This document shows, one piece after another, positions 1 to 64,000 of a stretch of 64,000 nucleotides of DNA. The position numbers and the translations under genes were made by a program. Each line of letters opens with the position of its first letter. Position 1 is the stretch's first letter. The notes under the pieces are model-generated. The model saw nothing but the letters and a program-made list of their open reading frames with translations, did no database searches and had not been told where the DNA came from. Location: contig CAXXOU010000001.1 in assembly GCA_963677495.2 (NCBI GenBank), positions 800,001 to 864,000 on the forward strand, written 5' to 3'. This DNA comes from Candidatus Cloacimonadales bacterium (GTDB lineage: Bacteria; Cloacimonadota; Cloacimonadia; Cloacimonadales; JAFGVF01).

Positions 1-1
1 C

Positions 2-976
2 GGAAACGGTGGTCATGGCTGCATCAGCTTTAGAAGAGAAAAGTTTATTCCTAAAGGTGGTCCAGACGGTGGTGACGGTGGTTATGGCGGTCACATAGTT
101 TTTAAAGGAAATAGTAACATGAATACACTACTAAATTTCAGGCACATTCAAACTATAAATGCTGAGAATGGTCAGAATGGTGGTGGAGGTAACCGTACCG
201 GAAGAAGTGGTAAAAGTGAATACATAGAAGTCCCAATCGGTACAGAGATATGGGAATTTGTCGATGGTGAGAAGATAAAAGTTGCTGATATAGTTGATGA
301 AATCGAAGAAGTGGTTATTGCAAAAGGTGGTAGAGGTGGTAAAGGAAATACTCGCTTTGCAACAGCCACTCACAGAACTCCAAGAACTGCTACTGATGGT
401 AAAACTGGCCAACAGAAAAGCCTTGAATTAGTTCTTAAACTGATGGCCGATGTTGGTCTTGTGGGTTTCCCTAATGCAGGTAAATCAACACTCTTAAGTA
501 CTGTCTCAGCTGCTCGTCCGAAGATTGCCGATTACCAGTTTACGACTCTTGAACCATCCCTTGGTGTTATTTCTGTAAGTGAATATGAAAACTTTGTTAT
601 GGCTGATATTCCGGGCATCATCGAAGGTGCTCATATGGGTAAAGGACTTGGCATCCAGTTCTTACAACATATTCAAAGAACTAAAGTTCTTCTTTTCTTA
701 TTGGATATAAACTCTCCCGATCCTCTCAAAGACTATCAGGTTCTAAAATCTGAGTTGCATAACTATGATGAGTTCCTTGATAGAAAACCTCATCTCATTG
801 CTATGAGCAAGATTGACACAGTACCGGAAGATGAATTAGAAGAGAAACTTACTGAGCTTCGTGAAATATTCTCTGAGCAGATGCATGAGGAGATTATGGC
901 AATCTCATCAGTTGCTTTCAAGAATATCAACATCTTAAAGCGTAAACTGTTTACGCTCTCAGAGAGTGATGCATAA
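2..976 (+). CDS. obgE: Obg family GTPase (5' end truncated by window edge)
   Basis: Frame is open from base 2 (GNGGHGCISFRREKFIPKGGPDGGDGG, the glycine-rich Obg fold). G1 GFPNAGKS, G2 YQFTTL, G3 DIPG. The ORF track start at 119 is internal. Confidence 0.97.
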   Translation, partial: GNGGHGCISFRREKFIPKGGPDGGDGGYGGHIVFKGNSNMNTLLNFRHIQTINAENGQNGGGGNRTGRSGKSEYIEVPIGTEIWEFVDGEKIKVADIVDEIEEVVIAKGGRGGKGNTRFATATHRTPRTATDGKTGQQKSLELVLKLMADVGLVGFPNAGKSTLLSTVSAARPKIADYQFTTLEPSLGVISVSEYENFVMADIPGIIEGAHMGKGLGIQFLQHIQRTKVLLFLLDINSPDPLKDYQVLKSELHNYDEFLDRKPHLIAMSKIDTVPEDELEEKLTELREIFSEQMHEEIMAISSVAFKNINILKRKLFTLSESDA

Positions 977-2042
977 GAGAATTAAAGCCTGGATTGCTTT
1001 CAAGAACCAGAAAGGAATCAAGTTGATAGATAAGTACAATATCTTAAATAAATGGGGTGAACCTGTAAACTACATAGGAACACCCCATTCCTCTATTCAA
1101 GAGAGCCAATTAGTACCTTATAAAGTCTCAAATATCTGGAGTAAAACCGACTTAGAGTTCGATCAGCACATCGATAAAATCTTTGAAGAACACGAGATGA
1201 AGTTCTGCTCAATTATGGATCCTGAGTATCCTGAAATACTTAAATCACTCTATTGTCCACCCATGTATCTTTTTTACAAAGGTAACCTTGCAATAGCTGA
1301 TAACTGTATTGCAATCATAGGTACAAGAAAAGTCAGCAATTACGGAGTCAGGGTAACAAACACATTAGTAGATAAGCTTGTTGATGCAGGTGTAACAATC
1401 GTAAGTGGGCTAAGCTATGGAGTGGATTCGGAAGCACATCAGGCAGCTTTAAAGAAATCTGGTAAAACAATTGCTATTCTCCCGGGTAGTATCGATTTAA
1501 TCTATCCTCCGGGTAATAGAGAGATGGCAAACAGTATAGCTGAAAATGGATTAGTCCTATCAGAATATCTTCCAGGTGAGAAGGTGGAAAGGTGGCATTT
1601 TCCGGAAAGGAACAGACTTATCAGTGGAATTTCAAAAGCAGTTATCATGATAGAAGGTCCCGAGAAGAGTGGGGCACTCATCACAGCCCGGTTCGCTTTA
1701 GAGCAAAACAGAGCTTTATATGCAATACCCGGTGATATTACACGAGAAACTGCCAAAGGTTCGAATAAACTTATTAGCATGGGTGCTACACCTGTGATAG
1801 ATATTGACGAATTGATGACTGACTTAGGTGTAAAAGTAAGTAAATCAGCGAAGACTATCTCAAAAGTAGCCAAGAACCCAATATACAAGTTAATCCTTAA
1901 AGCTGAAGAACCTCTAGATATCGATACTATGATTGAGCTCTCAGGGCAAAGCTTCGGTGAGTTATCTGCTAATCTACTTGAACTTGAAATGGAGGGAGTA
2001 ATCAAAAGAATTGCCGGTAGCAGATACACGCCTATAAAATAA
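966..2042 (+). CDS. dprA: DNA-processing protein DprA/Smf
   Basis: IAIIGTR, IVSGLSYGVD, HFPERNRLISG, SGALITA motifs; C-terminal winged helix LLELEMEG; overlaps the obgE stop. Confidence 0.95.
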   Translation: MMHKRIKAWIAFKNQKGIKLIDKYNILNKWGEPVNYIGTPHSSIQESQLVPYKVSNIWSKTDLEFDQHIDKIFEEHEMKFCSIMDPEYPEILKSLYCPPMYLFYKGNLAIADNCIAIIGTRKVSNYGVRVTNTLVDKLVDAGVTIVSGLSYGVDSEAHQAALKKSGKTIAILPGSIDLIYPPGNREMANSIAENGLVLSEYLPGEKVERWHFPERNRLISGISKAVIMIEGPEKSGALITARFALEQNRALYAIPGDITRETAKGSNKLISMGATPVIDIDELMTDLGVKVSKSAKTISKVAKNPIYKLILKAEEPLDIDTMIELSGQSFGELSANLLELEMEGVIKRIAGSRYTPIK

Positions 2043-2195
2043 ACTTTTCTAAACTCTTAACTATATATATCAATTTACATTAGTCGTTTTAATCCCCTCT
2101 CCACAATTACGAGTATTTCCCTCAAAACAAACCAAAAAGTTAACTATCTTTGTAATAATATCTTTGCAAATGTCTTTGCAATAATATATAATCAA

Positions 2196-2359
2196 TACCT
2201 AGTCTTTATCTAATCGCATCAAGAACTTCTTTGCACCCTTTAATAAGTTATACACACGATGTGGATAACTTTAGGGTTTCATAGGGAGGGTCTAGGGAGG
2301 CTAAAGGGAGGGACAAGCGAGATTCCTGGTTCTTGAAGCAGGACATAAAGGACTTGGTA
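2196..2359 (-). repeat. Dispersed DnaA-box-pair element, copy 3 (diverged, reversed)
   Basis: TTATACACA-cga-TGTGGATAA at 2248-2268; AGGGAGG at 2283/2294/2305; inverted arms 2216-2226/2329-2339 and 2196-2207/2348-2359. The core aligns ungapped to 22931-22978. Confidence 0.75.
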
Positions 2360-2499
2360 CAGACTTCTAGCAGAGATGGAAAAGAATAATAGTGAATTTA
2401 TAAACTAATTGGTAGTGCTTACTGAAGGTTCATCTTTATGGTAATTATCCGTCTACTAGTAATTAACATTAGCTTAGAATATGGAAGTAGATATAAAAG

Positions 2500-2527
2500 A
2501 AGACCGTTATCGGTGGATAACGGTCTT
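2500..2527 (-). terminator. Intrinsic terminator of the minus-strand operon ending at 2546
   Basis: 12-bp perfect stem aagaccgttatc/gataacggtctt with an adjacent A-run (U-run on the minus strand). Confidence 0.75.
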
Positions 2528-2545
2528 AAATATTAGCCGGAAATC

Positions 2546-2806
2546 CTAAATCTCCATCATTTTAGCTGTTACATTTTCAAGTGCATTAAGTTTGCCCATC
2601 ATCTCATTAAGAATATCTTTTTCACCACGAACTTCAAGGATGATAAGACCATCTGTAGAGCAGATTTCTGCTGTAGCTTCATGGAGACCTAAACGTACTT
2701 GAATGTGGCATCCATATTCGGTTAGAATCTTCTGAGCTTCAATAGCAAACTTACTTCTTTGATCAATTTTGATAACCATAATTTTGTAAATCATATTATC
2801 CTCCAA
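2546..2806 (-). CDS. Small ACT-like protein, TM1266 / iron-only hydrogenase system regulator-like
   Basis: 86 aa; QKILTEYGCHIQVRLGLH and GLIILEV pattern typical of this family. Confidence 0.7.
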   Translation of the reverse strand: MEDNMIYKIMVIKIDQRSKFAIEAQKILTEYGCHIQVRLGLHEATAEICSTDGLIILEVRGEKDILNEMMGKLNALENVTAKMMEI

Positions 2807-3835
2807 CTAGTTTGTAATATATGCGTTTATAAGTTTTAAAGTATTTTCAACACCACGTCTATGAGTTCTCTCATAACCATGAGATGCGAAAACACCAGGT
2901 CCGATTAATCCATGTTTTATATCATAACCAGCACGGAGAGTCGCTTCAACATCTGAACCATAATATGGATAGATATCCACAGCATGTTCGAGTTTTAACT
3001 CTTCTGCTAACTTGATAAGTTTAGTTGTAATATCGTAATCGTAAGGTCCACCAGAATCTTTTGCACAGATTGATACTTTGAACTCATCAGTTGTAAGATC
3101 ATCACCGACTGCACCCATATCTACAGAAATCATCTCATTAATATCAGTGGGGATGCCTGAAGAGCCACCATGTCCTACCTCTTCATAAGTAGTGAAAAGG
3201 ATATAGACTTTGCGATTGGGAAGACATTCTTTTTCTGCAATAAGTTTAGCTAATGCCATCAGAATACCGGAGCTTGCCTTATCATCAAGATGACGACTCT
3301 TAATGAAACCTGATTCTGTGATTACTGTTCTTGGATCAAATGAGATGAAATCACCAACTCTGATACCTAGTTTCTTTACATCCTCAGCTTTCTTGACTTC
3401 CTCATCCAAAATAATCTCGATTGTCTTTTCAGAGCGAGTTAATGAGTTAACATCACGATAAACATGAGCAGCCGGATTTGTTAGATAAGCTGTACCTTGG
3501 AACTCTTTACCATCTCTCGTATGAACGATGATATTCTCGTTTTCAATATTGTTAGCAGCATATCCACCGATGCTTGTATAGCGAATACGACCATTACCTT
3601 TAATGCTCCTAACCATAGCGCCAAGTGTATCTACGTGAGCAGCGAACAGAATCGGGTCGCCCTCTCCCCCAAGATCACACAATAAAGCACCTTTCTTTGT
3701 CAGAACAGGTTCGAATCCAAGTTCAGTTAAATCTTGTTTTAAATCAGCAGTTATCTTTGCAGTAAAACCGGATGGACTTGGAGTAAGACACAGTTTCTTT
3801 ATCATATCAACAGCGTAGTTTACATATTTTTCCAT
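2807..3835 (-). CDS. M42 family metalloaminopeptidase
   Basis: PSPSGF, AAHVDT, SRHLDDK, YEEVG, ASHGYER metal-ligand motifs. Confidence 0.92.
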   Translation of the reverse strand: MEKYVNYAVDMIKKLCLTPSPSGFTAKITADLKQDLTELGFEPVLTKKGALLCDLGGEGDPILFAAHVDTLGAMVRSIKGNGRIRYTSIGGYAANNIENENIIVHTRDGKEFQGTAYLTNPAAHVYRDVNSLTRSEKTIEIILDEEVKKAEDVKKLGIRVGDFISFDPRTVITESGFIKSRHLDDKASSGILMALAKLIAEKECLPNRKVYILFTTYEEVGHGGSSGIPTDINEMISVDMGAVGDDLTTDEFKVSICAKDSGGPYDYDITTKLIKLAEELKLEHAVDIYPYYGSDVEATLRAGYDIKHGLIGPGVFASHGYERTHRRGVENTLKLINAYITN

Positions 3836-4977
3836 TATGACCTCTTGTTTCTTATTTTATATATCTCTAAAATCTTGTTTGTATGCTTTTCCCATGAGAA
3901 CCTTTTAATCTCTTCCAAACCCCGTTCTATCATTTTAGCACGTAAGTTATCATTTGTGAGCACCTTGAAAATCGACTCCATTATCTCTTCTGAAGATTCC
4001 GGGTTAAATGTAAAAACAGCTTCTCCTCCCACTTCCGGTAAAGATGAAGTATTTGAGCAAACAACAGGAGTTCCTGATGCCATAGCTTCAACTAAAGGAA
4101 TACCAAAACCCTCATATAGAGATGGGAAGACATACAAGGTTGCTCCACAATATAAACTCGGTAAATCATCATCCGGTACAAACCCCAGGAACTTGATGTT
4201 TGAACTACAATCAGATTGCCGGGCTACTTTGTGAACCTCTTCTGCCCCATTCCAGTCACTTCCGGCAAATACAAGATCATACTTCGCTTTAATCTCGTCC
4301 GATAACATTCCATAAGCTTCTATCAGTTTAACATGGTTCTTACCCGGATGCTCAATCCTTGCAATATAGAGTAGATACTCTTTCGATAGTTTGTATTTCT
4401 CTTTAACTGATGTTGCATCTTGCCCGGCATAGAATCGATTTTGATTGTAGCCGTTATAGTTCAGAATAATATCATCGTATTTCATCCCATAATAGCTCAT
4501 CATGTCTTTTATAGTACTTTTACTAATAGCCATTACACTTTGGGCTTTCTTTAAGAAAAATGGTATCACTTTTTTAATATAGAACATTCTGAAGCTATCG
4601 TATTTGTTCTCTATATGAAATTGAGATAGATCATGAAAAGTTACAATCGTTGGCTTTGGATAGATACTCAACAGTCTTCTGTTTCCTGCAGGTAGGAAGA
4701 TGAAATCATAAGTGGAATGTCCTAAGTGAAATGGCAATATGAAAAGATGCCACAGCATAGAGTTAATAGCTCTATTTACATAAACTGGAGCAAACTTAAA
4801 TGATATATTCTCGTTTTTTACAGAGAATAGATCCAAGTCATCAGGGTGTATTAAAACTGTGAGTTTATGCTGTTTAGAAAGTTCTCTAACAACATTATTA
4901 GTATAATCAGCAATTCCTGATTTACCTTTATCATAAGCCAGACCGGAAACAAAAATATTAAGTTGCTTGGCTTTCAA
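3835..4977 (-). CDS. Glycosyltransferase family 4 (GT-B)
   Basis: FPSLYEGFGIPLVEAMASG motif; start placed at TTG 4977 after an AGGAAT RBS (ORF track start is 5007). Confidence 0.9.
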   Translation of the reverse strand: MKAKQLNIFVSGLAYDKGKSGIADYTNNVVRELSKQHKLTVLIHPDDLDLFSVKNENISFKFAPVYVNRAINSMLWHLFILPFHLGHSTYDFIFLPAGNRRLLSIYPKPTIVTFHDLSQFHIENKYDSFRMFYIKKVIPFFLKKAQSVMAISKSTIKDMMSYYGMKYDDIILNYNGYNQNRFYAGQDATSVKEKYKLSKEYLLYIARIEHPGKNHVKLIEAYGMLSDEIKAKYDLVFAGSDWNGAEEVHKVARQSDCSSNIKFLGFVPDDDLPSLYCGATLYVFPSLYEGFGIPLVEAMASGTPVVCSNTSSLPEVGGEAVFTFNPESSEEIMESIFKVLTNDNLRAKMIERGLEEIKRFSWEKHTNKILEIYKIRNKRS

Positions 4978-5809
4978 AATATTCCTTTTTACCTTTCCAA
5001 ACACCATAACGCTGAAAAAGTCTATATATTGGTGCTTTGGGCAACCACATCAATTCACCATGCTTAAGAAGGAAAAGAAAATCTCTTATACTTTCCATAG
5101 TCGCAGGAATAAGAATCTCAGAAAATACATTACCGGGTTTCTCATTATAAATATATCCTTCTGCCTTACCTTCACCTTTGAAACGCTTTATCGTCTGTTT
5201 TAAGTTGTAATTATGAGAATGTTCAACAATTGCATCGGGGGCATAAACAATCTTCTTTCCCATCTGTTTCATTCTCCATGACCATTCAATATCTTCAGAG
5301 TATTGAATCTCTTCATAGAATGGGAACTCTTCCCAAACAGAGCGTCTTACAGCACTGGTAGCCATTGAGAAGAAATGTCGCCATTTAGCATGTATTTTAC
5401 CATCCCCAAAGGCTCTTAAATAATCTTTTCGAATAATTGGGGAAGCATCCTGACGAGTTATCTGATTCCCAAAAACAGCAATAACTTCCGGATCTTCAAA
5501 CGGCTTAATAAGGTTCTCTAGCCATAGTTCATTTTGTGGAATGCAATCAGCATTGTTAAATACCAGGATATCACCAGAGCATTTAGATGCAGCCGCATTC
5601 ATAACCTTACCGGGAATGTAGTCTTGTGGTTTAATTTGATAGGAAATCTGTGGATGTGCTTCTAATGCAACTTCCCAACTCCCGTCAGTTGAGCCAGAAT
5701 CTACAACTAACAGTTCATAATCTCTTAATGTCTGTTTTGTAAGCATCATCAAACTGTATTTAATAAATGGCATCTCATCTTTAGAACGCATTATGATACT
5801 TACTTTCAT
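4958..5809 (-). CDS. Glycosyltransferase family 2 (rhamnosyltransferase-like)
   Basis: VSIIMRSKDE, VVDSGSTDGS, NADC, SEDIEW, VEHSHNY. Confidence 0.88.
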   Translation of the reverse strand: MKVSIIMRSKDEMPFIKYSLMMLTKQTLRDYELLVVDSGSTDGSWEVALEAHPQISYQIKPQDYIPGKVMNAAASKCSGDILVFNNADCIPQNELWLENLIKPFEDPEVIAVFGNQITRQDASPIIRKDYLRAFGDGKIHAKWRHFFSMATSAVRRSVWEEFPFYEEIQYSEDIEWSWRMKQMGKKIVYAPDAIVEHSHNYNLKQTIKRFKGEGKAEGYIYNEKPGNVFSEILIPATMESIRDFLFLLKHGELMWLPKAPIYRLFQRYGVWKGKKEYFESQAT

Positions 5810-5821
5810 ATATAAATCCTT

Positions 5822-7426
5822 TTATAAATCTATTTCCATAACAGTTTCATTGATATCTTCAAACCTCATACGGCTAAAACAATTAACCATAGAGAGAACT
5901 AGATGAATACCTTTTCCACTTTCCATAAAGACATCATCTTCAAAACTATAAGGATTTTCTCTTGAGTAGTTGATACTAGCTGGAACCCACTCAATACCTT
6001 TATCCCAGAACTTCATAGTAATCTTATCTTTTCTGAATAAGAACTCAATAACAATAATTGCATCATGCTTGTAATTGTAACCATGTATAATAATATTGTT
6101 TAAGAACTCATCAATAACAAGCTCTATTTCAGATGCTAATCTTGAATCACCAGTCCATTCCAAAACTTTCTTTTCACACGTTTCTGCAGTTGATCCCACG
6201 TCTTTAAGCATAGATCTAACTTTAAACAGTATTTTCTTCTTTAGCACACCATCAACTTCAACATTGTTAACATTATCTTGAAGTTGGAAACAGAAAAGAG
6301 TGAAGTCATCTTGTCGGATGTTAAAATTGTTTTTACTCATATAGTCTTTCAAGCGGAATGGGAATGTTATACAACTATCTATCTCTATTTCCTCTTCAAT
6401 GATCTTACGTAGTCCTTCGATTCCAAACTCGTTTCCATCCTCATCAACTGATTCGTTAAGACCATCTGTATATAAAAGAAAAACAGAATCTTCTCTTAGC
6501 TGAAGAGTTTCAATATCCTCATCAGTATATTTGATTTCTGTATCCCAACCCATTGGGACTGATCCCCTTTTATCATATATAAATGTCTTTTTAGTTGTAG
6601 TATTATATTCAACTAATGGTGGATGGCCGGCATTTAGAAATCTAAATTGCTTAGTACTGACATCTATTATACCTAGAATAAGAGTCATGTAATTAGTTTC
6701 AAAAAGCTCTTCTGATAAACGCTCATTAAGCTGATTTAAAAGAGTAGGAATATGCATATCCTTCTTCATATTTTCAACAAACATCTTAATAATACTTCTA
6801 ATAGCAGTCATTAGAAGAGCAGCTTGTACACCATGTCCGGAAATATCTGCAACATAGGCAACGTATCGATCTTTATCTAGTTTTATCCAATCGAATAAAT
6901 CACCACCTACATCACCTGATGGAACATAGTGAGATGAGAAAATTATTTGCTCATCCAAAAATACCCATTTAGGTAGCATGTTTTCTTGAATGCGAGCAGC
7001 TAACTGTATCTCTTTGTGTAACTTTTGATAAATAAATTCTTTCTCTTTTTCTGCTGCCCTTATTCGAAGAATGTTTTTGACACGTGCTTGAATTTCAACT
7101 TTATTTATCGGTTTTCTCAAGTAATCGATTGCACCGACATCAAATCCTTCTTTTAAGGATTCATCCTCTGTATTTGCTGTAATCAGTATAACCGGCAGGT
7201 CTTTATTTATATCATGGATTTTTAGACATGTTTCATATCCATTCATTACTGGCATTACAACATCAAGTAATACTAAATCATAATCATTCTTTTCTACAAG
7301 ATTAATTGCATCCATACCGCTATGACAGCTATCTATTAGATAGTCATTTTTTAAGAGATAGAATTTAAGAGTTTTTACAATAATTCTATCGTCATCAACA
7401 ATAAGAATCCTTGGTATATGAGCCAC
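5822..7426 (-). CDS. Receiver + PP2C/SpoIIE phosphatase + RsbW-like HATPase fusion
   Basis: LIVDDD...LLDVVMP (receiver); VGGDLFD, ADISGHG, NAGHPP, LYTDGL, DDFT (PP2C); EFLNNIIIHG, DKG, SGKGIHL (anti-sigma kinase). Confidence 0.9.
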   Translation of the reverse strand: MAHIPRILIVDDDRIIVKTLKFYLLKNDYLIDSCHSGMDAINLVEKNDYDLVLLDVVMPVMNGYETCLKIHDINKDLPVILITANTEDESLKEGFDVGAIDYLRKPINKVEIQARVKNILRIRAAEKEKEFIYQKLHKEIQLAARIQENMLPKWVFLDEQIIFSSHYVPSGDVGGDLFDWIKLDKDRYVAYVADISGHGVQAALLMTAIRSIIKMFVENMKKDMHIPTLLNQLNERLSEELFETNYMTLILGIIDVSTKQFRFLNAGHPPLVEYNTTTKKTFIYDKRGSVPMGWDTEIKYTDEDIETLQLREDSVFLLYTDGLNESVDEDGNEFGIEGLRKIIEEEIEIDSCITFPFRLKDYMSKNNFNIRQDDFTLFCFQLQDNVNNVEVDGVLKKKILFKVRSMLKDVGSTAETCEKKVLEWTGDSRLASEIELVIDEFLNNIIIHGYNYKHDAIIVIEFLFRKDKITMKFWDKGIEWVPASINYSRENPYSFEDDVFMESGKGIHLVLSMVNCFSRMRFEDINETVMEIDL

Positions 7427-7555
7427 TATTCCCCCTGAATAACATTTATTTTTTTATAAAATCAAGTTTTAGTTTGTCAAGAGCATTTTTTCTATTGACA
7501 TCTTTAAGTGTGAATAACAAAAATTTTATACTAACCCTTATTAGGATATGATTAC

Positions 7556-10270
7556 ATGCAGCAAAATTATTTTACGATATCTAGTCCTCAGCTTAAAGAA
7601 GCTATCCAAAAACTTGGAAAGCTGGTACAAAAATCTCCAGCAGAAGCACTTAACCTTATTCAGGAAATTTCTCAAATGGAAGGTTTTAATGATGAATTAC
7701 TGGCTAAGGCATATACGGATAAGTATAGAGGAATTATCTTCTTTTCAATTAAGCAGTATGATAAAGCTTATAAATATTTTAAAAAAGCTCTGGAGAACTT
7801 TACTAAAGTTGGAGATCTTAGGGAGCAAAGTAATGTTTTAAACAATATTTCTCTTTATTACAATAGCAGAGGAGAGTATTATAAAGCTGTAGAACAACTT
7901 GAAAAAGTTCTCGAAATTCAAGAATCCCTTGGTAATCGACAAGGACAATTGGTTATATATAATAATATCTGTGAAATCTATAGAAATATTGGCAGGCATG
8001 ATAAAGCAATACGCATCTACGAAAAAGTGCTATGTTCAACCCTCAACAAACAGGACAGGTTAATGATATGCCTTATGAAGGTCAATTTAGCTGACAGTTT
8101 TTTGATGACAGGAATGTTAAAGGAAGCTGAAAATTGGATTGAAAACAATCAAGATAATATTACTAAGTGTGCCGACATTAACATGCTTAAACTACATTAT
8201 AGAAACTGTTATAATTATCACCGACTTAAAGGTAACTTTGAGGAAGCATTGGAATGTTATATAAGTTTTAGTGACTTCAGAGAACAACAAAATAAGCGAA
8301 TGGATGATTTCCAATCAGAGTTCTTCCTTAAAAAGCAGGAGCTTGAAATTCTTAAAAAACAAAAACAAGAACTAGAAGTTAAAAATAAACATCTCTTATC
8401 TCTTCAAGCATCTCTAGAAGATAAGAATACATTCCTGAACACTATCATTCATACAATTCCAATCCCATTCTTTGTTATTAATAATGATGAAGTATATCTT
8501 GAATGTAATGATTCTTTTGCTAATACTTTCGGAAAAAAGAGGGAAGATTTTATTGGAAAGAAAGTTGGTGTTTCCTCATCAATGATTCAAACAGAGCTCT
8601 ATTTCGAAATGGATAAGAAACTTTTAAGAGACAAGAAACTTCAAATATATGAGACATCCCTACTTAACAATGATGGTAAAGTTATTAATGTTATGTTCTT
8701 CAAAAATGTCTACTATGATAATAATGGTGAAGTTGCAGGAATTCTAGGGTCATTCATTGATTTAACAGAGAAGAAGGAATTGATCAAATCTCTTCATAAA
8801 TCAGAAGAACAGCTATCTGCTGTTTTCCATCATGCAGCTGTAGGTATTGCAGTATTTTCTGTTAAATGGGATGCATTGTTTATAAATAGGTATCTTATTG
8901 AACTACTGGGTTTCGATCTACAAGACTTAAAAAACCTTAAGCACAAAGTCTTTTCCAATAAGAAATCAAGGGCATTCTTCGATGATATTTTCGTGCAACT
9001 TCGCAAAGGTGAGACTAAGTATATTAGAAAGATCTATAGAATGATATCAAAGAGTAATAAAGAAGTATGGGGAGATATTTCCATCTCAATGCTACATGAT
9101 GAGTTCAACAACCCTGATAGTTTTATATGTGTATTCTCGGATATAACAGAAGCCAAACAATATGAAGACTCTATTTCCAAGCTTAACACATTATTGCAGT
9201 CTGTTATGAACAGTCCATACAAAATCTATATTGCATCACTGGATAGAAACTTCCGTTACACTTCTTATAACAAGAACTATAAAGAGGCCCTTCAAAGACA
9301 CAGAAAGATCAATATTGTAACGGGTAGGTATTACCTTGATAATTATAGTGATCCTGAAGATAAAGATATACATCGTCAAATCCTGGAAAAAGTACTCAAA
9401 GGTGAGATACATAAAGGTTTGAGGGAATATGATTATGAGGATGTTCACGAAATACTAGAATACTTCTACTGCCCCATTTATGGTTCTAATGGAAATATAG
9501 AGGGCATAACTATCTACACTGTTGATGTAACAGATAAGATGAAAATCCAAAGAGAACTCAGACACTCAGAGACAGAACTCAAGCTTGCGAACAAAACAAA
9601 AGACCAGTTCTTCTCTATTATTGCACATGACCTTAGAGCCCCTCTTGGTAACATCAAATCTGTCCTTGATTTCATCAGTAATAATGAAGAATCATTAACT
9701 GAAGAGGAAAAAACTGATTTCATACGTGAGCTAAATATGGAAGCAGCAGAAACTTTCAATCTATTAGAGAATCTGCTACTCTGGTCTAGAAGTCAAAGAA
9801 ATGGTATTGTTATTAATCCAACAAGAGTTGAGATAAAGAAACTTATTACAAGTATTTTAAAAGTTTATTACAGTATAGCTCTACGTAAGTCAATTGAGAT
9901 CACAACTAACCTTGAACCAACTCTTATTGGTTTCTTTGACTATCACACTATCGAAACTGTGATCAGAAACATACTAAATAATGCGATCAAGTTCACTCCA
10001 TCCGGTGGAACAATTATGGTTTCTGCTTATAATCAAAACGATCAAATATGCATTGTTATCTCAGATTCAGGTATTGGTATCCCTAAATCAAGATTGTCTT
10101 CTATTTTTCAACTTAATGAAGTTAGTAATATTAACTCCAGAGAAGATTCCAATACCGGATTAGGATTGATACTCTCTCATGATTTCATTGAGAAGAATAA
10201 TGGTTCTATTAGCATAAAAAGTGTTGTAGGTGAAGGCTCTACCTTTACTATAATGTTACCAAAGCAATAA
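7556..10270 (+). CDS. TPR-PAS sensor histidine kinase (no transmembrane segment)
   Basis: N-terminal TPR helices, three PAS-like segments, IAHDLRAP H box, NILNNAIKFT, DSGIGI, GLGL, GEGSTF. Confidence 0.9.
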   Translation: MQQNYFTISSPQLKEAIQKLGKLVQKSPAEALNLIQEISQMEGFNDELLAKAYTDKYRGIIFFSIKQYDKAYKYFKKALENFTKVGDLREQSNVLNNISLYYNSRGEYYKAVEQLEKVLEIQESLGNRQGQLVIYNNICEIYRNIGRHDKAIRIYEKVLCSTLNKQDRLMICLMKVNLADSFLMTGMLKEAENWIENNQDNITKCADINMLKLHYRNCYNYHRLKGNFEEALECYISFSDFREQQNKRMDDFQSEFFLKKQELEILKKQKQELEVKNKHLLSLQASLEDKNTFLNTIIHTIPIPFFVINNDEVYLECNDSFANTFGKKREDFIGKKVGVSSSMIQTELYFEMDKKLLRDKKLQIYETSLLNNDGKVINVMFFKNVYYDNNGEVAGILGSFIDLTEKKELIKSLHKSEEQLSAVFHHAAVGIAVFSVKWDALFINRYLIELLGFDLQDLKNLKHKVFSNKKSRAFFDDIFVQLRKGETKYIRKIYRMISKSNKEVWGDISISMLHDEFNNPDSFICVFSDITEAKQYEDSISKLNTLLQSVMNSPYKIYIASLDRNFRYTSYNKNYKEALQRHRKINIVTGRYYLDNYSDPEDKDIHRQILEKVLKGEIHKGLREYDYEDVHEILEYFYCPIYGSNGNIEGITIYTVDVTDKMKIQRELRHSETELKLANKTKDQFFSIIAHDLRAPLGNIKSVLDFISNNEESLTEEEKTDFIRELNMEAAETFNLLENLLLWSRSQRNGIVINPTRVEIKKLITSILKVYYSIALRKSIEITTNLEPTLIGFFDYHTIETVIRNILNNAIKFTPSGGTIMVSAYNQNDQICIVISDSGIGIPKSRLSSIFQLNEVSNINSREDSNTGLGLILSHDFIEKNNGSISIKSVVGEGSTFTIMLPKQ

Positions 10271-10294
10271 GCGATTTATTGTATTTATCTAAAA

Positions 10295-10318
10295 AGGGAA
10301 TACAAAACTGTATTCCCT
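10295..10318 (+). terminator. Probable intrinsic terminator after the histidine kinase
   Basis: agggaataca-aaac-tgtattccct, 10-bp stem. Confidence 0.6.
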
Positions 10319-10390
10319 CTCTCGATCACCAGCAAGCAGACCTGCAAGTATAATCTCTGTTCGAACTCCAGTTATTCCGCATTAACTTTT

Positions 10391-10532
10391 CATTGCACTA
10401 TCATAATACAAGAGAGAAAATTGTCCGATTCTAGGGAGTCTCTTGGGCCTCTCCTGTACTGATTCCGAAGTGACTGTCAGTGCAGGTGGCAGAAATTGAC
10501 GGTTATAAATACAATATTAAGATGGTCTGATG
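10391..10532. repeat. 142-bp inverted-repeat-bounded element, copy A
   Basis: Left end cattgcactatcataata; GAGTCTCTTGGGC at offset 46; degenerate right end tattaagatggtctgatg; aligns ungapped to 40956-41097 and 56138-56279. Confidence 0.75.
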
Positions 10533-10695
10533 TAAGTCAAATAACTGACTAATGCTACATAATCAAAATATCGAGAAAACTATAAAGGATAGTTAACAAT
10601 ATCCATTAATTCCCAAGTGCAAAATAAATTTGACATTATTGAATACATTACTTTATTCATACACAGAAATATTTAAAAGAACACAGGAGGACGAT

Positions 10696-11622
10696 ATGTC
10701 TAAAAAAGTACTTGTTGCAACAGTTAAACCTTTTTCAAAAGATGCAGTAGTTGCAATCGAAAAAGAATGCAAAAATGCAGGTTATGAGTTAGTTCTGTTA
10801 GAGAAATATGAGGATAATGCTCAATTTCTTGAGGCAGTGAAAGATGTTGATGCTTTAATCATTAGATCAGATAAGGTTACACCGGAAGTTATAGCAAAAG
10901 CAGAAAATCTCAAGATTGTTGTTCGTGGTGGAGCCGGTTATGATAATGTTAACCTTGAAGCCGCAAATGATAAGAACATTATTGTAATGAACACACCTGG
11001 TCAGAACTCCAATGCAGTTGCAGAGCTTGCGTTTGGTATGATGTTATTCATGGCTCGCAACAAGCTTAATCCTAAAGCCGGAACAGAGCTTAGAGCAAAA
11101 ACACTCGGTATCCATGCTTATGGAAATATTGGTCGTTTAATAGCTCAAATTGCAAAGGGTTTCGGTATGGAAGTGTTTGCATATGATCCATTTGTTTGTG
11201 ATTGCAAAATGGAAGAAGATGGAGTAACACCAGTCAAAACAGTAGAGGAGCTTTATGCTAAATGTCAGTATATCTCACTCCACTTACCATCAAATGCTAA
11301 GACAAAAGAATCAATTAATTATGACTTATTGAGCTCAATGCCTAAAAATGCTGTGCTTGTAAATACAGCTCGTAAAGAAGTTGTTCATGAGGCTGACTTG
11401 ATGAAGTTAATGGCTGAGAGAGATGACTTCAAATATCTATCCGATATTGCACCTGTATGCAGAGAAGAACTTGAAGCTAAATTTGCGGATAGAGTACTGT
11501 TCACACCTAAGAAGATGGGTGCTCAGACGGGTGAAGCTAATTTCAATGCAGGTATGGCTGCAATTAAACAGATAATTGGTTACTTTGAGAATGGAGATAC
11601 AACATTCCAGGTAAACAAATAA
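10696..11622 (+). CDS. serA: D-3-phosphoglycerate dehydrogenase (D-2-hydroxyacid dehydrogenase family, short form)
   Basis: IVVRGGAGYDNV, NTPGQNSNAVAELA, LVNTAR; ATG 10696 follows an AGGAGG RBS. Confidence 0.8.
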   Translation: MSKKVLVATVKPFSKDAVVAIEKECKNAGYELVLLEKYEDNAQFLEAVKDVDALIIRSDKVTPEVIAKAENLKIVVRGGAGYDNVNLEAANDKNIIVMNTPGQNSNAVAELAFGMMLFMARNKLNPKAGTELRAKTLGIHAYGNIGRLIAQIAKGFGMEVFAYDPFVCDCKMEEDGVTPVKTVEELYAKCQYISLHLPSNAKTKESINYDLLSSMPKNAVLVNTARKEVVHEADLMKLMAERDDFKYLSDIAPVCREELEAKFADRVLFTPKKMGAQTGEANFNAGMAAIKQIIGYFENGDTTFQVNK

Positions 11623-11638
11623 TCAAAAAAAGTTATGT

Positions 11639-11670
11639 ATAGGGATGGCTAAAAGCTATCCCTATTTTTT
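11639..11670. terminator. Terminator hairpin between convergent serA and sigma factor genes
   Basis: atagggatggct-aaa-agctatccctat followed by a T-run; overlaps the sigma gene stop. Confidence 0.7.
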
Positions 11671-12657
11671 ATTATCTTCATTATCAGATTCTTTCTTTAT
11701 TTCAGAGGCAGCGGTAGGAGCTACAGGAACACCATAAGTATCAGCAATATCTCTAAACTGTTCATCAGATAAAACAGGTCTACCTTTTTCTCGTTTCAGA
11801 ATAAGATCAGCTAGATTATCGGGCATATTTTCCGGTTTACAAGCAGTAACACTACCGGGAACACTCGGCAAGTCAGTTACTCGAATATTACCTGACTCAG
11901 TGATCTCAACATTTGTAAAAAGAAAACTTGGTGTTTCTTTATTATGCTCAAAGAATACCATAGTTAATCGATAATGATTTTTTGCTAATAGTCTGATTTG
12001 ATAATCATGAATTTTCTTTATATTAAGTTTAGGAATCTCATCTGTAGAAATCTTTTTACCAAAATAAATCCTCATCTTTTCTAAAGAATCAGTTTCAACA
12101 CACTTCTTAAATTTCTTCATAAAGCGTTGAATGTTTTCATTCAGTTTTGCACCGACAATATCCTTGGAAGTACGATATCCGGTTCGGATATGGTATTCAG
12201 CGAAAATATCTTTTTTGACACGATATAAAAGCTTTTTTAGTTTGTCATAACCTATATCTTCTCGCTCTGCAATCGCCCTAATCTTATCACCAGTTGAGAA
12301 GTATATATTAATCAGACGTTTTTGCTCAGGAGGTAGAGTATTGATAATTTCATCCAAAATAGGGTCATGTTTTTTCTCTTCGATAACATGGCTTTCCGGT
12401 AATTGTTCATCCGGAATAACATCGAAGTCTTGTCCTGTAAGAGAAATCTTGTTGTTCTTACAGAAGTCAGCGATTTCGTTGTTTGTAACCTTTGTCACCC
12501 AAGTTTTAATAGCTTCAGGTTTAACTTTCTCTATATTTAAATAGAGCTTCATTAAAACAATTTGAGCTATGTCTTCAGCGTCTTCTTTTGCTCCCAACTT
12601 CTTGTAGGCTATGCGAAAAGCTACATTTTGTACTGTTGTAAAATCAATTTTATCCAT
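11662..12657 (-). CDS. ECF-type sigma-70 factor with ~165-aa C-terminal extension
   Basis: Region 2: AFRIAY..LG..EDAEDIAQ and TWVTKVTNNEIAD. Region 4: LPPEQKRLI..IAERE..KKLLYRVKK. Confidence 0.85.
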   Translation of the reverse strand: MDKIDFTTVQNVAFRIAYKKLGAKEDAEDIAQIVLMKLYLNIEKVKPEAIKTWVTKVTNNEIADFCKNNKISLTGQDFDVIPDEQLPESHVIEEKKHDPILDEIINTLPPEQKRLINIYFSTGDKIRAIAEREDIGYDKLKKLLYRVKKDIFAEYHIRTGYRTSKDIVGAKLNENIQRFMKKFKKCVETDSLEKMRIYFGKKISTDEIPKLNIKKIHDYQIRLLAKNHYRLTMVFFEHNKETPSFLFTNVEITESGNIRVTDLPSVPGSVTACKPENMPDNLADLILKREKGRPVLSDEQFRDIADTYGVPVAPTAASEIKKESDNEDNKK

Positions 12658-12664
12658 TACTTTG

Positions 12665-12693
12665 CGTCCCCGTTTTAAAAAAACTCAGTCTTA
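12665..12693 (+). promoter_or_regulatory. Putative ECF-type promoter for the divergent small gene
   Basis: CGTCCC-N17-GTCTTA ~35 nt upstream of ATG 12728; inferred from the general shape of ECF promoters. Confidence 0.4.
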
Positions 12694-12727
12694 CTATGTG
12701 AAACTTAATCGAAAAGCGAGGTTTAAA

Positions 12728-12967
12728 ATGAAAAAGTTAGTTCTTTCTTTCCTAATGGTCGTAGTCTTAGTAAGTGGAATTTTTTGTCAAACATTTACTA
12801 CTGCAAGTGGAAGTACAAAGGTTGTAGCAGCTACACCTGTAATCAGTATAACAGATTTAGAAGGTGTCGATTATACAATAATAGTTATGAAAGCTGATGT
12901 AGATGATGGATCAGGAGATATTGAATATGTAGAGGTAGACGGAACTGTTTACATTCTAAATAGATAA
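12728..12967 (+). CDS. Small secreted acidic protein (79 aa)
   Basis: GAGG RBS; signal peptide MKKLVLSFLMVVVLVSGIFC; true start is the ATG at 12728, internal to track ORF 12611. Confidence 0.8.
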   Translation: MKKLVLSFLMVVVLVSGIFCQTFTTASGSTKVVAATPVISITDLEGVDYTIIVMKADVDDGSGDIEYVEVDGTVYILNR

Positions 12968-13043
12968 TTCAACCACATACTTAGATATCAGTCTAAATTT
13001 GATTTCGTAAATCAAGATTTTTTAAAGCTAAAGGAAGTGAATA

Positions 13044-13214
13044 ATGAGAAACACAGAAGTTAACAGATACAATAATGAATATTGGAACGAATCTGGTTGT
13101 GGGAGTAAGCAGGATAACCAATTGCTTATTATCAGAGACGATCGTGTTAAAGCCGACGAAATAGAATTTTTCCCGTCAGCTATCTCAGATAGTTGCACAC
13201 TTGTTCTTCTGTAG
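13044..13214 (+). CDS. Putative 56-aa protein, below the ORF-track cutoff
   Basis: AAGGAAG RBS then MRNTEVNRYNNEYWNESGCGSKQDNQLLIIRDDRVKADEIEFFPSAISDSCTLVLL*. Confidence 0.45.
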   Translation: MRNTEVNRYNNEYWNESGCGSKQDNQLLIIRDDRVKADEIEFFPSAISDSCTLVLL

Positions 13215-13608
13215 AGTCTGTAGACTCACACATTGATACTGGTTTAGAACACCTGTTTTAGGTATTGTTCTATGTAATACATGCAAAAAACATGTAAGAA
13301 GTCTTTATTTCCTAATAGTTTACACAAGTTTTTTACGGAATCGTATATAGATGAGATTTTAATCTCTTCAATTTAGTGCTATATGTGTTTATTTGTGCAC
13401 CGATCACCCAATCGGGAAAACTAAAATAGGGTAAAATTCGTTTTGGGCGTAATGCTTTTCCTATATCCGGAAATGGAATATGCATAATGCTTTTCGATTT
13501 AAGTTTTTTAAGTTTCAAAATAAATTTTGGGTAATCCTCGCAATTTTACCCCAAAATACCCGCTTCCCTCCTTGTAACAGCCGTTCTGGCTGTTCTTTCT
13601 TTCCTAAA

Positions 13609-13650
13609 ACCCTCACTTCCCCCCTTGGAAGTGAGGGTCTTACTTTTTTA
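13609..13650 (+). terminator. Intrinsic terminator
   Basis: accctcacttcc/ggaagtgagggt 12-bp stem followed by cttactttttt. Confidence 0.75.
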
Positions 13651-13704
13651 TCCATTTTTTCTTGACTCATATGTTTATTCTAAGATATATTATAAGCATA
13701 AAGG

Positions 13705-16700
13705 ATGGTCACCATGAAGAAAATCTATTTTGTTATTTATATACTCACGCATGTAGTTATAACTATTCAATCAATTAGAATTGATATAAATTTTAGTAGT
13801 CTTCAACCAAATGTTCTTTCTGAGATAAACAAAGATTTTAAGTACCCTGAAAAGATCGGAGAACCGGCAATTCCCTTTGTATCTAAACAAATTGTCTTAC
13901 CTTTTGGGCACCGAATAAAAGAGATTAATTATACCTCTTCCAATGATTATGTAGAAATTGATTTTCAAATACCTCCTATTCAACCTAATGCAACTTTCAC
14001 GCATGGAACATTCAGTTATGAGTTTGACAATGATATATATTCTCAGAATGAGTACTATCCAAATTCACCATATGAGTTAATGGGGGTACATAGAAAAAAT
14101 GGTGTGGACATTGCTGTTATCCGAATTTATCAATACCAGTATAATCCAATTAATGAAGATTTGATTGCCCATAAAAATCTAGCATTGAGCATTCAAACTG
14201 AATACTTACAAGAGATCGCTACAGAGCAAAGTAAGATGCTTCTTAATCCAGATAAACTGAGTGCTTCACTTTCAGCACTTAATCTAGAAAATTCAGAGCT
14301 GATAAGTACCTACTTTAACCAGAATCAAAACAGTAACAATCATAGAACATCATTAGTTTCTCCATCCAACCCATATAAGTATATAATAATCTCACCCTCA
14401 AATTATAGTACTGAATGGGCTACATTTATTAACCACAAAGCAAATTTGGGTGTTAACGTTGAAGTTTTTCTTACTTCAGATATTTATGCTAACTATTCGG
14501 GTAGAGATAACGCAGAAAAGGTTAGAAACTTCATTATAGACGCCTATACATCATGGTCCGGAACGGCCACGCCTCTTGAATATGTCCTAATGGGAGGAGA
14601 TTTCCAAGAAGTACCGGTTCGTTACGTTAAGGTTACTTCATACTATAATTCCGCCTGGAATCAGAACAGCTTAATATGTGACCAATACTTTTCAAACTTA
14701 GATGGAGACTGGGATAATGATGCTGATAATAGATTTGGAGAAGGTGATAGCTCTCTACACATTGAAGCTACCGGAACAGCTGGTGACGAAGCAGATTACT
14801 TAGCAGAACTTTCAATTGGTAGAGCTTCTAGTGATGATGTTGTTTACCTTCAGAACTGGATAAACAAAACTATTACTTATGAGAATAGCATTATTGGTGC
14901 AGATTATCTCAAGCGTACCGGTCTAATTGGAGAATACTTAGGTGGGGGAGCTTGGGGTGGTGACCATCAAGATGAAATTGAAACTTTCATTCCAGATTTT
15001 TACACTACAAAACTATATGCAAATGATGGTTCTTTTAACAAAACAAATGTAACAAATCTTATTAACAATGGAGTAAACATTATCTCACATATTGGTCATG
15101 GTAGAAGCTCCAATGTTCTTAGTTTGTATGAAGGTGATGTTGATACATTATTAACTAATACAGATTATTGCTTCATCTATACACAAGCTTGCGGAACTGC
15201 TAATATTGGTTATATAAATGCGATTGGTGAAATATTAACTAAGTACCCTCATGGAGCATTTGCATACATTGGAAACACTCATTATGGATTCTACAGCAGT
15301 TTTTTCAACCAAGGCTCAAACCAACTCTGTAATAGAGAGTTTTTTGATGCTATTATGAATGAAGGGATAGTAGAATTAGGTAGAGCAAATACTGATTCTA
15401 AAGAGGATATTATTGATTTAGTAGGTACAGTAGGAACAATGAGGCAGACCTACTTGGAGTTGATGCTCTTTGGTGACCCAATATTAACATTACATAAAGA
15501 TGTTGCAACACTTAGTGCTGAACAAACAGGCTCTACAGAGGTAACTCTACACTTAGATGATTTTACTCCTGACAATACTGCATATTCAGGGACATATACT
15601 GTTTATGAGCGAGATAACTCAAGCTCAGTAATTGGAGTTTCTAACATCTCGGTATCAGGTAGTGATATAATCTTATCGCTTTCTTCTGCTATACCGGAAG
15701 GAATCCCTTTCTCAGTTGATATATCAGGAATAACAGGAGTAAGCGGAGTCCTGACTAAAAACATTGCTATGCTTTCGAACATTATTGAGTTAAGTGTGAT
15801 AACTAATGATACATGGACAATCTCAAATAGTCCGTATTATGTCTACAAATACCTCTTCGTAAAAAATAGTCTCAATATTGAACCGGGTGTGGAGGTAAGA
15901 GTAAACTCAGACATCGGTATTTACATTTACGATAATGGAAACCTAAACGCTTCTGGAACTCAAGAAAACCCCATAATATTTAGTAGTTATGATCCTACAT
16001 CCACAGTTGAAGGTGATTGGGTAGATATAACTTTTCATGAAAGTTGTGCAACTTCAGGAAACTCTCTGTCTCATTGCATTGTTAAAAATGCTTCATCAGG
16101 AGTATGGGTAGACTCAACAGCTGTTGTCTCAATATCAGATTGTATGATTATCAACTCTCCTGACTACGGCTTCTATAGTTATTATGGAAATCAGACTCTC
16201 TCGAACACAATAATAGCATTCAACAATGGTTCTGTAGGTGAAAATGGAGTATATTTTGAAGGTGTTAACTCAGTAGTTTCAAACCTTACTTTCTCTGGGA
16301 ATGATATTGCCGATTTTACAGTTATCGATTCTGACCTGCAGATTACTAACAGTATAATTAGAGGTTTAAACGGTTCTATCATAGATACGGGTTCTACATT
16401 ACAAATTGACTACTCCAATATTGATGGTGGATATCCCGGTACAGGTAACATTGATATGGATCCCATGTTTAATGATCCGGACAGTAATGACTATTCTCTT
16501 GATGCTAACTCTCCATGCATAGATACCGGAGATGAGGGTGATGATAGTGACCCGGATGACACGATCCCTGATATGGGTGCAGTTTATTATGACCATCCAA
16601 TATCTTTTTCTGCTTTGTTCACTAGAGGAGACGCACCAATAGATGTTTCCTTTACTAATGAATCAGAAGGATCTCCAACTCTTATACAATGGGATTTTGA

Positions 16701-17055
16701 TAATGATGGTGCTTGGGATGCTAATGGTGATAATCCAAGCTTTGAATTTAATTCTCCAGGTAGATATGATGTTGTTCTTAGGCTTGAGAAATCCTCATGG
16801 AGTGACACTTTGATTGTTGAGGATTGCATTATTGTTACAGACAATCAACTTGATTCTGTTTCCAACCCAATAATCACATCCACTGAGTTGAACTGGGACA
16901 ATGACACGAATGCAGAATACTATCTTATATATTCTAGTGAAAACCCTTATTCAAACTTCGGTTTCTATGATTATACAACAAGTAATCAAACTCTTATCTC
17001 TGATACTGAAGAGAAGATTTTCTTCCAGATTAAGAAAGTCATGACTAATCCCTAG
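13705..17055 (+). CDS. Peptidase C25 (gingipain-like) with prodomain, beta-helix repeats, PKD domain and Fn3-like tail
   Basis: GEPAIPF prodomain; YVLMGGD, CDQYFSNLDG, SIGRA; catalytic HIGHG and QACG; LFGDP; WDFDNDG...PGRYDV (PKD). Start is 13705 or 13714. Confidence 0.88.
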   Translation: MVTMKKIYFVIYILTHVVITIQSIRIDINFSSLQPNVLSEINKDFKYPEKIGEPAIPFVSKQIVLPFGHRIKEINYTSSNDYVEIDFQIPPIQPNATFTHGTFSYEFDNDIYSQNEYYPNSPYELMGVHRKNGVDIAVIRIYQYQYNPINEDLIAHKNLALSIQTEYLQEIATEQSKMLLNPDKLSASLSALNLENSELISTYFNQNQNSNNHRTSLVSPSNPYKYIIISPSNYSTEWATFINHKANLGVNVEVFLTSDIYANYSGRDNAEKVRNFIIDAYTSWSGTATPLEYVLMGGDFQEVPVRYVKVTSYYNSAWNQNSLICDQYFSNLDGDWDNDADNRFGEGDSSLHIEATGTAGDEADYLAELSIGRASSDDVVYLQNWINKTITYENSIIGADYLKRTGLIGEYLGGGAWGGDHQDEIETFIPDFYTTKLYANDGSFNKTNVTNLINNGVNIISHIGHGRSSNVLSLYEGDVDTLLTNTDYCFIYTQACGTANIGYINAIGEILTKYPHGAFAYIGNTHYGFYSSFFNQGSNQLCNREFFDAIMNEGIVELGRANTDSKEDIIDLVGTVGTMRQTYLELMLFGDPILTLHKDVATLSAEQTGSTEVTLHLDDFTPDNTAYSGTYTVYERDNSSSVIGVSNISVSGSDIILSLSSAIPEGIPFSVDISGITGVSGVLTKNIAMLSNIIELSVITNDTWTISNSPYYVYKYLFVKNSLNIEPGVEVRVNSDIGIYIYDNGNLNASGTQENPIIFSSYDPTSTVEGDWVDITFHESCATSGNSLSHCIVKNASSGVWVDSTAVVSISDCMIINSPDYGFYSYYGNQTLSNTIIAFNNGSVGENGVYFEGVNSVVSNLTFSGNDIADFTVIDSDLQITNSIIRGLNGSIIDTGSTLQIDYSNIDGGYPGTGNIDMDPMFNDPDSNDYSLDANSPCIDTGDEGDDSDPDDTIPDMGAVYYDHPISFSALFTRGDAPIDVSFTNESEGSPTLIQWDFDNDGAWDANGDNPSFEFNSPGRYDVVLRLEKSSWSDTLIVEDCIIVTDNQLDSVSNPIITSTELNWDNDTNAEYYLIYSSENPYSNFGFYDYTTSNQTLISDTEEKIFFQIKKVMTNP

Positions 17056-17123
17056 TAAAAAAACATTGTAAGAGTAGGAATCCTAAATAAACTGTAATCA
17101 ACAATACTAAAGGTAATAAAAAT

Positions 17124-18506
17124 ATGCGTAAAGAAAATGATGCTTTAGGTGAAGTATATATAGACGACGATAAGTATTGGGGAGTTCAAACACAAAGAGC
17201 TATTGAGAACTTTAATGTCTCAAGTCTCAGATTCCCTAAAATTTTCTATAAAGCTTTGGCTGAAGTTAAACTGGCTGCTTTAAGAACCAATTATAGACTT
17301 GGATATATAGATGACGACAAGTTTGAAGCTATCACAAGTGCTATCCTTGAAATTATTGATGGAGATCATGCAGACCAATTTCAACTAGATGCCTTACAAG
17401 GCGGTGCAGGGACTTCATCAAACATGAATATGAATGAAGTTATTGCAAACCTGGCCATAAAATATATAAATGAGGAATTAGGTAATTCTAGCTCTATACA
17501 ACCTTTGCATGACATAAATATGCATCAATCCACTAATGATGTATTCCCAACAGCGACAAGAATTGCATTGTTATACCTCTTAAAAGATTTAGAGTTATCT
17601 ACCGGTAAACTTCAGGAGGAACTGCAAAAGAAAGAGCAGAAATTTCACCACACTGTCAAACTTGGTAGAACTCAGTTACAAGACGCTGTTCCAATGACAT
17701 TAGGCCAGGAGTTTAGTGCCTACTCTGAAGCTCTTGCCAGAGATCGATGGAGAATTTTCAAGTGTAGAGAAAGAATCAAGGTTATCAACTTAGGTGGAAC
17801 TGCTATAGGAACCGGTTTAGGTGCTCCACGTGAGTATATATTCAAAGTAGTGGAAGCATTGAAAGAGATAACAGGATTAACAATAGCCCGTAGTGAGAAT
17901 CCCATAGAAACTACACAGAATCTTGACCCATTCGTTGAAGTCTCCGGCATGCTAAAAACTCTTGCTGTTAATCTAATGAAGATTGCTAATGACTTAAGAA
18001 TCCTAGCATCTGGTCCACAAGGTGGAGTAGGTGAGATTATTCTACCTGCAAGACAAGCAGGATCATCTATTATGCCCACTAAGATAAACCCTGTGATCCC
18101 TGAGATGGTGGTTCAAGCTTCATTAAAGGTTATGGGTAACGATTCAGTCTTAACAACAGCCTCTGCTTTGGGGAACCTTGAACTAAATCACCTTTTCCCA
18201 TTAATAACTCAAACCATTCTTGAATCTGCAGAGATTCTTAATAATACTTGTAATATCTTTGCTGACTTCTGTATTTCAGGCATAAAAGCAAATGAAGAGA
18301 AGTGCAACGAACACTTAATGAAGGGATCAATCATGGCAACAGTATTAGTTCCGGAACTTGGGTATAAGAAAGTCGAAGAACTGCTTCTTGAGTCAAAAGA
18401 AAAAGACGTTAACATAACAGACCTGATTGTCGAAAAGAGCTTAATGTCTAAAGATGAGATTAACAAACTTTTCGAACCGGGAAGAATGTATAAATTAGGA
18501 TTTTAA
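17124..18506 (+). CDS. aspA: Aspartate ammonia-lyase (fumarase/aspartase superfamily)
   Basis: WGVQTQRAIENF, QGGAGTSSNMN, HQSTND, GRTQLQDA, GSSIMPTKINPV. Confidence 0.9.
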   Translation: MRKENDALGEVYIDDDKYWGVQTQRAIENFNVSSLRFPKIFYKALAEVKLAALRTNYRLGYIDDDKFEAITSAILEIIDGDHADQFQLDALQGGAGTSSNMNMNEVIANLAIKYINEELGNSSSIQPLHDINMHQSTNDVFPTATRIALLYLLKDLELSTGKLQEELQKKEQKFHHTVKLGRTQLQDAVPMTLGQEFSAYSEALARDRWRIFKCRERIKVINLGGTAIGTGLGAPREYIFKVVEALKEITGLTIARSENPIETTQNLDPFVEVSGMLKTLAVNLMKIANDLRILASGPQGGVGEIILPARQAGSSIMPTKINPVIPEMVVQASLKVMGNDSVLTTASALGNLELNHLFPLITQTILESAEILNNTCNIFADFCISGIKANEEKCNEHLMKGSIMATVLVPELGYKKVEELLLESKEKDVNITDLIVEKSLMSKDEINKLFEPGRMYKLGF

Positions 18507-18517
18507 AGGAAATATAA

Positions 18518-19717
18518 ATGGCAAAAGTACCACGTGGGGAACGTCTAGTTCTCACTCTGATTGGAAAACGTAATGCAGGAAAATCATCACTCATTAATGC
18601 TCTAACCGGGCAAAACATATCTATTGTGTCAGACACACCTGGAACTACAACTGATCCGGTAGCCAAAGCTTATGAACTTCTTCCTCTTGGTCCGGTAACT
18701 ATTTATGATACTGCAGGTGTGGATGATGTTGGTGACTTAGGTGAAGAGAGAGTTAAAAGAACTCGTAAAATCCTCTTCCGTACAGACATTGCTATTATTG
18801 TAACTGAATCAACTGAAGTTGATGATGGGCTCAATGAACTTATTGCAAGCGTAAACAAACTTAAGATTCCATATATTGTTGTTTTTAATAAAGCTGATGT
18901 TAATCAACTTCCAAAAGAAACTAAAGACTACTGTAAAGAGAATAAGATAAATTTCATATCTGTATCTAGCTCAGAGGGCAAAGGTGTCAGAATGCTTAAA
19001 GAGAAGCTTATGATGCTAGCACCATCTGAGATGATAAAAGAGCAGGTTTTAGTTAGTGATCTTATACGCCCTTCTCAAACTGTGTTATTAGTGGTTCCCA
19101 TCGATCTCGCAGCACCGAAAGGCAGACTCATTCTGCCACAAGTACAGGTCTTAAGAGAAGTTTTAGATAGTGATGCAATAGGAATTATTGTTAAAGAACG
19201 TGAACTTGAACATTCAATCACTGAACTAAAACGTGAACCTGACCTCGTTATTACCGATTCTCAGGTAGTTCTCAAAGTAGTTGGAGATCTGGACCCTGAT
19301 ATCAAATTAACCACATTCTCGACCCTCTTTGCTCGCTATAAAGGCAATTTTGAGACTTTGATCGATGGTGCAAAGATGATTGATGAACTACAAGATGGAG
19401 ATAGAGTCCTTATTGCTGAATCATGTTCTCATCACGTACAACCTGACGATATAGGCAGAGTAAAGATTCCTCGTTGGATTAGACAATATACCGGTAAAGA
19501 TATTAAGTTTGAAGTAGCAGCAGGACACGACTTTCCGGAAGACTTGGAAGACTTCGCATTGGTTATGCATTGTGGTGCTTGTATGACAAATAGAATGGAA
19601 GTCAAACGCAGGATTCTTGAATGCGAAAGAAGGGGAGTTAAGATTACCAATTACGGAATCGCTATTTCAAAGCTACACGGAGTATTAGATAGAGTTATTG
19701 CTCCATTCTTTAGTTAG
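18518..19717 (+). CDS. hydF: [FeFe]-hydrogenase H-cluster maturation GTPase
   Basis: GKRNAGKSS, DTAG, NKAD; APKGRLILPQ; Fe-S ligands CSHH and HCGACM. Confidence 0.95.
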   Translation: MAKVPRGERLVLTLIGKRNAGKSSLINALTGQNISIVSDTPGTTTDPVAKAYELLPLGPVTIYDTAGVDDVGDLGEERVKRTRKILFRTDIAIIVTESTEVDDGLNELIASVNKLKIPYIVVFNKADVNQLPKETKDYCKENKINFISVSSSEGKGVRMLKEKLMMLAPSEMIKEQVLVSDLIRPSQTVLLVVPIDLAAPKGRLILPQVQVLREVLDSDAIGIIVKERELEHSITELKREPDLVITDSQVVLKVVGDLDPDIKLTTFSTLFARYKGNFETLIDGAKMIDELQDGDRVLIAESCSHHVQPDDIGRVKIPRWIRQYTGKDIKFEVAAGHDFPEDLEDFALVMHCGACMTNRMEVKRRILECERRGVKITNYGIAISKLHGVLDRVIAPFFS

Positions 19718-21356
19718 AAATTTGTAGTTTCCTAATAATGCTCTTTCGATGTATCTCGGAAAAGGCGTTTAAGGTATAATCTCCTGCTGATATGTATTCA
19801 GAGTTATCCATCTGACCATCCCAACGCTCTATGGTCTTGCCTTTTGGATACCATCTATACTTTGAGTAGAGTGTATAACCGTTTGTTGCTTTTATCTTCC
19901 ATTCGATGTGACAGCTAACATCTGTTGTAACAACGATTGAGTATTTATCATTCATTGGTTTAACTACAATGTTGAAATCTTTCCCATTGAGTCTTTCAGG
20001 TTCCTCAACCTTCTTTACTTTCGGTTGAGGAATCTCTTTCTTTTCGACAACCTGTTTCTCCACCACTACCGGTTTAGGCTCGGGCTTTACCTCTTCGACC
20101 TTCACAACCTCAAGCTTAGGTTCAGGTTTACGTTTCTCAACTTTTTCTACTTCAGGCATAACCTCATTTTTCTTATCAACCAAAACTTCTTCTTTTATCG
20201 GTTCTGGTGTTGGTGTAGAAGCTTCCTTATTGACGACTATTGGTTCAAATACTACTTCTCTATCACCATCGTTATAGCAGCTTTTCTTCAATCTGCCAAA
20301 GTATTTCTTAAGTAGATCTCCGTAAGAGAAAAGTGATATGCCGGCATACTCATTATCTCTAACTTCAAATATATTCTGCTCAATTTTAACTAACGGGAAG
20401 TCTCTCTTCTTGTGCCCATTAAAAGCTCTGAGCCCTACAACGATTTTATCTTTATGCTTAAGGTTCTCTGCTTTTCCCAAGAAAGATGACACCTTGATTG
20501 TGCTTGTTGAATAAACCATGGGGTAAACATAATCAACATATCCTCTATCCAACCATTCAATCCATCTTTGGGAATATTCATTAACAGCTCTATCATAATC
20601 AGAGACAACAGCTACTGAAAGAGTTTTCTCATTGTCTGCATGTTTAATCTTTTGCTGTAACTCTTTAAGAAGCAAGTTTAGCTGAAGTATCTTCCACTCA
20701 TTAAAGCTAACATTTCTCTCTTCTGCTTTAAAGTACTTCCACTCTTTCATAGCATCAGCATTGTATCCATACTTCTTACCCGGATATCTAAAATAATCGA
20801 GATGTATTCCATTCAATTCAGGATAGTTAACAACAATATCCATTATTCCATCTTTGATATAATCCTGAACAAACGGGTTTCCCGGATCGAGGAAGTAGCC
20901 CTCGCCCTTTACTAAACCCTTATCAGACTTTCCTCTCTGATTTGTGAACCATTTAGACCTTGTGAAATATATATGATTCTTTGGTAAACGACTAATATCT
21001 ATAGGCGCTGCTACATATACAGGTAACCATGCATGTACTTCAATCCCTTGTCCCTTAGTTCTATCCAGAAGGTACTGCAAAGCATCAAAAGATTTGTCCT
21101 CCAAGAGATAACTTTTGGGATCAGGATTATAGTAAGTATTATCCGTTTTGTTTGGTGTGTACAAAGCATCAGCACGGTAACGGACTTCTGCTAATATTGT
21201 ATTCTGATTGTGGAGAATTACATCCCTTACAAGATTATCAATCTTATGTGGTGTATCTATCTCCCAAGAAGTTGCCCACACAGCTCTAATCTCTTCCGAA
21301 GATAGGCTAAGTATTGCCATTAGAATTAACAGAGTTACATATATTCTCTTTATCAT
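19710..21356 (-). CDS. Secreted GHL10/DUF187-family glycoside hydrolase with Pro/Glu/Lys/Val linker and FlgD-like Ig domain
   Basis: Signal peptide; EIRAVW, EVHAW, LDPGNP, GIHLDYFRYP, PMVY; C-terminal WDG..D...SAGDY. Confidence 0.8.
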   Translation of the reverse strand: MIKRIYVTLLILMAILSLSSEEIRAVWATSWEIDTPHKIDNLVRDVILHNQNTILAEVRYRADALYTPNKTDNTYYNPDPKSYLLEDKSFDALQYLLDRTKGQGIEVHAWLPVYVAAPIDISRLPKNHIYFTRSKWFTNQRGKSDKGLVKGEGYFLDPGNPFVQDYIKDGIMDIVVNYPELNGIHLDYFRYPGKKYGYNADAMKEWKYFKAEERNVSFNEWKILQLNLLLKELQQKIKHADNEKTLSVAVVSDYDRAVNEYSQRWIEWLDRGYVDYVYPMVYSTSTIKVSSFLGKAENLKHKDKIVVGLRAFNGHKKRDFPLVKIEQNIFEVRDNEYAGISLFSYGDLLKKYFGRLKKSCYNDGDREVVFEPIVVNKEASTPTPEPIKEEVLVDKKNEVMPEVEKVEKRKPEPKLEVVKVEEVKPEPKPVVVEKQVVEKKEIPQPKVKKVEEPERLNGKDFNIVVKPMNDKYSIVVTTDVSCHIEWKIKATNGYTLYSKYRWYPKGKTIERWDGQMDNSEYISAGDYTLNAFSEIHRKSIIRKLQISN

Positions 21357-22699
21357 TTAGTCTCACTCTTTTTATCAACAGTACAACTCAGACTTCCATC
21401 ACTTAATGTGACTTCTACAGCCTCTCCAATCTCAATTGATGATATAGACTTAAGCACTTTCTGCTCTTTGTGAAGCATGGCAAACCCTCTATCAAAAGCT
21501 TTCTGAGGTGAAAGAGACGAAAGAACTGTATCAACTTCTGAAATTTTATGACGGTAACCCTGCACAATGGAGTCTCCATCATGTTTAAAGCGTATCTTTA
21601 GATCATTAAGTTTGTACTTGTAGTCCTTTAATTTGTCCTGAGTAACCTTCTGCCCAAGTAACATAAAATGTTTCTCAATAGCCCTAATATCTTCTTTCTT
21701 TTGTCTAATCCTCCTCGAGAAGTATGTCAGACGTAAAACAGCTTCATCCAGTCTTTGCTGTTTAGTTTGAAGATTACTAATCGGGTTATGTGTTTCCACC
21801 TTCCTACCCAGTTCGCTAACCTTGATTCTAAGCTTCATCAACTCACGTTTCATTACAGTGTCTATTCGTGATTGCTTATCATTCAAGGCCCTTATTAGTT
21901 CTTGTGAATCTGGCACTGCAAGTTCTGCAGCAGCAGAAGGAGTTGGAGCTCTTAAGTCGGAGACAAAGTCTGCAATTGTAAAGTCAATTTCATGCCCGAT
22001 ACCTGTAATAATCGGTATCTTTGAATTGAATATTTCTCTTGCAAGCCTTTCATCATTAAAACAGAACAGGTCTTCCTGAGAACCTCCTCCGCGACCAAGA
22101 ATTATGAGCTCTACAGTTGGGAAGTTATTGAAAAATCTCACACCTTTCACAAGTGTTTCAGGAGCAGTCTCTCCTTGTGTTAGCGCAGGATACAATACAA
22201 CTTCAACAGGTAACCTTCGCTTCAGCACATTGCATATGTCCTGAAATGCAGCACCGGTTGGTGAGGTTACAACTCCGACACGATGTGGAAACTTAGGAAT
22301 TGGTTTCTTATGTTCTTCATCAAACAACCCTTCAGAAAGAAGTTTTGCTTTCAGTTTCTCAAACTCTAGTTGTAGCAATCCCTTTCCGGATGAGTACATC
22401 TTGGTCACATTTAGCTGATATTGACCGCTAGGTTCATAAACTGTCAGTTTACCTGCAATTATGACCTTATCACCATTCTTGGGCTTGAAATCAAGATATC
22501 TATTTGCATTTCTAAAGAACACACACCGTAAAGTGCTGCTAACATCTTTAATACTAAAATAGATGTGACCTGACCTATGATGAGTGTAGTTCGCTATTTC
22601 ACCCTCTACGAATAATGATGAAAGATTACCCTCAATTATATGCTTAACATGACTGTTTATTTCACTTACTGTAAATACTTCTTCCGGTTTTATTGCCAA
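21353..22699 (-). CDS. xseA: Exodeoxyribonuclease VII large subunit
   Basis: SGHIYFSIKD, VVTSPTGAAFQD, RGGGS.EDL, IGHEIDFT, RAPTPSAAAE; start placed at TTG 22699 after GGAG. Confidence 0.95.
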   Translation of the reverse strand: MAIKPEEVFTVSEINSHVKHIIEGNLSSLFVEGEIANYTHHRSGHIYFSIKDVSSTLRCVFFRNANRYLDFKPKNGDKVIIAGKLTVYEPSGQYQLNVTKMYSSGKGLLQLEFEKLKAKLLSEGLFDEEHKKPIPKFPHRVGVVTSPTGAAFQDICNVLKRRLPVEVVLYPALTQGETAPETLVKGVRFFNNFPTVELIILGRGGGSQEDLFCFNDERLAREIFNSKIPIITGIGHEIDFTIADFVSDLRAPTPSAAAELAVPDSQELIRALNDKQSRIDTVMKRELMKLRIKVSELGRKVETHNPISNLQTKQQRLDEAVLRLTYFSRRIRQKKEDIRAIEKHFMLLGQKVTQDKLKDYKYKLNDLKIRFKHDGDSIVQGYRHKISEVDTVLSSLSPQKAFDRGFAMLHKEQKVLKSISSIEIGEAVEVTLSDGSLSCTVDKKSETK

Positions 22700-22868
22700 A
22701 ATTCTTCTCCATTCCTCACTTATTACATACCATCTATTAATATATAATAAAGTCAAGCATTCATTATTATATCATGCGTAAATCCCTAAGCTTAATCTAT
22801 TTTTTCCCCTTTTTTCTCGTTTTTAACTCCAATTTTCATGATTTTCTCCCAAAATTGCCCTGCTTCTT

Positions 22869-23020
22869 CCCTTCCAGTCCCCTGACATGGAAAGGTGTTT
22901 CAAAGGTCTCCCACAGGTGACCCTCTCGTGACCCTCTCGTGGAAAGGCTAAAGTTATTCACATCGTGTGGATAACTTGAATATTTATGGAAAACTTGTCA
23001 TAAGCACGGGACTGGAAGGG
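22869..23020 (+). repeat. Dispersed DnaA-box-pair element, copy 1
   Basis: Arms cccttccagtccc/gggactggaaggg; tandem gtgaccctctc; TTATTCACA-tcg-TGTGGATAA at 22954-22974; ~85% identical, ungapped, to 48029-48180. Confidence 0.85.
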
Positions 23021-23150
23021 TAGAGGAAGGCTCATTTCAAGTTTTTTTGTTGTACTATTCAGAAGGACTAAAGGGCATTGCAGGTAGAGAATAATTTCAC
23101 TTGCCAAAAATGTCTTTAGCTGTGATTAGTTTGGTAATGAAAATAGAAAG

Positions 23151-24053
23151 GTGTTTATGAGCTCATTTATCGTCAAAGTTTTGCCAATAATCCTAATCTT
23201 CTTAACCGGTTGGTTCACAAGAATGATTGGATTGTTCAAAATCAAAGATGGTGATTTCCTACTTAAGTTAGTTTTAAATATCACACTTCCCGCTTTGATT
23301 GTTGGGACTGCTCAAGACATTGTTTTTAAGAAAGAGTATATCTTTCTACCTTTAATAGCGGTAAGTGTTGTTTTACTAACTGCGGTTATTGCTCATATCA
23401 TTGGCAGACAACTCAAACTATCAACTCCTGCTTTAGGTAGTTTCTTATGTGGTTCAATGATTATGAACACCGGATTCTGTTTACCTTTCTTTCAAGCTGT
23501 GATGGGCAATGAAGGTGTTGTTCTTGCTAATCTTTTTGACCTTGGTAACACTTTCATGATATACACCTTTATATACATGCATGCTGTTAAGTTTGGGAAA
23601 GTCGGCAACGGAAAAACAGATTGGACTAAGCTTTTAAAGCTCCCTCCGCTTTGGGGATTGATAATCGGATTTGGGCTTAGTTTCATAGGTGTTGTAATCC
23701 CTGATTTCATACAGAAGTATCTGTTGTTGATTGGTTCACCAACTACTCCGCTAATTATGTTGTCATTAGGTATCTATTTTCATCCCCATTTAGCAAGGAT
23801 ACCCAAGGCATTAATAGCTGTACTTATCAGAATGGGACTCGGATTGGCTTTTGGGTTTACCGCAGTCAGTCTACTGAATATTCAGGGGATTGCCAGACAA
23901 ATAGTTATAATAAGCTGTGGAGCACCGATAGGGTTCAACACGATAGTGTTTGCTAACCTCGAGAGCCTTGACAAGGAGTTTGCCGCGACTATGGTATCGA
24001 TAGCCCTATTTTTAGGACTTGCATTAGTGCCACTTTTCTTGTATATTTTCTAG
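23151..24053 (+). CDS. AEC (auxin efflux carrier) family transporter
   Basis: ~10 hydrophobic segments; ITLPAL, MNTGFCLP, PLIMLSLG. Confidence 0.85.
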   Translation: MFMSSFIVKVLPIILIFLTGWFTRMIGLFKIKDGDFLLKLVLNITLPALIVGTAQDIVFKKEYIFLPLIAVSVVLLTAVIAHIIGRQLKLSTPALGSFLCGSMIMNTGFCLPFFQAVMGNEGVVLANLFDLGNTFMIYTFIYMHAVKFGKVGNGKTDWTKLLKLPPLWGLIIGFGLSFIGVVIPDFIQKYLLLIGSPTTPLIMLSLGIYFHPHLARIPKALIAVLIRMGLGLAFGFTAVSLLNIQGIARQIVIISCGAPIGFNTIVFANLESLDKEFAATMVSIALFLGLALVPLFLYIF

Positions 24054-24063
24054 GAAATAAGAT

Positions 24064-24993
24064 ATGAAGGATTGTTTTATGAAAAGAATCATAGTTTTAT
24101 TATCAGTTTTAATTCTCTTAACAGCCTGTGGAGATATAACTCCATCCAAAGAGAGCATATTTGTTAGTATTCTACCACAGAAGTTTTTCGCTGAACGCAT
24201 AGTTGGAGACATTCTTGATGTTGAAGTCATGGTTGCACCCGGAAGTAGTCCTGCTACCTATGAGCCAACTCCAAGACAGATGAGTAAACTTGGTACAAGC
24301 AAGCTTTTCTATGCAATTGGAGTACCTTTTGAACGAGCTTGGATTCCTAAGATTCAAGAGAATTATCCAAACCTATTCATTGAAGACTTATCTGTTGGCA
24401 TTAGAAAAAGACCTGTGGATAAACCTGCTTCTCTAACTGAAGAGGAGCATAAACATATGCATCAGGGACACAAGCACCACCATGGCCATGAGCATCAGCA
24501 CGGAGCTAGAGATCCGCATGTATGGCTTGATCCTTTATATGCAAAAAAGATGAGTAAGACTATGTTTCTCTCACTGTCAAAGCAGTTCCCTGAGCATAAA
24601 GTTGTTTTTGAGCAGAATTATGAAAAGCTAGCTAAAGACCTGGAATCTTTGGATATTGAATTATCAAATGTTTTAGGTAATGTTGAAGACAAAAACTTAC
24701 TTGTGTTCCATCCTGCATGGGGATATTTAGCTGACAGATATGGATTCAGACAGATTCCTATTGAGATAGACAACAGAAATCCAACTGCAAAAGAGACAGC
24801 TGATACTATTGATTTTGCCAGAGAGAATAAGATTAAGATCATCTTCATTAACAGTCAGATAGACTCTTCTCAAGCAAAGAAGATTGCTCAGGAGATTGGT
24901 GCTAAAGTTGTTTCTATAGATCCACTTGCAGTGAACTATATAGAGAATCTGAAGCAGGTGAGTAGCATCATTTCAGGGAAAACTAGTGAATAA
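24064..24993 (+). CDS. znuA: Zn/Mn ABC transporter substrate-binding lipoprotein
   Basis: LTAC lipobox, SPATYEP, His-rich loop, DPHVWLDP, FHPAWGY. Confidence 0.9.
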   Translation: MKDCFMKRIIVLLSVLILLTACGDITPSKESIFVSILPQKFFAERIVGDILDVEVMVAPGSSPATYEPTPRQMSKLGTSKLFYAIGVPFERAWIPKIQENYPNLFIEDLSVGIRKRPVDKPASLTEEEHKHMHQGHKHHHGHEHQHGARDPHVWLDPLYAKKMSKTMFLSLSKQFPEHKVVFEQNYEKLAKDLESLDIELSNVLGNVEDKNLLVFHPAWGYLADRYGFRQIPIEIDNRNPTAKETADTIDFARENKIKIIFINSQIDSSQAKKIAQEIGAKVVSIDPLAVNYIENLKQVSSIISGKTSE

Positions 24994-25717
24994 AGAAGCT
25001 GCAGTAAAGCTTTCAAAAGTAAATTTCAGTTATAACTCACTTTCTGTATTAGAGGAAGTGAGTTTTGAGCTGGAACCTAATGATTTTGTTGCCATAGTTG
25101 GTCCCAACGGGGGCGGGAAAACCACTCTCGTGAAGCTCATTCTAGGGGAGCTTCAAGCTCAATCGGGAGAGGTTACTGTTCTAGGTGGTAATCCTCAGAT
25201 AATGTGTCAGAGAATCGGGTATGTACCCCAGTTCTCATCACACAATAAGCAGTACCCCATATCTGTATTTGATGTTGTTTTAAGTGGTGCTGTTAAAGCC
25301 AATTCGATTCTTCCATTCTATAGTAAATTGGAGAAGCAGAAAGCAAATAGTTTGCTTAAACAGATGAAAATAGCAGATTTAAAGAATAACCAGGTAAATG
25401 AGCTTTCCGGTGGACAGATGCAACGTATGCTAATTGCCAGAGCAATGATGACTGACCCGGACATCCTGATTCTTGACGAACCGACCGCAAGTGTCGATAT
25501 TGCAATGGAACAGGATATTTTTGAGCTACTACATGAGTTGAATAGCGATAAAACTATCCTTGTAATCTCACATAACGTGAGTTTTGTAAGTAAATATGCA
25601 AACAAAATTATATGCTTAAACCGTAAGCTCGTGATGCACAATACTTCGGATGTAACAAGTGATTCTCATGAGTCCGAATTGAATCAAACAGAGATCATCC
25701 ATCACTGCCAATTGTAG
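24986..25717 (+). CDS. znuC: Metal ABC transporter ATP-binding protein
   Basis: GPNGGGKTT, IGYVPQ, LSGGQ, LDEPT. Confidence 0.9.
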   Translation: MNKEAAVKLSKVNFSYNSLSVLEEVSFELEPNDFVAIVGPNGGGKTTLVKLILGELQAQSGEVTVLGGNPQIMCQRIGYVPQFSSHNKQYPISVFDVVLSGAVKANSILPFYSKLEKQKANSLLKQMKIADLKNNQVNELSGGQMQRMLIARAMMTDPDILILDEPTASVDIAMEQDIFELLHELNSDKTILVISHNVSFVSKYANKIICLNRKLVMHNTSDVTSDSHESELNQTEIIHHCQL

Positions 25718-25723
25718 GGAGAT

Positions 25724-26554
25724 ATGCAACAACTATTATATGATTTAACACACTATCAGTTCTTAATAAATGCATTGCTAGCAAGTATTTTCTCAAGCAT
25801 AATATTGGGATTACTTGGACCTTTAATAGTTGTGAAGCGCATCTCATCTATTTGTGGAGGAATCGCTCATTCTGCGCTGGGAGGAATTGGTATAGCAGTG
25901 TTTCTTGGACTTTCACCTGTGCTTGGAGCATCAGCTGCTTCAGTTGTATCTGCTTTGATAATCAGCTATACAAAACTGAAAGGATCCCAGCATGAAGATA
26001 TTATTATCAGTGTTTTGTGGTCACTTGGTATGGCGTTAGGGTTGATATTTATTGCCCTTACGCCAGGTTATAAAGCCAATCTGATGACATATCTCTTCGG
26101 TAATATCCTCTTAGTTAATGATTCTGAGATTGTTATCGGATTATTTCTAAGCCTAACAGTCTTTACAATCATTTTCATTTTTTATAGGCAGTTCATTGCT
26201 CTAACCTTTGATGAAGAGTTCGTATCAGTCCGAAGGATTGGTAAAAATGGGTTCTTTACACTACTACTCTTATTAGTCTCAATTGCTGTAGTTACATTGA
26301 TAAAAATAACAGGTATGATTCTTGTAATTGCTTTGATGACACTTCCATCAGCAACCGCATTGCTATTAGCTAAAAAAATGAGTATAGTAATGGCATTGTC
26401 AGTGAGTTTGAGTCTTATCTACTGTTTGATTGGGATAATCGTTGGATACTTGCTTAATTTGCCTATTGGAGCGACTATTATAGTTGTCAGCAGTATTAGT
26501 TACTTTGCTCTATTGCTTTCAAAAAGACTTCTTTGTTGCAAGGGAAATAAATAG
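25724..26554 (+). CDS. znuB: Metal ABC transporter permease
   Basis: GIAHSALGG, YLFGNIL, TFDEEF; 3' end overlaps the convergent kinase gene by 59 nt. Confidence 0.9.
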   Translation: MQQLLYDLTHYQFLINALLASIFSSIILGLLGPLIVVKRISSICGGIAHSALGGIGIAVFLGLSPVLGASAASVVSALIISYTKLKGSQHEDIIISVLWSLGMALGLIFIALTPGYKANLMTYLFGNILLVNDSEIVIGLFLSLTVFTIIFIFYRQFIALTFDEEFVSVRRIGKNGFFTLLLLLVSIAVVTLIKITGMILVIALMTLPSATALLLAKKMSIVMALSVSLSLIYCLIGIIVGYLLNLPIGATIIVVSSISYFALLLSKRLLCCKGNK

Positions 26555-28313
26555 TAAAAGTAGAACCTTTATTTACCTCACTTTCAACCTCAATCTTTCC
26601 ACCGGATCTGATTAAGTAATCATGACTCAAATAAAGTCCTAATCCGGCACCTTTCTCCGAGTTAGTACCAAATGTTGATTTGTCCTGTTCCAGTAAAAAG
26701 AGCTTTTCCATAACCTCTTCAGACATACCAACACCAGTGTCTTTTATTGTTATTTTTGCGAAATCTTCATCTACTTGTGCTGAAAGGGTAATCCTTCCGT
26801 TATCAGGAGTAAATTTTGCAGCATTTCTTAATATGTTTCTTAGCACAATTGATGGAACATTTTTATCTCCATACACCTCTATATCATCATTGACATGATT
26901 AATCAAAACTATATTCTTTTTGTCAATAAAGGATCTGTTTAGGTTAACAACATCATCAAGAATAGGTAACAAGTTGAAATTATCAGGTTTTAGTGCTTCA
27001 TTCTTAAGACTATTCTTACCCCATTGGAGCAAGTTATCTAATAAGAAAACAGTTGATTTAGTATCACTATGAAGTTCATTAACTATGATTTCTAACTCTT
27101 CACTAGATAACTCAAGGTTCATTTGAAGCATCTCAAGAACTGCATAGATATTATTAATCGGTCCTCTTAGGTCATGAGCAATCACTGAATAAAGCTTATC
27201 CCTTACAACTATAGCTTTGGCTAACTCTTCATTTTTTAACTTGTAAAGCTCTTTATCCATCTGATGCTCTTTCGTTTTATGCTTTATTTGCAGTTCGGCT
27301 AGTTTTTGCTTATGGAGTTTCTTATTATATTCATCATGAGCTAACTTCTGTTCTTTAAGAAAATAGTAGGCCTTCTCAAAGTCTTTTGCTTGCTCATAAG
27401 CTCTTGTTATAATCTCAAGCGCACTAAAAACTAGCTGTGTATATGATGCTTCTTTTGCAAGTTTTAACCCATATTCAGTAGCTTCAACCGCTTCATCATA
27501 AGATTCAAGCAGAAGATTACATTCTCCAAGATTAACATAGCTTCGTGCAAGTGAGCGAATATCATTGGTTTCAGCTTTAAGTTCAATAGACTTCTCGAAA
27601 TACTCTTTACCTTGATTATAATTGTTCAATGATGCTTCAATAATACCTAAATTATTGTATATATTGGAGATGCCGTTATAATCGTTTAGCTTCTTGAAAG
27701 ATTCTAAACCTTCAATGTAGAGCTCTTTAGCTTTTAGATAATTGCATGTTCTGTTATATATTGATCCCAAGTTTATTAAAATGTTGTTTATAAACAATGC
27801 TTTTTGCTCATAATCACTTTCATTAGTGTTTAATAGCTTTTTGCCCTCTTGGAAACATATTTTAAACTGTTCTTCAGCATGTTTAAAGTCTTGCAAATGA
27901 AAGTATATAATACCAAAGTCATTCTTAATAAGCAGATTAACATATTTCTCTGAATCTGGACACTTGTCTTGGGCTATATAGAGATTACTAAAGGATTCTT
28001 CATAGTTAGAACGCTGATATTCAATAACAGCTATTTTTCTATAAAGCATAGCAAGATGTCCACTTTGTTTATCAGGTTCATCTTTATCGTTGAGAATGAG
28101 GTTAATAAATTTAAGGACAATCTCATATTTAGTGTAGGCAATTAACTCATCACAGAAATCATGAACAAAAAACCAATAGTCATTATTATCTGCTTTTTTA
28201 AGAGCTTCTAAAACAGTTTCGCATGCAACTTCTGTTTCACTTAATAGTTGAGTTTTTGCACTATCATATAATGCCTGTAACGCTTCATTATTGAAACTTC
28301 TATTCATCCCCAT
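26496..28313 (-). CDS. TPR-containing sensor histidine kinase (no transmembrane segment)
   Basis: TPR repeats (NLGSIY, YNNLGII, YVNLGE); IAHDLRGP, NAAKFT, DTGVGM, GAGLGL. Confidence 0.9.
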   Translation of the reverse strand: MGMNRSFNNEALQALYDSAKTQLLSETEVACETVLEALKKADNNDYWFFVHDFCDELIAYTKYEIVLKFINLILNDKDEPDKQSGHLAMLYRKIAVIEYQRSNYEESFSNLYIAQDKCPDSEKYVNLLIKNDFGIIYFHLQDFKHAEEQFKICFQEGKKLLNTNESDYEQKALFINNILINLGSIYNRTCNYLKAKELYIEGLESFKKLNDYNGISNIYNNLGIIEASLNNYNQGKEYFEKSIELKAETNDIRSLARSYVNLGECNLLLESYDEAVEATEYGLKLAKEASYTQLVFSALEIITRAYEQAKDFEKAYYFLKEQKLAHDEYNKKLHKQKLAELQIKHKTKEHQMDKELYKLKNEELAKAIVVRDKLYSVIAHDLRGPINNIYAVLEMLQMNLELSSEELEIIVNELHSDTKSTVFLLDNLLQWGKNSLKNEALKPDNFNLLPILDDVVNLNRSFIDKKNIVLINHVNDDIEVYGDKNVPSIVLRNILRNAAKFTPDNGRITLSAQVDEDFAKITIKDTGVGMSEEVMEKLFLLEQDKSTFGTNSEKGAGLGLYLSHDYLIRSGGKIEVESEVNKGSTFTIYFPCNKEVFLKAIEQSN

Positions 28314-28331
28314 ATTTCCTTCCTATGCAAA

Positions 28332-29681
28332 TCAACTTTGCTTATTAAGTTCCTCTAGAATTTTATCTTTATCCATTTCTGGATGTTCAAGCCAGAGTTC
28401 TCGAGCTTTCTTTAGATACACTCCAATTATTTCACCTTCCTGGATTCGAAATGCATCCATTATATCATGCCCTGTGAGAGGAAATGGTGTTTTGTTATAC
28501 TCCTCTTTAATCTTGTTTATCCGCTTCCATAAACACTCTGCCTGATTAGGCATATTAAATTCAGGTGCATGTGATATATTGTCAGCATGAACTAATTGAA
28601 TCAACTTGTCAATCAATTCCCCGATTTCGTAAAAGATTTTCCTAAGTCTCTTATCTGTCAAGTTTTCCGCACAATTACCACTATTTTTAAATCGCATATG
28701 ATTTTTAACAAGTGCAGATACATGTAAAATGAACTGCTTTGAATATCTCAAATCCGATAACATTTCATATGCCAATTTGGCACTGTAACTCTCATGTTTA
28801 TAGAAATGTACACCCTTCTCATCCACTGTTCTACAGCACTGCTTCCCAACATCGTGCAATAAAGCTGCTATTCTTACTTCAAGGTCAGCGGGAGAGTTTT
28901 CAACTACTGCAATAGTATGATTCCAAACATCAGCAAAATGATATTTATTCTGTTCAAGATTCTTTAATCCCTTGAGTTGAGGTAGAACATACTCCATAAC
29001 ACCTGTATCCAACATGAGATTCAATCCATACCCTACATTATTTCCAACCATAATCTTGGTTAATTCATCTTTTATTCGTTCTTTAGAGATATATTCAAGT
29101 TTGTTTACATGTTTCATCAAACCTGATAATGTGTTCTCTTCAATCGAATAGTTAAATCTGGCTGCAAATCTTATGGCACGAAGAATTCTTAATGGGTCTT
29201 CAACAAAAATTATATCAGGGTCTGAAGTTGAACGAATAATCCCATTATTAATATCACTGATGCCCAATTCACTAATATCAAGAATCTCTCCACTTACAAC
29301 TTCCTGTAACAGGGAATTTATTGTGAAATCTCTTCTGTAAATGTCATCTTCAATTGTTCCTGATTCTACATCAGGCTTCCTTGATTTATCTCGATAAGAC
29401 TCTTTCCTGGTCATTACGAATTCAACGTTATAACCATCTATCCTAATCATTGAAGTGCCGAAGTTTTCAAAAACGATTGGTTCTGAACTAATACCTTGTT
29501 CATATAGGTATTGTGATAAAAGAATACCACCGTTAGGTATAGATACAACTATATCCATATCTTGTGATTGGTGCTGTTTACCCATTATAATGTCGCGAAC
29601 ATACCCCCCTACAAGATATGTCTTACCATCAAATTCAGTACCAACTATACATTTCTTTATTAATTCTCTTACTTTATCCAA
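28332..29681 (-). CDS. cca: CCA-adding tRNA nucleotidyltransferase with HD domain
   Basis: LVGGYVRD, DMD, RRDFTINS, EDPLRILRAIRF, LLHDVGK. Confidence 0.9.
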   Translation of the reverse strand: MDKVRELIKKCIVGTEFDGKTYLVGGYVRDIIMGKQHQSQDMDIVVSIPNGGILLSQYLYEQGISSEPIVFENFGTSMIRIDGYNVEFVMTRKESYRDKSRKPDVESGTIEDDIYRRDFTINSLLQEVVSGEILDISELGISDINNGIIRSTSDPDIIFVEDPLRILRAIRFAARFNYSIEENTLSGLMKHVNKLEYISKERIKDELTKIMVGNNVGYGLNLMLDTGVMEYVLPQLKGLKNLEQNKYHFADVWNHTIAVVENSPADLEVRIAALLHDVGKQCCRTVDEKGVHFYKHESYSAKLAYEMLSDLRYSKQFILHVSALVKNHMRFKNSGNCAENLTDKRLRKIFYEIGELIDKLIQLVHADNISHAPEFNMPNQAECLWKRINKIKEEYNKTPFPLTGHDIMDAFRIQEGEIIGVYLKKARELWLEHPEMDKDKILEELNKQS

Positions 29682-29870
29682 TGTCGCCCCTGCGTTTTTT
29701 TACATTGAATAAAACAAAACCTTGTATAAAGTCAATCTTTATTGTATAAAAGCAAGCTTGAATGTACCTATAACATGTTTCAAGTGTATCCAAAATGGTT
29801 ATAAGTAGTTACCTCTTTTTACCTTCCATTTTTTCATTATGTATGTGGCTGCTGATCAATGGCATACCCG

Positions 29871-29953
29871 ACCACGGGTTGACCACGGGTAATCCACGGG
29901 TTAACCACGACTCGCGTGGTTAACCCGTGGATTACCCGTGGCTCAGCCGTGGT
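29871..29953. repeat. Palindromic array of 4+4 CCACGG units at 11-bp period
   Basis: CCACG at 29872/29883/29894/29905; CGTGG at 29915/29926/29937/29948; perfect 27-bp arms around a 5-nt loop. Confidence 0.9.
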
Positions 29954-30065
29954 TAAATCACACTTTTGTACTTGTCAGTTACTCGATTAGACCTGAAGAT
30001 TGTCTTGTATTATTAGTCAGTTAAATATCTAAAGTGTATGAATAGACTCCATATTCGAGAAATAT

Positions 30066-30812
30066 CTATTTACGTAGAGAAGCTTTACTAAGCTTATTCT
30101 TTGGAATCTCTACATCAAAATCTATCTCATCAATAATCCACTCTGTACCTTTTCCCTTTTTGAGAACATCCTTGAATGTGATACTTTTTGGATAATAGCG
30201 ACCCTTCACTTCCATGACCTCATTGATAACAGCTGTCTTAAGCAGCTTTCCGCTCTTAGCGTATCTTTCCTCTTTCATAGGTAAATAGACCTCTTTATCA
30301 ACCCAAAGCATTCTCGTTGGATAAGAGATTTTCTTCACTTTTGTCTTAAGATTTATAATCCAACAATCATGACCATTTATAATCTCTTCACCCGTAATCT
30401 TAGCATCGTATAAGTCAGATAACTTTGATTCCTCCATAAAATCTTCGTATGAAAGGTCTGAGCCCATTACCGACTGTCTAAGCATATTACCTGATAACTG
30501 GATTGTTCGGTCAGAAGATGGCTCGTAAATCCAAAGTTTATTGCCAAGTTTAAGCATCTTTGTGCCTGCATCACGTGGAGGAGATAAGTATTCAGAAAAT
30601 GAGTTTTGATCTCCTTCTGCATAACTCTGAGTAGTCATTGTTCTCTGTCCTCTACGTGTATAGACTACCATTGTTGACTTTGTTACACTTGATTTTGCAT
30701 ACATATTACTGTCAATTTTGCGAACAATAGAATTTGCATCTATTGGCTCTTCTGCACTAACAATCATACAGGTTAGTGATATCAAAATTGCTATAATTAT
30801 CTTCTTAATCAT
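30066..30812 (-). CDS. Outer-membrane lipoprotein-sorting (LolA-like) protein
   Basis: Signal peptide; P..AGTKMLK, LWIYEP, MGSDLSYED, SGKLLK. Confidence 0.85.
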   Translation of the reverse strand: MIKKIIIAILISLTCMIVSAEEPIDANSIVRKIDSNMYAKSSVTKSTMVVYTRRGQRTMTTQSYAEGDQNSFSEYLSPPRDAGTKMLKLGNKLWIYEPSSDRTIQLSGNMLRQSVMGSDLSYEDFMEESKLSDLYDAKITGEEIINGHDCWIINLKTKVKKISYPTRMLWVDKEVYLPMKEERYAKSGKLLKTAVINEVMEVKGRYYPKSITFKDVLKKGKGTEWIIDEIDFDVEIPKNKLSKASLRK

Positions 30813-30814
30813 CT

Positions 30815-32083
30815 CTATTCCATCTCCTTAAACAGTTGAGAAGTTTGTCTTTTATATATTGCTCTCCCGGCTAAAACTGCACCTAATGTTGAAGCAATTA
30901 TACCGGGTATGAATCCAATCACATAGCTCATGAAATCTACCTTTGCACCAAACTCATTAGTCATCATAATAGATGAATTCTTCATGTAATGAGAGATATC
31001 AATAGGGTGGTATTGCAAGTAGTAGGAAATCGCTAATCCTATTGCCGTACCAAGTATTGAACCAACTACACCTAAGATTATAGCTTCATAAATCATCGAT
31101 AGGTATACATGTTTTTTGGACTCTCCAATTGCTAAGCGTACACCTATCTCCCCATACCGTCTGATACCATTTAGTAGGCCTGAGTTCCATAGTACGATGG
31201 CAACCATAAGCATAAGCCCGAATGTCATAATGCCAACAGATTGCTTTGTCATACCAATCATAAATCCTAGTGTTTCATCGTCTTCAAGAATTCTCATATA
31301 GGGAGAGAACTCATCACTCTTATCATTGTAACTTTGGTTGAATCTATCTTTTATCTTGTTTACTGTGTCAGTATCATAGTCGCCATCCTTTAAGAAACAG
31401 AATACTTCTCCTGTGGCATTTTCCATATCCAACAAACCAGATATTGCACTGTTGTCTATCATAACAGCACCACGGTCAAGTGCCTGTACTCCAAACTTAA
31501 CAGTACCAACAATGTTATAGTTTCTAATACTCATAGAACCATACATAGTCGAGGTAATCAAAGATACTTCTCTACCAAGTTCAATATTGAACTTCTCGAA
31601 TAGGTTATCTGATACAAGAATCTCTTCACTGTTTTCAGGTAGTCTACCTTTAATCAGGCTTGAGTTCAGATTGAAGCGTTCATGCTCTTTTCTATCATGT
31701 ATTAGGTTAAGTGCAATGCCCATGAAATCAGATTGTGAGATTGTATTACCTGTTGAATCAGGTAGGTCAATTAAGCCACCAAAGTAGGTTCTTGGAGCAT
31801 AGCTAATCTCAGGGAACTCCTTATCAAGTTTTACAAACAACTGATCAGTTTCTGTTAGGCAAAGGTCATAAGGCTTCTGCTTAATCATCTCTTCATAGGC
31901 ATTCGTAACTATCTTAAGATGCCCTAAATCTAAGTCTGCAGTCTTTGCTATCACTTGTGATAAAACTCCAACTGCCCAACACCACATAAATACTATCAAT
32001 GAGACTCCTACAGCAATTGTAATAAGGGGGAATACTGTCCTTGATCTGTCTCTTAAAATACCTTTCAATAGAAATTTAAACAT
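30815..32083 (-). CDS. FtsX/LolE-like ABC permease
   Basis: One N-terminal TM, large periplasmic domain, RRYGEIGVRLAIG, three C-terminal TMs. Confidence 0.85.
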   Translation of the reverse strand: MFKFLLKGILRDRSRTVFPLITIAVGVSLIVFMWCWAVGVLSQVIAKTADLDLGHLKIVTNAYEEMIKQKPYDLCLTETDQLFVKLDKEFPEISYAPRTYFGGLIDLPDSTGNTISQSDFMGIALNLIHDRKEHERFNLNSSLIKGRLPENSEEILVSDNLFEKFNIELGREVSLITSTMYGSMSIRNYNIVGTVKFGVQALDRGAVMIDNSAISGLLDMENATGEVFCFLKDGDYDTDTVNKIKDRFNQSYNDKSDEFSPYMRILEDDETLGFMIGMTKQSVGIMTFGLMLMVAIVLWNSGLLNGIRRYGEIGVRLAIGESKKHVYLSMIYEAIILGVVGSILGTAIGLAISYYLQYHPIDISHYMKNSSIMMTNEFGAKVDFMSYVIGFIPGIIASTLGAVLAGRAIYKRQTSQLFKEME

Positions 32084-32091
32084 AATCCCTC

Positions 32092-33261
32092 CTACACCTT
32101 ATTCCGCAGTGCTTCAGTAGGTTTTAGACGGCTTATCTTTCTACTTGGGATCCAGCTAACCAAAGCTGTGACAGTTATAATGATTAAAGCTGTTATCAAG
32201 TATAACCACCAAGGGTAAACCGGGTATAGGGTTCCATTCATCCCAACCATACCGGCTTCCTCGTAACCATCAAGCTTCCAACCGGATTTTGCGAAAAGTA
32301 TGAGTAGTGGAATCCCATAAATCAGCCCTACAAACACAGCTCCAAAAGCATAAATTATACCCTCAGTTATGAATAGTGTGATAATTTTCATCTTCTGCAT
32401 ACCAAGAGCCATCAATGTACCAATCTCTTTGGTTCGTTTAAAGATTGCCAACATCTGGGTATCGAAGATTGCTACCATAGCAAGAACAATAAAAACTAAA
32501 TACATAATAATAGCACCAACTGTCTCCGATTCCATGATTGCATCGAAATCAGCAAACAGGTATGACAAATCACGTTTAATCCAACCATTATGTTCTATTT
32601 TATAGTTTTCATCTGCCATTGTAATTATCGTTGCTTCCTCTTCAACCCCAAACATAAAGCTCATCTGCTCAATATCAAGCCATATGCAACCACCATCTAC
32701 TGTGGGCACTCCTGAGTTAAAAATGTGCACTAGTTTTGCATCATTAGCATCAAAAGCTCCATTTACATCCCGCCATCTAATAGTAACAATATCCCCCTCT
32801 TTCATCTTTAACGATTTAGCAGAGGTCTGACCCATAATTATCGGGATGTAGTGTTCACTCTCATTTGCAAGTTTATCCGAAGGAAGCTTTAACAAGCTTT
32901 GATTCGAAGGGATACCTTTAATGACAGTATTTTGGAATCTACCTTCAGGATATAACACTGCTGTTGAAATCAATATCGGTACAGCTTGATTCTTATGAAT
33001 CATTGCATCTATATCATTGGGTATTTTTCTATGACTTTTATCAAAAGTAAATGGGTCGAACTGGTCATAAGTATCAACCCAGTATTGCCCGTTACCTATT
33101 TCATAGTCTTTCATATCTCTTCTGGATTGTCTTTCCCATCCAATATAGAAGCCATGCAGACCAATTATACCTACAAAAACTGTGGACAGTATAAAGAAGT
33201 TTAACCAACTTCTGAAACCTTGTCCTAAAATGTTCTTAAATGCAAGTTTCCAGATAAGCAT
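32092..33261 (-). CDS. FtsX/LolC-like ABC permease
   Basis: LAFKNI; KRTKEIGTLMALG; PSRKISRLKPTEALR. Confidence 0.87.
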   Translation of the reverse strand: MLIWKLAFKNILGQGFRSWLNFFILSTVFVGIIGLHGFYIGWERQSRRDMKDYEIGNGQYWVDTYDQFDPFTFDKSHRKIPNDIDAMIHKNQAVPILISTAVLYPEGRFQNTVIKGIPSNQSLLKLPSDKLANESEHYIPIIMGQTSAKSLKMKEGDIVTIRWRDVNGAFDANDAKLVHIFNSGVPTVDGGCIWLDIEQMSFMFGVEEEATIITMADENYKIEHNGWIKRDLSYLFADFDAIMESETVGAIIMYLVFIVLAMVAIFDTQMLAIFKRTKEIGTLMALGMQKMKIITLFITEGIIYAFGAVFVGLIYGIPLLILFAKSGWKLDGYEEAGMVGMNGTLYPVYPWWLYLITALIIITVTALVSWIPSRKISRLKPTEALRNKV

Positions 33262-33262
33262 T

Positions 33263-33955
33263 TTACACTTCCTTTAACTCTTCTCCGGCTATTCTACCAT
33301 CGATTAGTGATATCTTCCTCTTCAGATACTCAATAACTTTTTGGTCGTGAGTCGAGAATATAAATGTAGTGCTTAGCTCCCTATTCAATTTTAGCATTGT
33401 TCTCAAAATATGATGTGAGTTCTCAGCATCAAGGTTAGCAGTTGGTTCATCTGCAACAACAAGTTCAGGTTTCTTAACAATCGCACGAGCTATCGCAACT
33501 CGTTGGCACTGACCACCTGATAACTGGTCAGGTCTGCTTTTAATCTTATCAGTCAAACCAACCCATTCAAGTGCATTCATGACCATCTCTTTCCTTTTAT
33601 GTTCCGGGAGTTTTAATAGAAGGAGAGGAAACTCAACATTTTCATATACTGAATACACAGGCAACAGATTATAACTCTGGAAGATAAAACCAATCTTGTC
33701 ACTCCGCAGATTAGCTGATTGCTTTGCTGTCAAAGTCTTAACGTCAAGGCCAAGGACATTAACGTCTCCCTCAGAAGGTTGATCAAGTGTACCGATTATG
33801 TTCAGCAGAGTTGTCTTACCTGAACCACTTGGTCCGACAAGTCCTGTAAATTCACCTGTACCTATAGATAGATTGATACTATGTAGAGCTGTAAATTCAC
33901 TATTGCCAATCGGGTATCTTTTTACAAGGTTATTTATCGTGATTAGTTCTTTCAT
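33263..33955 (-). CDS. LolD/MacB-type ABC ATP-binding protein
   Basis: GPSGSGKTT, IGFIFQSYNL, LSGGQ, ADEPTANLD; ATG 33955 follows a GGAGG RBS. Confidence 0.92.
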   Translation of the reverse strand: MKELITINNLVKRYPIGNSEFTALHSINLSIGTGEFTGLVGPSGSGKTTLLNIIGTLDQPSEGDVNVLGLDVKTLTAKQSANLRSDKIGFIFQSYNLLPVYSVYENVEFPLLLLKLPEHKRKEMVMNALEWVGLTDKIKSRPDQLSGGQCQRVAIARAIVKKPELVVADEPTANLDAENSHHILRTMLKLNRELSTTFIFSTHDQKVIEYLKRKISLIDGRIAGEELKEV

Positions 33956-33965
33956 TCTTCCCTCC

Positions 33966-35078
33966 CTAAAATGTGCATTCAATCGAGAATTGAACTATCT
34001 GTGAGTTATGGAAAATATGCTTTGCGTTTTTGGTAAACTCTTCAGGTATAAGTGAGTATGAAGTAGTTACTGTAAAATAATCTGTTGTTCTGGACCAGGA
34101 AATATAGCTACTTACCTTCTCAGTTTCCCAATCATATACAAAAAAAGACTGAATATTATTGTTCAAATCTATTGGATAATCCACAGATGCTGCGGTGAAG
34201 TTTATCTCATCATCAGAGCTTGTAATATCTTCTTCAGAGTACGATTTATACAAATGCTCTGTAAGTACATGTAAACCATTTCCTAAGCCTAGTGTGTAAT
34301 CCAACCCTGTTGTAAGAGACTTAGCATAAAACTCATCCTCATCGAAAGCAGACAGAGTAGCTTCATACCATAAGCCGATAAAGAAGTCCCAACGTCCATC
34401 AAGTCCAAACCTATTTTCGCTTCTGTAAAATGAAGTATCAAGGTTTCTATAGTGATATGTTATGGCTTGTTCGTAACCTAAAATCGGCATTTGTATCCTT
34501 CCTCCAAATTCAGGTGAATCATCCTTTGATTTAAAAAGCTCTGAGCCCTTTAGTTCATCTTTTCCAAGTATAGTCCAGAGCCAGATAGTCCCGTTATTAC
34601 CCGTGTAATATCTGCATAACGCACCCCAGACTCCAGTTGTGAAGCCCATATCATCTCTCGGGTCTACAGAATCAAACCATTGCTCTGATCTAAGTAGATA
34701 GGCTGTTCCAAAGTTTAGTTTCTGTAATCCAAATCTTACTTCATACTTTTCAGCACTCCATCTGGTCCAGGCTCTATAGAATTCAGCGTTTCCATCTCCT
34801 TCTGTTTTTCCAGGTTCAATATCAGTACTATATTCATGATTTAGTTCAGCAGTAATCCATAAGTATCCTTCCATGTTAAGGTCTAAGTTACCTGCTTCAG
34901 TCTTCCATGCAGTATATTTGAACTCAGGCAGATAATGCAATCCTGTTGAGTATTGATTTACACCGGATTGTCTATAAGCTGTTCTCAACCAAACCTTGTG
35001 TTTCATGGCAAAGCGTTCCTCTGAATAAAGTCCGACAGTAACAATGATGAAGCAAAGTAGAATTAGTAATCTCTTCAT
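33966..35078 (-). CDS. Probable outer-membrane beta-barrel protein
   Basis: Signal peptide, aromatic-rich alternating strands, C-terminal Phe; sits in the Lol-like operon. Confidence 0.6.
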   Translation of the reverse strand: MKRLLILLCFIIVTVGLYSEERFAMKHKVWLRTAYRQSGVNQYSTGLHYLPEFKYTAWKTEAGNLDLNMEGYLWITAELNHEYSTDIEPGKTEGDGNAEFYRAWTRWSAEKYEVRFGLQKLNFGTAYLLRSEQWFDSVDPRDDMGFTTGVWGALCRYYTGNNGTIWLWTILGKDELKGSELFKSKDDSPEFGGRIQMPILGYEQAITYHYRNLDTSFYRSENRFGLDGRWDFFIGLWYEATLSAFDEDEFYAKSLTTGLDYTLGLGNGLHVLTEHLYKSYSEEDITSSDDEINFTAASVDYPIDLNNNIQSFFVYDWETEKVSSYISWSRTTDYFTVTTSYSLIPEEFTKNAKHIFHNSQIVQFSIECTF

Positions 35079-35079
35079 T

Positions 35080-35766
35080 CTATTCCCCTTTGCCCATAAA
35101 AGTTCTCAGTAACTCTCTATCAACAAGTTGGATACTAGCTTCTGGAGCTCCAAGAGTTCGTTCTATCATGCTTTCGTACGATTTGTAAGTTCTGAACATA
35201 TCTTCAGGTGAGAAACCATCAATGCAGTGCCCCTTAACTTCAGTCTGAGCCTGAATTGCCAATCCTTCTCCTGCAGCAAATATCATCACAGCTGTCATCT
35301 CCGGATCTTCTACATGGAAGTTACCCTCTTTGTTGCCTTGAATAATTATTTTACTAAACTCATTCTTCCAGAAAAGTAACAGTTTTCTATTCAGTTCACG
35401 TAGGAGATATGCATTCTTCTCCTCATAAATAATGCTTGAGAAGAAGACTAATTTCTCCTTATGCTGAAGCTTATATTCACCAACGGTCTTAAACATGAGG
35501 TTCATTTTTTCAATAGCATTAAGCTTGCTTTCATTTATAACAGGAATCGCTACACCCATAATATTTGTAATAATGTCTTCTATTACAGCCACCATAAGCT
35601 CTCGCTTAGATTTGAAGTAGTAATAAAATGTACCTTTAGATATACCAACTTCATCAATAATCCTATTTACTGATGTGTTTTCATATCCAATCTCCTGAAA
35701 CAAGCTCATGGCTGTCTCAACTATCTCGCTATATCTAACTTCATACTCTTTCGAGATACGTGCCAT
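35080..35766 (-). CDS. TetR/AcrR family transcriptional regulator
   Basis: GYENTSVNRII...GISKGTFYYYFKSK helix-turn-helix. Confidence 0.93.
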   Translation of the reverse strand: MARISKEYEVRYSEIVETAMSLFQEIGYENTSVNRIIDEVGISKGTFYYYFKSKRELMVAVIEDIITNIMGVAIPVINESKLNAIEKMNLMFKTVGEYKLQHKEKLVFFSSIIYEEKNAYLLRELNRKLLLFWKNEFSKIIIQGNKEGNFHVEDPEMTAVMIFAAGEGLAIQAQTEVKGHCIDGFSPEDMFRTYKSYESMIERTLGAPEASIQLVDRELLRTFMGKGE

Positions 35767-35794
35767 TAGTACTCCTAATAGGTCAGTAGCTTTT

Positions 35795-35826
35795 TAGACC
35801 ACCAGTCTATACCGACCGTCGGTCTA
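35795..35826. promoter_or_regulatory. Tandem palindromic operator, probably for the adjacent TetR
   Basis: TAGAC-cacca-GTCTA (35795-35809) and ACCGAC-c-GTCGGT (35811-35823), about 30-60 nt upstream of the tetR start. Confidence 0.7.
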
Positions 35827-35903
35827 CCCTTTTCATCAATGTAAAAAATGTCAAGTGATTTTAGTTTTGGAGTGAGTAATATAACTTATTTTGCATATAA
35901 AAA

Positions 35904-35924
35904 AGGGTCGGACAAACCGACCCT
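35904..35924 (-). terminator. Intrinsic terminator of the two-component operon
   Basis: agggtcgg-acaaa-ccgaccct preceded by an A-run. Confidence 0.75.
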
Positions 35925-35943
35925 AAAACTGAATTAATAACGC

Positions 35944-36540
35944 CTATAAGTCTTCAAGTATATCTCTTAACTGTTTAGCTTTGCTTGTTCTACCGGCTCT
36001 GTCAAACCTGCTAACTGCTTCCTGCATAAGTTCTCTTGCTTTCTCGATATCACCTAAGAGTTTTTGTTCGAAACCTGCTTCCTTAAGATAGATGGCAGAT
36101 TCTTCCCATCTGTTTTCAGCCTTAAGCTGATCAGCAACAGCGACTAAGTCGAGATCATCAGAGAGTACTGTAGACTCAATAGTACCAGCTAATGCCTTCT
36201 CAATGGCTGGGATAAGCTTTTCATAGATTGCAGATTTAGCATGAACATCAACAGCTCCATTTCTGATAAGCTCATTTCTGATATCAATTGTTAGTTCACC
36301 TGTTAAACCAATAATCAAAAGTTCAGGGTTAATCTTTCTGAGTAACTTAAGGGTTCTGATACCATCAATACCGGGTAAGTTTACATCTAATAATACAAGG
36401 TCAATTTTCTCTTCTCTTGCTTTTTCAAGAGCAATCTCACCTGACTCAGCTTCAACGAACTTGAAGTTTGAATCACCGAGATAATCGATTAGAGTTTCGC
36501 GTAATAATTTTTTATCATCAACAATAAGGATATTCTTCAT
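35944..36540 (-). CDS. Response regulator receiver with helical (TPR-like) C-terminus
   Basis: ILIVDD, LLDVNLPGIDG, LTG; no DNA-binding domain recognisable. Confidence 0.85.
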   Translation of the reverse strand: MKNILIVDDKKLLRETLIDYLGDSNFKFVEAESGEIALEKAREEKIDLVLLDVNLPGIDGIRTLKLLRKINPELLIIGLTGELTIDIRNELIRNGAVDVHAKSAIYEKLIPAIEKALAGTIESTVLSDDLDLVAVADQLKAENRWEESAIYLKEAGFEQKLLGDIEKARELMQEAVSRFDRAGRTSKAKQLRDILEDL

Positions 36541-36557
36541 AATAGCTCCTTAAAATC

Positions 36558-37769
36558 CTATTTTTTCAATCGAGTAAATTTTAAAGTAAAGCATGTCCCT
36601 TTGTCAACATTACTTTTTACATAAATCTCACCTTGAGAGTTTTCAACCGCTTTTTTACAGATAACAAGACCCAATCCGGTGCCTTGGGCATCCTTCCAAG
36701 AAGTGAAATCGGGACGCCATATATTTTCCAGATTCTCTTCCGGTATACCACATCCGGTATCCTCTATTGAAGCATAAACATTTTTCTGGTCACACCATGT
36801 TTTCAACTTAATCTCACCTTCACCTGACATTGATTTATAGGCATTCTCTATTAAGTTTATCACAACTCGTAAGAGATCTTCTTCGGATGCTAGCATCTCA
36901 ACAGGCTTATTAGAGTAATCCTCAACAATCTTTATAAGCGGATTCTCAAGTATACGTGATTCAGAGTAAGTGTGTAAGGCAGTGTTTACTAATGATGTCA
37001 AATCCACCGGTTTCATTGGTCTATGTGGTATTCCGATAGCATCACCAAGTTGCTTAAGGTTCTCGCCTAACTCCTTGAAGAACTTTAGCAAGAGGATAAC
37101 GCTTTCACTTCTGTTTTGAGCATCTAGTATTGATTTCTGCATGGTCTCGAAGTTCTCAATCAGGTCATCAGAGAAGTCACTGTTTTCAGCTTCTGGTAAT
37201 ATCTGATTCAGATAAATATTTTTTATCCCTTCCATTTTCTTCTTGAGCATCTGAAGCTTGAGCATAAGAGATGCATAATAGGAACCAGACATATCATGTC
37301 CGACGCTCTTTACTAGTAACCTTGATTCCTCAATTGCCTTCTCTTTCTCTCGCACCAATTCTTCATTATGTAAACGCTCCTTCTGCCACTCAAAACCTTT
37401 CCTAATACTCATAAGAAATGAATCTGTGTAATCCACAACCGTATTCTTCTGAATGAAGTCTCTCGCTCCATATTTGAGCGTATTCACAGCGTTCTCGATA
37501 GTGATTTCACCCGTTAAAATTATAATGTAGTTTCTCTTAACAAGCTCATGTGAATTAAGCTTCTCCAATACTTCCAGTCCACTCATACCTGGCATCTTCA
37601 AATCAAGAAGTATCACCTTATACTCATTATTTTTCAGCTCCTCAATGCCCTCTCCCCCCGAGTGTACTTTCTCAATAGTCCATTCAGGTTCCTCAAACTC
37701 GAGCAGGTCACATATGCTTTCACAAAAGGTTAGGCTATCATCAATTATCAATATATCTTTCTTAAACAT
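36558..37769 (-). CDS. Receiver-histidine kinase hybrid
   Basis: LIIDDS, LLDLKMP; VGHDM; NLIENA, DTGCGI, GTGLGL. Confidence 0.88.
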   Translation of the reverse strand: MFKKDILIIDDSLTFCESICDLLEFEEPEWTIEKVHSGGEGIEELKNNEYKVILLDLKMPGMSGLEVLEKLNSHELVKRNYIIILTGEITIENAVNTLKYGARDFIQKNTVVDYTDSFLMSIRKGFEWQKERLHNEELVREKEKAIEESRLLVKSVGHDMSGSYYASLMLKLQMLKKKMEGIKNIYLNQILPEAENSDFSDDLIENFETMQKSILDAQNRSESVILLLKFFKELGENLKQLGDAIGIPHRPMKPVDLTSLVNTALHTYSESRILENPLIKIVEDYSNKPVEMLASEEDLLRVVINLIENAYKSMSGEGEIKLKTWCDQKNVYASIEDTGCGIPEENLENIWRPDFTSWKDAQGTGLGLVICKKAVENSQGEIYVKSNVDKGTCFTLKFTRLKK

Positions 37770-37772
37770 TAA

Positions 37773-39575
37773 CTATTCTCCTGTCTCACCCTGCGGGATT
37801 AAGAGTTGGATAATAACACCATTAGTTTTAGGGCTAAGTAAAACTTTTCCATTATAATTGTTCTTAACAATATCTATAGCAACGTCTAGCATAAAACGCT
37901 GTGGTGTAACTATATCTCGGTCGTACTCTTTTCCCACTTCTGATTTTTCAAACTCCGGTTTTGTTTCATCGTCAGTAGATTCAATAGTTGTCAGAATCAT
38001 TCTGTTAGAGCTATTCTGTTGAATCGTGATATTCAATCTACTGTCAAAGTGCTTAATATGTGCAATCGCATACATAACAAGGTTGATTAGCACTTCTGTA
38101 ATCTCATTTGGTTCAACTAATATCTTTAAGCAATCCTGCTCTAGTTTAGTCCTAACAAGATTAATCTTTTTCTGCAAGATATGTTCACTCAGGAAAAGCA
38201 AGCTTTCATCAAGAAGTTCCTGCCAATCCTTAACAATCTTTGTAAATCCTGCCTTTGTTGAAAACTCATGAAGGTTCTGAACACCCGATGCTACCTCTTT
38301 CAGGTTAGCTTCTGTGCTTTGGAGAAGCTTAAGAAGTTTCTCGCCTGTCAGCTTATCAGCTTCTATTCTCTTTAGTAGGTTCTTCACATTTAACTGGGCT
38401 GTTGTCAGTGAGTTTGTTATCTCATTTGGAAGCCTGATTGCCATCGTACCAAGTGCTGTAAGTCGCTGAGTTTTAACTATTTGCTTAGCTGAGTTCTCCA
38501 TGCTGTCTATGTATTGGATATTCTCAAGGGCAACAGAAAGCATATAACCAAGTACTGCTAGGTATCTCTCGTCATCTTCCGTAAACCAGTTCTGTTCACC
38601 CGGGTATTTTGGAATTTTATTGTAAAGCTTTATGCACCCTATAACATGTGTTTTAACTGCTATCGGAATTCCAAGAAAGGCAAGTCTATCACCATGCTTC
38701 AAAGTCTCTTTCATCTTATTTCTATACTTGCCTTTATACTTGTTAAAAGTAAGCACATTCTTTAATCTGATAATTCGGTTCTCTTTGACAAGCGTACCGG
38801 TTAAACCCTCTCCAACTTGATGAGATGCACTATTGATTAACTCTTCAGGAACACCGTATCCGGCTCTGAGCACCAGATTATTGGAGTTGTCATCCTCTCT
38901 TAAATAGATCTCACAAGATTCGGAAGAGAAGGTTTTCACAAGAGCTTTCGAGACATAATTCAATAGCTCTTTCTGCTTGTAGTAAGTGTGAAGTAACATG
39001 CCAACTTCCGTAAGCATTTTAAAGTAATCAGCCTTCTTCTGCTGTTGCATATATCTATCACTATTCTCTAAAGCGATTCCAAGATAATTACCAATATCAA
39101 GTAGCAATTCTAACTGGTCATAAGTAAAGTCATCATCCATCGAAGATGTTCTTAAAACACCGTAGAACCTGTCTGTATCAGAGATAATTGGAACACCCAT
39201 CCAGGAGCAAATCTCTGAGGTTTTGCCCTCAGTATATTTATTTTTAAGGTAGATGTCCTCACCATATTTCTTCTTTAATTTCTCCTGGTCCAACTCCTGG
39301 AGATTTGTTAGCAACAATGGCTTTCTATATTTAAAAACCCAACCGGTGAGCCCTTCACCCTCTTCATAATAAGCGGCTTCACCTGAAACTCCAAGTAAAC
39401 CCGTTGTCTCTGCCAAAACAATTCTCTTTCTCATTTCATCATGTAAGAATATCGAACAACCCTTAGCATCTAGAAGCTCTGCGATATTGTGTACCGCAAT
39501 ACTGAGAATCTTTGAACGTTCGAAGTTACTGAAAACTCTAATCAGATCTTTAAGTTTTGTCAGAGTAAATTGCAT
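37773..39575 (-). CDS. Double-GAF sensor with degenerate histidine-kinase-like C-terminus
   Basis: Two GEGLTG GAF motifs; QRLTALGTMA precedes PNEITNSL, where the H box is expected; G boxes not recognisable. Confidence 0.75.
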   Translation of the reverse strand: MQFTLTKLKDLIRVFSNFERSKILSIAVHNIAELLDAKGCSIFLHDEMRKRIVLAETTGLLGVSGEAAYYEEGEGLTGWVFKYRKPLLLTNLQELDQEKLKKKYGEDIYLKNKYTEGKTSEICSWMGVPIISDTDRFYGVLRTSSMDDDFTYDQLELLLDIGNYLGIALENSDRYMQQQKKADYFKMLTEVGMLLHTYYKQKELLNYVSKALVKTFSSESCEIYLREDDNSNNLVLRAGYGVPEELINSASHQVGEGLTGTLVKENRIIRLKNVLTFNKYKGKYRNKMKETLKHGDRLAFLGIPIAVKTHVIGCIKLYNKIPKYPGEQNWFTEDDERYLAVLGYMLSVALENIQYIDSMENSAKQIVKTQRLTALGTMAIRLPNEITNSLTTAQLNVKNLLKRIEADKLTGEKLLKLLQSTEANLKEVASGVQNLHEFSTKAGFTKIVKDWQELLDESLLFLSEHILQKKINLVRTKLEQDCLKILVEPNEITEVLINLVMYAIAHIKHFDSRLNITIQQNSSNRMILTTIESTDDETKPEFEKSEVGKEYDRDIVTPQRFMLDVAIDIVKNNYNGKVLLSPKTNGVIIQLLIPQGETGE

Positions 39576-39582
39576 CAGGTCC

Positions 39583-40707
39583 TCACTTTTTCATTGAGTA
39601 AATTACATTATAACCAAATTTCCTAATAACTTTAGCATTTCCGAAGTTTTCCATCATAATCGTCTTTAAGATGTCGATGTTCTTGGCAACAAACCAAGCT
39701 TCACCACCTTTCTTCAGGACTCTTAGACCTGTTTTAACGAATAGCTCAGCTATCTTATAGTTTGAGAAGTAGGGGGGATTAGCCACAACTACGTCATACT
39801 CATCTTTCTTCTCTCTAGCACCATCAGCAGCTAGAATAAACTCAACATTTTCCAGGTTATTGATATCACAGTTGTGTTTACATGAATCTATTGCTCTGGC
39901 ATTTGAGTCGCAGAACGTAATCTTTTCCAAAGGCTCTTTACATCCCAAAGCAATGCCAACACTACCGATTCCTGCACCCATATCGAAAAGGGTTTGTCCC
40001 GGTTTTACATCAACTGTCTTGATGAGTGCATAAGCACCATCATCTATTCTATGATGAGCAAAAACTCCGGCTCTTGAGCTGTAAGGTATCGCGATATCTT
40101 CCTCAACTTCACAATCAAAATAATCTCTATTAGTAAGTGGAATCTCTTTCATATCTGACTTACGTGAGATAAGACTGACACCATTTCGTTTATAATCATT
40201 GAAAGTCATACTACCAAAGTGCAGTTTGATATGATCCTCAAGCCATTTGAAGCGAGTCTCCATTCCAACAACAAGCTTGCCTTTCTTCTTTAGGTACATA
40301 TAGGCTTCATCAATCCACTCCATGAATAGCTCTTTCATAATGTTTGTTTTAGAGCATTGTAAAAACACTGCGTCAAACTTCTCTTTCGGAAAATCCGGAG
40401 TACACATCACCTTTATTTCTCTTATGCCATTAGATTTAAGATTGTTCCACATCTTCTCACTATAGTATTTATCAATACTATGGACATAGATTTCAGCGTC
40501 CGGGTACATCTCATGTGCAATCATAGCAGCTGCACCGGTTCTATTTTCTGCAAAAAGAAGTCTCTTAGGCTCTTTCAAGAAAACAAGCTGCTCAATCACA
40601 TGCTTCTCTGAAAGGTTTAAACCGGAACGAGATATTATCTCGAATCTATCATCAATAAACTTCTCAGTCCACTGTTCGCTACTGTCTGTAATGTATAATC
40701 GTTTCAT
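39583..40707 (-). CDS. RsmC/RlmG-like class I SAM methyltransferase
   Basis: GVFAHHRIDDGA, DMGAGIG, VANPPY. Confidence 0.82.
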   Translation of the reverse strand: MKRLYITDSSEQWTEKFIDDRFEIISRSGLNLSEKHVIEQLVFLKEPKRLLFAENRTGAAAMIAHEMYPDAEIYVHSIDKYYSEKMWNNLKSNGIREIKVMCTPDFPKEKFDAVFLQCSKTNIMKELFMEWIDEAYMYLKKKGKLVVGMETRFKWLEDHIKLHFGSMTFNDYKRNGVSLISRKSDMKEIPLTNRDYFDCEVEEDIAIPYSSRAGVFAHHRIDDGAYALIKTVDVKPGQTLFDMGAGIGSVGIALGCKEPLEKITFCDSNARAIDSCKHNCDINNLENVEFILAADGAREKKDEYDVVVANPPYFSNYKIAELFVKTGLRVLKKGGEAWFVAKNIDILKTIMMENFGNAKVIRKFGYNVIYSMKK

Positions 40708-40955
40708 TTATCCTCATTTATAATTGTTTTTTTTATAAGATACAATAAGCTCTACAAGTCAATATTTATTTGTCCGATATCGTGCTTGCTCTCAAAATGT
40801 GACTTCAGCATAATTCGTAAACAATGAATCCACATCAAATCTGTAACTCATCTATACCTAATCTGCCATAACGAGTTTCTAACGGGGAGCTAACGGGAAG
40901 CTAACAGGGAACATATGCGTAGTAAAAGAGTAAAATCAATATGTATTGTCTGTAT

Positions 40956-41097
40956 CACTGCTCTATCTTAATTGAGCATAAAAGCATATCCGATTTTTAT
41001 GAGTCTCTTGGGCAACCCCTGGGCCGGAAGACAAGAGAGTGATAAGAAAATGAGTAGGGAATACTCTCCGCTAATCAAGTATTATGATAGAGCAATG
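40956..41097. repeat. 142-bp inverted-repeat-bounded element, copy B
   Basis: cactgctctatcttaatt ... tattatgatagagcaatg; GAGTCTCTTGGGC at 41001 (offset 46); preceded by CTAAC units at 40879/40890/40901. Confidence 0.85.
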
Positions 41098-41168
41098 AAC
41101 CGGAAAACAACCTTGAGAACGGTGTACGATGTAAGAAGTAAGTTGCAAAGAAGGAAATCCCTTTATTA

Positions 41169-41446
41169 GTCACCCTGAGCGAAGCTGAATGAAGTAAAAC
41201 GAAATGAACGAAGTCGATGGGTCGCTCGGATTACTTTAGTGGATTAACGTTTGTAGTATTGACTTATCTTTAGGTTTATTTCCAGGGATAAGCTCTCCTT
41301 TAGTTGGGAGACTAAAGTTATCGGAAAGGTACTTCTACTCGGAAGTTGCTCACCTTCGGTAAGCGAGCTCCTCCTTCCAGTCGTCGGTTCATACTTCACT
41401 CGATCTGGATGACAAGCATGGGACTCGGTTTTGCGAATGCAAAACC
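41169..41446. repeat. Cluster of REP-like palindromes
   Basis: gtcaccctgagcgaag (41169) pairs imperfectly with cttcactcgatctggatgac (ends 41413); internal hairpins; ggttttgc/gcaaaacc at 41427-41446. Confidence 0.6.
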
Positions 41447-41532
41447 TTTAACATAGTCACCTTGAATGGAACAGGAAACGTATACCACTATGATTTCAAC
41501 TTATAACTCGCTATGAACTCAATTATATAAAA

Positions 41533-41558
41533 AAGACTGCCTGTTTCCAAGCAGTCTT
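41533..41558 (-). terminator. Intrinsic terminator
   Basis: aagactgc...gcagtctt stem preceded by an A-run, 23 nt after the stop at 41582. Confidence 0.7.
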
Positions 41559-41581
41559 AAATGTATGGTTAAAACCAAAAC

Positions 41582-42301
41582 CTATTCTTCGAACATATCA
41601 TCTTCTGATGGTGGAATGTACTCAAAGTGTTTGAGCATCTTCATTGTAGTAGTGTTTTCCATCTTCTGTCCACCAAACTCCATTACAGTTTCAGATACAG
41701 CTTTATTCGAGAAGAATAAACCTTTACTGTTTGTTTTGAAGTATGAAGTATTCTTCATAGCACTAATCATCTGGGGAAGAGGGAACATTGTGCTTTCTTC
41801 CATAACAGGTTGACCTGTTTTAGCATCAACAAATACTGTACCGATTATCTCAACTTCAGAACCATCTTGAGCTGTCTCTGTCTTTTTATAGGTGAATACA
41901 GCACAATCAGTACCTTCAATATCTTTATTCTTCTTCTTTCTCTTCAACTTGATTTCAGCAGGTTCAGCAAAGAAGATTCCATCTTTTTTGGGTGTGAAGT
42001 CTTGCATCAAGATTTGAGCAACAGCAGCATGATCAGCGGCTATCTCTTCATCACCCATAACGCCTTGAATGAATTCAGTTTCTAAACCCTCTTCAGTTTG
42101 TTTGATTGCCAGATGAATCTCAACTGTCATGCTCTGAGGACCGGTAACCTTAGATGTCATCTTGAATTTACCCGGAACCAGATTCCAATGTTTGTTTGAT
42201 ATATCCTGTGCTTTTGTCCATAATGGATCAACACCTTTTGCCATAAGGCTACTTGCTAAAACTAAAACTAACAGAGTAGCAAATAAAACTCTTTTATACA
42301 T
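41582..42301 (-). CDS. Secreted hypothetical protein
   Basis: Signal peptide MYKRVLFATLLVLVLASSLMA; GGAG RBS; last gene of the ABC/M1 operon. Confidence 0.75.
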   Translation of the reverse strand: MYKRVLFATLLVLVLASSLMAKGVDPLWTKAQDISNKHWNLVPGKFKMTSKVTGPQSMTVEIHLAIKQTEEGLETEFIQGVMGDEEIAADHAAVAQILMQDFTPKKDGIFFAEPAEIKLKRKKKNKDIEGTDCAVFTYKKTETAQDGSEVEIIGTVFVDAKTGQPVMEESTMFPLPQMISAMKNTSYFKTNSKGLFFSNKAVSETVMEFGGQKMENTTTMKMLKHFEYIPPSEDDMFEE

Positions 42302-42310
42302 AATTTCTCC

Positions 42311-45300
42311 TTAATTTGTCCTGCCCTGAACAGTTACAGCTTCTTCAGGTACTGAACCACTGACACTCACAATATTATCGTAGGGATTCTTGTCAATAAG
42401 CTTAAAGTAAGGGTCAACTCCAACTTTAATAGGTTCTTTATCTGTTTTTAAACTGAAATGACGTTTACCATCAGTTATCTTCACTTTCTCTTTATAGAGT
42501 GGATATTCCTTTTCTTTACCATTCACATACTTCTTCCCGAGTACAGCAACTTCAACCCAGTCATTCATAACTGTATCAGTTGTCTCACCTTTGCCATCAT
42601 CATACATCTTAGCAACTTCAACATCAAATTCAACCAGATGCTTATCACCTTTATCCTCAGGCTTTGTATATTCAAAGTTAGTTACTTTGTTATCATAAAG
42701 AGTAATTTTTCTATACCAGTCATCAACAAGATAATTAAGAGAATCAGGAGTTTCCTCTTCCAGAATTGAGAGGAATTCAAGTGAGTTAGTATATGGTCTT
42801 TCCTGGAACTTAACCGATTCAAGGTAGCGAGTAAGAGCTCTATTCATAGTTCTTCCACCAATCATATCTGCCATTGCATACATCACAATTGCACCTTTGT
42901 TATAATGGATATATTGCTGGTTCTCCACCAAGTAAAGAGGTTGTTCCTCTCTGCTTTCATAAGCTCTTCCCATAACATAAGAGTTAAGTTCACTCTTCAT
43001 GAACTTACCCACTATCTGAATACCGAACTTCTTCTCCATAACCTTTGCAGCTGAATACTGAGCAAACGCTTCACTAAGCATCACAGAACCCTGTACATCA
43101 GCACCTATTACCTGATGAGCCCACCATTGATGAGCTACTTCATGACAAGTCACAAAGTAAGGATAGTCAATATCACCTTTTTTATCATCTACATCAGCTA
43201 TAAAACCAATGGACTCAGAGAACGGGATAGTTGTAGGGAAAGATTGAGCATATGTAGCCCAACGTGGGAACTCAACAATTCTAAGTACTTTATTTTGGAA
43301 CGGTCCGAAACTGTTTGTATAATATGAAAGTGAGTTCTTCATTCCACTCATCATTCTGTCTACATTTACAGGATGCTCGTCATCATAGTAAACCTCAAGG
43401 TCAACTTTTTGACCTGTCTTTCGACTCTTCCAATGACCTTTCTTTACCTCTAACTCAGCAGATAAGAAAGCCACAAAGTTAAGGATAGGTTGGTCCATTC
43501 TGAAATGAACAAATTTCCTGCCATTCTCTTCCCATTCATCTATAACATAACCGGGAGATATTGGTGTTTGTGAAGCGATTGTGCTCATTACAACTTCGTA
43601 GTTTACCCAATCAGAGTCATTTGATATGTAGGTGTTCTTTCTGGCTTCTAAATCATCAACTTTAGCCATTCTCGCTTTAGGAGGAAGTCCCATCTTCTTA
43701 CGTTTATCAGGACTTGATATTTCCATATTCTCGCTATAAGCAAAGCCCGGAACAAACATCTTATTATTTAGGAAAGTACCGTTCTTAACAACAGAAGTTG
43801 AGTTGAAACCTTCAGGTTCTGTAACAAATTCAAAGTCACAGTTAAAAATCTCTCCCGGTTGTAGTGGCTCTGTGAAACGATATGTTCTGATACCAAACTT
43901 CTCATTCTCGACACTGATCTCTACATCTCTATCGAACTCAAGTTTGTTCATCGTCATATCCTGATTATAAGTAACATACATTGAATCAAGAGCTACTGTT
44001 TCTTTATTCTTTAAGGTTAGTTTACCACCAAGAACACCTCTCCCCTCTTCCGGATAGAGATCGACTTTTAAGCTTACATCTGTTATTCTTGGTCCCGGTA
44101 AACCATCATACTTTTTGAAATCCTTCTCTAACTGAGCTCTTATTTTAGTCCATGTCTTACTTAGATGAAACTCATTCACGATATTAGTCTGGTAGAATAC
44201 GATTCCCACCATTGAAAGGTAAACAGCTCCCAGTCCGATAAGTGTAGCTTTCACTCCGGTTGTCAATCTCTGTTGAGCCAACTGCTTTCTCTCTACGATA
44301 TTATTGTTTCTTCCACGAACCATCAACAGATAAGCCACTACAAGAAGAATAATATCCAGTGATGTCCAAAGCAGTGTATTCACAACATTGTAACCAATAT
44401 TACCACGCCATCCCGCCATGTCTGAATAACTAAGACCGATCCCGGATTGATAGTTAAACAATGGGTGTTCAAGCCCAATCATTGACACCATACCTCTTAA
44501 GATTACTACACCTAAGAATACAAAATGAGAAACATATTTGTTGTTTACTAATGTGTGGATTGTGAATGCAGTTAAAGTTAAACGGAAGATTGCTAACGTC
44601 CTCATAATGAACTCAACAAGATAAACATCAGGTTTAATGTTGGTAAACCCACTAAACAGCTGGAATAATATAGCAACTAAGAAAGCTCCAACTATGATTA
44701 TCATCTGCATTCCCATAAGTGCAAAGAACTTAGAAATAAGGAAAACCCAGCTCTTAGAAGGAGTTGAATCAAGCATCAAATCCATTCTATGAGTTCTGCT
44801 TTTCCAGAGAAGTTCTCCTGCGAAAAGGGTAACTAAAACAAGTACCAGAGTAGAGATACCACCATGCACACCTGTTACAACTTTATATGTAACCGGTAAT
44901 GTCTCTGTTTCATATATTTGACCTGATGATCTGATTGTGAAGTAAGTTAAGACCAATCCACAGACAACAAGAATCCAGAAATAGAACCTGGAGGTTATGT
45001 TCTTTATCTCCATACCTGTCAGGTAATATAGCTGCTTCCAACCCTGTCTGTCAGAGAAATCTTTCTTCACGTCAGCCGGATTGAAACTGATTGGCTTAAA
45101 CTTGGATTTAGAATTGCTTTTCTTCTCTTTCTTCTGCTTATTCTCAGGATATGCAAACACTGTTTTTATGTAAGATAACCAGAATAGCACAAGACCTACA
45201 CCGCTCCAGATTATACGATTTAGCATCATAATTGGTGTGAACGGTACAAGACTGTTGTTTCTCTCTGCAACACTCATTAAATCAGTCACAAAACTAGATG

Positions 45301-45964
45301 TATGCATTGCAAATGGATCCAGTATTGCTATAAGCTTCTTCATACTAACACGACCGGCAAATGTAGATAGAACAAGGTAAAATACTAGTAATAGTATTGC
45401 ACCAATATATACTGATGCCTGTTTCTTTGTTAATGAACCGATTGCATAGAATATACCGCATGTGAAAATCATATTTGGTAATACGATAGTTATGTAAGGC
45501 CAGAAGTAAGCAGCAACATTGATACTTCCAAAATAGCTTCTATCCAACCATGGTGAGATAGAGGATAGGAAGATACCCAATGCGATTGAGAACATTATCA
45601 TTGTAAGTACGATAGCGTTACCCAAGAATCTTCCTAGTAAGTAACTAACTTTGCTTATCGGTTTCGAGTAGATAAGCTGGAACATCGAATATTCATGGTC
45701 ACGACTCACTGCGTCACCCGAAAAGGCTGCACAGAAGAAGATAGCCAATAACTGGAAACCTAACACAGTTGAGTGAATAAAGAACGGGGAGTTAAGCATA
45801 ATTCTCTCACCGCTTCCTGCCATCATAACTCTCATCCCGGTAAATGCACCACCGGCTACCTGTAATGTGATATATGATAGAAGGAAGAACACACCCATAT
45901 AGATGTAGGTGGAGATTCTTGTTAACCTGTATTTAAGCTCAAATCTTAACATTTCAAGGAACAT
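42311..45964 (-). CDS. ABC-2 type permease (duplicated) fused to M1 zinc aminopeptidase domain
   Basis: ~550 aa of TM repeats, then YAQSFP, HEVAHQWW...LSEAFAQY, YNKG. Confidence 0.88.
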   Translation of the reverse strand: MFLEMLRFELKYRLTRISTYIYMGVFFLLSYITLQVAGGAFTGMRVMMAGSGERIMLNSPFFIHSTVLGFQLLAIFFCAAFSGDAVSRDHEYSMFQLIYSKPISKVSYLLGRFLGNAIVLTMIMFSIALGIFLSSISPWLDRSYFGSINVAAYFWPYITIVLPNMIFTCGIFYAIGSLTKKQASVYIGAILLLVFYLVLSTFAGRVSMKKLIAILDPFAMHTSSFVTDLMSVAERNNSLVPFTPIMMLNRIIWSGVGLVLFWLSYIKTVFAYPENKQKKEKKSNSKSKFKPISFNPADVKKDFSDRQGWKQLYYLTGMEIKNITSRFYFWILVVCGLVLTYFTIRSSGQIYETETLPVTYKVVTGVHGGISTLVLVLVTLFAGELLWKSRTHRMDLMLDSTPSKSWVFLISKFFALMGMQMIIIVGAFLVAILFQLFSGFTNIKPDVYLVEFIMRTLAIFRLTLTAFTIHTLVNNKYVSHFVFLGVVILRGMVSMIGLEHPLFNYQSGIGLSYSDMAGWRGNIGYNVVNTLLWTSLDIILLVVAYLLMVRGRNNNIVERKQLAQQRLTTGVKATLIGLGAVYLSMVGIVFYQTNIVNEFHLSKTWTKIRAQLEKDFKKYDGLPGPRITDVSLKVDLYPEEGRGVLGGKLTLKNKETVALDSMYVTYNQDMTMNKLEFDRDVEISVENEKFGIRTYRFTEPLQPGEIFNCDFEFVTEPEGFNSTSVVKNGTFLNNKMFVPGFAYSENMEISSPDKRKKMGLPPKARMAKVDDLEARKNTYISNDSDWVNYEVVMSTIASQTPISPGYVIDEWEENGRKFVHFRMDQPILNFVAFLSAELEVKKGHWKSRKTGQKVDLEVYYDDEHPVNVDRMMSGMKNSLSYYTNSFGPFQNKVLRIVEFPRWATYAQSFPTTIPFSESIGFIADVDDKKGDIDYPYFVTCHEVAHQWWAHQVIGADVQGSVMLSEAFAQYSAAKVMEKKFGIQIVGKFMKSELNSYVMGRAYESREEQPLYLVENQQYIHYNKGAIVMYAMADMIGGRTMNRALTRYLESVKFQERPYTNSLEFLSILEEETPDSLNYLVDDWYRKITLYDNKVTNFEYTKPEDKGDKHLVEFDVEVAKMYDDGKGETTDTVMNDWVEVAVLGKKYVNGKEKEYPLYKEKVKITDGKRHFSLKTDKEPIKVGVDPYFKLIDKNPYDNIVSVSGSVPEEAVTVQGRTN

Positions 45965-45974
45965 CTGTCCCTCC

Positions 45975-46856
45975 TTAAACTATTTCATCAGCCGGGATAG
46001 TGCTGAAATAGACATCTGAAAGGTCAGGATTCTTAAGTTCGAAACCTTCCCCCGGGTTCTCATCATTAAGGACTGTAATCTGCAACTTACCAACTTGGAG
46101 TTTAGAAGAGATTACTTTGAACTCTGATTGATATTGTCGCATCTCTGATTTATCTATGAGTTTGATCCATAGTCTGTTCTTCAGATCACCAATAGCCTGA
46201 ATTGGGTTTGAAGATAGAAGTACTTCTCCTTTATGAATAATGGCAAATTCAGAACATAACTCACTCACATCATCAACAATATGAGTGGAGAGAATAACTA
46301 TTCTGTTCTCACCCAGTTCGGAGAGTATATTGTAAAAATGATTACGTTCTTTAGGATCAAGACCTGCAGTTGGTTCATCAACAATAAGTAAATCCGGTTC
46401 ACCTAATAGTGCTTGAGCTATACCAAAACGCTGTTTCATACCACCTGAGTAACCTCCAAGATGCTTCTTCCTCACATCGAACAGGTTAACTTCATTCAAA
46501 TAGTGATTCACAATCTCTTTACGCTGTGAGTTGTTGGCAATCCCTTTCAAACGTGCAAAATGACTTAGCATATCATAAGCTGACACATTAGGATAGAAAT
46601 CAAAGTCCTGCGGTAAGAAACCAAGTCTTTTTCGAATACCCATCTTATCTTTTGTTATGTCTATACCGTCAAATATAACAGTCCCATTATCAGCTTCTTG
46701 AAGTGTAGATATTGTTCTCATCAATGTGGATTTACCGGCTCCATTCGGTCCTAATAAACCAAACATACCTTCACTAATAGTTAAATCAATCCCTTTTAAA
46801 GCCTGTACTCCATTAGAGTAAGTCTTCTGAAGACCAGAAATTATGAGTTCTTTCAT
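45975..46856 (-). CDS. ABC transporter ATP-binding protein
   Basis: GPNGAGKST, YSGGMKQR, VDEPTAGLDP, LSTH. Confidence 0.93.
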   Translation of the reverse strand: MKELIISGLQKTYSNGVQALKGIDLTISEGMFGLLGPNGAGKSTLMRTISTLQEADNGTVIFDGIDITKDKMGIRKRLGFLPQDFDFYPNVSAYDMLSHFARLKGIANNSQRKEIVNHYLNEVNLFDVRKKHLGGYSGGMKQRFGIAQALLGEPDLLIVDEPTAGLDPKERNHFYNILSELGENRIVILSTHIVDDVSELCSEFAIIHKGEVLLSSNPIQAIGDLKNRLWIKLIDKSEMRQYQSEFKVISSKLQVGKLQITVLNDENPGEGFELKNPDLSDVYFSTIPADEIV

Positions 46857-47123
46857 AATGATTCCTTCCCTTACATTTTTATAATCATATATATATCAAA
46901 TGATAAACTTCAGTTTAGTTACTGAGAATTTATAAAATTACACTTACAGTGTTATGGTCAAGGAGATTATTTATAACACTATGGAGTGCACCTACTTTGT
47001 AGGTGTATCTTGCCATGCGACTAGCACAACTACTCAATGCCATCTGGAGCTGTCACCTGTACGACTGATAAGGAGTTTGGGGAAATGCGTACTTCGACTC
47101 AAAGCGATGTCTTGTCTCAACAC

Positions 47124-47168
47124 CTGTACCTTTGGAATGGTTGAAAACCTTGCAAATGGTGCACTTCG
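47124..47168 (-). repeat. 45-bp imperfect-hairpin repeat, copy 1 of 5
   Basis: ctgtacctttggaatggttgaaaaccttgcaaatggtgcacttcg; identical at 47756-47800; reverse complement with 1 difference at 56399-56443 and 63809-63853; partial at 63983-64000. Confidence 0.9.
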
Positions 47169-47253
47169 AAGGGAAAGCACCTCACAATTGTAACGAAACC
47201 CGCTTCGAATGACGGAATTAGCGAATCACACTATCGTTGCAATTCACTTCTTC

Positions 47254-47334
47254 CTACTTCATCAAAAGCATTTTATTGCTTTTCTGTTCCTTATCAGTCT
47301 TCACAACTGAGAAATACACGCCTGTTGTCACAGT
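47254..47334 (-). pseudogene. Orphan 3' end (26 codons plus stop) of a FlgD/T9SS-tail secreted-protein gene
   Basis: Translates TVTTGVYFSVVKTDKEQKSNKMLLMK*, versus TVATGVYFSVVKTNKEQKSNKMLLMK* at 63643-63723; in-frame TGA two codons upstream. Confidence 0.85.
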
Positions 47335-47404
47335 AACTCAGGAGAGTCGCAGTACAACGTAGTGCCAGTGCCCTCAATTGCATAAAACTCCTTCAGCTTG
47401 TTTT

Positions 47405-47601
47405 AGCCTTGAAAAGGCGTCTGTTCAATAGCCACATGCTTTGGCATGTGGTAAACGTAATCTAAAAAGATGTAGCCCTAAAGGGGCGTAAGATTAACAT
47501 CTTTGGTGATCCGACGCCCCATCAGGGCTAATCTTGGCCGCGAACTATAACCCCAAGCGACAAGTCGCATGGGGCTATTGAACAATCGCTCTTTCAGAGC
47601 T
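47405..47601. repeat. REPIN/MITE-like nested palindrome
   Basis: Outer arms agccttgaaaaggcgtctgttcaatagcc / ggctattgaacaatcgctctttcagagct; inner arms tagccctaaaggggcgt / acgccccatcagggcta. Confidence 0.75.
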
Positions 47602-47651
47602 TAATTTTTCCATTATTATTCCTTATTTTCTCTATTACAATTCCTGCGGAA

Positions 47652-47931
47652 CACTTGGGGATATGCCCAAGAATTGGACATGTGATTCGCAAGCTATTCG
47701 GAAGAGATGAAAAACTATTGTAAGAGAGCAAAAAAATGAAAATACCATCTGCAATCTGTACCTTTGGAATGGTTGAAAACCTTGCAAATGGTGCACTTCG
47801 TAGGAAGAAACACCCCACCGTTAAAACGGCACCCCTTCAGTCTTCGCTTAAAGCTACGCCCTGACAGGCTACGAGAGGGGAATGTCCAAGAGCACCATTT
47901 CGAAGGTCTAAGGACATTCGAAAGGTAGAAT
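47652..47931 (-). repeat. ~250-280-bp composite repeat, inverted copy of 56299-56547
   Basis: Near-identical reverse complement apart from scattered substitutions and a 32-bp insertion at 47837-47868. Confidence 0.9.
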
Positions 47932-48028
47932 ATTGCCATATTTCGCTATGAGTCCAACTCCCATCCGGTCGCTATGAGCCCAGCTAACAATTTCCACTAA
48001 CATTTTCCCCAATTTTGCCCTGTTTCAT

Positions 48029-48180
48029 CCCTTCCGGTTCCGTGACTAAAATAGGTGTTTCAAAGGTTAGCCACAGGTGACCCTCTCGTGACCCTCTCGT
48101 GGAATGGCACGATTTATCCACATCATGTGGATAACTTAAATATTTATGGGAAACTTGTCTTAGTCACGGGACTGGAAGGG
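48029..48180 (+). repeat. Dispersed DnaA-box-pair element, copy 2
   Basis: Arms cccttccggttccgtgactaa / ttagtcacgggactggaaggg; TTATCCACA-tca-TGTGGATAA at 48114-48134. Confidence 0.85.
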
Positions 48181-48411
48181 ATGCCTAAAGCACAAATTGG
48201 AATTAATTACTTTAAACAAGCTAAATACAGTTGAAGACATTCTTTCTACAGGTCTATACTAATCATAAATGTTATAAATGCTATTCTTGTACTTTATGGA
48301 TAACTATATGATAACAAATTTTTTACTTGCTAATATTATTGCTTTTATCAAAATTATCGGTCAACAATTGTAATCACTAAGAAGATGTATATATATTGAA
48401 GGAGACTCTAT

Positions 48412-51400
48412 ATGCAAAAAGTAGGAATTATTTGTATATTGTTGTTATGCTTGTCAGCGATGCTTACCGCTGATACAATCGCTATTAACAGCAATTCTGA
48501 TGACTTGGCTTTAATCAATTCATCTGCAACTGAAATCCAATTCAAATATGGATTTAATGGAATTGATATAACTAATCTTTCAAATGATGATAGGAATTTC
48601 AATCAGTTAATTATCCCTGAATCTATTATTGATGGTAAAATCGGGGAACCGGGATTACCTGTTAGAAAAAAACTTATTGAGATACCTTGGGGGGCAGATT
48701 ACTCAATAAAGATTACAAATTATAAAACAAGAAGAATCTCATTAGAAAATAGGAATAAAATATATCCTGTGCAACCCTCTATTGCTAAAAATGTGGATAT
48801 TGCCGATGTTCCTTTCGAAATGAATGAATCTTTGTATAGAACTGATGCTTTTACATCATCTGAACTCGTTTCTTTGCAGGAAGTTGGTGTTATGAGAGGT
48901 ATCAGAGTTGCCAGACTTGTAATCAATCCTGTGCAATACAATCCTGTCATGAATATGATAGAAGTAAAGTATGACATTGAATTCAGTATAGAGCTTTCCG
49001 GTAGCGATATGGCTTTAACAGAGTACAATAAAGATAAAGCTTACTCTCCATATTACGAAATCGTTTATAATCGTGTAAATAGGACTTATCCTGACCATGA
49101 CTACCCTTCGAATCCTGATATGAGAAGATACCCGATAAAGTATCTCATTGTTGCAAATAGAATGTTTGAGAACACACTGCAACAGTTTATTGAATGGAAA
49201 ACTAAGAAAGGGTTTGAAGTAATTGTAGGTTATACAGATACTATAGGTTCCTCATCATCAGCAATCAAAAGCTGGTTACAAGGACATTATGATGCAGGTA
49301 CACCTTCTGATCCTGCTCCTTCATTCGCTCTTATTGTTGGTGATGTTGCTCAGGTAACTAATTACGGTACCGGTTCAAGTTCTGCCAAAGGTACTGATCT
49401 TTATTACTACTGCTATGATGGTGGTAGTGATTATGTTCCTGATATGTACTACGGACGTTGGTCAGTTACTTCAACAACTGAGCTTCAGAACATCATTGAC
49501 AAGACACTATATTATGAGCAATATCAGTTTGCTACTCCATCTTATTTAGATAATGTAACACTTATTGCAGGTGTGGATGGTACATGGAACCCTAGAGTTG
49601 GACAAGCAACAATCCAATATGGTATGAATCAATATTTTAATTCAGCTCATGGATTTGCAAATGTTTACGACTATTTAACCTCATACTCAGGATGTTTCGA
49701 TACAATGGATAGTGGTGTTGGATTTATCAACTATACTGCTCATGGCTCAACAACCAGCTGGGCAGATCCATCTTTCAGTACTTCAGATATAAGTGGTATG
49801 ACAAACTCAGGAAAACCCACTTTTGCAATTGGTAACTGTTGCGTTACAGGTCAGTATACTGAAGTAGGAACCTGTTTTGCTGAACAATTCATCAGATCAG
49901 AAGACAAAGGTGCCTACGCATATATAGGCTCAGCTCCTAATACATACTGGTTCGAAGACTTCTACTGGTCAGTAGGTGCTTTCCCTATTTCAGGTACAAA
50001 TGACGGTTATGTACCATCTTATAGTGAAACTACCTGGGGTGCTTATGATGGTGCCTTTATGACTGATTATGTTACAACCGACGCTACAAAGTTCTTAGGA
50101 AATTTAGCAGTGACTGAAGTTCATGCACAGAACTTTGAAAATCACTCTAGTGATATCTATTACTGGCAAGCTTACATGACATTCGGTGACCCTTCTGTTG
50201 TACCATATTGGACACAGGGTACTACTAATAACTATACCACTAATCCATTTATACCTATTGGAGCTTCTACATTTACTGTTAACGCAGAAGCAGGCTCCTA
50301 TGTCGCTATTTCACAAAATGGAGTATTGCATGGTGCTGCTTTAGTCGGTTCAACAGGCACTGTAGATGTTCCAATCACTGCCTTCACAGGTACCGGAACA
50401 GCTGACCTTGTTATTACTAGACCACAGAGGCAACCTGTTATTACAACTTTACCTATTCAACCTCTGTCAGGTCCTTATGTCTCTATTGAAAGTGTTACAG
50501 TAAATGCCGGTGGTGATGATGTAATCTCTAATGGTGAAATTGTATACCTTACTTTACAGCTTGAGAATGTTGGTACTTCTACTTCAACATCGACTTATTT
50601 AACAGTAAGTGAATCTGATAGTTATATTACTTTGACTGACAATAATCAATCATTTGGTACTATTGCTTCAGGTGCAACAGCTAATGCTTCGAACTGCATA
50701 GCTTTCACAGTTTCATCCAGTTGTCCTAATGACCATCCAATTGTGCTTAATACAACAATCACCGGAAGTGGTGAAACTTGGGAAAGCACAATTAATTTAA
50801 CAGCTTATGCTCCTGAGATTAGCATTGAGTCTGTAACTGTTAATGATGGAGCAAACGGCAACCTTGATCCGAATGAAACTGCTAACTTAAATGTTACAGT
50901 CACTAATACAGGTGGTGCTATAGCTACAAACTTCAACTATACTTTATCAACAACATATGGCAATATCACTATCAATGATAACCAGGAGACAACATCAGTT
51001 GCTACAGGCAGTAGCTCTGTTCTTACTTTCCCAATCACAGTTAGCTCTGCTGCTCAAGTAGGTGATACTGCTACTTTTAATCTTGCTATGAGTGGAACAG
51101 GTTATGCTAACTCTGAAAACTTCTCATTAGCTATAGGCATTATTGCAGAGGACTTTGAAACAGGTGATTTCAATAGTTACTCATGGATGATGGGGGGTGA
51201 TGGTGACTGGACTATCGCAACCTCAGCATATGAGGGTACATATTCTGCTCAAAGCGGATCTATTGACCATTCAGAAACATCAGAACTTTCAATTGATATG
51301 GATGTAACATCTGCTGATGATATTACTTTCTATTATAGTGTCTCTTCGGAGTCCGGATACGACTATTTAAGATTCTATATTGATGGAGTAGAGCAAGGAG

Positions 51401-54400
51401 AATGGGCAGGTACAGTTGCCTGGACACAAGCTTCATATCCGGTTACAACCGGTAATCATACGTTCAAGTGGGCTTATGAGAAAGATGGTAGTGTATCTAA
51501 CAATTCTGACTGTGCTTGGATTGACTCTATTGTTTTCCCTCCATGTCAGATTGTAGTGCCGGAACCAAACATTAGCCTCTCCCCAACATCACTTGATTAT
51601 GGCAATGTAGCTGTTGGTGCTACAGCTGAAGACGTTTTCACTATTTCTAATACAGGAACCTCTACCCTATCCGGTTCTATCGTAACTCCATCAAGTTATT
51701 CAGTACAGGAAGTTACAAGCCGTTCAAAAGAACACCTGATAGCCAAAACTCGTAGAAATACTATCAATTATACAGTCGATGCCGGAGCAACTAAAGACTT
51801 TAGAGTTGTGTTTGCTCCAACTGCATTACTATGTTATAACTTCGATATTACAATAAACTCAAACGATTTAGATACACCTGTAACATTGCTTCCTGTTTCC
51901 GGTTGTGGTTCATCTATTGAAGCAAGTATCAACCCTACTTCAATGTCGGGAAATATGAACATTAATCAGACAGCCACAAGAAACATGACATTATCAAACA
52001 ATGGTAATATAGATATGACATATTCAGTTAGTCTCACTGATCCTGCTCGAACTACAGGCGGACCTGACACATTTGGTTATACATGGTCTGACAGTAATGA
52101 ATCAGGTGGTCCTGTCTTTAATTGGATTACTCCAAGCACTACAAATGAGATTACAAGTTTAGGTGATGATTCAGCCGGTACTGCTACACCAATAGGTTTC
52201 AACTTCCCATTCTACGGAACGGATTACAGTGATGTTTATGTTAACTCAAATGGTGTTATTACGTTTGGTGAAGGTTCAAGTTCATACTCTAACTCAACTT
52301 TACCTAATAGTAGTGCTCCAAACAACCTAATTGCCTGGTTCTGGGATGATATGAATCCCGCTGACAGTGATTTTACAGGACATATTTATTACCAAAATGG
52401 AACAGTGAATAGCACTAATGCATTTATCATCACTTTCCTAGATTATATGGAATATGGTGGTTCAGCAACACCTGGTGATTGCGTACAAGCACAGGTTATA
52501 TTGTTTGAAAACGGAAACATCAAGATTCAATATGACTATGTTGGTACTTCAATTGATTTGACCTCAGAGTCCATTGGTATTGAGAATGCTGATGGTACAG
52601 ACGGTTTACAAGTTGCTTACAACTCTGATGGTGTAACAATTACAGATGGTTATGCTGTTGAATTCAATATTGCAAGCTCAACTACTGAATGGATTACAAT
52701 TGCACCTCTTAGTGGTACTGTTTCAGGCGGTTCATCAGAAACATTGGTTGTTAACCTTGATACTACAGACCTGGAAGCCGGTGTATATGAAAAGAATATT
52801 GAGATTGCTACAAACGACCCGGATAATCCTGTTCTAACAGTTCCGGTTAGTATTAATGTTGGCATGTCTTCCGATCCGGGATTCTCAGTAGATGTTAACA
52901 ATCTGGACTTTGGTGATGTAATGGTAGGAAATACAGGTACAGAGGTAATAACTATCACTAATACAGGTGGTGCTACTCTTACCGGTGCAATCACTACCCC
53001 TTATGCTTACACAGTCAGTGTTCATAGCAGAGATAATGGAATACTTAGTAGTAAAGAAAAGGAAAGTATATTCCAAGCTTCAAAAACAATGAATCTTAGG
53101 AATAGCCTAAACTACTCAATAAATGCAGGACAGTCTCAATCATTTGATATTGATTTCACTCCTGTAAATCCAATTGTATATAATGGTAATATCACAATAT
53201 CATCTAATGATACTGACAATACATCAACTTATATACCTGTAACTGGTACAGGTGTTGTTGCTGACATTGATGTAACTCCTACTTCTGTTTCTGTTGAAAC
53301 ATCAGTTGAAACAACATTAGATAGAACTGTGCAGATATCCAATACAGGAAACTATGACCTAAATTATAGCGTAAGCTTAGAAGACCCAAGTCGTGGTTCA
53401 GGTGGACCTGATACTTACGGTTATTCATGGATTGACAGTAATGAAGCAGGTGGACCTTCATATAACTGGATCGATATTGCTTCAACAGGAACTGCTCTCA
53501 CATTAGGAGACGATGATTCAGAAGAGGTGACATTACCATTTACATTCAACTTCTATGGTAACGATTATAGTTCAATCTTTGTTGGTTCAAATGGTTTACT
53601 CAATTTTGGTTCAGGTTCTACAGTCTACTCTGATGTAGATATACCTAATACTAATGCTCCAAATAACATGATCTGCCCATTATGGGATGATTTGAAACCA
53701 ACCGGAGCTGAATGGGGTAATGTATATACTCAAGAGGTGAACGGTGAATTTGTAGTGCAATATGAAGCTGTATCACATTATAATGGTTCTACTGTTACTG
53801 ATCCTGTAACCTTTGAAGTTATTTTTAACTCAAATGGTTCTATTAAGTTCCAGTATGAATCTGTTGGAACAGAGACTGACCACCATATCGGAATAGAGAA
53901 TAGTGACGGTACTGATGGTCTACAGGTTGCATCAAGTGGATATGCTCAAGATGGTTTAGCTGTGCTTATCCAAAGTACAGTGTCAAACCCATGGATTAGC
54001 TGTTCCTCTACAGGTGGAACTCTTACCGGTGGTGCTTCTACAAATATAACTCTTACATTTGATTCTAATGGCTTAAGTCATGGAACATATAACAAGAACT
54101 TAGTTATTACAAGTAATGACCCTGATGAAGGTTCAATCGTTGTGCCTTGTACTTTAATTTATTCAACTTCTGCTGTACCAACTATCTCAATCAGTGAAAC
54201 TTCATTTGATTTCGGTGCTGTAGCAGTGGGTAGTAGTGCAAATGAAACAATCACAATAACCAACACAGGCGGAGGAACTTTAACAGGTTCAATCACCACT
54301 CCTTCAGGTTATAATGCTGCAATTGTTAGTAAACTAAGTCTTAGAAACTCATTAAACTTCAATCTCACAACCGGTGCCAGTGTGATGTATGATATTACAT

Positions 54401-55896
54401 TCACTCCAACAACTCAAAGCACTTATAATGGTAATATTGTTGTTACAAGTAATGACAGCTCTGCCCCATCTATTAATGTAGCTGTGACAGGTTCAGGTTA
54501 CTTGCCTGCTGATATAGATGTTAATCCCACAAGCTTCAGTTTCACTGCTGCACCTGATGTAACAGATTCTCAGACCCTTACAATTTCTAACATGGGTGGT
54601 CAGGACTTAACATACACAGTTGCACCGGAAGCAAGCTCTGGTGAACTTCTAAACGAATCATTCGATTCCGGTTTACCAACAAGCTGGACTGTTGATAATG
54701 GTGGCGATGCAAGCCACACTTGGAACAACATAACAGATTATAGTGGTGACTCGATAGATACTACAAACTTCATGTTCATCGATAGTGATGATGCTGGTTC
54801 AGGAGTAGCTTTTGATGATGCATTAGTTTCACCTGTTGTACCTTGTGCATCAGCTCAAAATCTTCTCCTTGAATTCGACCAATACTTCAGATTCTACAGT
54901 TCAGGTGGCGATGAAAAAGCAGATGTTGATGTCTGGGATGGCTCAGCTTGGCAAAACGTCCTTACTATGACTTCACAAACACATGGAAGTTGGACAGCTC
55001 CTGATCATCAGAATATTGATATTACAGCTTACGCAAACGCTGGTCTTCAGGTTAGATTCAGATACTATGATGCTGATTACGACTGGTTCTGGGCTGTTGA
55101 TAATGTTACTATTACAGCAACCGGTGGTTCATCAAGCTGGTTAACTGTTGATGCAAGTTCTTCTGTTTCAGGTACTGTTTTAGCAAATGGAAACGATCAG
55201 ATAGCTGTTCAGGTTAATACAGCTGGTTTAACTGAAGGAGATTACAGTAAAGATATTATTATCACAAGTAACGATCCTGATGAAAACACAATCACTGTTC
55301 CGGTGACTCTCACAGTAACAGGAGCACAGAATGACCCAAGCTGGGACGAGCAAGTTGTTGTATATCCAAACAACACTGCAACTATCTATTGCGAAGTAAA
55401 CATTGATGGTATTCCTGCTTCCACAGGCGATGAAATAGGTGCATTCGTGAATGGTGAGTGCAGAGGTTATGGTGAAATAACTCTTATTACCAGAGATAAT
55501 GCTTATGCAACTCTTCTCATTCAGGCATCAGGTCCAAGTGAGGTTGTTAACTTCCAAATCTACGATGCTTCAAATGATGAAGTTTATGATGTAGAGGATA
55601 CATGTGAGATTACACCTGGTGTTGTTATTGGTGATGCTGTAGAACCTGAAGTTCTTAATGCAGTTACTACTATCCCTTCACCACAAGATCTAGCAATCTC
55701 AATTAATGGTGACCAATTGACTCTTAGCTGGACTGCTATACCATCTGCTACCGGATACAATGTGTATGTATCTGATACAAATGATTTCACCGGTATCACA
55801 GCAATCCCTGTTGCTACTAATAGCTGGACAGGTTCATCAACAGACAGATATAAATTCTTTATGGTGACCGCTGTGAAAGGACAAGCAACAAGATAA
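48412..55896 (+). CDS. Giant Lys-gingipain (Kgp)-like peptidase C25 with repeated Ig-like and adhesin-like modules
   Basis: Signal peptide; GEPGLP prodomain; INYTAHGS...WADP, AIGNCC, GAYAYIGSAPNTYWFEDFYWSVGA; repeated SNDPD Ig modules and two GGPDTFGY..DS modules. Confidence 0.9.
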   Translation: MQKVGIICILLLCLSAMLTADTIAINSNSDDLALINSSATEIQFKYGFNGIDITNLSNDDRNFNQLIIPESIIDGKIGEPGLPVRKKLIEIPWGADYSIKITNYKTRRISLENRNKIYPVQPSIAKNVDIADVPFEMNESLYRTDAFTSSELVSLQEVGVMRGIRVARLVINPVQYNPVMNMIEVKYDIEFSIELSGSDMALTEYNKDKAYSPYYEIVYNRVNRTYPDHDYPSNPDMRRYPIKYLIVANRMFENTLQQFIEWKTKKGFEVIVGYTDTIGSSSSAIKSWLQGHYDAGTPSDPAPSFALIVGDVAQVTNYGTGSSSAKGTDLYYYCYDGGSDYVPDMYYGRWSVTSTTELQNIIDKTLYYEQYQFATPSYLDNVTLIAGVDGTWNPRVGQATIQYGMNQYFNSAHGFANVYDYLTSYSGCFDTMDSGVGFINYTAHGSTTSWADPSFSTSDISGMTNSGKPTFAIGNCCVTGQYTEVGTCFAEQFIRSEDKGAYAYIGSAPNTYWFEDFYWSVGAFPISGTNDGYVPSYSETTWGAYDGAFMTDYVTTDATKFLGNLAVTEVHAQNFENHSSDIYYWQAYMTFGDPSVVPYWTQGTTNNYTTNPFIPIGASTFTVNAEAGSYVAISQNGVLHGAALVGSTGTVDVPITAFTGTGTADLVITRPQRQPVITTLPIQPLSGPYVSIESVTVNAGGDDVISNGEIVYLTLQLENVGTSTSTSTYLTVSESDSYITLTDNNQSFGTIASGATANASNCIAFTVSSSCPNDHPIVLNTTITGSGETWESTINLTAYAPEISIESVTVNDGANGNLDPNETANLNVTVTNTGGAIATNFNYTLSTTYGNITINDNQETTSVATGSSSVLTFPITVSSAAQVGDTATFNLAMSGTGYANSENFSLAIGIIAEDFETGDFNSYSWMMGGDGDWTIATSAYEGTYSAQSGSIDHSETSELSIDMDVTSADDITFYYSVSSESGYDYLRFYIDGVEQGEWAGTVAWTQASYPVTTGNHTFKWAYEKDGSVSNNSDCAWIDSIVFPPCQIVVPEPNISLSPTSLDYGNVAVGATAEDVFTISNTGTSTLSGSIVTPSSYSVQEVTSRSKEHLIAKTRRNTINYTVDAGATKDFRVVFAPTALLCYNFDITINSNDLDTPVTLLPVSGCGSSIEASINPTSMSGNMNINQTATRNMTLSNNGNIDMTYSVSLTDPARTTGGPDTFGYTWSDSNESGGPVFNWITPSTTNEITSLGDDSAGTATPIGFNFPFYGTDYSDVYVNSNGVITFGEGSSSYSNSTLPNSSAPNNLIAWFWDDMNPADSDFTGHIYYQNGTVNSTNAFIITFLDYMEYGGSATPGDCVQAQVILFENGNIKIQYDYVGTSIDLTSESIGIENADGTDGLQVAYNSDGVTITDGYAVEFNIASSTTEWITIAPLSGTVSGGSSETLVVNLDTTDLEAGVYEKNIEIATNDPDNPVLTVPVSINVGMSSDPGFSVDVNNLDFGDVMVGNTGTEVITITNTGGATLTGAITTPYAYTVSVHSRDNGILSSKEKESIFQASKTMNLRNSLNYSINAGQSQSFDIDFTPVNPIVYNGNITISSNDTDNTSTYIPVTGTGVVADIDVTPTSVSVETSVETTLDRTVQISNTGNYDLNYSVSLEDPSRGSGGPDTYGYSWIDSNEAGGPSYNWIDIASTGTALTLGDDDSEEVTLPFTFNFYGNDYSSIFVGSNGLLNFGSGSTVYSDVDIPNTNAPNNMICPLWDDLKPTGAEWGNVYTQEVNGEFVVQYEAVSHYNGSTVTDPVTFEVIFNSNGSIKFQYESVGTETDHHIGIENSDGTDGLQVASSGYAQDGLAVLIQSTVSNPWISCSSTGGTLTGGASTNITLTFDSNGLSHGTYNKNLVITSNDPDEGSIVVPCTLIYSTSAVPTISISETSFDFGAVAVGSSANETITITNTGGGTLTGSITTPSGYNAAIVSKLSLRNSLNFNLTTGASVMYDITFTPTTQSTYNGNIVVTSNDSSAPSINVAVTGSGYLPADIDVNPTSFSFTAAPDVTDSQTLTISNMGGQDLTYTVAPEASSGELLNESFDSGLPTSWTVDNGGDASHTWNNITDYSGDSIDTTNFMFIDSDDAGSGVAFDDALVSPVVPCASAQNLLLEFDQYFRFYSSGGDEKADVDVWDGSAWQNVLTMTSQTHGSWTAPDHQNIDITAYANAGLQVRFRYYDADYDWFWAVDNVTITATGGSSSWLTVDASSSVSGTVLANGNDQIAVQVNTAGLTEGDYSKDIIITSNDPDENTITVPVTLTVTGAQNDPSWDEQVVVYPNNTATIYCEVNIDGIPASTGDEIGAFVNGECRGYGEITLITRDNAYATLLIQASGPSEVVNFQIYDASNDEVYDVEDTCEITPGVVIGDAVEPEVLNAVTTIPSPQDLAISINGDQLTLSWTAIPSATGYNVYVSDTNDFTGITAIPVATNSWTGSSTDRYKFFMVTAVKGQATR

Positions 55897-55915
55897 TAAT
55901 CAATAGATAATATAG

Positions 55916-55942
55916 AAGCCTGCCCTAACCGGCAGGCTTTTT
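55916..55942 (+). terminator. Intrinsic terminator
   Basis: aagcctgcc-ctaacc-ggcaggctt followed by T residues. Confidence 0.8.
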
Positions 55943-56137
55943 AATACTTAGTTTTTTCCCATATACTTCATAACTCTTATCCTAAGAGAACTGCTCTCTC
56001 ACAATTATAATCTATCTTGTATTTCTATCTCATCAGAAGCCAATCCAAATCCGATTCTCTGTAACGGGAAGCTAACGGGCATCTAACGGGAAGTCAATAG
56101 GTGTCTCATTGGAATTAAGGCAGAGCAATTACCCCAT

Positions 56138-56279
56138 CATTGCTCTATCATAATAACCATGACACTGATATCAGATTCCAATGAGTCTCTTGGGCCTCCC
56201 CGGGGCAAAATGATAAGAGAGTGACCAGAATAACTGCTGAAATCGACTCATGAAAATGCTTTATTATGATAGGGCATAG
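56138..56279. repeat. 142-bp inverted-repeat-bounded element, copy C
   Basis: cattgctctatcataata ... tattatgatagggcatag; GAGTCTCTTGGGC at 56183 (offset 46); preceded by TAACGGG units starting at 56061/56072/56083. Confidence 0.85.
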
Positions 56280-56298
56280 AGGGACGTTTCCACTTCTA

Positions 56299-56600
56299 AT
56301 TGTACCTTTCGAATGCTCTATTGACCTTCGAAATGGTAGTCTTGGACATTCCCCTCTTGTAGAGGGGTGCCGTTTTAACGGTGGGGTGTTTCTTCCTACG
56401 AAGTGCACCATTTGCAAGGTTTACAACCATTCCAAAGGTACAGATTGCAGATGGTATTTTCATTTTTTTGCTCTCTTACAATAGTTCTTCATTTCTTCCG
56501 AATAGCTTGAGAATCACATGTCCATAACTTGGGCATATCCTCAAGTGATGCTCAAGTGTTCCTCAAGGATTGCTTAGGTTGTTCACAAGATTTGCAATAG
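56299..56600 (+). repeat. Composite repeat (45-bp hairpin, REP-like palindrome, 11-bp CTCAAG array)
   Basis: Inverted copy of 47652-47931; CTCAAG-like units at 56540/51/62/73/84/95. Confidence 0.85.
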
Positions 56601-56687
56601 GACAAATACACTGAATAAGAGATGATTTCTTAGTTGCAATTAACATCATACCTATTTTATATACGATGCATAAAGATAAAAAAAGAT

Positions 56688-56716
56688 TTGACAACTTAAT
56701 TCTGTTATTGTAAATT
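56688..56716 (+). promoter_or_regulatory. Sigma-70-type promoter
   Basis: TTGACA-N17-TAAATT about 200 nt upstream of ATG 56920. Confidence 0.6.
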
Positions 56717-56919
56717 CTACCATGTTATTAATGATTCGATAAATATTGCTTATCCTGTTTAGAAATAGGCAATATTTATTGGGTAAAAGTGTTCATATTA
56801 ACCTTGTAGGTGGTTTTAATGAAACGCGTATCTATTGTAGCTTCTTTGGGAATAACAAACCTCCTTACAGGGCATCTGGGAAAAAATGCCTTTGGCATAA
56901 ATAAAAGTAGGAGGATATT

Positions 56920-57471
56920 ATGAAAATGCAAGTCACAAAAACAAGCATTGTTTTATTCATGCTTACAATCGTTATATCCCTATCAAGTATTGGGATAAGT
57001 CAAAGTGATGTAAACCTTACAGGTCTTCAATTGTTTAATAATGACCGGATAAGGAATACTATTGCTGTGCGTAAAGAACAGGGTGTCTGGAACATGTGGT
57101 CAACTTCTTTTGGTTTAGAACGAGAGGACATCACACCAACAAATGCTAAATCGGGAGAATACATCAAGTTTTGTTTAGATGTTAATGATGAACCTTTTCC
57201 GTCTGTAACGTTAATTGATCATTGTAGTTTCCCTATGAATTCAGCATTTGAAAGTGCTAATAACTTGGTGAACTCTGTTTCAGCATATACTACTGCTGAT
57301 TCATTAGCAATATTTTCTGATACAAGCTATTCTCAATTTGAAAAAAACGGTAGGTATTGGGGAGCTAGTGGTTGCTGGGCTAGTCCGGTTCTGGATAGTA
57401 CAAACGATTATGTTTATATAATCAACAAAAGTGGTATGCTTATGCAATTCGATAGTACAGCTGGTACATGA
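56920..57471 (+). CDS. N-terminal part (signal peptide plus first propeller blade) of a probably frameshifted secreted protein
   Basis: AGGAGG RBS, signal peptide, PQQ-like blade WASPVLD..DYVYIINKSG; ends in an ATGA overlap with the next ORF. Confidence 0.7.
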   Translation: MKMQVTKTSIVLFMLTIVISLSSIGISQSDVNLTGLQLFNNDRIRNTIAVRKEQGVWNMWSTSFGLEREDITPTNAKSGEYIKFCLDVNDEPFPSVTLIDHCSFPMNSAFESANNLVNSVSAYTTADSLAIFSDTSYSQFEKNGRYWGASGCWASPVLDSTNDYVYIINKSGMLMQFDSTAGT

Positions 57472-60400
57472 ATAATATTGTTCAATTCTGTTATGACTTA
57501 AGACAAAGAGAAACTTTTTCTGACGGTGATTTGTATAAGTTTGAGTATATCGCAACGCCTGTAGTTGTGAATGACATTTTGTATGTACTTGGTATTAAAG
57601 GTATGTTCAGATTCTCATTATCCCCTACAATGTCATTCATTGATTACGCTCCATTCAATCTAAACGCAACTGATTTTCTCATGAATAGTCCGACTCTTAA
57701 TGAGAATGACACTAAGATGTACATTGTTTCTAAAGAGGGTAAGGCCATCGAATACAGCTTAACCGGATCTTTTACCGGGATAGGACATATAACCGGAGGG
57801 TGTTCAGCATCAGCAGTTTGTGATAATGATGGTTTAGTTTATTTTGCAGGAGAAACAGGTTCTATTCATTATTATGACCCTTATAATCAATCTGAATTTA
57901 TTGAAATATTTGACTCAGTTGATGATGCTTCATTTACTTCAAGTCTGCTCAATGATTTGAGTCATAACATATATGCATTTGCTGATAATGGTAAAGTATT
58001 CTGTGTAAATGACTGGTACAGTCCTGATAGTTTAAATGCTGAGATAGAGATTAATCATTCACTGTATAGATCATTAGATTCCGAGGATGACATATACAAA
58101 TCATTTAATAATAATGGTAACGTTTATAATGCACAAGATGATACAACAAGTGTATGTGTATTAGCCGGTGATAATGACAATGTATTGGATATTTCAGATG
58201 CTTACCAACAGTTTACAGGTCTATCATCAAGTGGTCTTAAAATGTTTTTCCTATATTATAACACTGAATCGAATAGATTATCAAGTGTACAAGAGGTAGT
58301 AAACTATGATGGGATAAGCACATATACTTGGGGTGGTTTAAACTCCTATCTTGAAGATATTGCAAATGGTGCGTCTAAAGATCCTCAGAATATCTTACGT
58401 GATAATGTATTTGGTTGTGAAAAAGGGTATGTGTGGACTAGTGCAACAGGAATTGATAGTTATGTAGAAGGTATAAACGTACCTAACCCTGATGAAGAGA
58501 ACGATGCCTTATCTCCTGAATGTTTAGCGAAGATGCATGAAAGTACGTGTCATGAATATGATTATGAGATTGCTGATGTTAGCATAAACGTAACCTCACA
58601 AGACTGGAATGTTAGCCAAATATTCCTTAACTATTATCCTGCATCTACAACTGGATATCTGTCTGATGTATTCTCGAATCCGCATAATTATATAAGTATT
58701 GAGTTTACGGATAGAAGTCCAATAACTCTTGGAGGTTATGAGATTGAAGAAGGATTACTAAATCAAATTAATATTGATTTGAGTGGAAGTTTACTTGTAG
58801 ATAGTGATGTAACAATTTCAGCTGATGCGTTCTATTCTGATATCATAATTACTGATACCGGTTCTTTAACCATTCTTCCCAGAGTCTCACTATATTGTGA
58901 TGATGCAGTTTTATATAATGGAGGAGAATTGATTTCATTAGGAAGATTTGACTGTATCAATCTTGATTGTGAATATGGTTCCTGTAGTTCGTCTTCGGAG
59001 ACTAGGAACTATGACAATGCGTACGTAAATGCTTTTGGATCATTCAATATTCAAAACTACTCAATTAATGTAGATGCACAACTTAGAGATGCTGATAACA
59101 TCATTTCCTATGAACGTAACTCTGATTTGAATGGGAACCTCAATTATTATGGTGATAGTATAACTATCGGACAATTCACCAACAATGCTATAAGCATGAT
59201 TGAAGGTATGGGAAACATAGATATTGCAAACATTGATAATCTTAGTGATATGTCATTCGCTGTTTATGGTAGGATTCTTGGAAGCTCCTTCGAATCTAAT
59301 GGAGCGACTACTAGTATTACAAGTGTTTTTCGGCATACAACAAACACTAACTTTACTTTTGGCACTATGGATTTCATAGATTCTTCTATTTTGGAGATTG
59401 ATAGGAGCTTAGCCTCTTGTGAAGCTTTATTTAATGGAGGAGTATTAAGCCTTGATTCTAGTGATTTTATTATCGAAGAACCGGAAAAAGTTTCCTTTGT
59501 TAATGGCTGTCAGGTGATTTGTAATAACACTTCAGAACTTAAAGTACTGGGTCATGAAAATGTTGAAGATTATAGTGATTTGGAAAATGAAGATATTGGT
59601 TATACTCATCTGTCATTAACAAACAGTAGTATTACATTAAGTGGTGCTACTTGCAGATTTGAACTTAGATCAGCTACACTTTCTCTTAACAGTTCATCAA
59701 TAAACGTTTATTACAGTGCACAATTAGAAACTGATAATCCGGACCTGGATGATAATAATATGTTTCCTGAAATTGTGTTAGATAATGGTTCCGAAATATT
59801 TGTTAAAGGAGGAGTGCAATTAGCCAGTGAGTTCTATATTGACTGGGGAACTAAAATATATGGTAACTGTTTAACTGATGCAACAACAACCGGAGATATC
59901 ATTAAGAGTGCAAGCGGAGGGATTATTACTACTGGAGATTATGATGATTATCAGTTTGATACAGGAAACTTACAGATTTTGCCAGAACTTCCTAAAGTAG
60001 TTATTTCAGTGCAAGATACACTTAAAACATGGGATGGAATATCAGTATCTAAACTCAATGATTCGATTGATGCTTATAACCTTCTTCATTGCGATATTGG
60101 ATATATAAAAGGTCTAATATATGATGGCTCTACTTTTGATGAAAGCAAGGTAGAATTATGGCAGACTGATTTTCATCATGGTGGATATGCAATATTCAAT
60201 GGTACCGAAATATCCATAGATGATTGCAAGTTCAATCATAATAACTCTACCCCAATCCAAGCATATGAGTCTATTGTCTATATTAAGGATAGTGAAGTTA
60301 ATAATAATCAGGGTTCTGGTTTACAGTTAAGCTTATGCTCAAATGTTGCTAGTGGCTCGACACTTGATAATGTAGAAGTTAAATCCAATAAAGCTGACGG

Positions 60401-61586
60401 TATCGTTTTTAAAAAGCACTTACTATCATTCAATGGATGTGATATCAAGTATAATGGAGCTAATGGTATATCATCATTCAGAGCTGAAACAGATAGTCCC
60501 ATCGAAGATTGCTATTTGGATGAAAATGATTTAGCTGAGATGTATGGCTCAAGGCATACTTACAGGATTGAAACAGGTGGAAACAATTTTGATGATTTAT
60601 TGCCAGAGGGTGGAAATGATGCTTATTTCCTAATGTTAACAGACTGGGAGCAAGGCAGAGATCCTGTTCCAATTTATGGAAATGACTTTAACAATGTTGC
60701 AACTAGTTCTTGGGTTGATACTTTGTTAATAGCAAAGCTATCTCCTTCAAATGCTAGTGCTTGGGAGCTAGATCCACCTGTTAAGTCTAGTAGTCCTTTC
60801 AATACAGCACTTAACTACTTTAATCAAGGTGATTACAGTACAGCAGGACTACTCTTTAAACAGATAATCCAAAACTCAATAGAGTCTGATGATGCAATTA
60901 AAGCTTTGCAGTATCTTTTGCCTGTAGAAGTTGTAACAAATCAAAACTACAGTGGATTATATAGCTTCTTAGATGGACTTATTGCTCCGCAAAACACAGA
61001 TATTGAGCAATCGATAGTTGACAGTAAAATCAGTGTACTAATCAGGGATGAACAGTATGTAAACGCTATAAGTCAGCTTCAAGATATCATTGATAATACT
61101 ACATCTGTTATAGATAGCATTAATGCATCTATTGAACAAGCTTATTGCTACATGAAACTCGTTGAAGACGAGTCTAAAGAGTTACCAAAGGATTGCTCTA
61201 TGCAACCTCAATCAATCAATGAGTTTGTACAGATGACTGATGATTTATACTGGAGTCTTCCATATTTAGCAAAACAAGATTCTTATGATGAGGATAATCC
61301 GGATATTCCACAAATCACAGATGTAAGAAACTATCCTAACCCATTCAATCCAACTACTAACATTTGCTTTAGCTTAAAGAAACCGGGAAAGGTTAAAGTG
61401 AAAATCTACGATGTTAGAGGAAGACTAATCAAGACCCTTTGCAATGAGATTCTTTTAGCCGGATTAAATACCATTGTATGGGATGGTAAGGATAAAAATG
61501 AGCGTAATGCATCAACAGGTATATATTTCTATCGTATTTCATCAAAATCAGATGAAGTAGCCGGAAAGATGCTGTTGCTTAAATAA
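57468..61586 (+). CDS. Large secreted-type protein: PQQ-like propeller, beta-helix, TPR-like helices, FlgD/T9SS-type C-terminal domain
   Basis: Blades IATPVVV, MNSPTL, SASAVCD, TSSLLND; tail NYPNPFNP...WDGKD...STGIYFY...KMLLLK; no signal peptide of its own. Confidence 0.8.
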   Translation: MNNIVQFCYDLRQRETFSDGDLYKFEYIATPVVVNDILYVLGIKGMFRFSLSPTMSFIDYAPFNLNATDFLMNSPTLNENDTKMYIVSKEGKAIEYSLTGSFTGIGHITGGCSASAVCDNDGLVYFAGETGSIHYYDPYNQSEFIEIFDSVDDASFTSSLLNDLSHNIYAFADNGKVFCVNDWYSPDSLNAEIEINHSLYRSLDSEDDIYKSFNNNGNVYNAQDDTTSVCVLAGDNDNVLDISDAYQQFTGLSSSGLKMFFLYYNTESNRLSSVQEVVNYDGISTYTWGGLNSYLEDIANGASKDPQNILRDNVFGCEKGYVWTSATGIDSYVEGINVPNPDEENDALSPECLAKMHESTCHEYDYEIADVSINVTSQDWNVSQIFLNYYPASTTGYLSDVFSNPHNYISIEFTDRSPITLGGYEIEEGLLNQINIDLSGSLLVDSDVTISADAFYSDIIITDTGSLTILPRVSLYCDDAVLYNGGELISLGRFDCINLDCEYGSCSSSSETRNYDNAYVNAFGSFNIQNYSINVDAQLRDADNIISYERNSDLNGNLNYYGDSITIGQFTNNAISMIEGMGNIDIANIDNLSDMSFAVYGRILGSSFESNGATTSITSVFRHTTNTNFTFGTMDFIDSSILEIDRSLASCEALFNGGVLSLDSSDFIIEEPEKVSFVNGCQVICNNTSELKVLGHENVEDYSDLENEDIGYTHLSLTNSSITLSGATCRFELRSATLSLNSSSINVYYSAQLETDNPDLDDNNMFPEIVLDNGSEIFVKGGVQLASEFYIDWGTKIYGNCLTDATTTGDIIKSASGGIITTGDYDDYQFDTGNLQILPELPKVVISVQDTLKTWDGISVSKLNDSIDAYNLLHCDIGYIKGLIYDGSTFDESKVELWQTDFHHGGYAIFNGTEISIDDCKFNHNNSTPIQAYESIVYIKDSEVNNNQGSGLQLSLCSNVASGSTLDNVEVKSNKADGIVFKKHLLSFNGCDIKYNGANGISSFRAETDSPIEDCYLDENDLAEMYGSRHTYRIETGGNNFDDLLPEGGNDAYFLMLTDWEQGRDPVPIYGNDFNNVATSSWVDTLLIAKLSPSNASAWELDPPVKSSSPFNTALNYFNQGDYSTAGLLFKQIIQNSIESDDAIKALQYLLPVEVVTNQNYSGLYSFLDGLIAPQNTDIEQSIVDSKISVLIRDEQYVNAISQLQDIIDNTTSVIDSINASIEQAYCYMKLVEDESKELPKDCSMQPQSINEFVQMTDDLYWSLPYLAKQDSYDEDNPDIPQITDVRNYPNPFNPTTNICFSLKKPGKVKVKIYDVRGRLIKTLCNEILLAGLNTIVWDGKDKNERNASTGIYFYRISSKSDEVAGKMLLLK

Positions 61587-61593
61587 ACTAATT

Positions 61594-61630
61594 GCAAGAG
61601 TCAGGATAATACTGGCTCTTGCTTCTTTTC
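61594..61630 (+). terminator. Intrinsic terminator
   Basis: gcaagagtcag/ctggctcttgc stem followed by ttcttttc. Confidence 0.7.
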
Positions 61631-61633
61631 TTA

Positions 61634-61662
61634 TTGACCTTAATTTCGATATATTTTAGATT
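61634..61662 (+). promoter_or_regulatory. Sigma-70-type promoter
   Basis: TTGACC-N17-TAGATT just upstream of the AGGAG RBS and ATG 61678. Confidence 0.5.
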
Positions 61663-61677
61663 TGATTAGGAGTTATC

Positions 61678-63723
61678 ATGAAGTTCATAATAAGCTTAGT
61701 TCTCTTTTTAGCGATTGGATCAATGCTATGTATTCAAGTAGGTGGAACAATGACTCAAGACACTGTCTGGGGACCTAATGATAATCCAATTCAAGTGCTA
61801 GACCACGTGATAATCAATGAAGGAGTAACACTTACTATACTTCCCGGTACCGAGATATATTTCCGACCACGTCAGATACTTACTTTCGAGCAATACATGG
61901 CTGGAGTTGAATATGACGGAGGTACAAGCGAACACAAGATTATCTGGTGTAATGGAAATATTATAGCCGAGGGTACCGAAAATAATCCAATTCTATTTAC
62001 AAGAATGAATGATGAAGAAAAGACTTTTTGGGGAGGGATACTATTATTTTTTGGCAGTCAGTGGGGAGTTTTTAAGCATTGTATTTTTGAATATACTACT
62101 GATGTAATGCTTTATCCGGGTTCTTGGATGGATGCAGCTATTTCGATAAGAAGTGGCAATGTAATAGTAAATAACTGTCGGTTTTATAATTGTTGGGGTA
62201 GCATATTGAAGAATACTCGAGAAGAAGAAATAGAAGTAGTCTCATGTGACTTTTATAGAGATGATGACTTATTCTATACTGATACAAGTATTCCGGTTGA
62301 TTGGAATATGATGTATTTTTCTAGAAATAATAATACGGAGAATGCTGGGTTGATTGCGAATTGCAGTTTCTACAATTTTGGTGGTTCAAATACACCTAAT
62401 ATCCAATGGTCTTTTAACAGTTTTGATTCATTAGATTCTCATAGTGCGGTATATAACAATTACAATTATAATTTTTTCTATAAAAACACTTTTACAAATC
62501 AAGATCGAGCCATTAGTGTACCTGATAATGGTTATATCCGATCAAATAGATTCATTGGAGGTGATGAAAGTATTCGTGGAGGTATAATTCATGTCGTTGA
62601 TAACTATTTTGAGAATAATAGATTTCAAGGGGACTTTGGAAGTAGATATATAAGTAATGTTTATAACAATGCTGAAGGAGCACCTAGTATTACATGCTTA
62701 GCTAATGAGATTACTTATGAGTTATATGAAGATTATGCTGTTGGAGGACTAGATAACAACCATAACAACCTTGGTGTTGATTGTGAATTTGGTGTCCGTG
62801 GAGGAACGTTTTATAACTCGATAGTTGTTGGAAATGATAACATATGTGAAGATATGAGTGAAGCAACAAAAAGTTTTAAGAATTGTATTATAGACTTCCC
62901 CCTTGGATCTTCTTCTCTAGTAGATTTAGGTGGAAACATATATGTAGATCCTGACAGTATAGCAAATCTATTTGTTGATTATGAAGGTCGAGACTTTCGA
63001 CCTGCCCCCGGTTCTCCTGCTATTGATGCCGGTTGTTGGGTTGACACATTAAACTGGTGCGAATATGCAGGTGGTTTTACCGAACGCTTTTGGGATGGAG
63101 ATGGAGACGGTATAGCTCAACCTGATATTGGACCTTATGAATATGGAGCTCCTGCTCTTGGAGGAATAAAAGGTTATACTCGTAAGAGTACAGGTAATAA
63201 TGAGATAGTTCCTTATGTCCTGATACATAATGCTTATGACTATAGTGAGTTTGTTATTAGCGATAGTCTGGGATATTATGAATTACCTCTTACAGCAGGC
63301 AGATATGAGTTTGTGGTTCAAAGAGTATTCTATGATTCTTTGTATGTTCACAAACAGGTAAATGCAGACTATAGCTGGAATGAATCCGATATATACTTAG
63401 TTCAGAACACGACATACAATGATGAGTATGAAATCTCACCACAACTATCAAGCATAGAAGTTACGAATTTCCCTAATCCTTTCAATCCATCAACCACAAT
63501 CAGTTATTCAATCCCTGAAAGTGGAGATGTGGAGGTTACTGTCTTCAATGTCAGAGGACAATTAGTCAAACAACTATACAAAGGTTTCAAACCAAAAGGT
63601 GGATATAACATCAAATGGGATGGGACTGATGAACATAATAACACAGTTGCAACCGGTGTGTATTTCTCAGTTGTGAAAACTAACAAGGAGCAGAAAAGCA
63701 ATAAAATGCTCTTGATGAAGTAG
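61678..63723 (+). CDS. Secreted beta-helix protein with FlgD/T9SS-type C-terminal domain
   Basis: Signal peptide; GVTLTILPGT, AEGTENNPILFT, GSPAIDAG, DIGPYE; tail NFPNPFNP...WDGTD...KMLLMK. Confidence 0.85.
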   Translation: MKFIISLVLFLAIGSMLCIQVGGTMTQDTVWGPNDNPIQVLDHVIINEGVTLTILPGTEIYFRPRQILTFEQYMAGVEYDGGTSEHKIIWCNGNIIAEGTENNPILFTRMNDEEKTFWGGILLFFGSQWGVFKHCIFEYTTDVMLYPGSWMDAAISIRSGNVIVNNCRFYNCWGSILKNTREEEIEVVSCDFYRDDDLFYTDTSIPVDWNMMYFSRNNNTENAGLIANCSFYNFGGSNTPNIQWSFNSFDSLDSHSAVYNNYNYNFFYKNTFTNQDRAISVPDNGYIRSNRFIGGDESIRGGIIHVVDNYFENNRFQGDFGSRYISNVYNNAEGAPSITCLANEITYELYEDYAVGGLDNNHNNLGVDCEFGVRGGTFYNSIVVGNDNICEDMSEATKSFKNCIIDFPLGSSSLVDLGGNIYVDPDSIANLFVDYEGRDFRPAPGSPAIDAGCWVDTLNWCEYAGGFTERFWDGDGDGIAQPDIGPYEYGAPALGGIKGYTRKSTGNNEIVPYVLIHNAYDYSEFVISDSLGYYELPLTAGRYEFVVQRVFYDSLYVHKQVNADYSWNESDIYLVQNTTYNDEYEISPQLSSIEVTNFPNPFNPSTTISYSIPESGDVEVTVFNVRGQLVKQLYKGFKPKGGYNIKWDGTDEHNNTVATGVYFSVVKTNKEQKSNKMLLMK

Positions 63724-63856
63724 GAAGAAGTGAATCGCAATGATAGTGTGATTCGCTAATTCCGTCATTCGAAGCGGGTTTCGTTACAATTGCGAGGTGC
63801 TTTCCCTTCGAAGTGCACCATTTGCAAGGTTTACAACCATTCCAAAGGTACAGGTG
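63724..63856 (+). repeat. Downstream flank repeated inverted at 47121-47253; includes the 45-bp hairpin repeat
   Basis: 4 mismatches in 133 bp against the reverse complement of 47121-47253 (hand count). Confidence 0.9.
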
Positions 63857-64000
63857 ACTGCTTCAGATTAATGAAAGAATTATCTCCTTAGAGAGTATCA
63901 TTCAACTTAAGAATTCAGGAAGTCCGCTATCACTTCACTGCGTTCAACTCCTGCAAACTCCCTGAATTGCGATTAGTTCCTTCGAAGTGTACCATTTGCA

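Follow-up and report, generated by a model that had tools for sequence, protein, structure and literature searches.

An intergenic 11-bp lattice element carrying inverted pairs of DnaA-type boxes, and a linked small-protein gene family, in a Cloacimonadales bacterium

Introduction

Three intergenic sites in a 64,000-nucleotide stretch of a Candidatus Cloacimonadales genome (contig CAXXOU010000001.1, positions 800,001 to 864,000; hereafter the window, meaning the whole stretch that was analysed) carry an inverted pair of DnaA-type boxes at a fixed distance from an axis of symmetry and beside units repeated every 11 bp. They raise the question of what kind of element this is: a site of replication control, a spreading repeat, or a structured nucleic acid. 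The initial annotation had described three copies and considered both a DnaA-loading or titrating site and a structured RNA or single-stranded DNA hairpin. Here, the element is followed through its own genome (G000; 3.41 Mb in 4 contigs, C1 to C4), through its genus and through the phylum Cloacimonadota, to which the Atlas taxa assign it. The element is real and undescribed, while the mechanism set out below is a proposal.

Copies in the window

The features referred to throughout are the following, with genes listed for context only.

2188..2367, minus strand: element copy 3, subfamily B (word CCTA); lattice 2334-2280, axis 2278/2277, arm complementarity patchy
2248..2268, no strand: inverted DnaA-box pair of copy 3
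22855..23034, plus strand: element copy 1, subfamily A (word CGTG), with fuzzy ends; left arm about 22855-22887, lattice 22888-22942, axis 22944/22945, right arm about 22998-23034
22954..22974, no strand: inverted DnaA-box pair of copy 1, TTATTCACA-N3-TGTGGATAA, occupying two 11-bp lattice cells
48015..48194, plus strand: element copy 2, subfamily A; lattice 48048-48102, axis 48104/48105
48114..48134, no strand: inverted DnaA-box pair of copy 2, each box a perfect TTATCCACA
29853..29930 (approximate), no strand: box-less 11-bp lattice element core, CCACGG family (34 copies, one upstream of a 150-aa paralog)
40853..40930 (approximate), no strand: box-less 11-bp lattice element core, CCGTTA family (21 copies)
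56512..56590 (approximate), no strand: box-less 11-bp lattice element core, CTCAAG family (3 copies)
966..2042, plus strand: dprA, flanking copy 3
21353..22756, minus strand: xseA, left flank of copy 1
23151..24053, plus strand: membrane transporter (PF03547), right flank of copy 1
48412..55896, plus strand: peptidase C25 multidomain protein, right flank of copy 2

The three box pairs lie where they had been annotated, three matches standing against 0.05 expected and none of 100 shuffles reaching three. Copies 1 and 2 agree at 129 of 152 positions (84.9%) in an ungapped alignment, and copy 3, placed in register with copy 1, is identical to it at 87 of 180. CCCTC-type units are phased at 11 bp in the same register in the copies, and the gene contexts of copies 1, 2 and 3 are divergent, divergent and convergent, all as first described. 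The copy number and size given at the time, three copies of about 150-165 bp, hold only in that these copies are real; the genome contains 77, each of about 180 bp with fuzzy ends.

Two neighbouring features of the window may be recorded here. The 1.2-kb gap to the left of copy 2 (46857-48014) contains a pile-up of several further kinds of repeat, REP-like hairpins and a short remnant of a lattice among them, and positions 11662-12657 hold a 331-aa ORF with an N-terminal sigma-70 region 2 and a long C-terminal part that has no Pfam match at the cut-off used.

Copy number and anatomy of the element

The exact pair occurs at 58 sites of the genome, all with a spacer of 3 bp and none with spacers of 0-2 or 4-11. 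When up to two mismatches are allowed, 81 sites are found, of which 77 fall into five subfamilies (B 36, A 24, D 7, C 6, E 4) and four are chance matches, and a profile search of the genome adds three further worn or split pieces. The 77 elements are intergenic without exception and occupy all four orientation contexts.

All of them share one geometry, consisting of an 11-bp lattice of subfamily words, an axis 19.5 bp from TTATNCACA-N3-TGTGNATAA, and arms that are complementary at the level of the family. Set in 11-base rows from the first box, the five subfamilies form a single register, with an A-tract at -66 relative to that box, a lattice of three to five cells that each combine a common frame with a subfamily word (CGTG in A, CCTA in B, CAAGG in C, TTACT in D, TTGAT in E), the axis at -9.5, two boxes that fill exactly two cells, and an inverted arm from +44. 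The word cells sit left of the axis and the two DnaA-box cells right of it, the outer cells making up the inverted arm. The distance of 19.5 bp between axis and box-pair centre, originally read from three copies, marks the best axis in 5/5 subfamilies (complementarity 0.47-0.68, runner-up at most 0.39) and recurs in the elements of three sister genomes (18, 7 and 10 elements), the geometry being maintained over unrelated sequences and four genomes. Conservation is concentrated in the lattice and boxes; the arms vary more and fade gradually at their ends. Words are replaced in concert across all repeats of a family, and by sequence they are unlike DnaA boxes. The description as a multi-copy, geometry-locked element with DnaA-type sites is thus supported at the sequence level.

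The claim of co-varying arms survives in part: it holds between subfamilies but weakly within them, and the arms of copy 3 pair in patches only. Own-arm complementarity exceeds that of shuffled partners in A (27.35 vs 26.64 of 40, p = 0.015) and in B (21.12 vs 19.43, p = 0.0007), with no such excess in C, D and E (p 0.70-0.86). Variants of the left and right arms are mostly decoupled, with rho of about 0-0.15 across the core against 0.36-0.66 within arms (one exception at 0.34), and linkage is gone within 30-50 bp, inside a single arm as well, which makes the copies patchworks. A single crossover point in the core was considered and ruled out, since linkage also decays with distance within an arm.

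These arms bear directly on the hairpin reading, in which the element would be a structured RNA or single-stranded DNA hairpin. The A copies fold well (z -1.1 to -10.4), and some within-copy arm covariation exists in A and B, as that reading would have it. However, many B copies fold no better than shuffles (z about 0), and there is no G-U bias, as none of the subfamilies has an excess of G-T over A-C when the given strand is read (54 vs 45 in A; 79 vs 110 in B, the latter a weak excess on the other strand, p = 0.03). Moreover, Rfam gave 0 matches in the window, and conservation peaks in the unpaired lattice and box pair, not in the arms. We therefore regard a structured RNA or hairpin as very improbable.

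A wider class of 11-bp lattices

The box-bearing elements belong to a larger set of arrays. Period-11 arrays number 275 in G000, compared with at most 52 for any other period between 6 and 24, and only 2 of the 275 lie within long ORFs. They sort into 15 families of at least two copies, 66 of the 275 include the box pair, and about 200 box-less elements are built on the same lattice. One box-less family, with the word CACTG (67 copies, e.g., C1:113453), is biased towards the terminus, opposite to A and B. In another, the CCCGAG word family, the DnaA-box pair is present in the sister genome G003 (L182, L188) and absent from G000, indicating that gain or loss of the pair is modular.

The pair is multi-copy in all four genomes of the genus (75, 58, 55 and 14 copies), while the other 228 of the 232 genomes hold 0-2 copies. 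Of 34 sites in relatives, 3 have a G000 pair element near the matching flank, one of the three through a paralog only. No plasmid matched the element. The box pair alone appears in 86 viral stretches; among 80 examined, three have a period-11 score of at least 20, as do three at period 12, and none has the gene described below. The pair is therefore a DnaA-type motif of general occurrence, unlike the lattice.

DnaA boxes and replication control

The possibility that these are host-domesticated DnaA control sites, acting in datA-like titration or DARS-like nucleotide exchange and selected through replication timing, is the one most directly suggested by the boxes. The elements hold 94 of the 154 perfect DnaA boxes of the genome (61%) and 134 of its 484 TTWTNCACA boxes. 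The consensus boxes sought in titration sites are thus present as sequence, and the same boxes flank the genome's dnaA, 4.3 kb past the window. In the sister genus, the sole copy of the pair stands just upstream of dnaA at 7/7 loci, and in G000 a worn N3 pair is found upstream of dnaA too. Because the same pair geometry, with the spacing of the elements, recurs in the dnaA operator of relatives, the boxes are likely DnaA-binding sites, as predicted from their sequence. According to PMC11317965, E. coli DnaA favours boxes 2-3 bp apart and loses binding at 4 bp; the pair spacing agrees with the present one, but the motif is modelled there as tandem boxes, whereas those of the element are inverted.

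The region C1:868070-870000, 4-6 kb past the end of the window, comprises dnaA with boxes on both sides and, downstream, a run of TAC repeats followed by an AT-rich stretch. We take the TAC run to resemble DnaA-trios, and the region is likely oriC.

Placement along the chromosome gives a divided answer. In G000, the elements are origin-proximal relative to intergenic gaps (p = 0.003; p = 0.012 with the other contig order), although the terminus window in one of the placement tests was set post hoc, when the depletion had already been seen. Such a bias is what titration favours in E. coli (PMC12371093). In the sister species G001, however, the 12 elements are terminus-proximal (p = 0.002), so that the origin bias is not replicated but reversed, and no orientation bias with respect to the replichore was detected. 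Genomes of the genus have 14-75 copies and others about 0-2, positions are not conserved, about 200 lattices have no boxes, and the CCCGAG family exists with boxes in G003 and without them in G000. A dedicated titration site is accordingly doubtful, given the reversal in G001 and the confinement of the multi-copy pair to one genus, and that same confinement makes a conserved host regulator unlikely.

The resemblance to DARS-type loci, on which the initial annotation had drawn, is partial. E. coli DARS1 and DARS2 likewise are non-coding sites with two oppositely oriented DnaA boxes, a likeness of arrangement that leaves their relative polarity aside, but according to PMC6868365 they have three boxes, with boxes I and II 5 bp apart, and are single-copy at conserved positions. 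The present elements have two boxes 3 bp apart and 77 copies at positions not common to the sister genomes, and by geometry and position are not a DARS. Taken as a whole, selected DnaA control sites are an improbable account of the element.

A linked family of small genes

Two of the elements adjoin similar small ORFs, which proved to belong to an unannotated family of 22 paralogs of about 150 aa in G000 (a 23rd match, at E = 0.015, was left out). For four of the five subfamilies (A, C, D and E), a copy precedes a paralog by 220-480 bp, the paralog being a different one in each case; the nearest copy of subfamily B lies 1.15 kb from a paralog, behind other repeats. Linked genes of G000 include the following.

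C2:33661-34113: A-linked paralog
C4:692506-692958: C-linked paralog
C4:777579-778031: E-linked paralog

Across the genus, 11 family genes have a pair element upstream, and in 10 of the 11 the lattice comes first with the boxes towards the gene, at -219 to -366. Among evaluable genes of the sister genomes, those with an upstream pair element number 4 of 5 (G002), 1 of 11 (G001) and 1 of 2 (G003).

Raw enrichment upstream of family genes in G000 is weak, both for the pair (5/22 vs 63/640, p = 0.065) and for any array (12/22 vs 239/640, p = 0.12), because elements are everywhere. The pattern of word families is more specific. The nearest upstream elements of paralogs belong to 10 different families out of 12, compared with 6.6 when shuffled (p = 0.005), and to 8 different families out of 9 at a shorter distance (p = 0.035), and rare families are over-represented upstream of paralogs (p = 0.0008-0.005). 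The CCGTTA family has no adjacent paralog in G000. Between genomes, protein pairs of at least 60% identity share words (10 pairs, 0.27 vs 0.107, p = 5e-5), while a Mantel-type comparison of protein distance with word similarity over all pairs is flat (rho 0.04, p = 0.32). Matching words can also arise by co-inheritance alone, without binding.

The association extends beyond the genus. Among 138 family loci of the order, an upstream period-11 array is present at 38 and a downstream one at 0, compared with 7 loci for periods 10, 12 or 13, and arrays also stand upstream of the same gene family in further families of the phylum. Over 705 bp, two A cassettes of G000 show 10 differences, their near-identity running from the core of the element as far as the stop codon; they sit on different contigs between unrelated flanks, and their depth in the sequencing runs is doubled. 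This implies that the element was duplicated jointly with the gene, as a unit whose end is the stop codon.

Several observations concern the arrangement of the genes. Five pairs of paralogs stand back to back, 4.4-8.1 kb apart (C1:774894-782349, C3:291415-297694, C4:777579-783024, C4:1465698-1474728 and C4:1498355-1504079), and each includes one member of a mostly acidic, mostly array-less clade; in the genomes G014 and G076, two paralogs are arranged in tandem. These back-to-back and tandem arrangements hint at a two-protein complex. In G027 (L149-L178), with 37 family matches in one genome, close copies share about 200 bp upstream and diverge immediately past the stop codon, which suggests a recent burst of a gene cassette. 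A TATA-N-TAGAGG-like motif is found upstream of 6 of the 22 paralogs of G000, compared with 95 of 2158 other genes, and is possibly the promoter of the paralogs.

The ~150-aa protein

Of 151 genomes of the phylum, 96 contain the family, which forms 359 clusters at 50% identity. Its conserved columns are K2, G14, R33, Y72 and L109, with no conserved histidine. Searches with 21 and 137 members returned no informative match in Pfam, PHROG, NCBIfam or PDB sequences and no Y1/HUH-type match in Pfam, NCBIfam or PHROG, and the protein matched no transposase or recombinase. DUF6266 (PF19781), for which no literature was found, had no Pfam match in 137 members and came up in an Atlas match only, with a score of 0.82, to a cluster in which 11% carry this domain. 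Against phages and viral contigs, single-protein queries of low sensitivity gave no match.

A structure model built from 137 sequences (pLDDT 96.6) consists of three short strands followed by five helices. Foldseek with the first model retrieved nothing at E <= 0.001 and VIA-align with both models nothing at Z >= 5, an absence of match that does not imply a new fold. The best VIA-align row was the TraM N-domain, a ribbon-helix-helix domain (Z 4.0, rmsd 2.4, 49 aligned), and many ribbon-helix-helix rows appeared at Z 3-3.6, all of them non-significant. Array-linked paralogs are more basic than the others, with a net charge of +3 vs -1.5 in the genus (p = 0.0014) and of +5 vs -1 overall, kin not being independent in these comparisons; two pair-linked paralogs are neutral or acidic. 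The 142-protein tree is a quick version for descriptive use only. Longer relatives of 348-405 aa in G040 (L160-L176) carry the 150-aa domain at their C-terminus, and the region before it resembles a second, degenerate copy of its N-terminal strands.

Mobility and genome rearrangement

Bacterial MITEs and mosaic repeats such as Correia, RUP, BOX and BIME are short, intergenic and multi-copy, with complementary ends and mosaic neighbours, and the present element could be of the same nature, moved by an unrelated transposase or recombinase, with the 150-aa gene a passenger linked by descent that does not read the lattice. The element shares their complementary terminal arms, intergenic placement and lineage-specific positions; the genome offers candidate movers in its multi-copy genes, which by sequence we take to be IS21, IS3-like, IS110-like and RAYT-like; and linkage alone would account for the matching words, the raw enrichment being non-significant.

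The ends of the element, however, do not behave accordingly. Terminal inverted repeats are present as family-level arms about the fixed axis, but they are degenerate and lack sharp ends, conservation being confined to the interior. In neither A (23 copies) nor B (33 copies) were 3-9-bp direct repeats in excess at any of the end pairs, although later rearrangement could have parted target duplications. Comparison of the arms with 102 flanks of IS-, RAYT- and four-helix-type genes of this genome revealed no IS end match; the flank matches were IS21 in or beside an element, or an element beside the gene. IS21, whose presence in the genome is also reflected in 17 istB-like matches, is inserted in the second DnaA box of one B copy (C3:196532-198971) with a 7-bp duplication. 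No clean empty site with exact ends was seen, whether by synteny with G001, where one syntenic empty gap was too divergent for the ends to be placed, or in contigs, and contigs of four sequencing runs, all from one sample, contained no empty sites or circles. In addition, a passenger gene would predict neither one paralog per word family, rare ones included, nor the presence of arrays before the same genes in other families of the phylum. We consider a MITE-like repeat with a passenger gene unlikely.

The elements coincide with breaks in gene order. Synteny was evaluated against 2.0 of the 3.1 Mb of G001 (1139 reciprocal best hits, median 81% identity), so that 14 of the 77 elements enter the counts. 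Synteny is retained across 1 of 14 gaps that contain a pair element, 14 of 63 that contain another lattice and 65 of 110 that contain no element (pair vs element-free, p = 2.7e-4). Among gaps of at least 350 bp the figures are 1/14 vs 29/54 (p = 0.002), and the contrast survives gap-size matching, becoming weaker when split by orientation. A test for same-family crossover partners was weak (7 of 20 vs 3.4, p = 0.024), the orientation fitting a simple crossover in 3 of the 7 by our reading. The association with breakpoints could also come from permissive gaps in which many repeats pile up.

Such an association, together with decoupled left and right arms and with a length and phase that are fixed while the sequence is free, might point to architecture or recombination sites for a common host protein (a nucleoid protein, gyrase, or DnaA filaments at 11-bp steps), the words being drift. 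That the words are replaced in concert per family and track a paralog speaks against this explanation, as do the decay of linkage within an arm without a single crossover point and the dissimilarity of the words to DnaA boxes, and we give it little credence.

Comparison with known systems

Three known systems share parts of this organization, and the element belongs clearly to none of them. REPIN/RAYT systems, as described in PMC8049555, also combine short, non-autonomous intergenic repeats of inverted halves with a cognate gene alongside and cluster with other repeats. They consist of two short REP hairpins rather than a lattice of about 180 bp with 11-bp repeats and DnaA boxes, and RAYTs are single-copy and vertically inherited, whereas the present gene moves and multiplies (22 paralogs in G000, 37 matches in G027) and its product has no Y1/HUH transposase match. 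The second is the ParR-parC system of plasmid R1, in which, according to PMC2241845, a site of about 160 bp (the 159-bp parC) with 11-bp repeats in two sets around a central interruption lies upstream of a small autoregulated gene and binds one dimer per 11-bp repeat, a model borrowed below. The parC repeats are direct, confined to a single locus and accompanied by the ParM ATPase, in contrast to the inverted halves and tens of chromosomal copies found here, and no recurring neighbour or partition ATPase was seen beside the cassettes inspected; the ribbon-helix-helix resemblance of the ~150-aa protein reaches only Z <= 4.0. Finally, the outside end of Tn5/IS50 provides a mobile element with a host DnaA site, but according to PMC3347997 this is one box in a short transposase-binding end, while the present pair is internal and inverted, and neither a transposase nor a target duplication was found. 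A literature search, covering neither subscription papers nor bioRxiv supplements, yielded no published description of the element, consistent with the earlier impression that it is not of any described family.

A proposed mechanism and its implications

On balance, and with somewhat more confidence than doubt, we read the element as a REPIN/RAYT-like repeat with its cognate gene, of ParR/parC-like geometry, that has adopted a DnaA operator. This reading builds on what was observed above, namely the shared geometry and number of copies, the restriction to one genus, the linkage to a gene and joint duplication with it, the mosaic copies and the association with breakpoints, and extends it to binding and copying as follows. 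The window copies would be the solo form of a dispersed repeat that also exists in a second form, immediately upstream of a ~150-aa gene. Each paralog would recognise its own word in the manner of ParR on parC, placing one protomer or dimer at every helical turn along a single face of the DNA, and, once bound to the lattice, would regulate its own gene. DnaA would take the box pair, equivalent to two cells of the array. The resulting complex may help the element to be copied into further intergenic sites by recombination or repair pathways of the host instead of by cut-and-paste; such a route fits the lack of target duplications, the fuzziness of the ends, the mosaicism of the arms and the placement at breakpoints. 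The DnaA pair would have been adopted in one genus from the geometry of the dnaA operator, tying the element to the replication cycle, and the soaking-up of DnaA would be a side effect and not its purpose.

A bolder version, possible but put forward only tentatively, is that the element represents a transposase-less class of self-spreading DNA, in which a small protein of undescribed fold coats an 11-bp lattice, with paralog-specific words, and drives the copying of its own cassette and of hundreds of gene-less lattices, a DnaA operator in one lineage licensing or timing the copying. If this is true, a selfish repeat owns about 60% of the perfect DnaA boxes of the cell and marks the rearrangements of its genome.

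If the link to the protein fails, an unusual but ordinary MITE-like repeat family remains. As it stands, an unannotated protein family gains a specific and testable candidate DNA target, and about ten paralog-word pairs in one genome offer natural specificity variants. The concentration of 61% of perfect DnaA boxes in repeats likewise provides a natural test of whether chromosomal DnaA titration, in the sense of PMC12371093, is selected or merely tolerated. More broadly, these repeats may reveal a way for DNA to spread without a recognisable transposase.

Follow-up and report, generated by a model that had tools for sequence, protein, structure and literature searches.

Introduction

Conserved non-coding elements are usually recognised by their sequence or by helices that covary. 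ERIC and Correia/NEMIS elements are intergenic repeats of 100–160 bp with terminal inverted repeats and a narrow length distribution; they are often co-transcribed, their hairpins are cut by RNase III, and Correia elements carry TA duplications. In looped repressor complexes, i.e., the gal repressosome and the ara and lac loops, the operators lie roughly 90–210 bp apart at an integral number of turns and an architectural protein sits at the apex. The helical repeat of such loops is near 11 bp in vivo, and shifts that preserve the phase are tolerated. The small RNAs Qrr and GlmY/GlmZ occur as few paralogues per genome, with an invariant single-stranded segment and with activator sites at a fixed distance upstream.

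Two further systems are closer in architecture. REPINs, in the part of their description drawn on here, are inverted REP doublets mobilised by RAYT, with inverted conserved ends, preferred spacings of 71 and 110 bp and a less conserved spacer; they are intergenic, a hairpin is predicted for them in ssDNA or mRNA, and singlets are their decay products (PMC3116915). [quoted passage not shown]

Here we describe a 142-bp intergenic element that occurs three times (copies A, B, and C) in a 64-kb stretch of DNA, hereafter the window, by which we mean the whole stretch analysed. The REPIN is the nearest described kind, but the element does not belong to it. As far as the cited part of the REPIN description reaches, the element likewise has inverted ends at a fixed spacing, a less conserved spacer, the potential to form hairpins, and an intergenic location. 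However, each REP is a small palindrome whereas the arms of the element are not, and REPINs reach tens to hundreds of similar copies whereas the element is found in one to three exact-motif copies per genome or window, which have diverged to saturation. The element additionally carries an invariant internal 13-mer and further conserved blocks, no RAYT domain was seen in the window or at three related loci elsewhere, and its interior of about 106 bp is mostly unpaired and forms no continuous hairpin.

Within the limits of the same excerpt, parC serves as a model of a possible mode of action for the iteron arrays (11 bp) and the fixed geometry of the element. In contrast to the element, parC consists of ten direct iterons without inverted arms and lies beside parM and parR on a plasmid; the element has inverted arms with two hexamers each, is chromosomal, and has no parM, parR, or parA gene adjacent to it in the window or at the three related loci. 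Looped repressors regulate an adjacent promoter, whereas two of the six copies of the element lie between convergent 3' ends, and the element keeps its total length, beyond phase alone. ERIC and Correia elements differ in occurring as tens to hundreds of fairly similar copies, and neither has saturated spacers between invariant blocks. Like Qrr and GlmY/GlmZ, the element is present in few copies, with an invariant segment and, at copies B and C, boxes upstream; unlike it, these RNAs have intrinsic terminators and recognisable promoters, are conserved along their length, and lack a long helix joining the 5' and 3' ends.

Results

Three ungapped copies of exactly 142 bp had been predicted from the sequence of the window, and all three were found where claimed (Table 1), aligning without an internal gap. 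The predicted agreement of copies B and C, counted by hand as about 89 of 142 positions, was computed as 89/142. The internal signature named in the same prediction, i.e., GATT at offsets 37–40, GAGTCTCTTGGGC at 46–58, and AAG(A/T)GA(G/C)TG at 78–86, is present in 3/3 window copies, and the 18-bp terminal inverted repeats were likewise confirmed, the sequences quoted for them being the left arm of copy C and the right arm of copy B. Profile search (nhmmer) and covariance-model search with filters off detected no further full copy in the 64-kb window.

Table 1. Coordinates of the element, its parts, and the neighbouring arrays in the window.
Feature	Position	Strand	Remark
Copy A, 142 bp	10391..10532	+	covariance-model score 124.2 bits
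Copy B, 142 bp (the copy first described)	40956..41097	+	covariance-model score 136.5 bits
Copy C, 142 bp	56138..56279	+	covariance-model score 140.5 bits
Left arm of B, CACTGCTCTATCTTAATT	40956..40973	+	inner CTATCA-type hexamer at 40963-40968
Right arm of B, TATTATGATAGAGCAATG	41080..41097	+	inverted partner of left arm
GATTY-N4-GAGTC	40992..41005	+	5-bp inverted repeat or hairpin, fully variable 4-nt loop
Invariant core GAGTCTCTTGGGC	41001..41013 (B), 10436-10448 (A), 56183-56195 (C)	+	exact match
Two CTTGGGC / CYNGGGC units, 11 bp apart	41007..41024	+	alternatively small hairpin UCU.GGG / CCC.GGG
AAGAGAGTG, imperfect inverted partner of the core	41033..41041	+	from aligned rows
Four TAACGRG / TAACAGG boxes, 11-bp period, upstream of B	40869..40908	+	
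Three TAACGGG boxes and one weak unit, 11-bp period, upstream of C	56062..56101	+	in register with B
Partner unit C'	55989..56130	.	7 bp away from C; its arm-like inverted repeats are spaced at exactly 142 bp

The conserved positions fall into blocks: TCCGATT at 34–40, GAGTCTCTTGGGC at 46–58, a second GGGC at 66–69, GA.AAG.GAGT at 75–85, and a weakly conserved GAAAnTGA near 102–110. The 13-mer core has exactly three exact occurrences in the window and four matches with at most two mismatches, against 0.79 expected. Pairing of the core with the near-match at 40558-40570, inside a methyltransferase gene, was considered and rejected as consistent with chance at this expectation. The GATTY-N4-GAGTC stem is paired in 5/5 copies counted, with U-G at one pair on the + strand, and is also visible in the L027 row (see below) of the covariance-model alignment. 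The inverted partner of the core, AAGnGAGTn, pairs with it at 7/9 positions in each copy, the two mismatches falling at varying positions when the aligned rows are compared by eye.

Relatives were sought with one exact-pattern scan, for GATT-N5-GAGTCTCTTGGGC, across 185,579 species genomes. It returned 29 loci; by our own arithmetic, about 69 would be expected by chance when 17 bases are fixed and 2 x 596 Gb are searched. Twenty-six loci, from unrelated phyla, match the profile only around the searched pattern. The true relatives are three, from two Cloacimonadota genomes: L007 and L027 come from one metagenome-assembled genome (MAG), whereas the source of L017 is the complete 3.1-Mb chromosome of a member of the Cloacimonadales (OY762964.1). 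GATT and the core (17 bases) are invariant in these three copies by construction of the search, and the independent observations in them are the arms, the AAGTGAGTC block, and the length. The exact motif thus occurs once in the complete chromosome, twice in the MAG, and three times in the window, a known distribution that is a lower bound given that the scan covered the exact pattern in species genomes.

Each of the three relatives measures 142 bp from arm end to arm end, so that 6/6 copies from three genomes have exactly this length and free variation in length is not seen. In five of the six, all four spacers are free of indels. In L027, the distance from the left arm to the core is 25 bp (36 bp in the others) and that from the core to the right arm is 90 bp (79 bp in the others). 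Its row in the covariance-model alignment accordingly has 11 positions deleted to the left of the core and 11 nt inserted to its right, which leave the sum unchanged; the block of GATT plus core stands one turn (11 bp) closer to the left arm. The size of this shift equals the period of the direct repeats (11 bp).

The sequence between the fixed blocks has turned over. Pairwise identity is 55–63% among copies A, B, and C and 53–73% across all six copies, the variable columns are near random and look saturated, and the copies within the window are as diverged from one another as from the foreign copies. Neutral decay would scatter indels, and the saturated spacers have accumulated none; the spacing is therefore under selection, and neutral decay of a MITE is excluded. 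The original prediction had argued the same from three copies and is strengthened by six, all of 142 bp at 53–73% identity and with the cancelling -11/+11 change in L027. These comparisons support a real, selectively maintained, length-locked, and non-coding element. A coding reading was rejected: copy B has a 59-codon frame, but the frame stops after 10 codons in C, A has no start, and any frame is broken by the 11-nt shift in L027. Spacers acting as guides were also rejected, since they have no match of at least 12 nt to the window or to their home locus, and the longest match, 11 nt, is what chance predicts. Compositional strand bias is absent from the variable columns (A vs T, p = 0.07; G vs C, p = 0.93), and the conservation profile of the whole element lacks a 10.5–11-bp periodicity.

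The two arms form imperfect inverted repeats with one another and are not self-complementary by sequence. Over 18 positions, the arms of copy A give 13 Watson-Crick pairs, 3 G-T pairs, and 2 mismatches, those of B give 15 Watson-Crick, 1 A-C, and 2 mismatches, and those of C give 15 Watson-Crick, 1 G-T, and 2 mismatches. Copy A has the most diverged arms of the window trio, yet they still pair. Across all 108 arm positions (6 copies x 18) there are 89 Watson-Crick pairs, 7 G-T, 1 A-C, and 11 other combinations. The foreign arms, CTATCACAATA / TATTGTGATAG, differ from the window arms, CTATCATAATA / TATTATGATAG, on both sides. The complementarity of each copy's own two arms is nonetheless not above that between copies, as 80/720 permutations reach the observed value, and the arms look like a conserved consensus on this account.

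Every arm of the foreign copies consists of two CTATCA hexamers 11 bp apart. The pattern CTATCA-N5-CTATCA is exact in the left arm of L007, both arms of L027, and the left arm of L017, with one mismatch in the right arm of L017. Copies A, B, and C show the outer hexamers in a weaker form, e.g., GTATCA in the left arm of B, 11 bp upstream of the inner hexamer. At a distance of 11 bp, both hexamers of an arm would lie on one face of the helix. The inner hexamers of opposite arms are always 122 bp apart, centre to centre, which corresponds to 11.1 turns at 11 bp per turn. A solo two-hexamer arm was found at positions 835-860 of L017, 108 bp upstream of a TerB-domain gene.

Upstream boxes had been predicted at -77, -66, and -55 of both B and C, and they are present at these distances. 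The box sequence, CTAACGGG, occurs five times in the window against 0.35 expected. Each of the two loci has four box units spaced by 11 bp, the extra one at B lying at -88. Upstream of C, the boxes fall inside the partner unit C', which scores 21.9 bits (E about 0.01 for the window, under a roughly calibrated covariance model). C' keeps 16/22 invariant arm columns and only 13/31 or 11/31 of the inner invariant columns; it lacks the core, and its interior holds the TAACGGG boxes and a displaced TCCGATTC. This location makes the boxes part of a partner unit and no simple upstream extension of the element. At B, the boxes are in register with those at C, but the outer arms have decayed. No TAACGGG boxes are present at A, L007, L027, or L017. 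The proposal that the full unit exceeds 220 bp was consequently upheld as to the boxes at B and C and not as to their membership, for they belong to a neighbouring unit present at B and C. Other arrays stand upstream of two foreign copies: L017 has 10–11-bp repeats of a different sequence, GTCCCTGT, and L027 has TCCCACTT four times within a 141-bp unit that bears a perfect 14-bp inverted repeat.

The six loci have no neighbour gene in common, and their flanks show no similarity except for the boxes at B and C. Copy A is on the + strand, as are its neighbours, a histidine-kinase gene 120 bp upstream and a 2-hydroxyacid dehydrogenase ORF 97 bp downstream. Copy B, which has a convergent uncharacterised ORF downstream, lies between two minus-strand genes, an arrangement shared by L017. 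Copy C follows a 2494-aa C25 peptidase gene at 241 bp, beyond the hairpin of that gene at 55916-55939, and an uncharacterised 183-aa ORF stands 640 bp downstream. At both A and C, the hairpin of the upstream gene separates gene and element. L007 and L027 are each flanked by convergent genes whose 3' ends face the element; serving as promoter or operator of one particular neighbour therefore cannot be a general role.

Among the products encoded in the window are C25 peptidases, HydF, type IX secretion tails, and numerous two-component proteins. This gene content, together with the restriction of the element's known relatives to Cloacimonadota, suggests that the window is part of a chromosome from that phylum. 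No cognate protein had been visible in the window, and this holds: neither the window nor the neighbours of the six loci yielded a candidate binding protein. Transposase, RAYT (Y1 transposase), integrase, recombinase, relaxase, and Rep domains are absent from the window and the three foreign loci, as is a reverse transcriptase domain from the window. No conserved sigma-70-type promoter was found upstream of the copies. An internal TTGAC-like hexamer stands 16 nt from TATGAT in the arm, and a promoter scan flags A and C. A sigma-70-like outward promoter was not adopted because, on our reading, the -35 hexamer is good in 4/6 copies only and two copies have no gene to drive; a sigma-54 promoter in the core or arms, sought by eye on both strands, was rejected because the GG-N10-GC spacing fits only in B.

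The element has no match in Rfam, in plasmid or phage collections, or in the literature. Rfam gave no family match, with no hit at the gathering score in the window, and at permissive E-values the three intergenic regions and three foreign loci gave only chance-level overlaps (mir-184 over B, E 7.8; sn2991 over the edge of A, E 3.2). The plasmid and phage collections were searched by blastn 'distant' with copy B and its boxes as the query, without a match. Literature searches on Cloacimonas intergenic repeats, the 13-mer, and Cloacimonadota small RNAs returned nothing relevant.

Discussion

The reading that we favour, tentatively and at rather less than an even chance, is that the element is a DNA module for the assembly of a sequence-specific protein complex. 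An oligomer of one arm-binding protein would occupy both arms and would close or wrap a loop of about 120 bp, or ~11 turns. The core blocks would be displayed on a defined face of this loop, for the same or a second factor. Such a complex would act as an architectural or regulatory device, i.e., a loop, roadblock, or insulator; a promoter role for a particular neighbour is left out of this proposal, given the two copies between convergent 3' ends. The nearby 11-bp iteron arrays (TAACGGG at B and C, others at L017 and L027) might serve as auxiliary arrays that bind cooperatively, as in a plasmid centromere.

Several observations favour a DNA site. The compensated one-turn shift in L027 restores the total length, and 11-bp direct repeats recur in the arms, the core, and the boxes. 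Arms occur without the core in C' and as a solo arm at L017. The lack of excess own-arm complementarity (80/720) and of a conserved promoter points the same way, as does the fixed length of spacers with little structure: the 18-nt spacer has no conserved helix and the 38-nt spacer has a 3-bp hairpin (alifold). The small hairpins are moreover made of invariant bases and are thus unable to covary. Since the conservation profile has no 11-bp periodicity, phasing rests on the specific repeats and the one rearranged copy, and simple contact with one DNA face is weakened by this absence together with that of strand bias in the variable columns. Also against the DNA reading, the strand asymmetry, i.e., the excess of G-T over A-C and the better folding of the + strand, points to a folded single strand. 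The weakness of the outer hexamers in the window copies is a second observation against it.

That asymmetry is the main argument for a structured non-coding RNA, predicted to be about 142–230 nt long and transcribed from the + strand, which we consider possible though on the unlikely side. The arms would form a closing helix P1, GAUUY-N4-GAGUC and UCU.GGG / CCC.GGG would form small hairpins, and the invariant 13-mer would be a segment that binds a protein or pairs with a target, with the paralogues acting in trans. The promoter of the RNA would have its activator sites in the boxes at B and C. Besides the count of 7 G-T to 1 A-C in the arms, the consensus of the + strand folds at an energy of -23.8 and that of the - strand at -12.8, and the proposed structure pairs 93.1% of cells, compared with 41–48% when the partners are slid by 1–3 columns. 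Among only 5–6 sequences, 3/29 pairs, all in the arms, have changed on both sides with pairing kept, and in a shuffle test on the same small set 14/500 shuffles reach the covariation score and 25/500 the paired fraction. The GAUUY-N4-GAGUC stem is kept while its loop is fully variable, and a C-to-U change in 2/5 counted copies preserves the pair on the + strand only. Relative to shuffles, the 106-nt interiors have z-scores of -1.72, -1.19, -1.02, -1.88, -0.39, and +0.30 on the + strand, a Stouffer sum of about -2.4 by our own arithmetic; the - strand (-0.65, +0.19, +0.38, -1.84, +1.21, and +1.65) folds no better than shuffles. The two copies between convergent genes would suit an independent gene, one of them (L007 only) with a terminator-like hairpin and T-run 63 nt downstream on the strand of the element. 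Conservation across species, with one to three exact-motif copies per genome or window, also counts in favour of the RNA.

Other features sit poorly with RNA. Spacers of 38 nt (3-bp predicted hairpin) and 18 nt (none) that are fixed in length and free in sequence are unusual for an RNA, which also provides no rationale for the compensated -11/+11 shift, and DNA accommodates the arms-only C', the solo arm, and the 11-bp direct repeats more readily. Arms that belong together are no more complementary than arms from different copies. The stems of both small hairpins are built from invariant bases, hence covariation is almost absent, and the core partner AAGnGAGTn always leaves 2/9 positions mismatched, at varying places. 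The missing conserved promoter, the variable columns without compositional strand bias, and the lack of an Rfam match even at permissive E-values also count against it. We ranked the DNA assembly site above the RNA because we gave the geometric evidence more weight than the 7:1 count. The original prediction had proposed both a nucleoprotein site and a length-constrained RNA; its selected spacing is borne out, and on six copies both mechanisms stand.

A non-autonomous mobile element (MITE, foldback, or REPIN), with a transposase elsewhere and with selection for mobility keeping the arms, internal block, and length, is improbable. Its terminal inverted repeats, each end of which holds two direct-repeat sites, its intergenic position beside other foldback repeats, the flanking genes that differ at 6/6 sites, the adjacent pair of units at C, and the solo arm in L017 all look like mobility. 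REPINs, too, have preferred fixed spacings and a spacer of lower conservation, and they decay to singlets, according to the part of their description cited (PMC3116915). However, symmetric boundaries from -4 to +25 bp show no target-site duplication, with no 2–10-bp direct repeat in more than 2/6 copies and only 2-bp chance matches. No autonomous element bounded by these ends and encoding a transposase is present in the window or the three foreign loci, and transposase, RAYT, and integrase domains are missing there. The exact motif occurs once in a complete 3.1-Mb chromosome and twice in the second genome, and identity within a genome (55–63%) is as low as between genomes, so there was no recent burst. 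The arms are not palindromic, unlike REPs, and saturated spacers without indels are explained by neither neutral nor burst dynamics.

Least probable, and in our view very unlikely, is a site-specific recombination substrate, i.e., an inverton flipped between the arms or a folded ssDNA site for a recombinase or HUH enzyme: a short segment flanked by inverted arms, four arms at the paired C units as in a multiple-inversion system, a G-T tolerance that also suits a folded single DNA strand, and the hairpin GATTY-N4-GAGTC followed immediately by the invariant TCTTGGGC are all in keeping with it, but neither the window nor the loci contain a recombinase, relaxase, or Rep gene, core and boxes are oriented alike in B and C, two copies lack any flanking gene for a flipped promoter to drive, and inverton families vary in length. 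A small share of the probability falls to none of these four readings. Resemblances to attC, retrons, hammerhead, and twister were rejected by eye and by Rfam; the reverse transcriptase that a retron msr-msd requires directly downstream is not encoded in the window.

Whichever molecule is constrained, the element is recognised by a spacing that has outlasted the complete replacement of the sequence in between and even a compensated shift by one turn, and such preserved spacing is a clean signature of geometric constraint. With three natural variants in one window, it is a compact and well-defined 142-bp probe. If the constraint acts on RNA, the element would represent a class of RNA that is new and obeys an unusual rule of length; it may be a scaffold RNA measured by a protein, with the fixed-length, sequence-free segments as exchangeable guide-like modules. 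If, as in the DNA assembly-site reading, it acts on DNA, a site-specific protein and a looped or wrapped complex would be implied in a poorly studied, uncultivated phylum. Its boldest form, which we regard as a long shot, is the footprint of an undescribed nucleoprotein particle in which an oligomer would measure a fixed DNA length of about 11 turns between inverted two-hexamer arms and read internal sites by helical face, with lineage-specific 11-bp G-triplet iteron arrays; if true, the element would be a new kind of chromosomal architectural element in Cloacimonadota. A constraint on DNA would also be linked to a wider use of 11-bp-phased G-triplet arrays in these genomes: phased G-triplets of this kind number 6 in the window against 0.04 expected, and all of them lie within intergenic repeat elements.

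11-bp phasing in other repeat families

The motif GGG-N8-GGG-N8-GGG, in which G-triplets recur in exact 11-bp phase, was observed six times in the window against an expectation of 0.04, and all six sites fall within intergenic repeat elements of different families. This phasing is a genome-wide habit, unaccounted for by the explanations offered for the 142-bp element. An 11-bp period also marks a long palindrome located between the end of the LolA/FtsX/ABC operon and the start of the CCA-adding enzyme gene.

A second foldback family is represented by two 178-nt copies (22843-23020 and 48003-48180; 84% identity) and a partial inverted copy (2244-2313). It carries a palindrome of paired nonamers that correspond to the DnaA-box consensus, adjoined by two tandem 11-bp units (GTGACCCTCTC x2). 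A young repeat family, with ACCATTnnnAAGGT-like units as its building blocks and 93-96% identity, is found at no fewer than four places in the window, including immediately downstream of copy C of the 142-bp element and within the 1.55 kb at 46857-48411 that contain no genes. The original prediction termed the 142-bp element the second dispersed element of the window; the first that this implies is probably the young repeat family.

Repeat elements and other features of the window
Feature	Position in window	Details
Palindrome of two TTATCCACA-type nonamers	2245-2271; 22951-22977; 48111-48137	Inside second foldback family
Long inverted arms	48009-48200; 22852-23037	Second foldback family
Young repeat family, pairs	47121-47334 / 63643-63856; 47645-47836 / 56363-56554; 47869-47908 / 56323-56362; also 63979-64000	
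Palindrome, 39-bp arms, 90% complementary	29871-29953	Four CCACGGGT units per arm, 11-bp period
11-bp-phased G-triplets	2284; 22858; 22910; 29876; 48007; 56066	
Very large C25 (gingipain-type) peptidase homologues	13705-17055 (1116 aa); 48412-55896 (2494 aa)	Two, with Ig-like repeats
Type IX secretion-tail proteins	57468-63723	Two
AAGTCTCTTAGGC, near-copy of core, two mismatches	40558-40570	Within the methyltransferase gene (minus strand) adjacent to copy B

Resemblances of the core and arms

The methyltransferase mRNA would pair with the core, the invariant 13-mer of the 142-bp element, over 13 positions at the near-copy beside copy B if G-U pairs are allowed. The count of core near-matches, this one included, is consistent with chance. 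The hexamers CTATCA / TGATAG within the terminal arms are identical in sequence to the half-sites of the tet operator, and a TetR-family gene (35080-35766) lies 5 kb from copy B. In the 142-bp element the hexamers repeat directly at an 11-bp spacing and the inverted partners are 122 bp apart, and we therefore treat the likeness as a lead only.

Gene neighbourhoods and a possible replication origin

At L017 (locus positions 2341-4022), the only exact-motif site of a complete Cloacimonadales chromosome, the neighbours of the 142-bp copy are a nuclease of the OLD family (AAA plus TOPRIM), a 211-aa ORF of no known identity, a 23S-rRNA-IVS-like protein and a TerB-domain protein. None of the other five loci has this defence-island-like neighbourhood.

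Genes lie on the minus strand at 26.5-46.9 kb and on the plus strand at 48.4-63.7 kb, and the switch in orientation spans the repeat-filled 1.55-kb gap at about 46857-48411. The cumulative GC skew is lowest at 50-52 kb. This is possibly a replication origin region, although the skew in this DNA also follows the coding strand and the 64-kb window has no dnaA gene. Copies B and C flank the gap, at about 6 and 8 kb.
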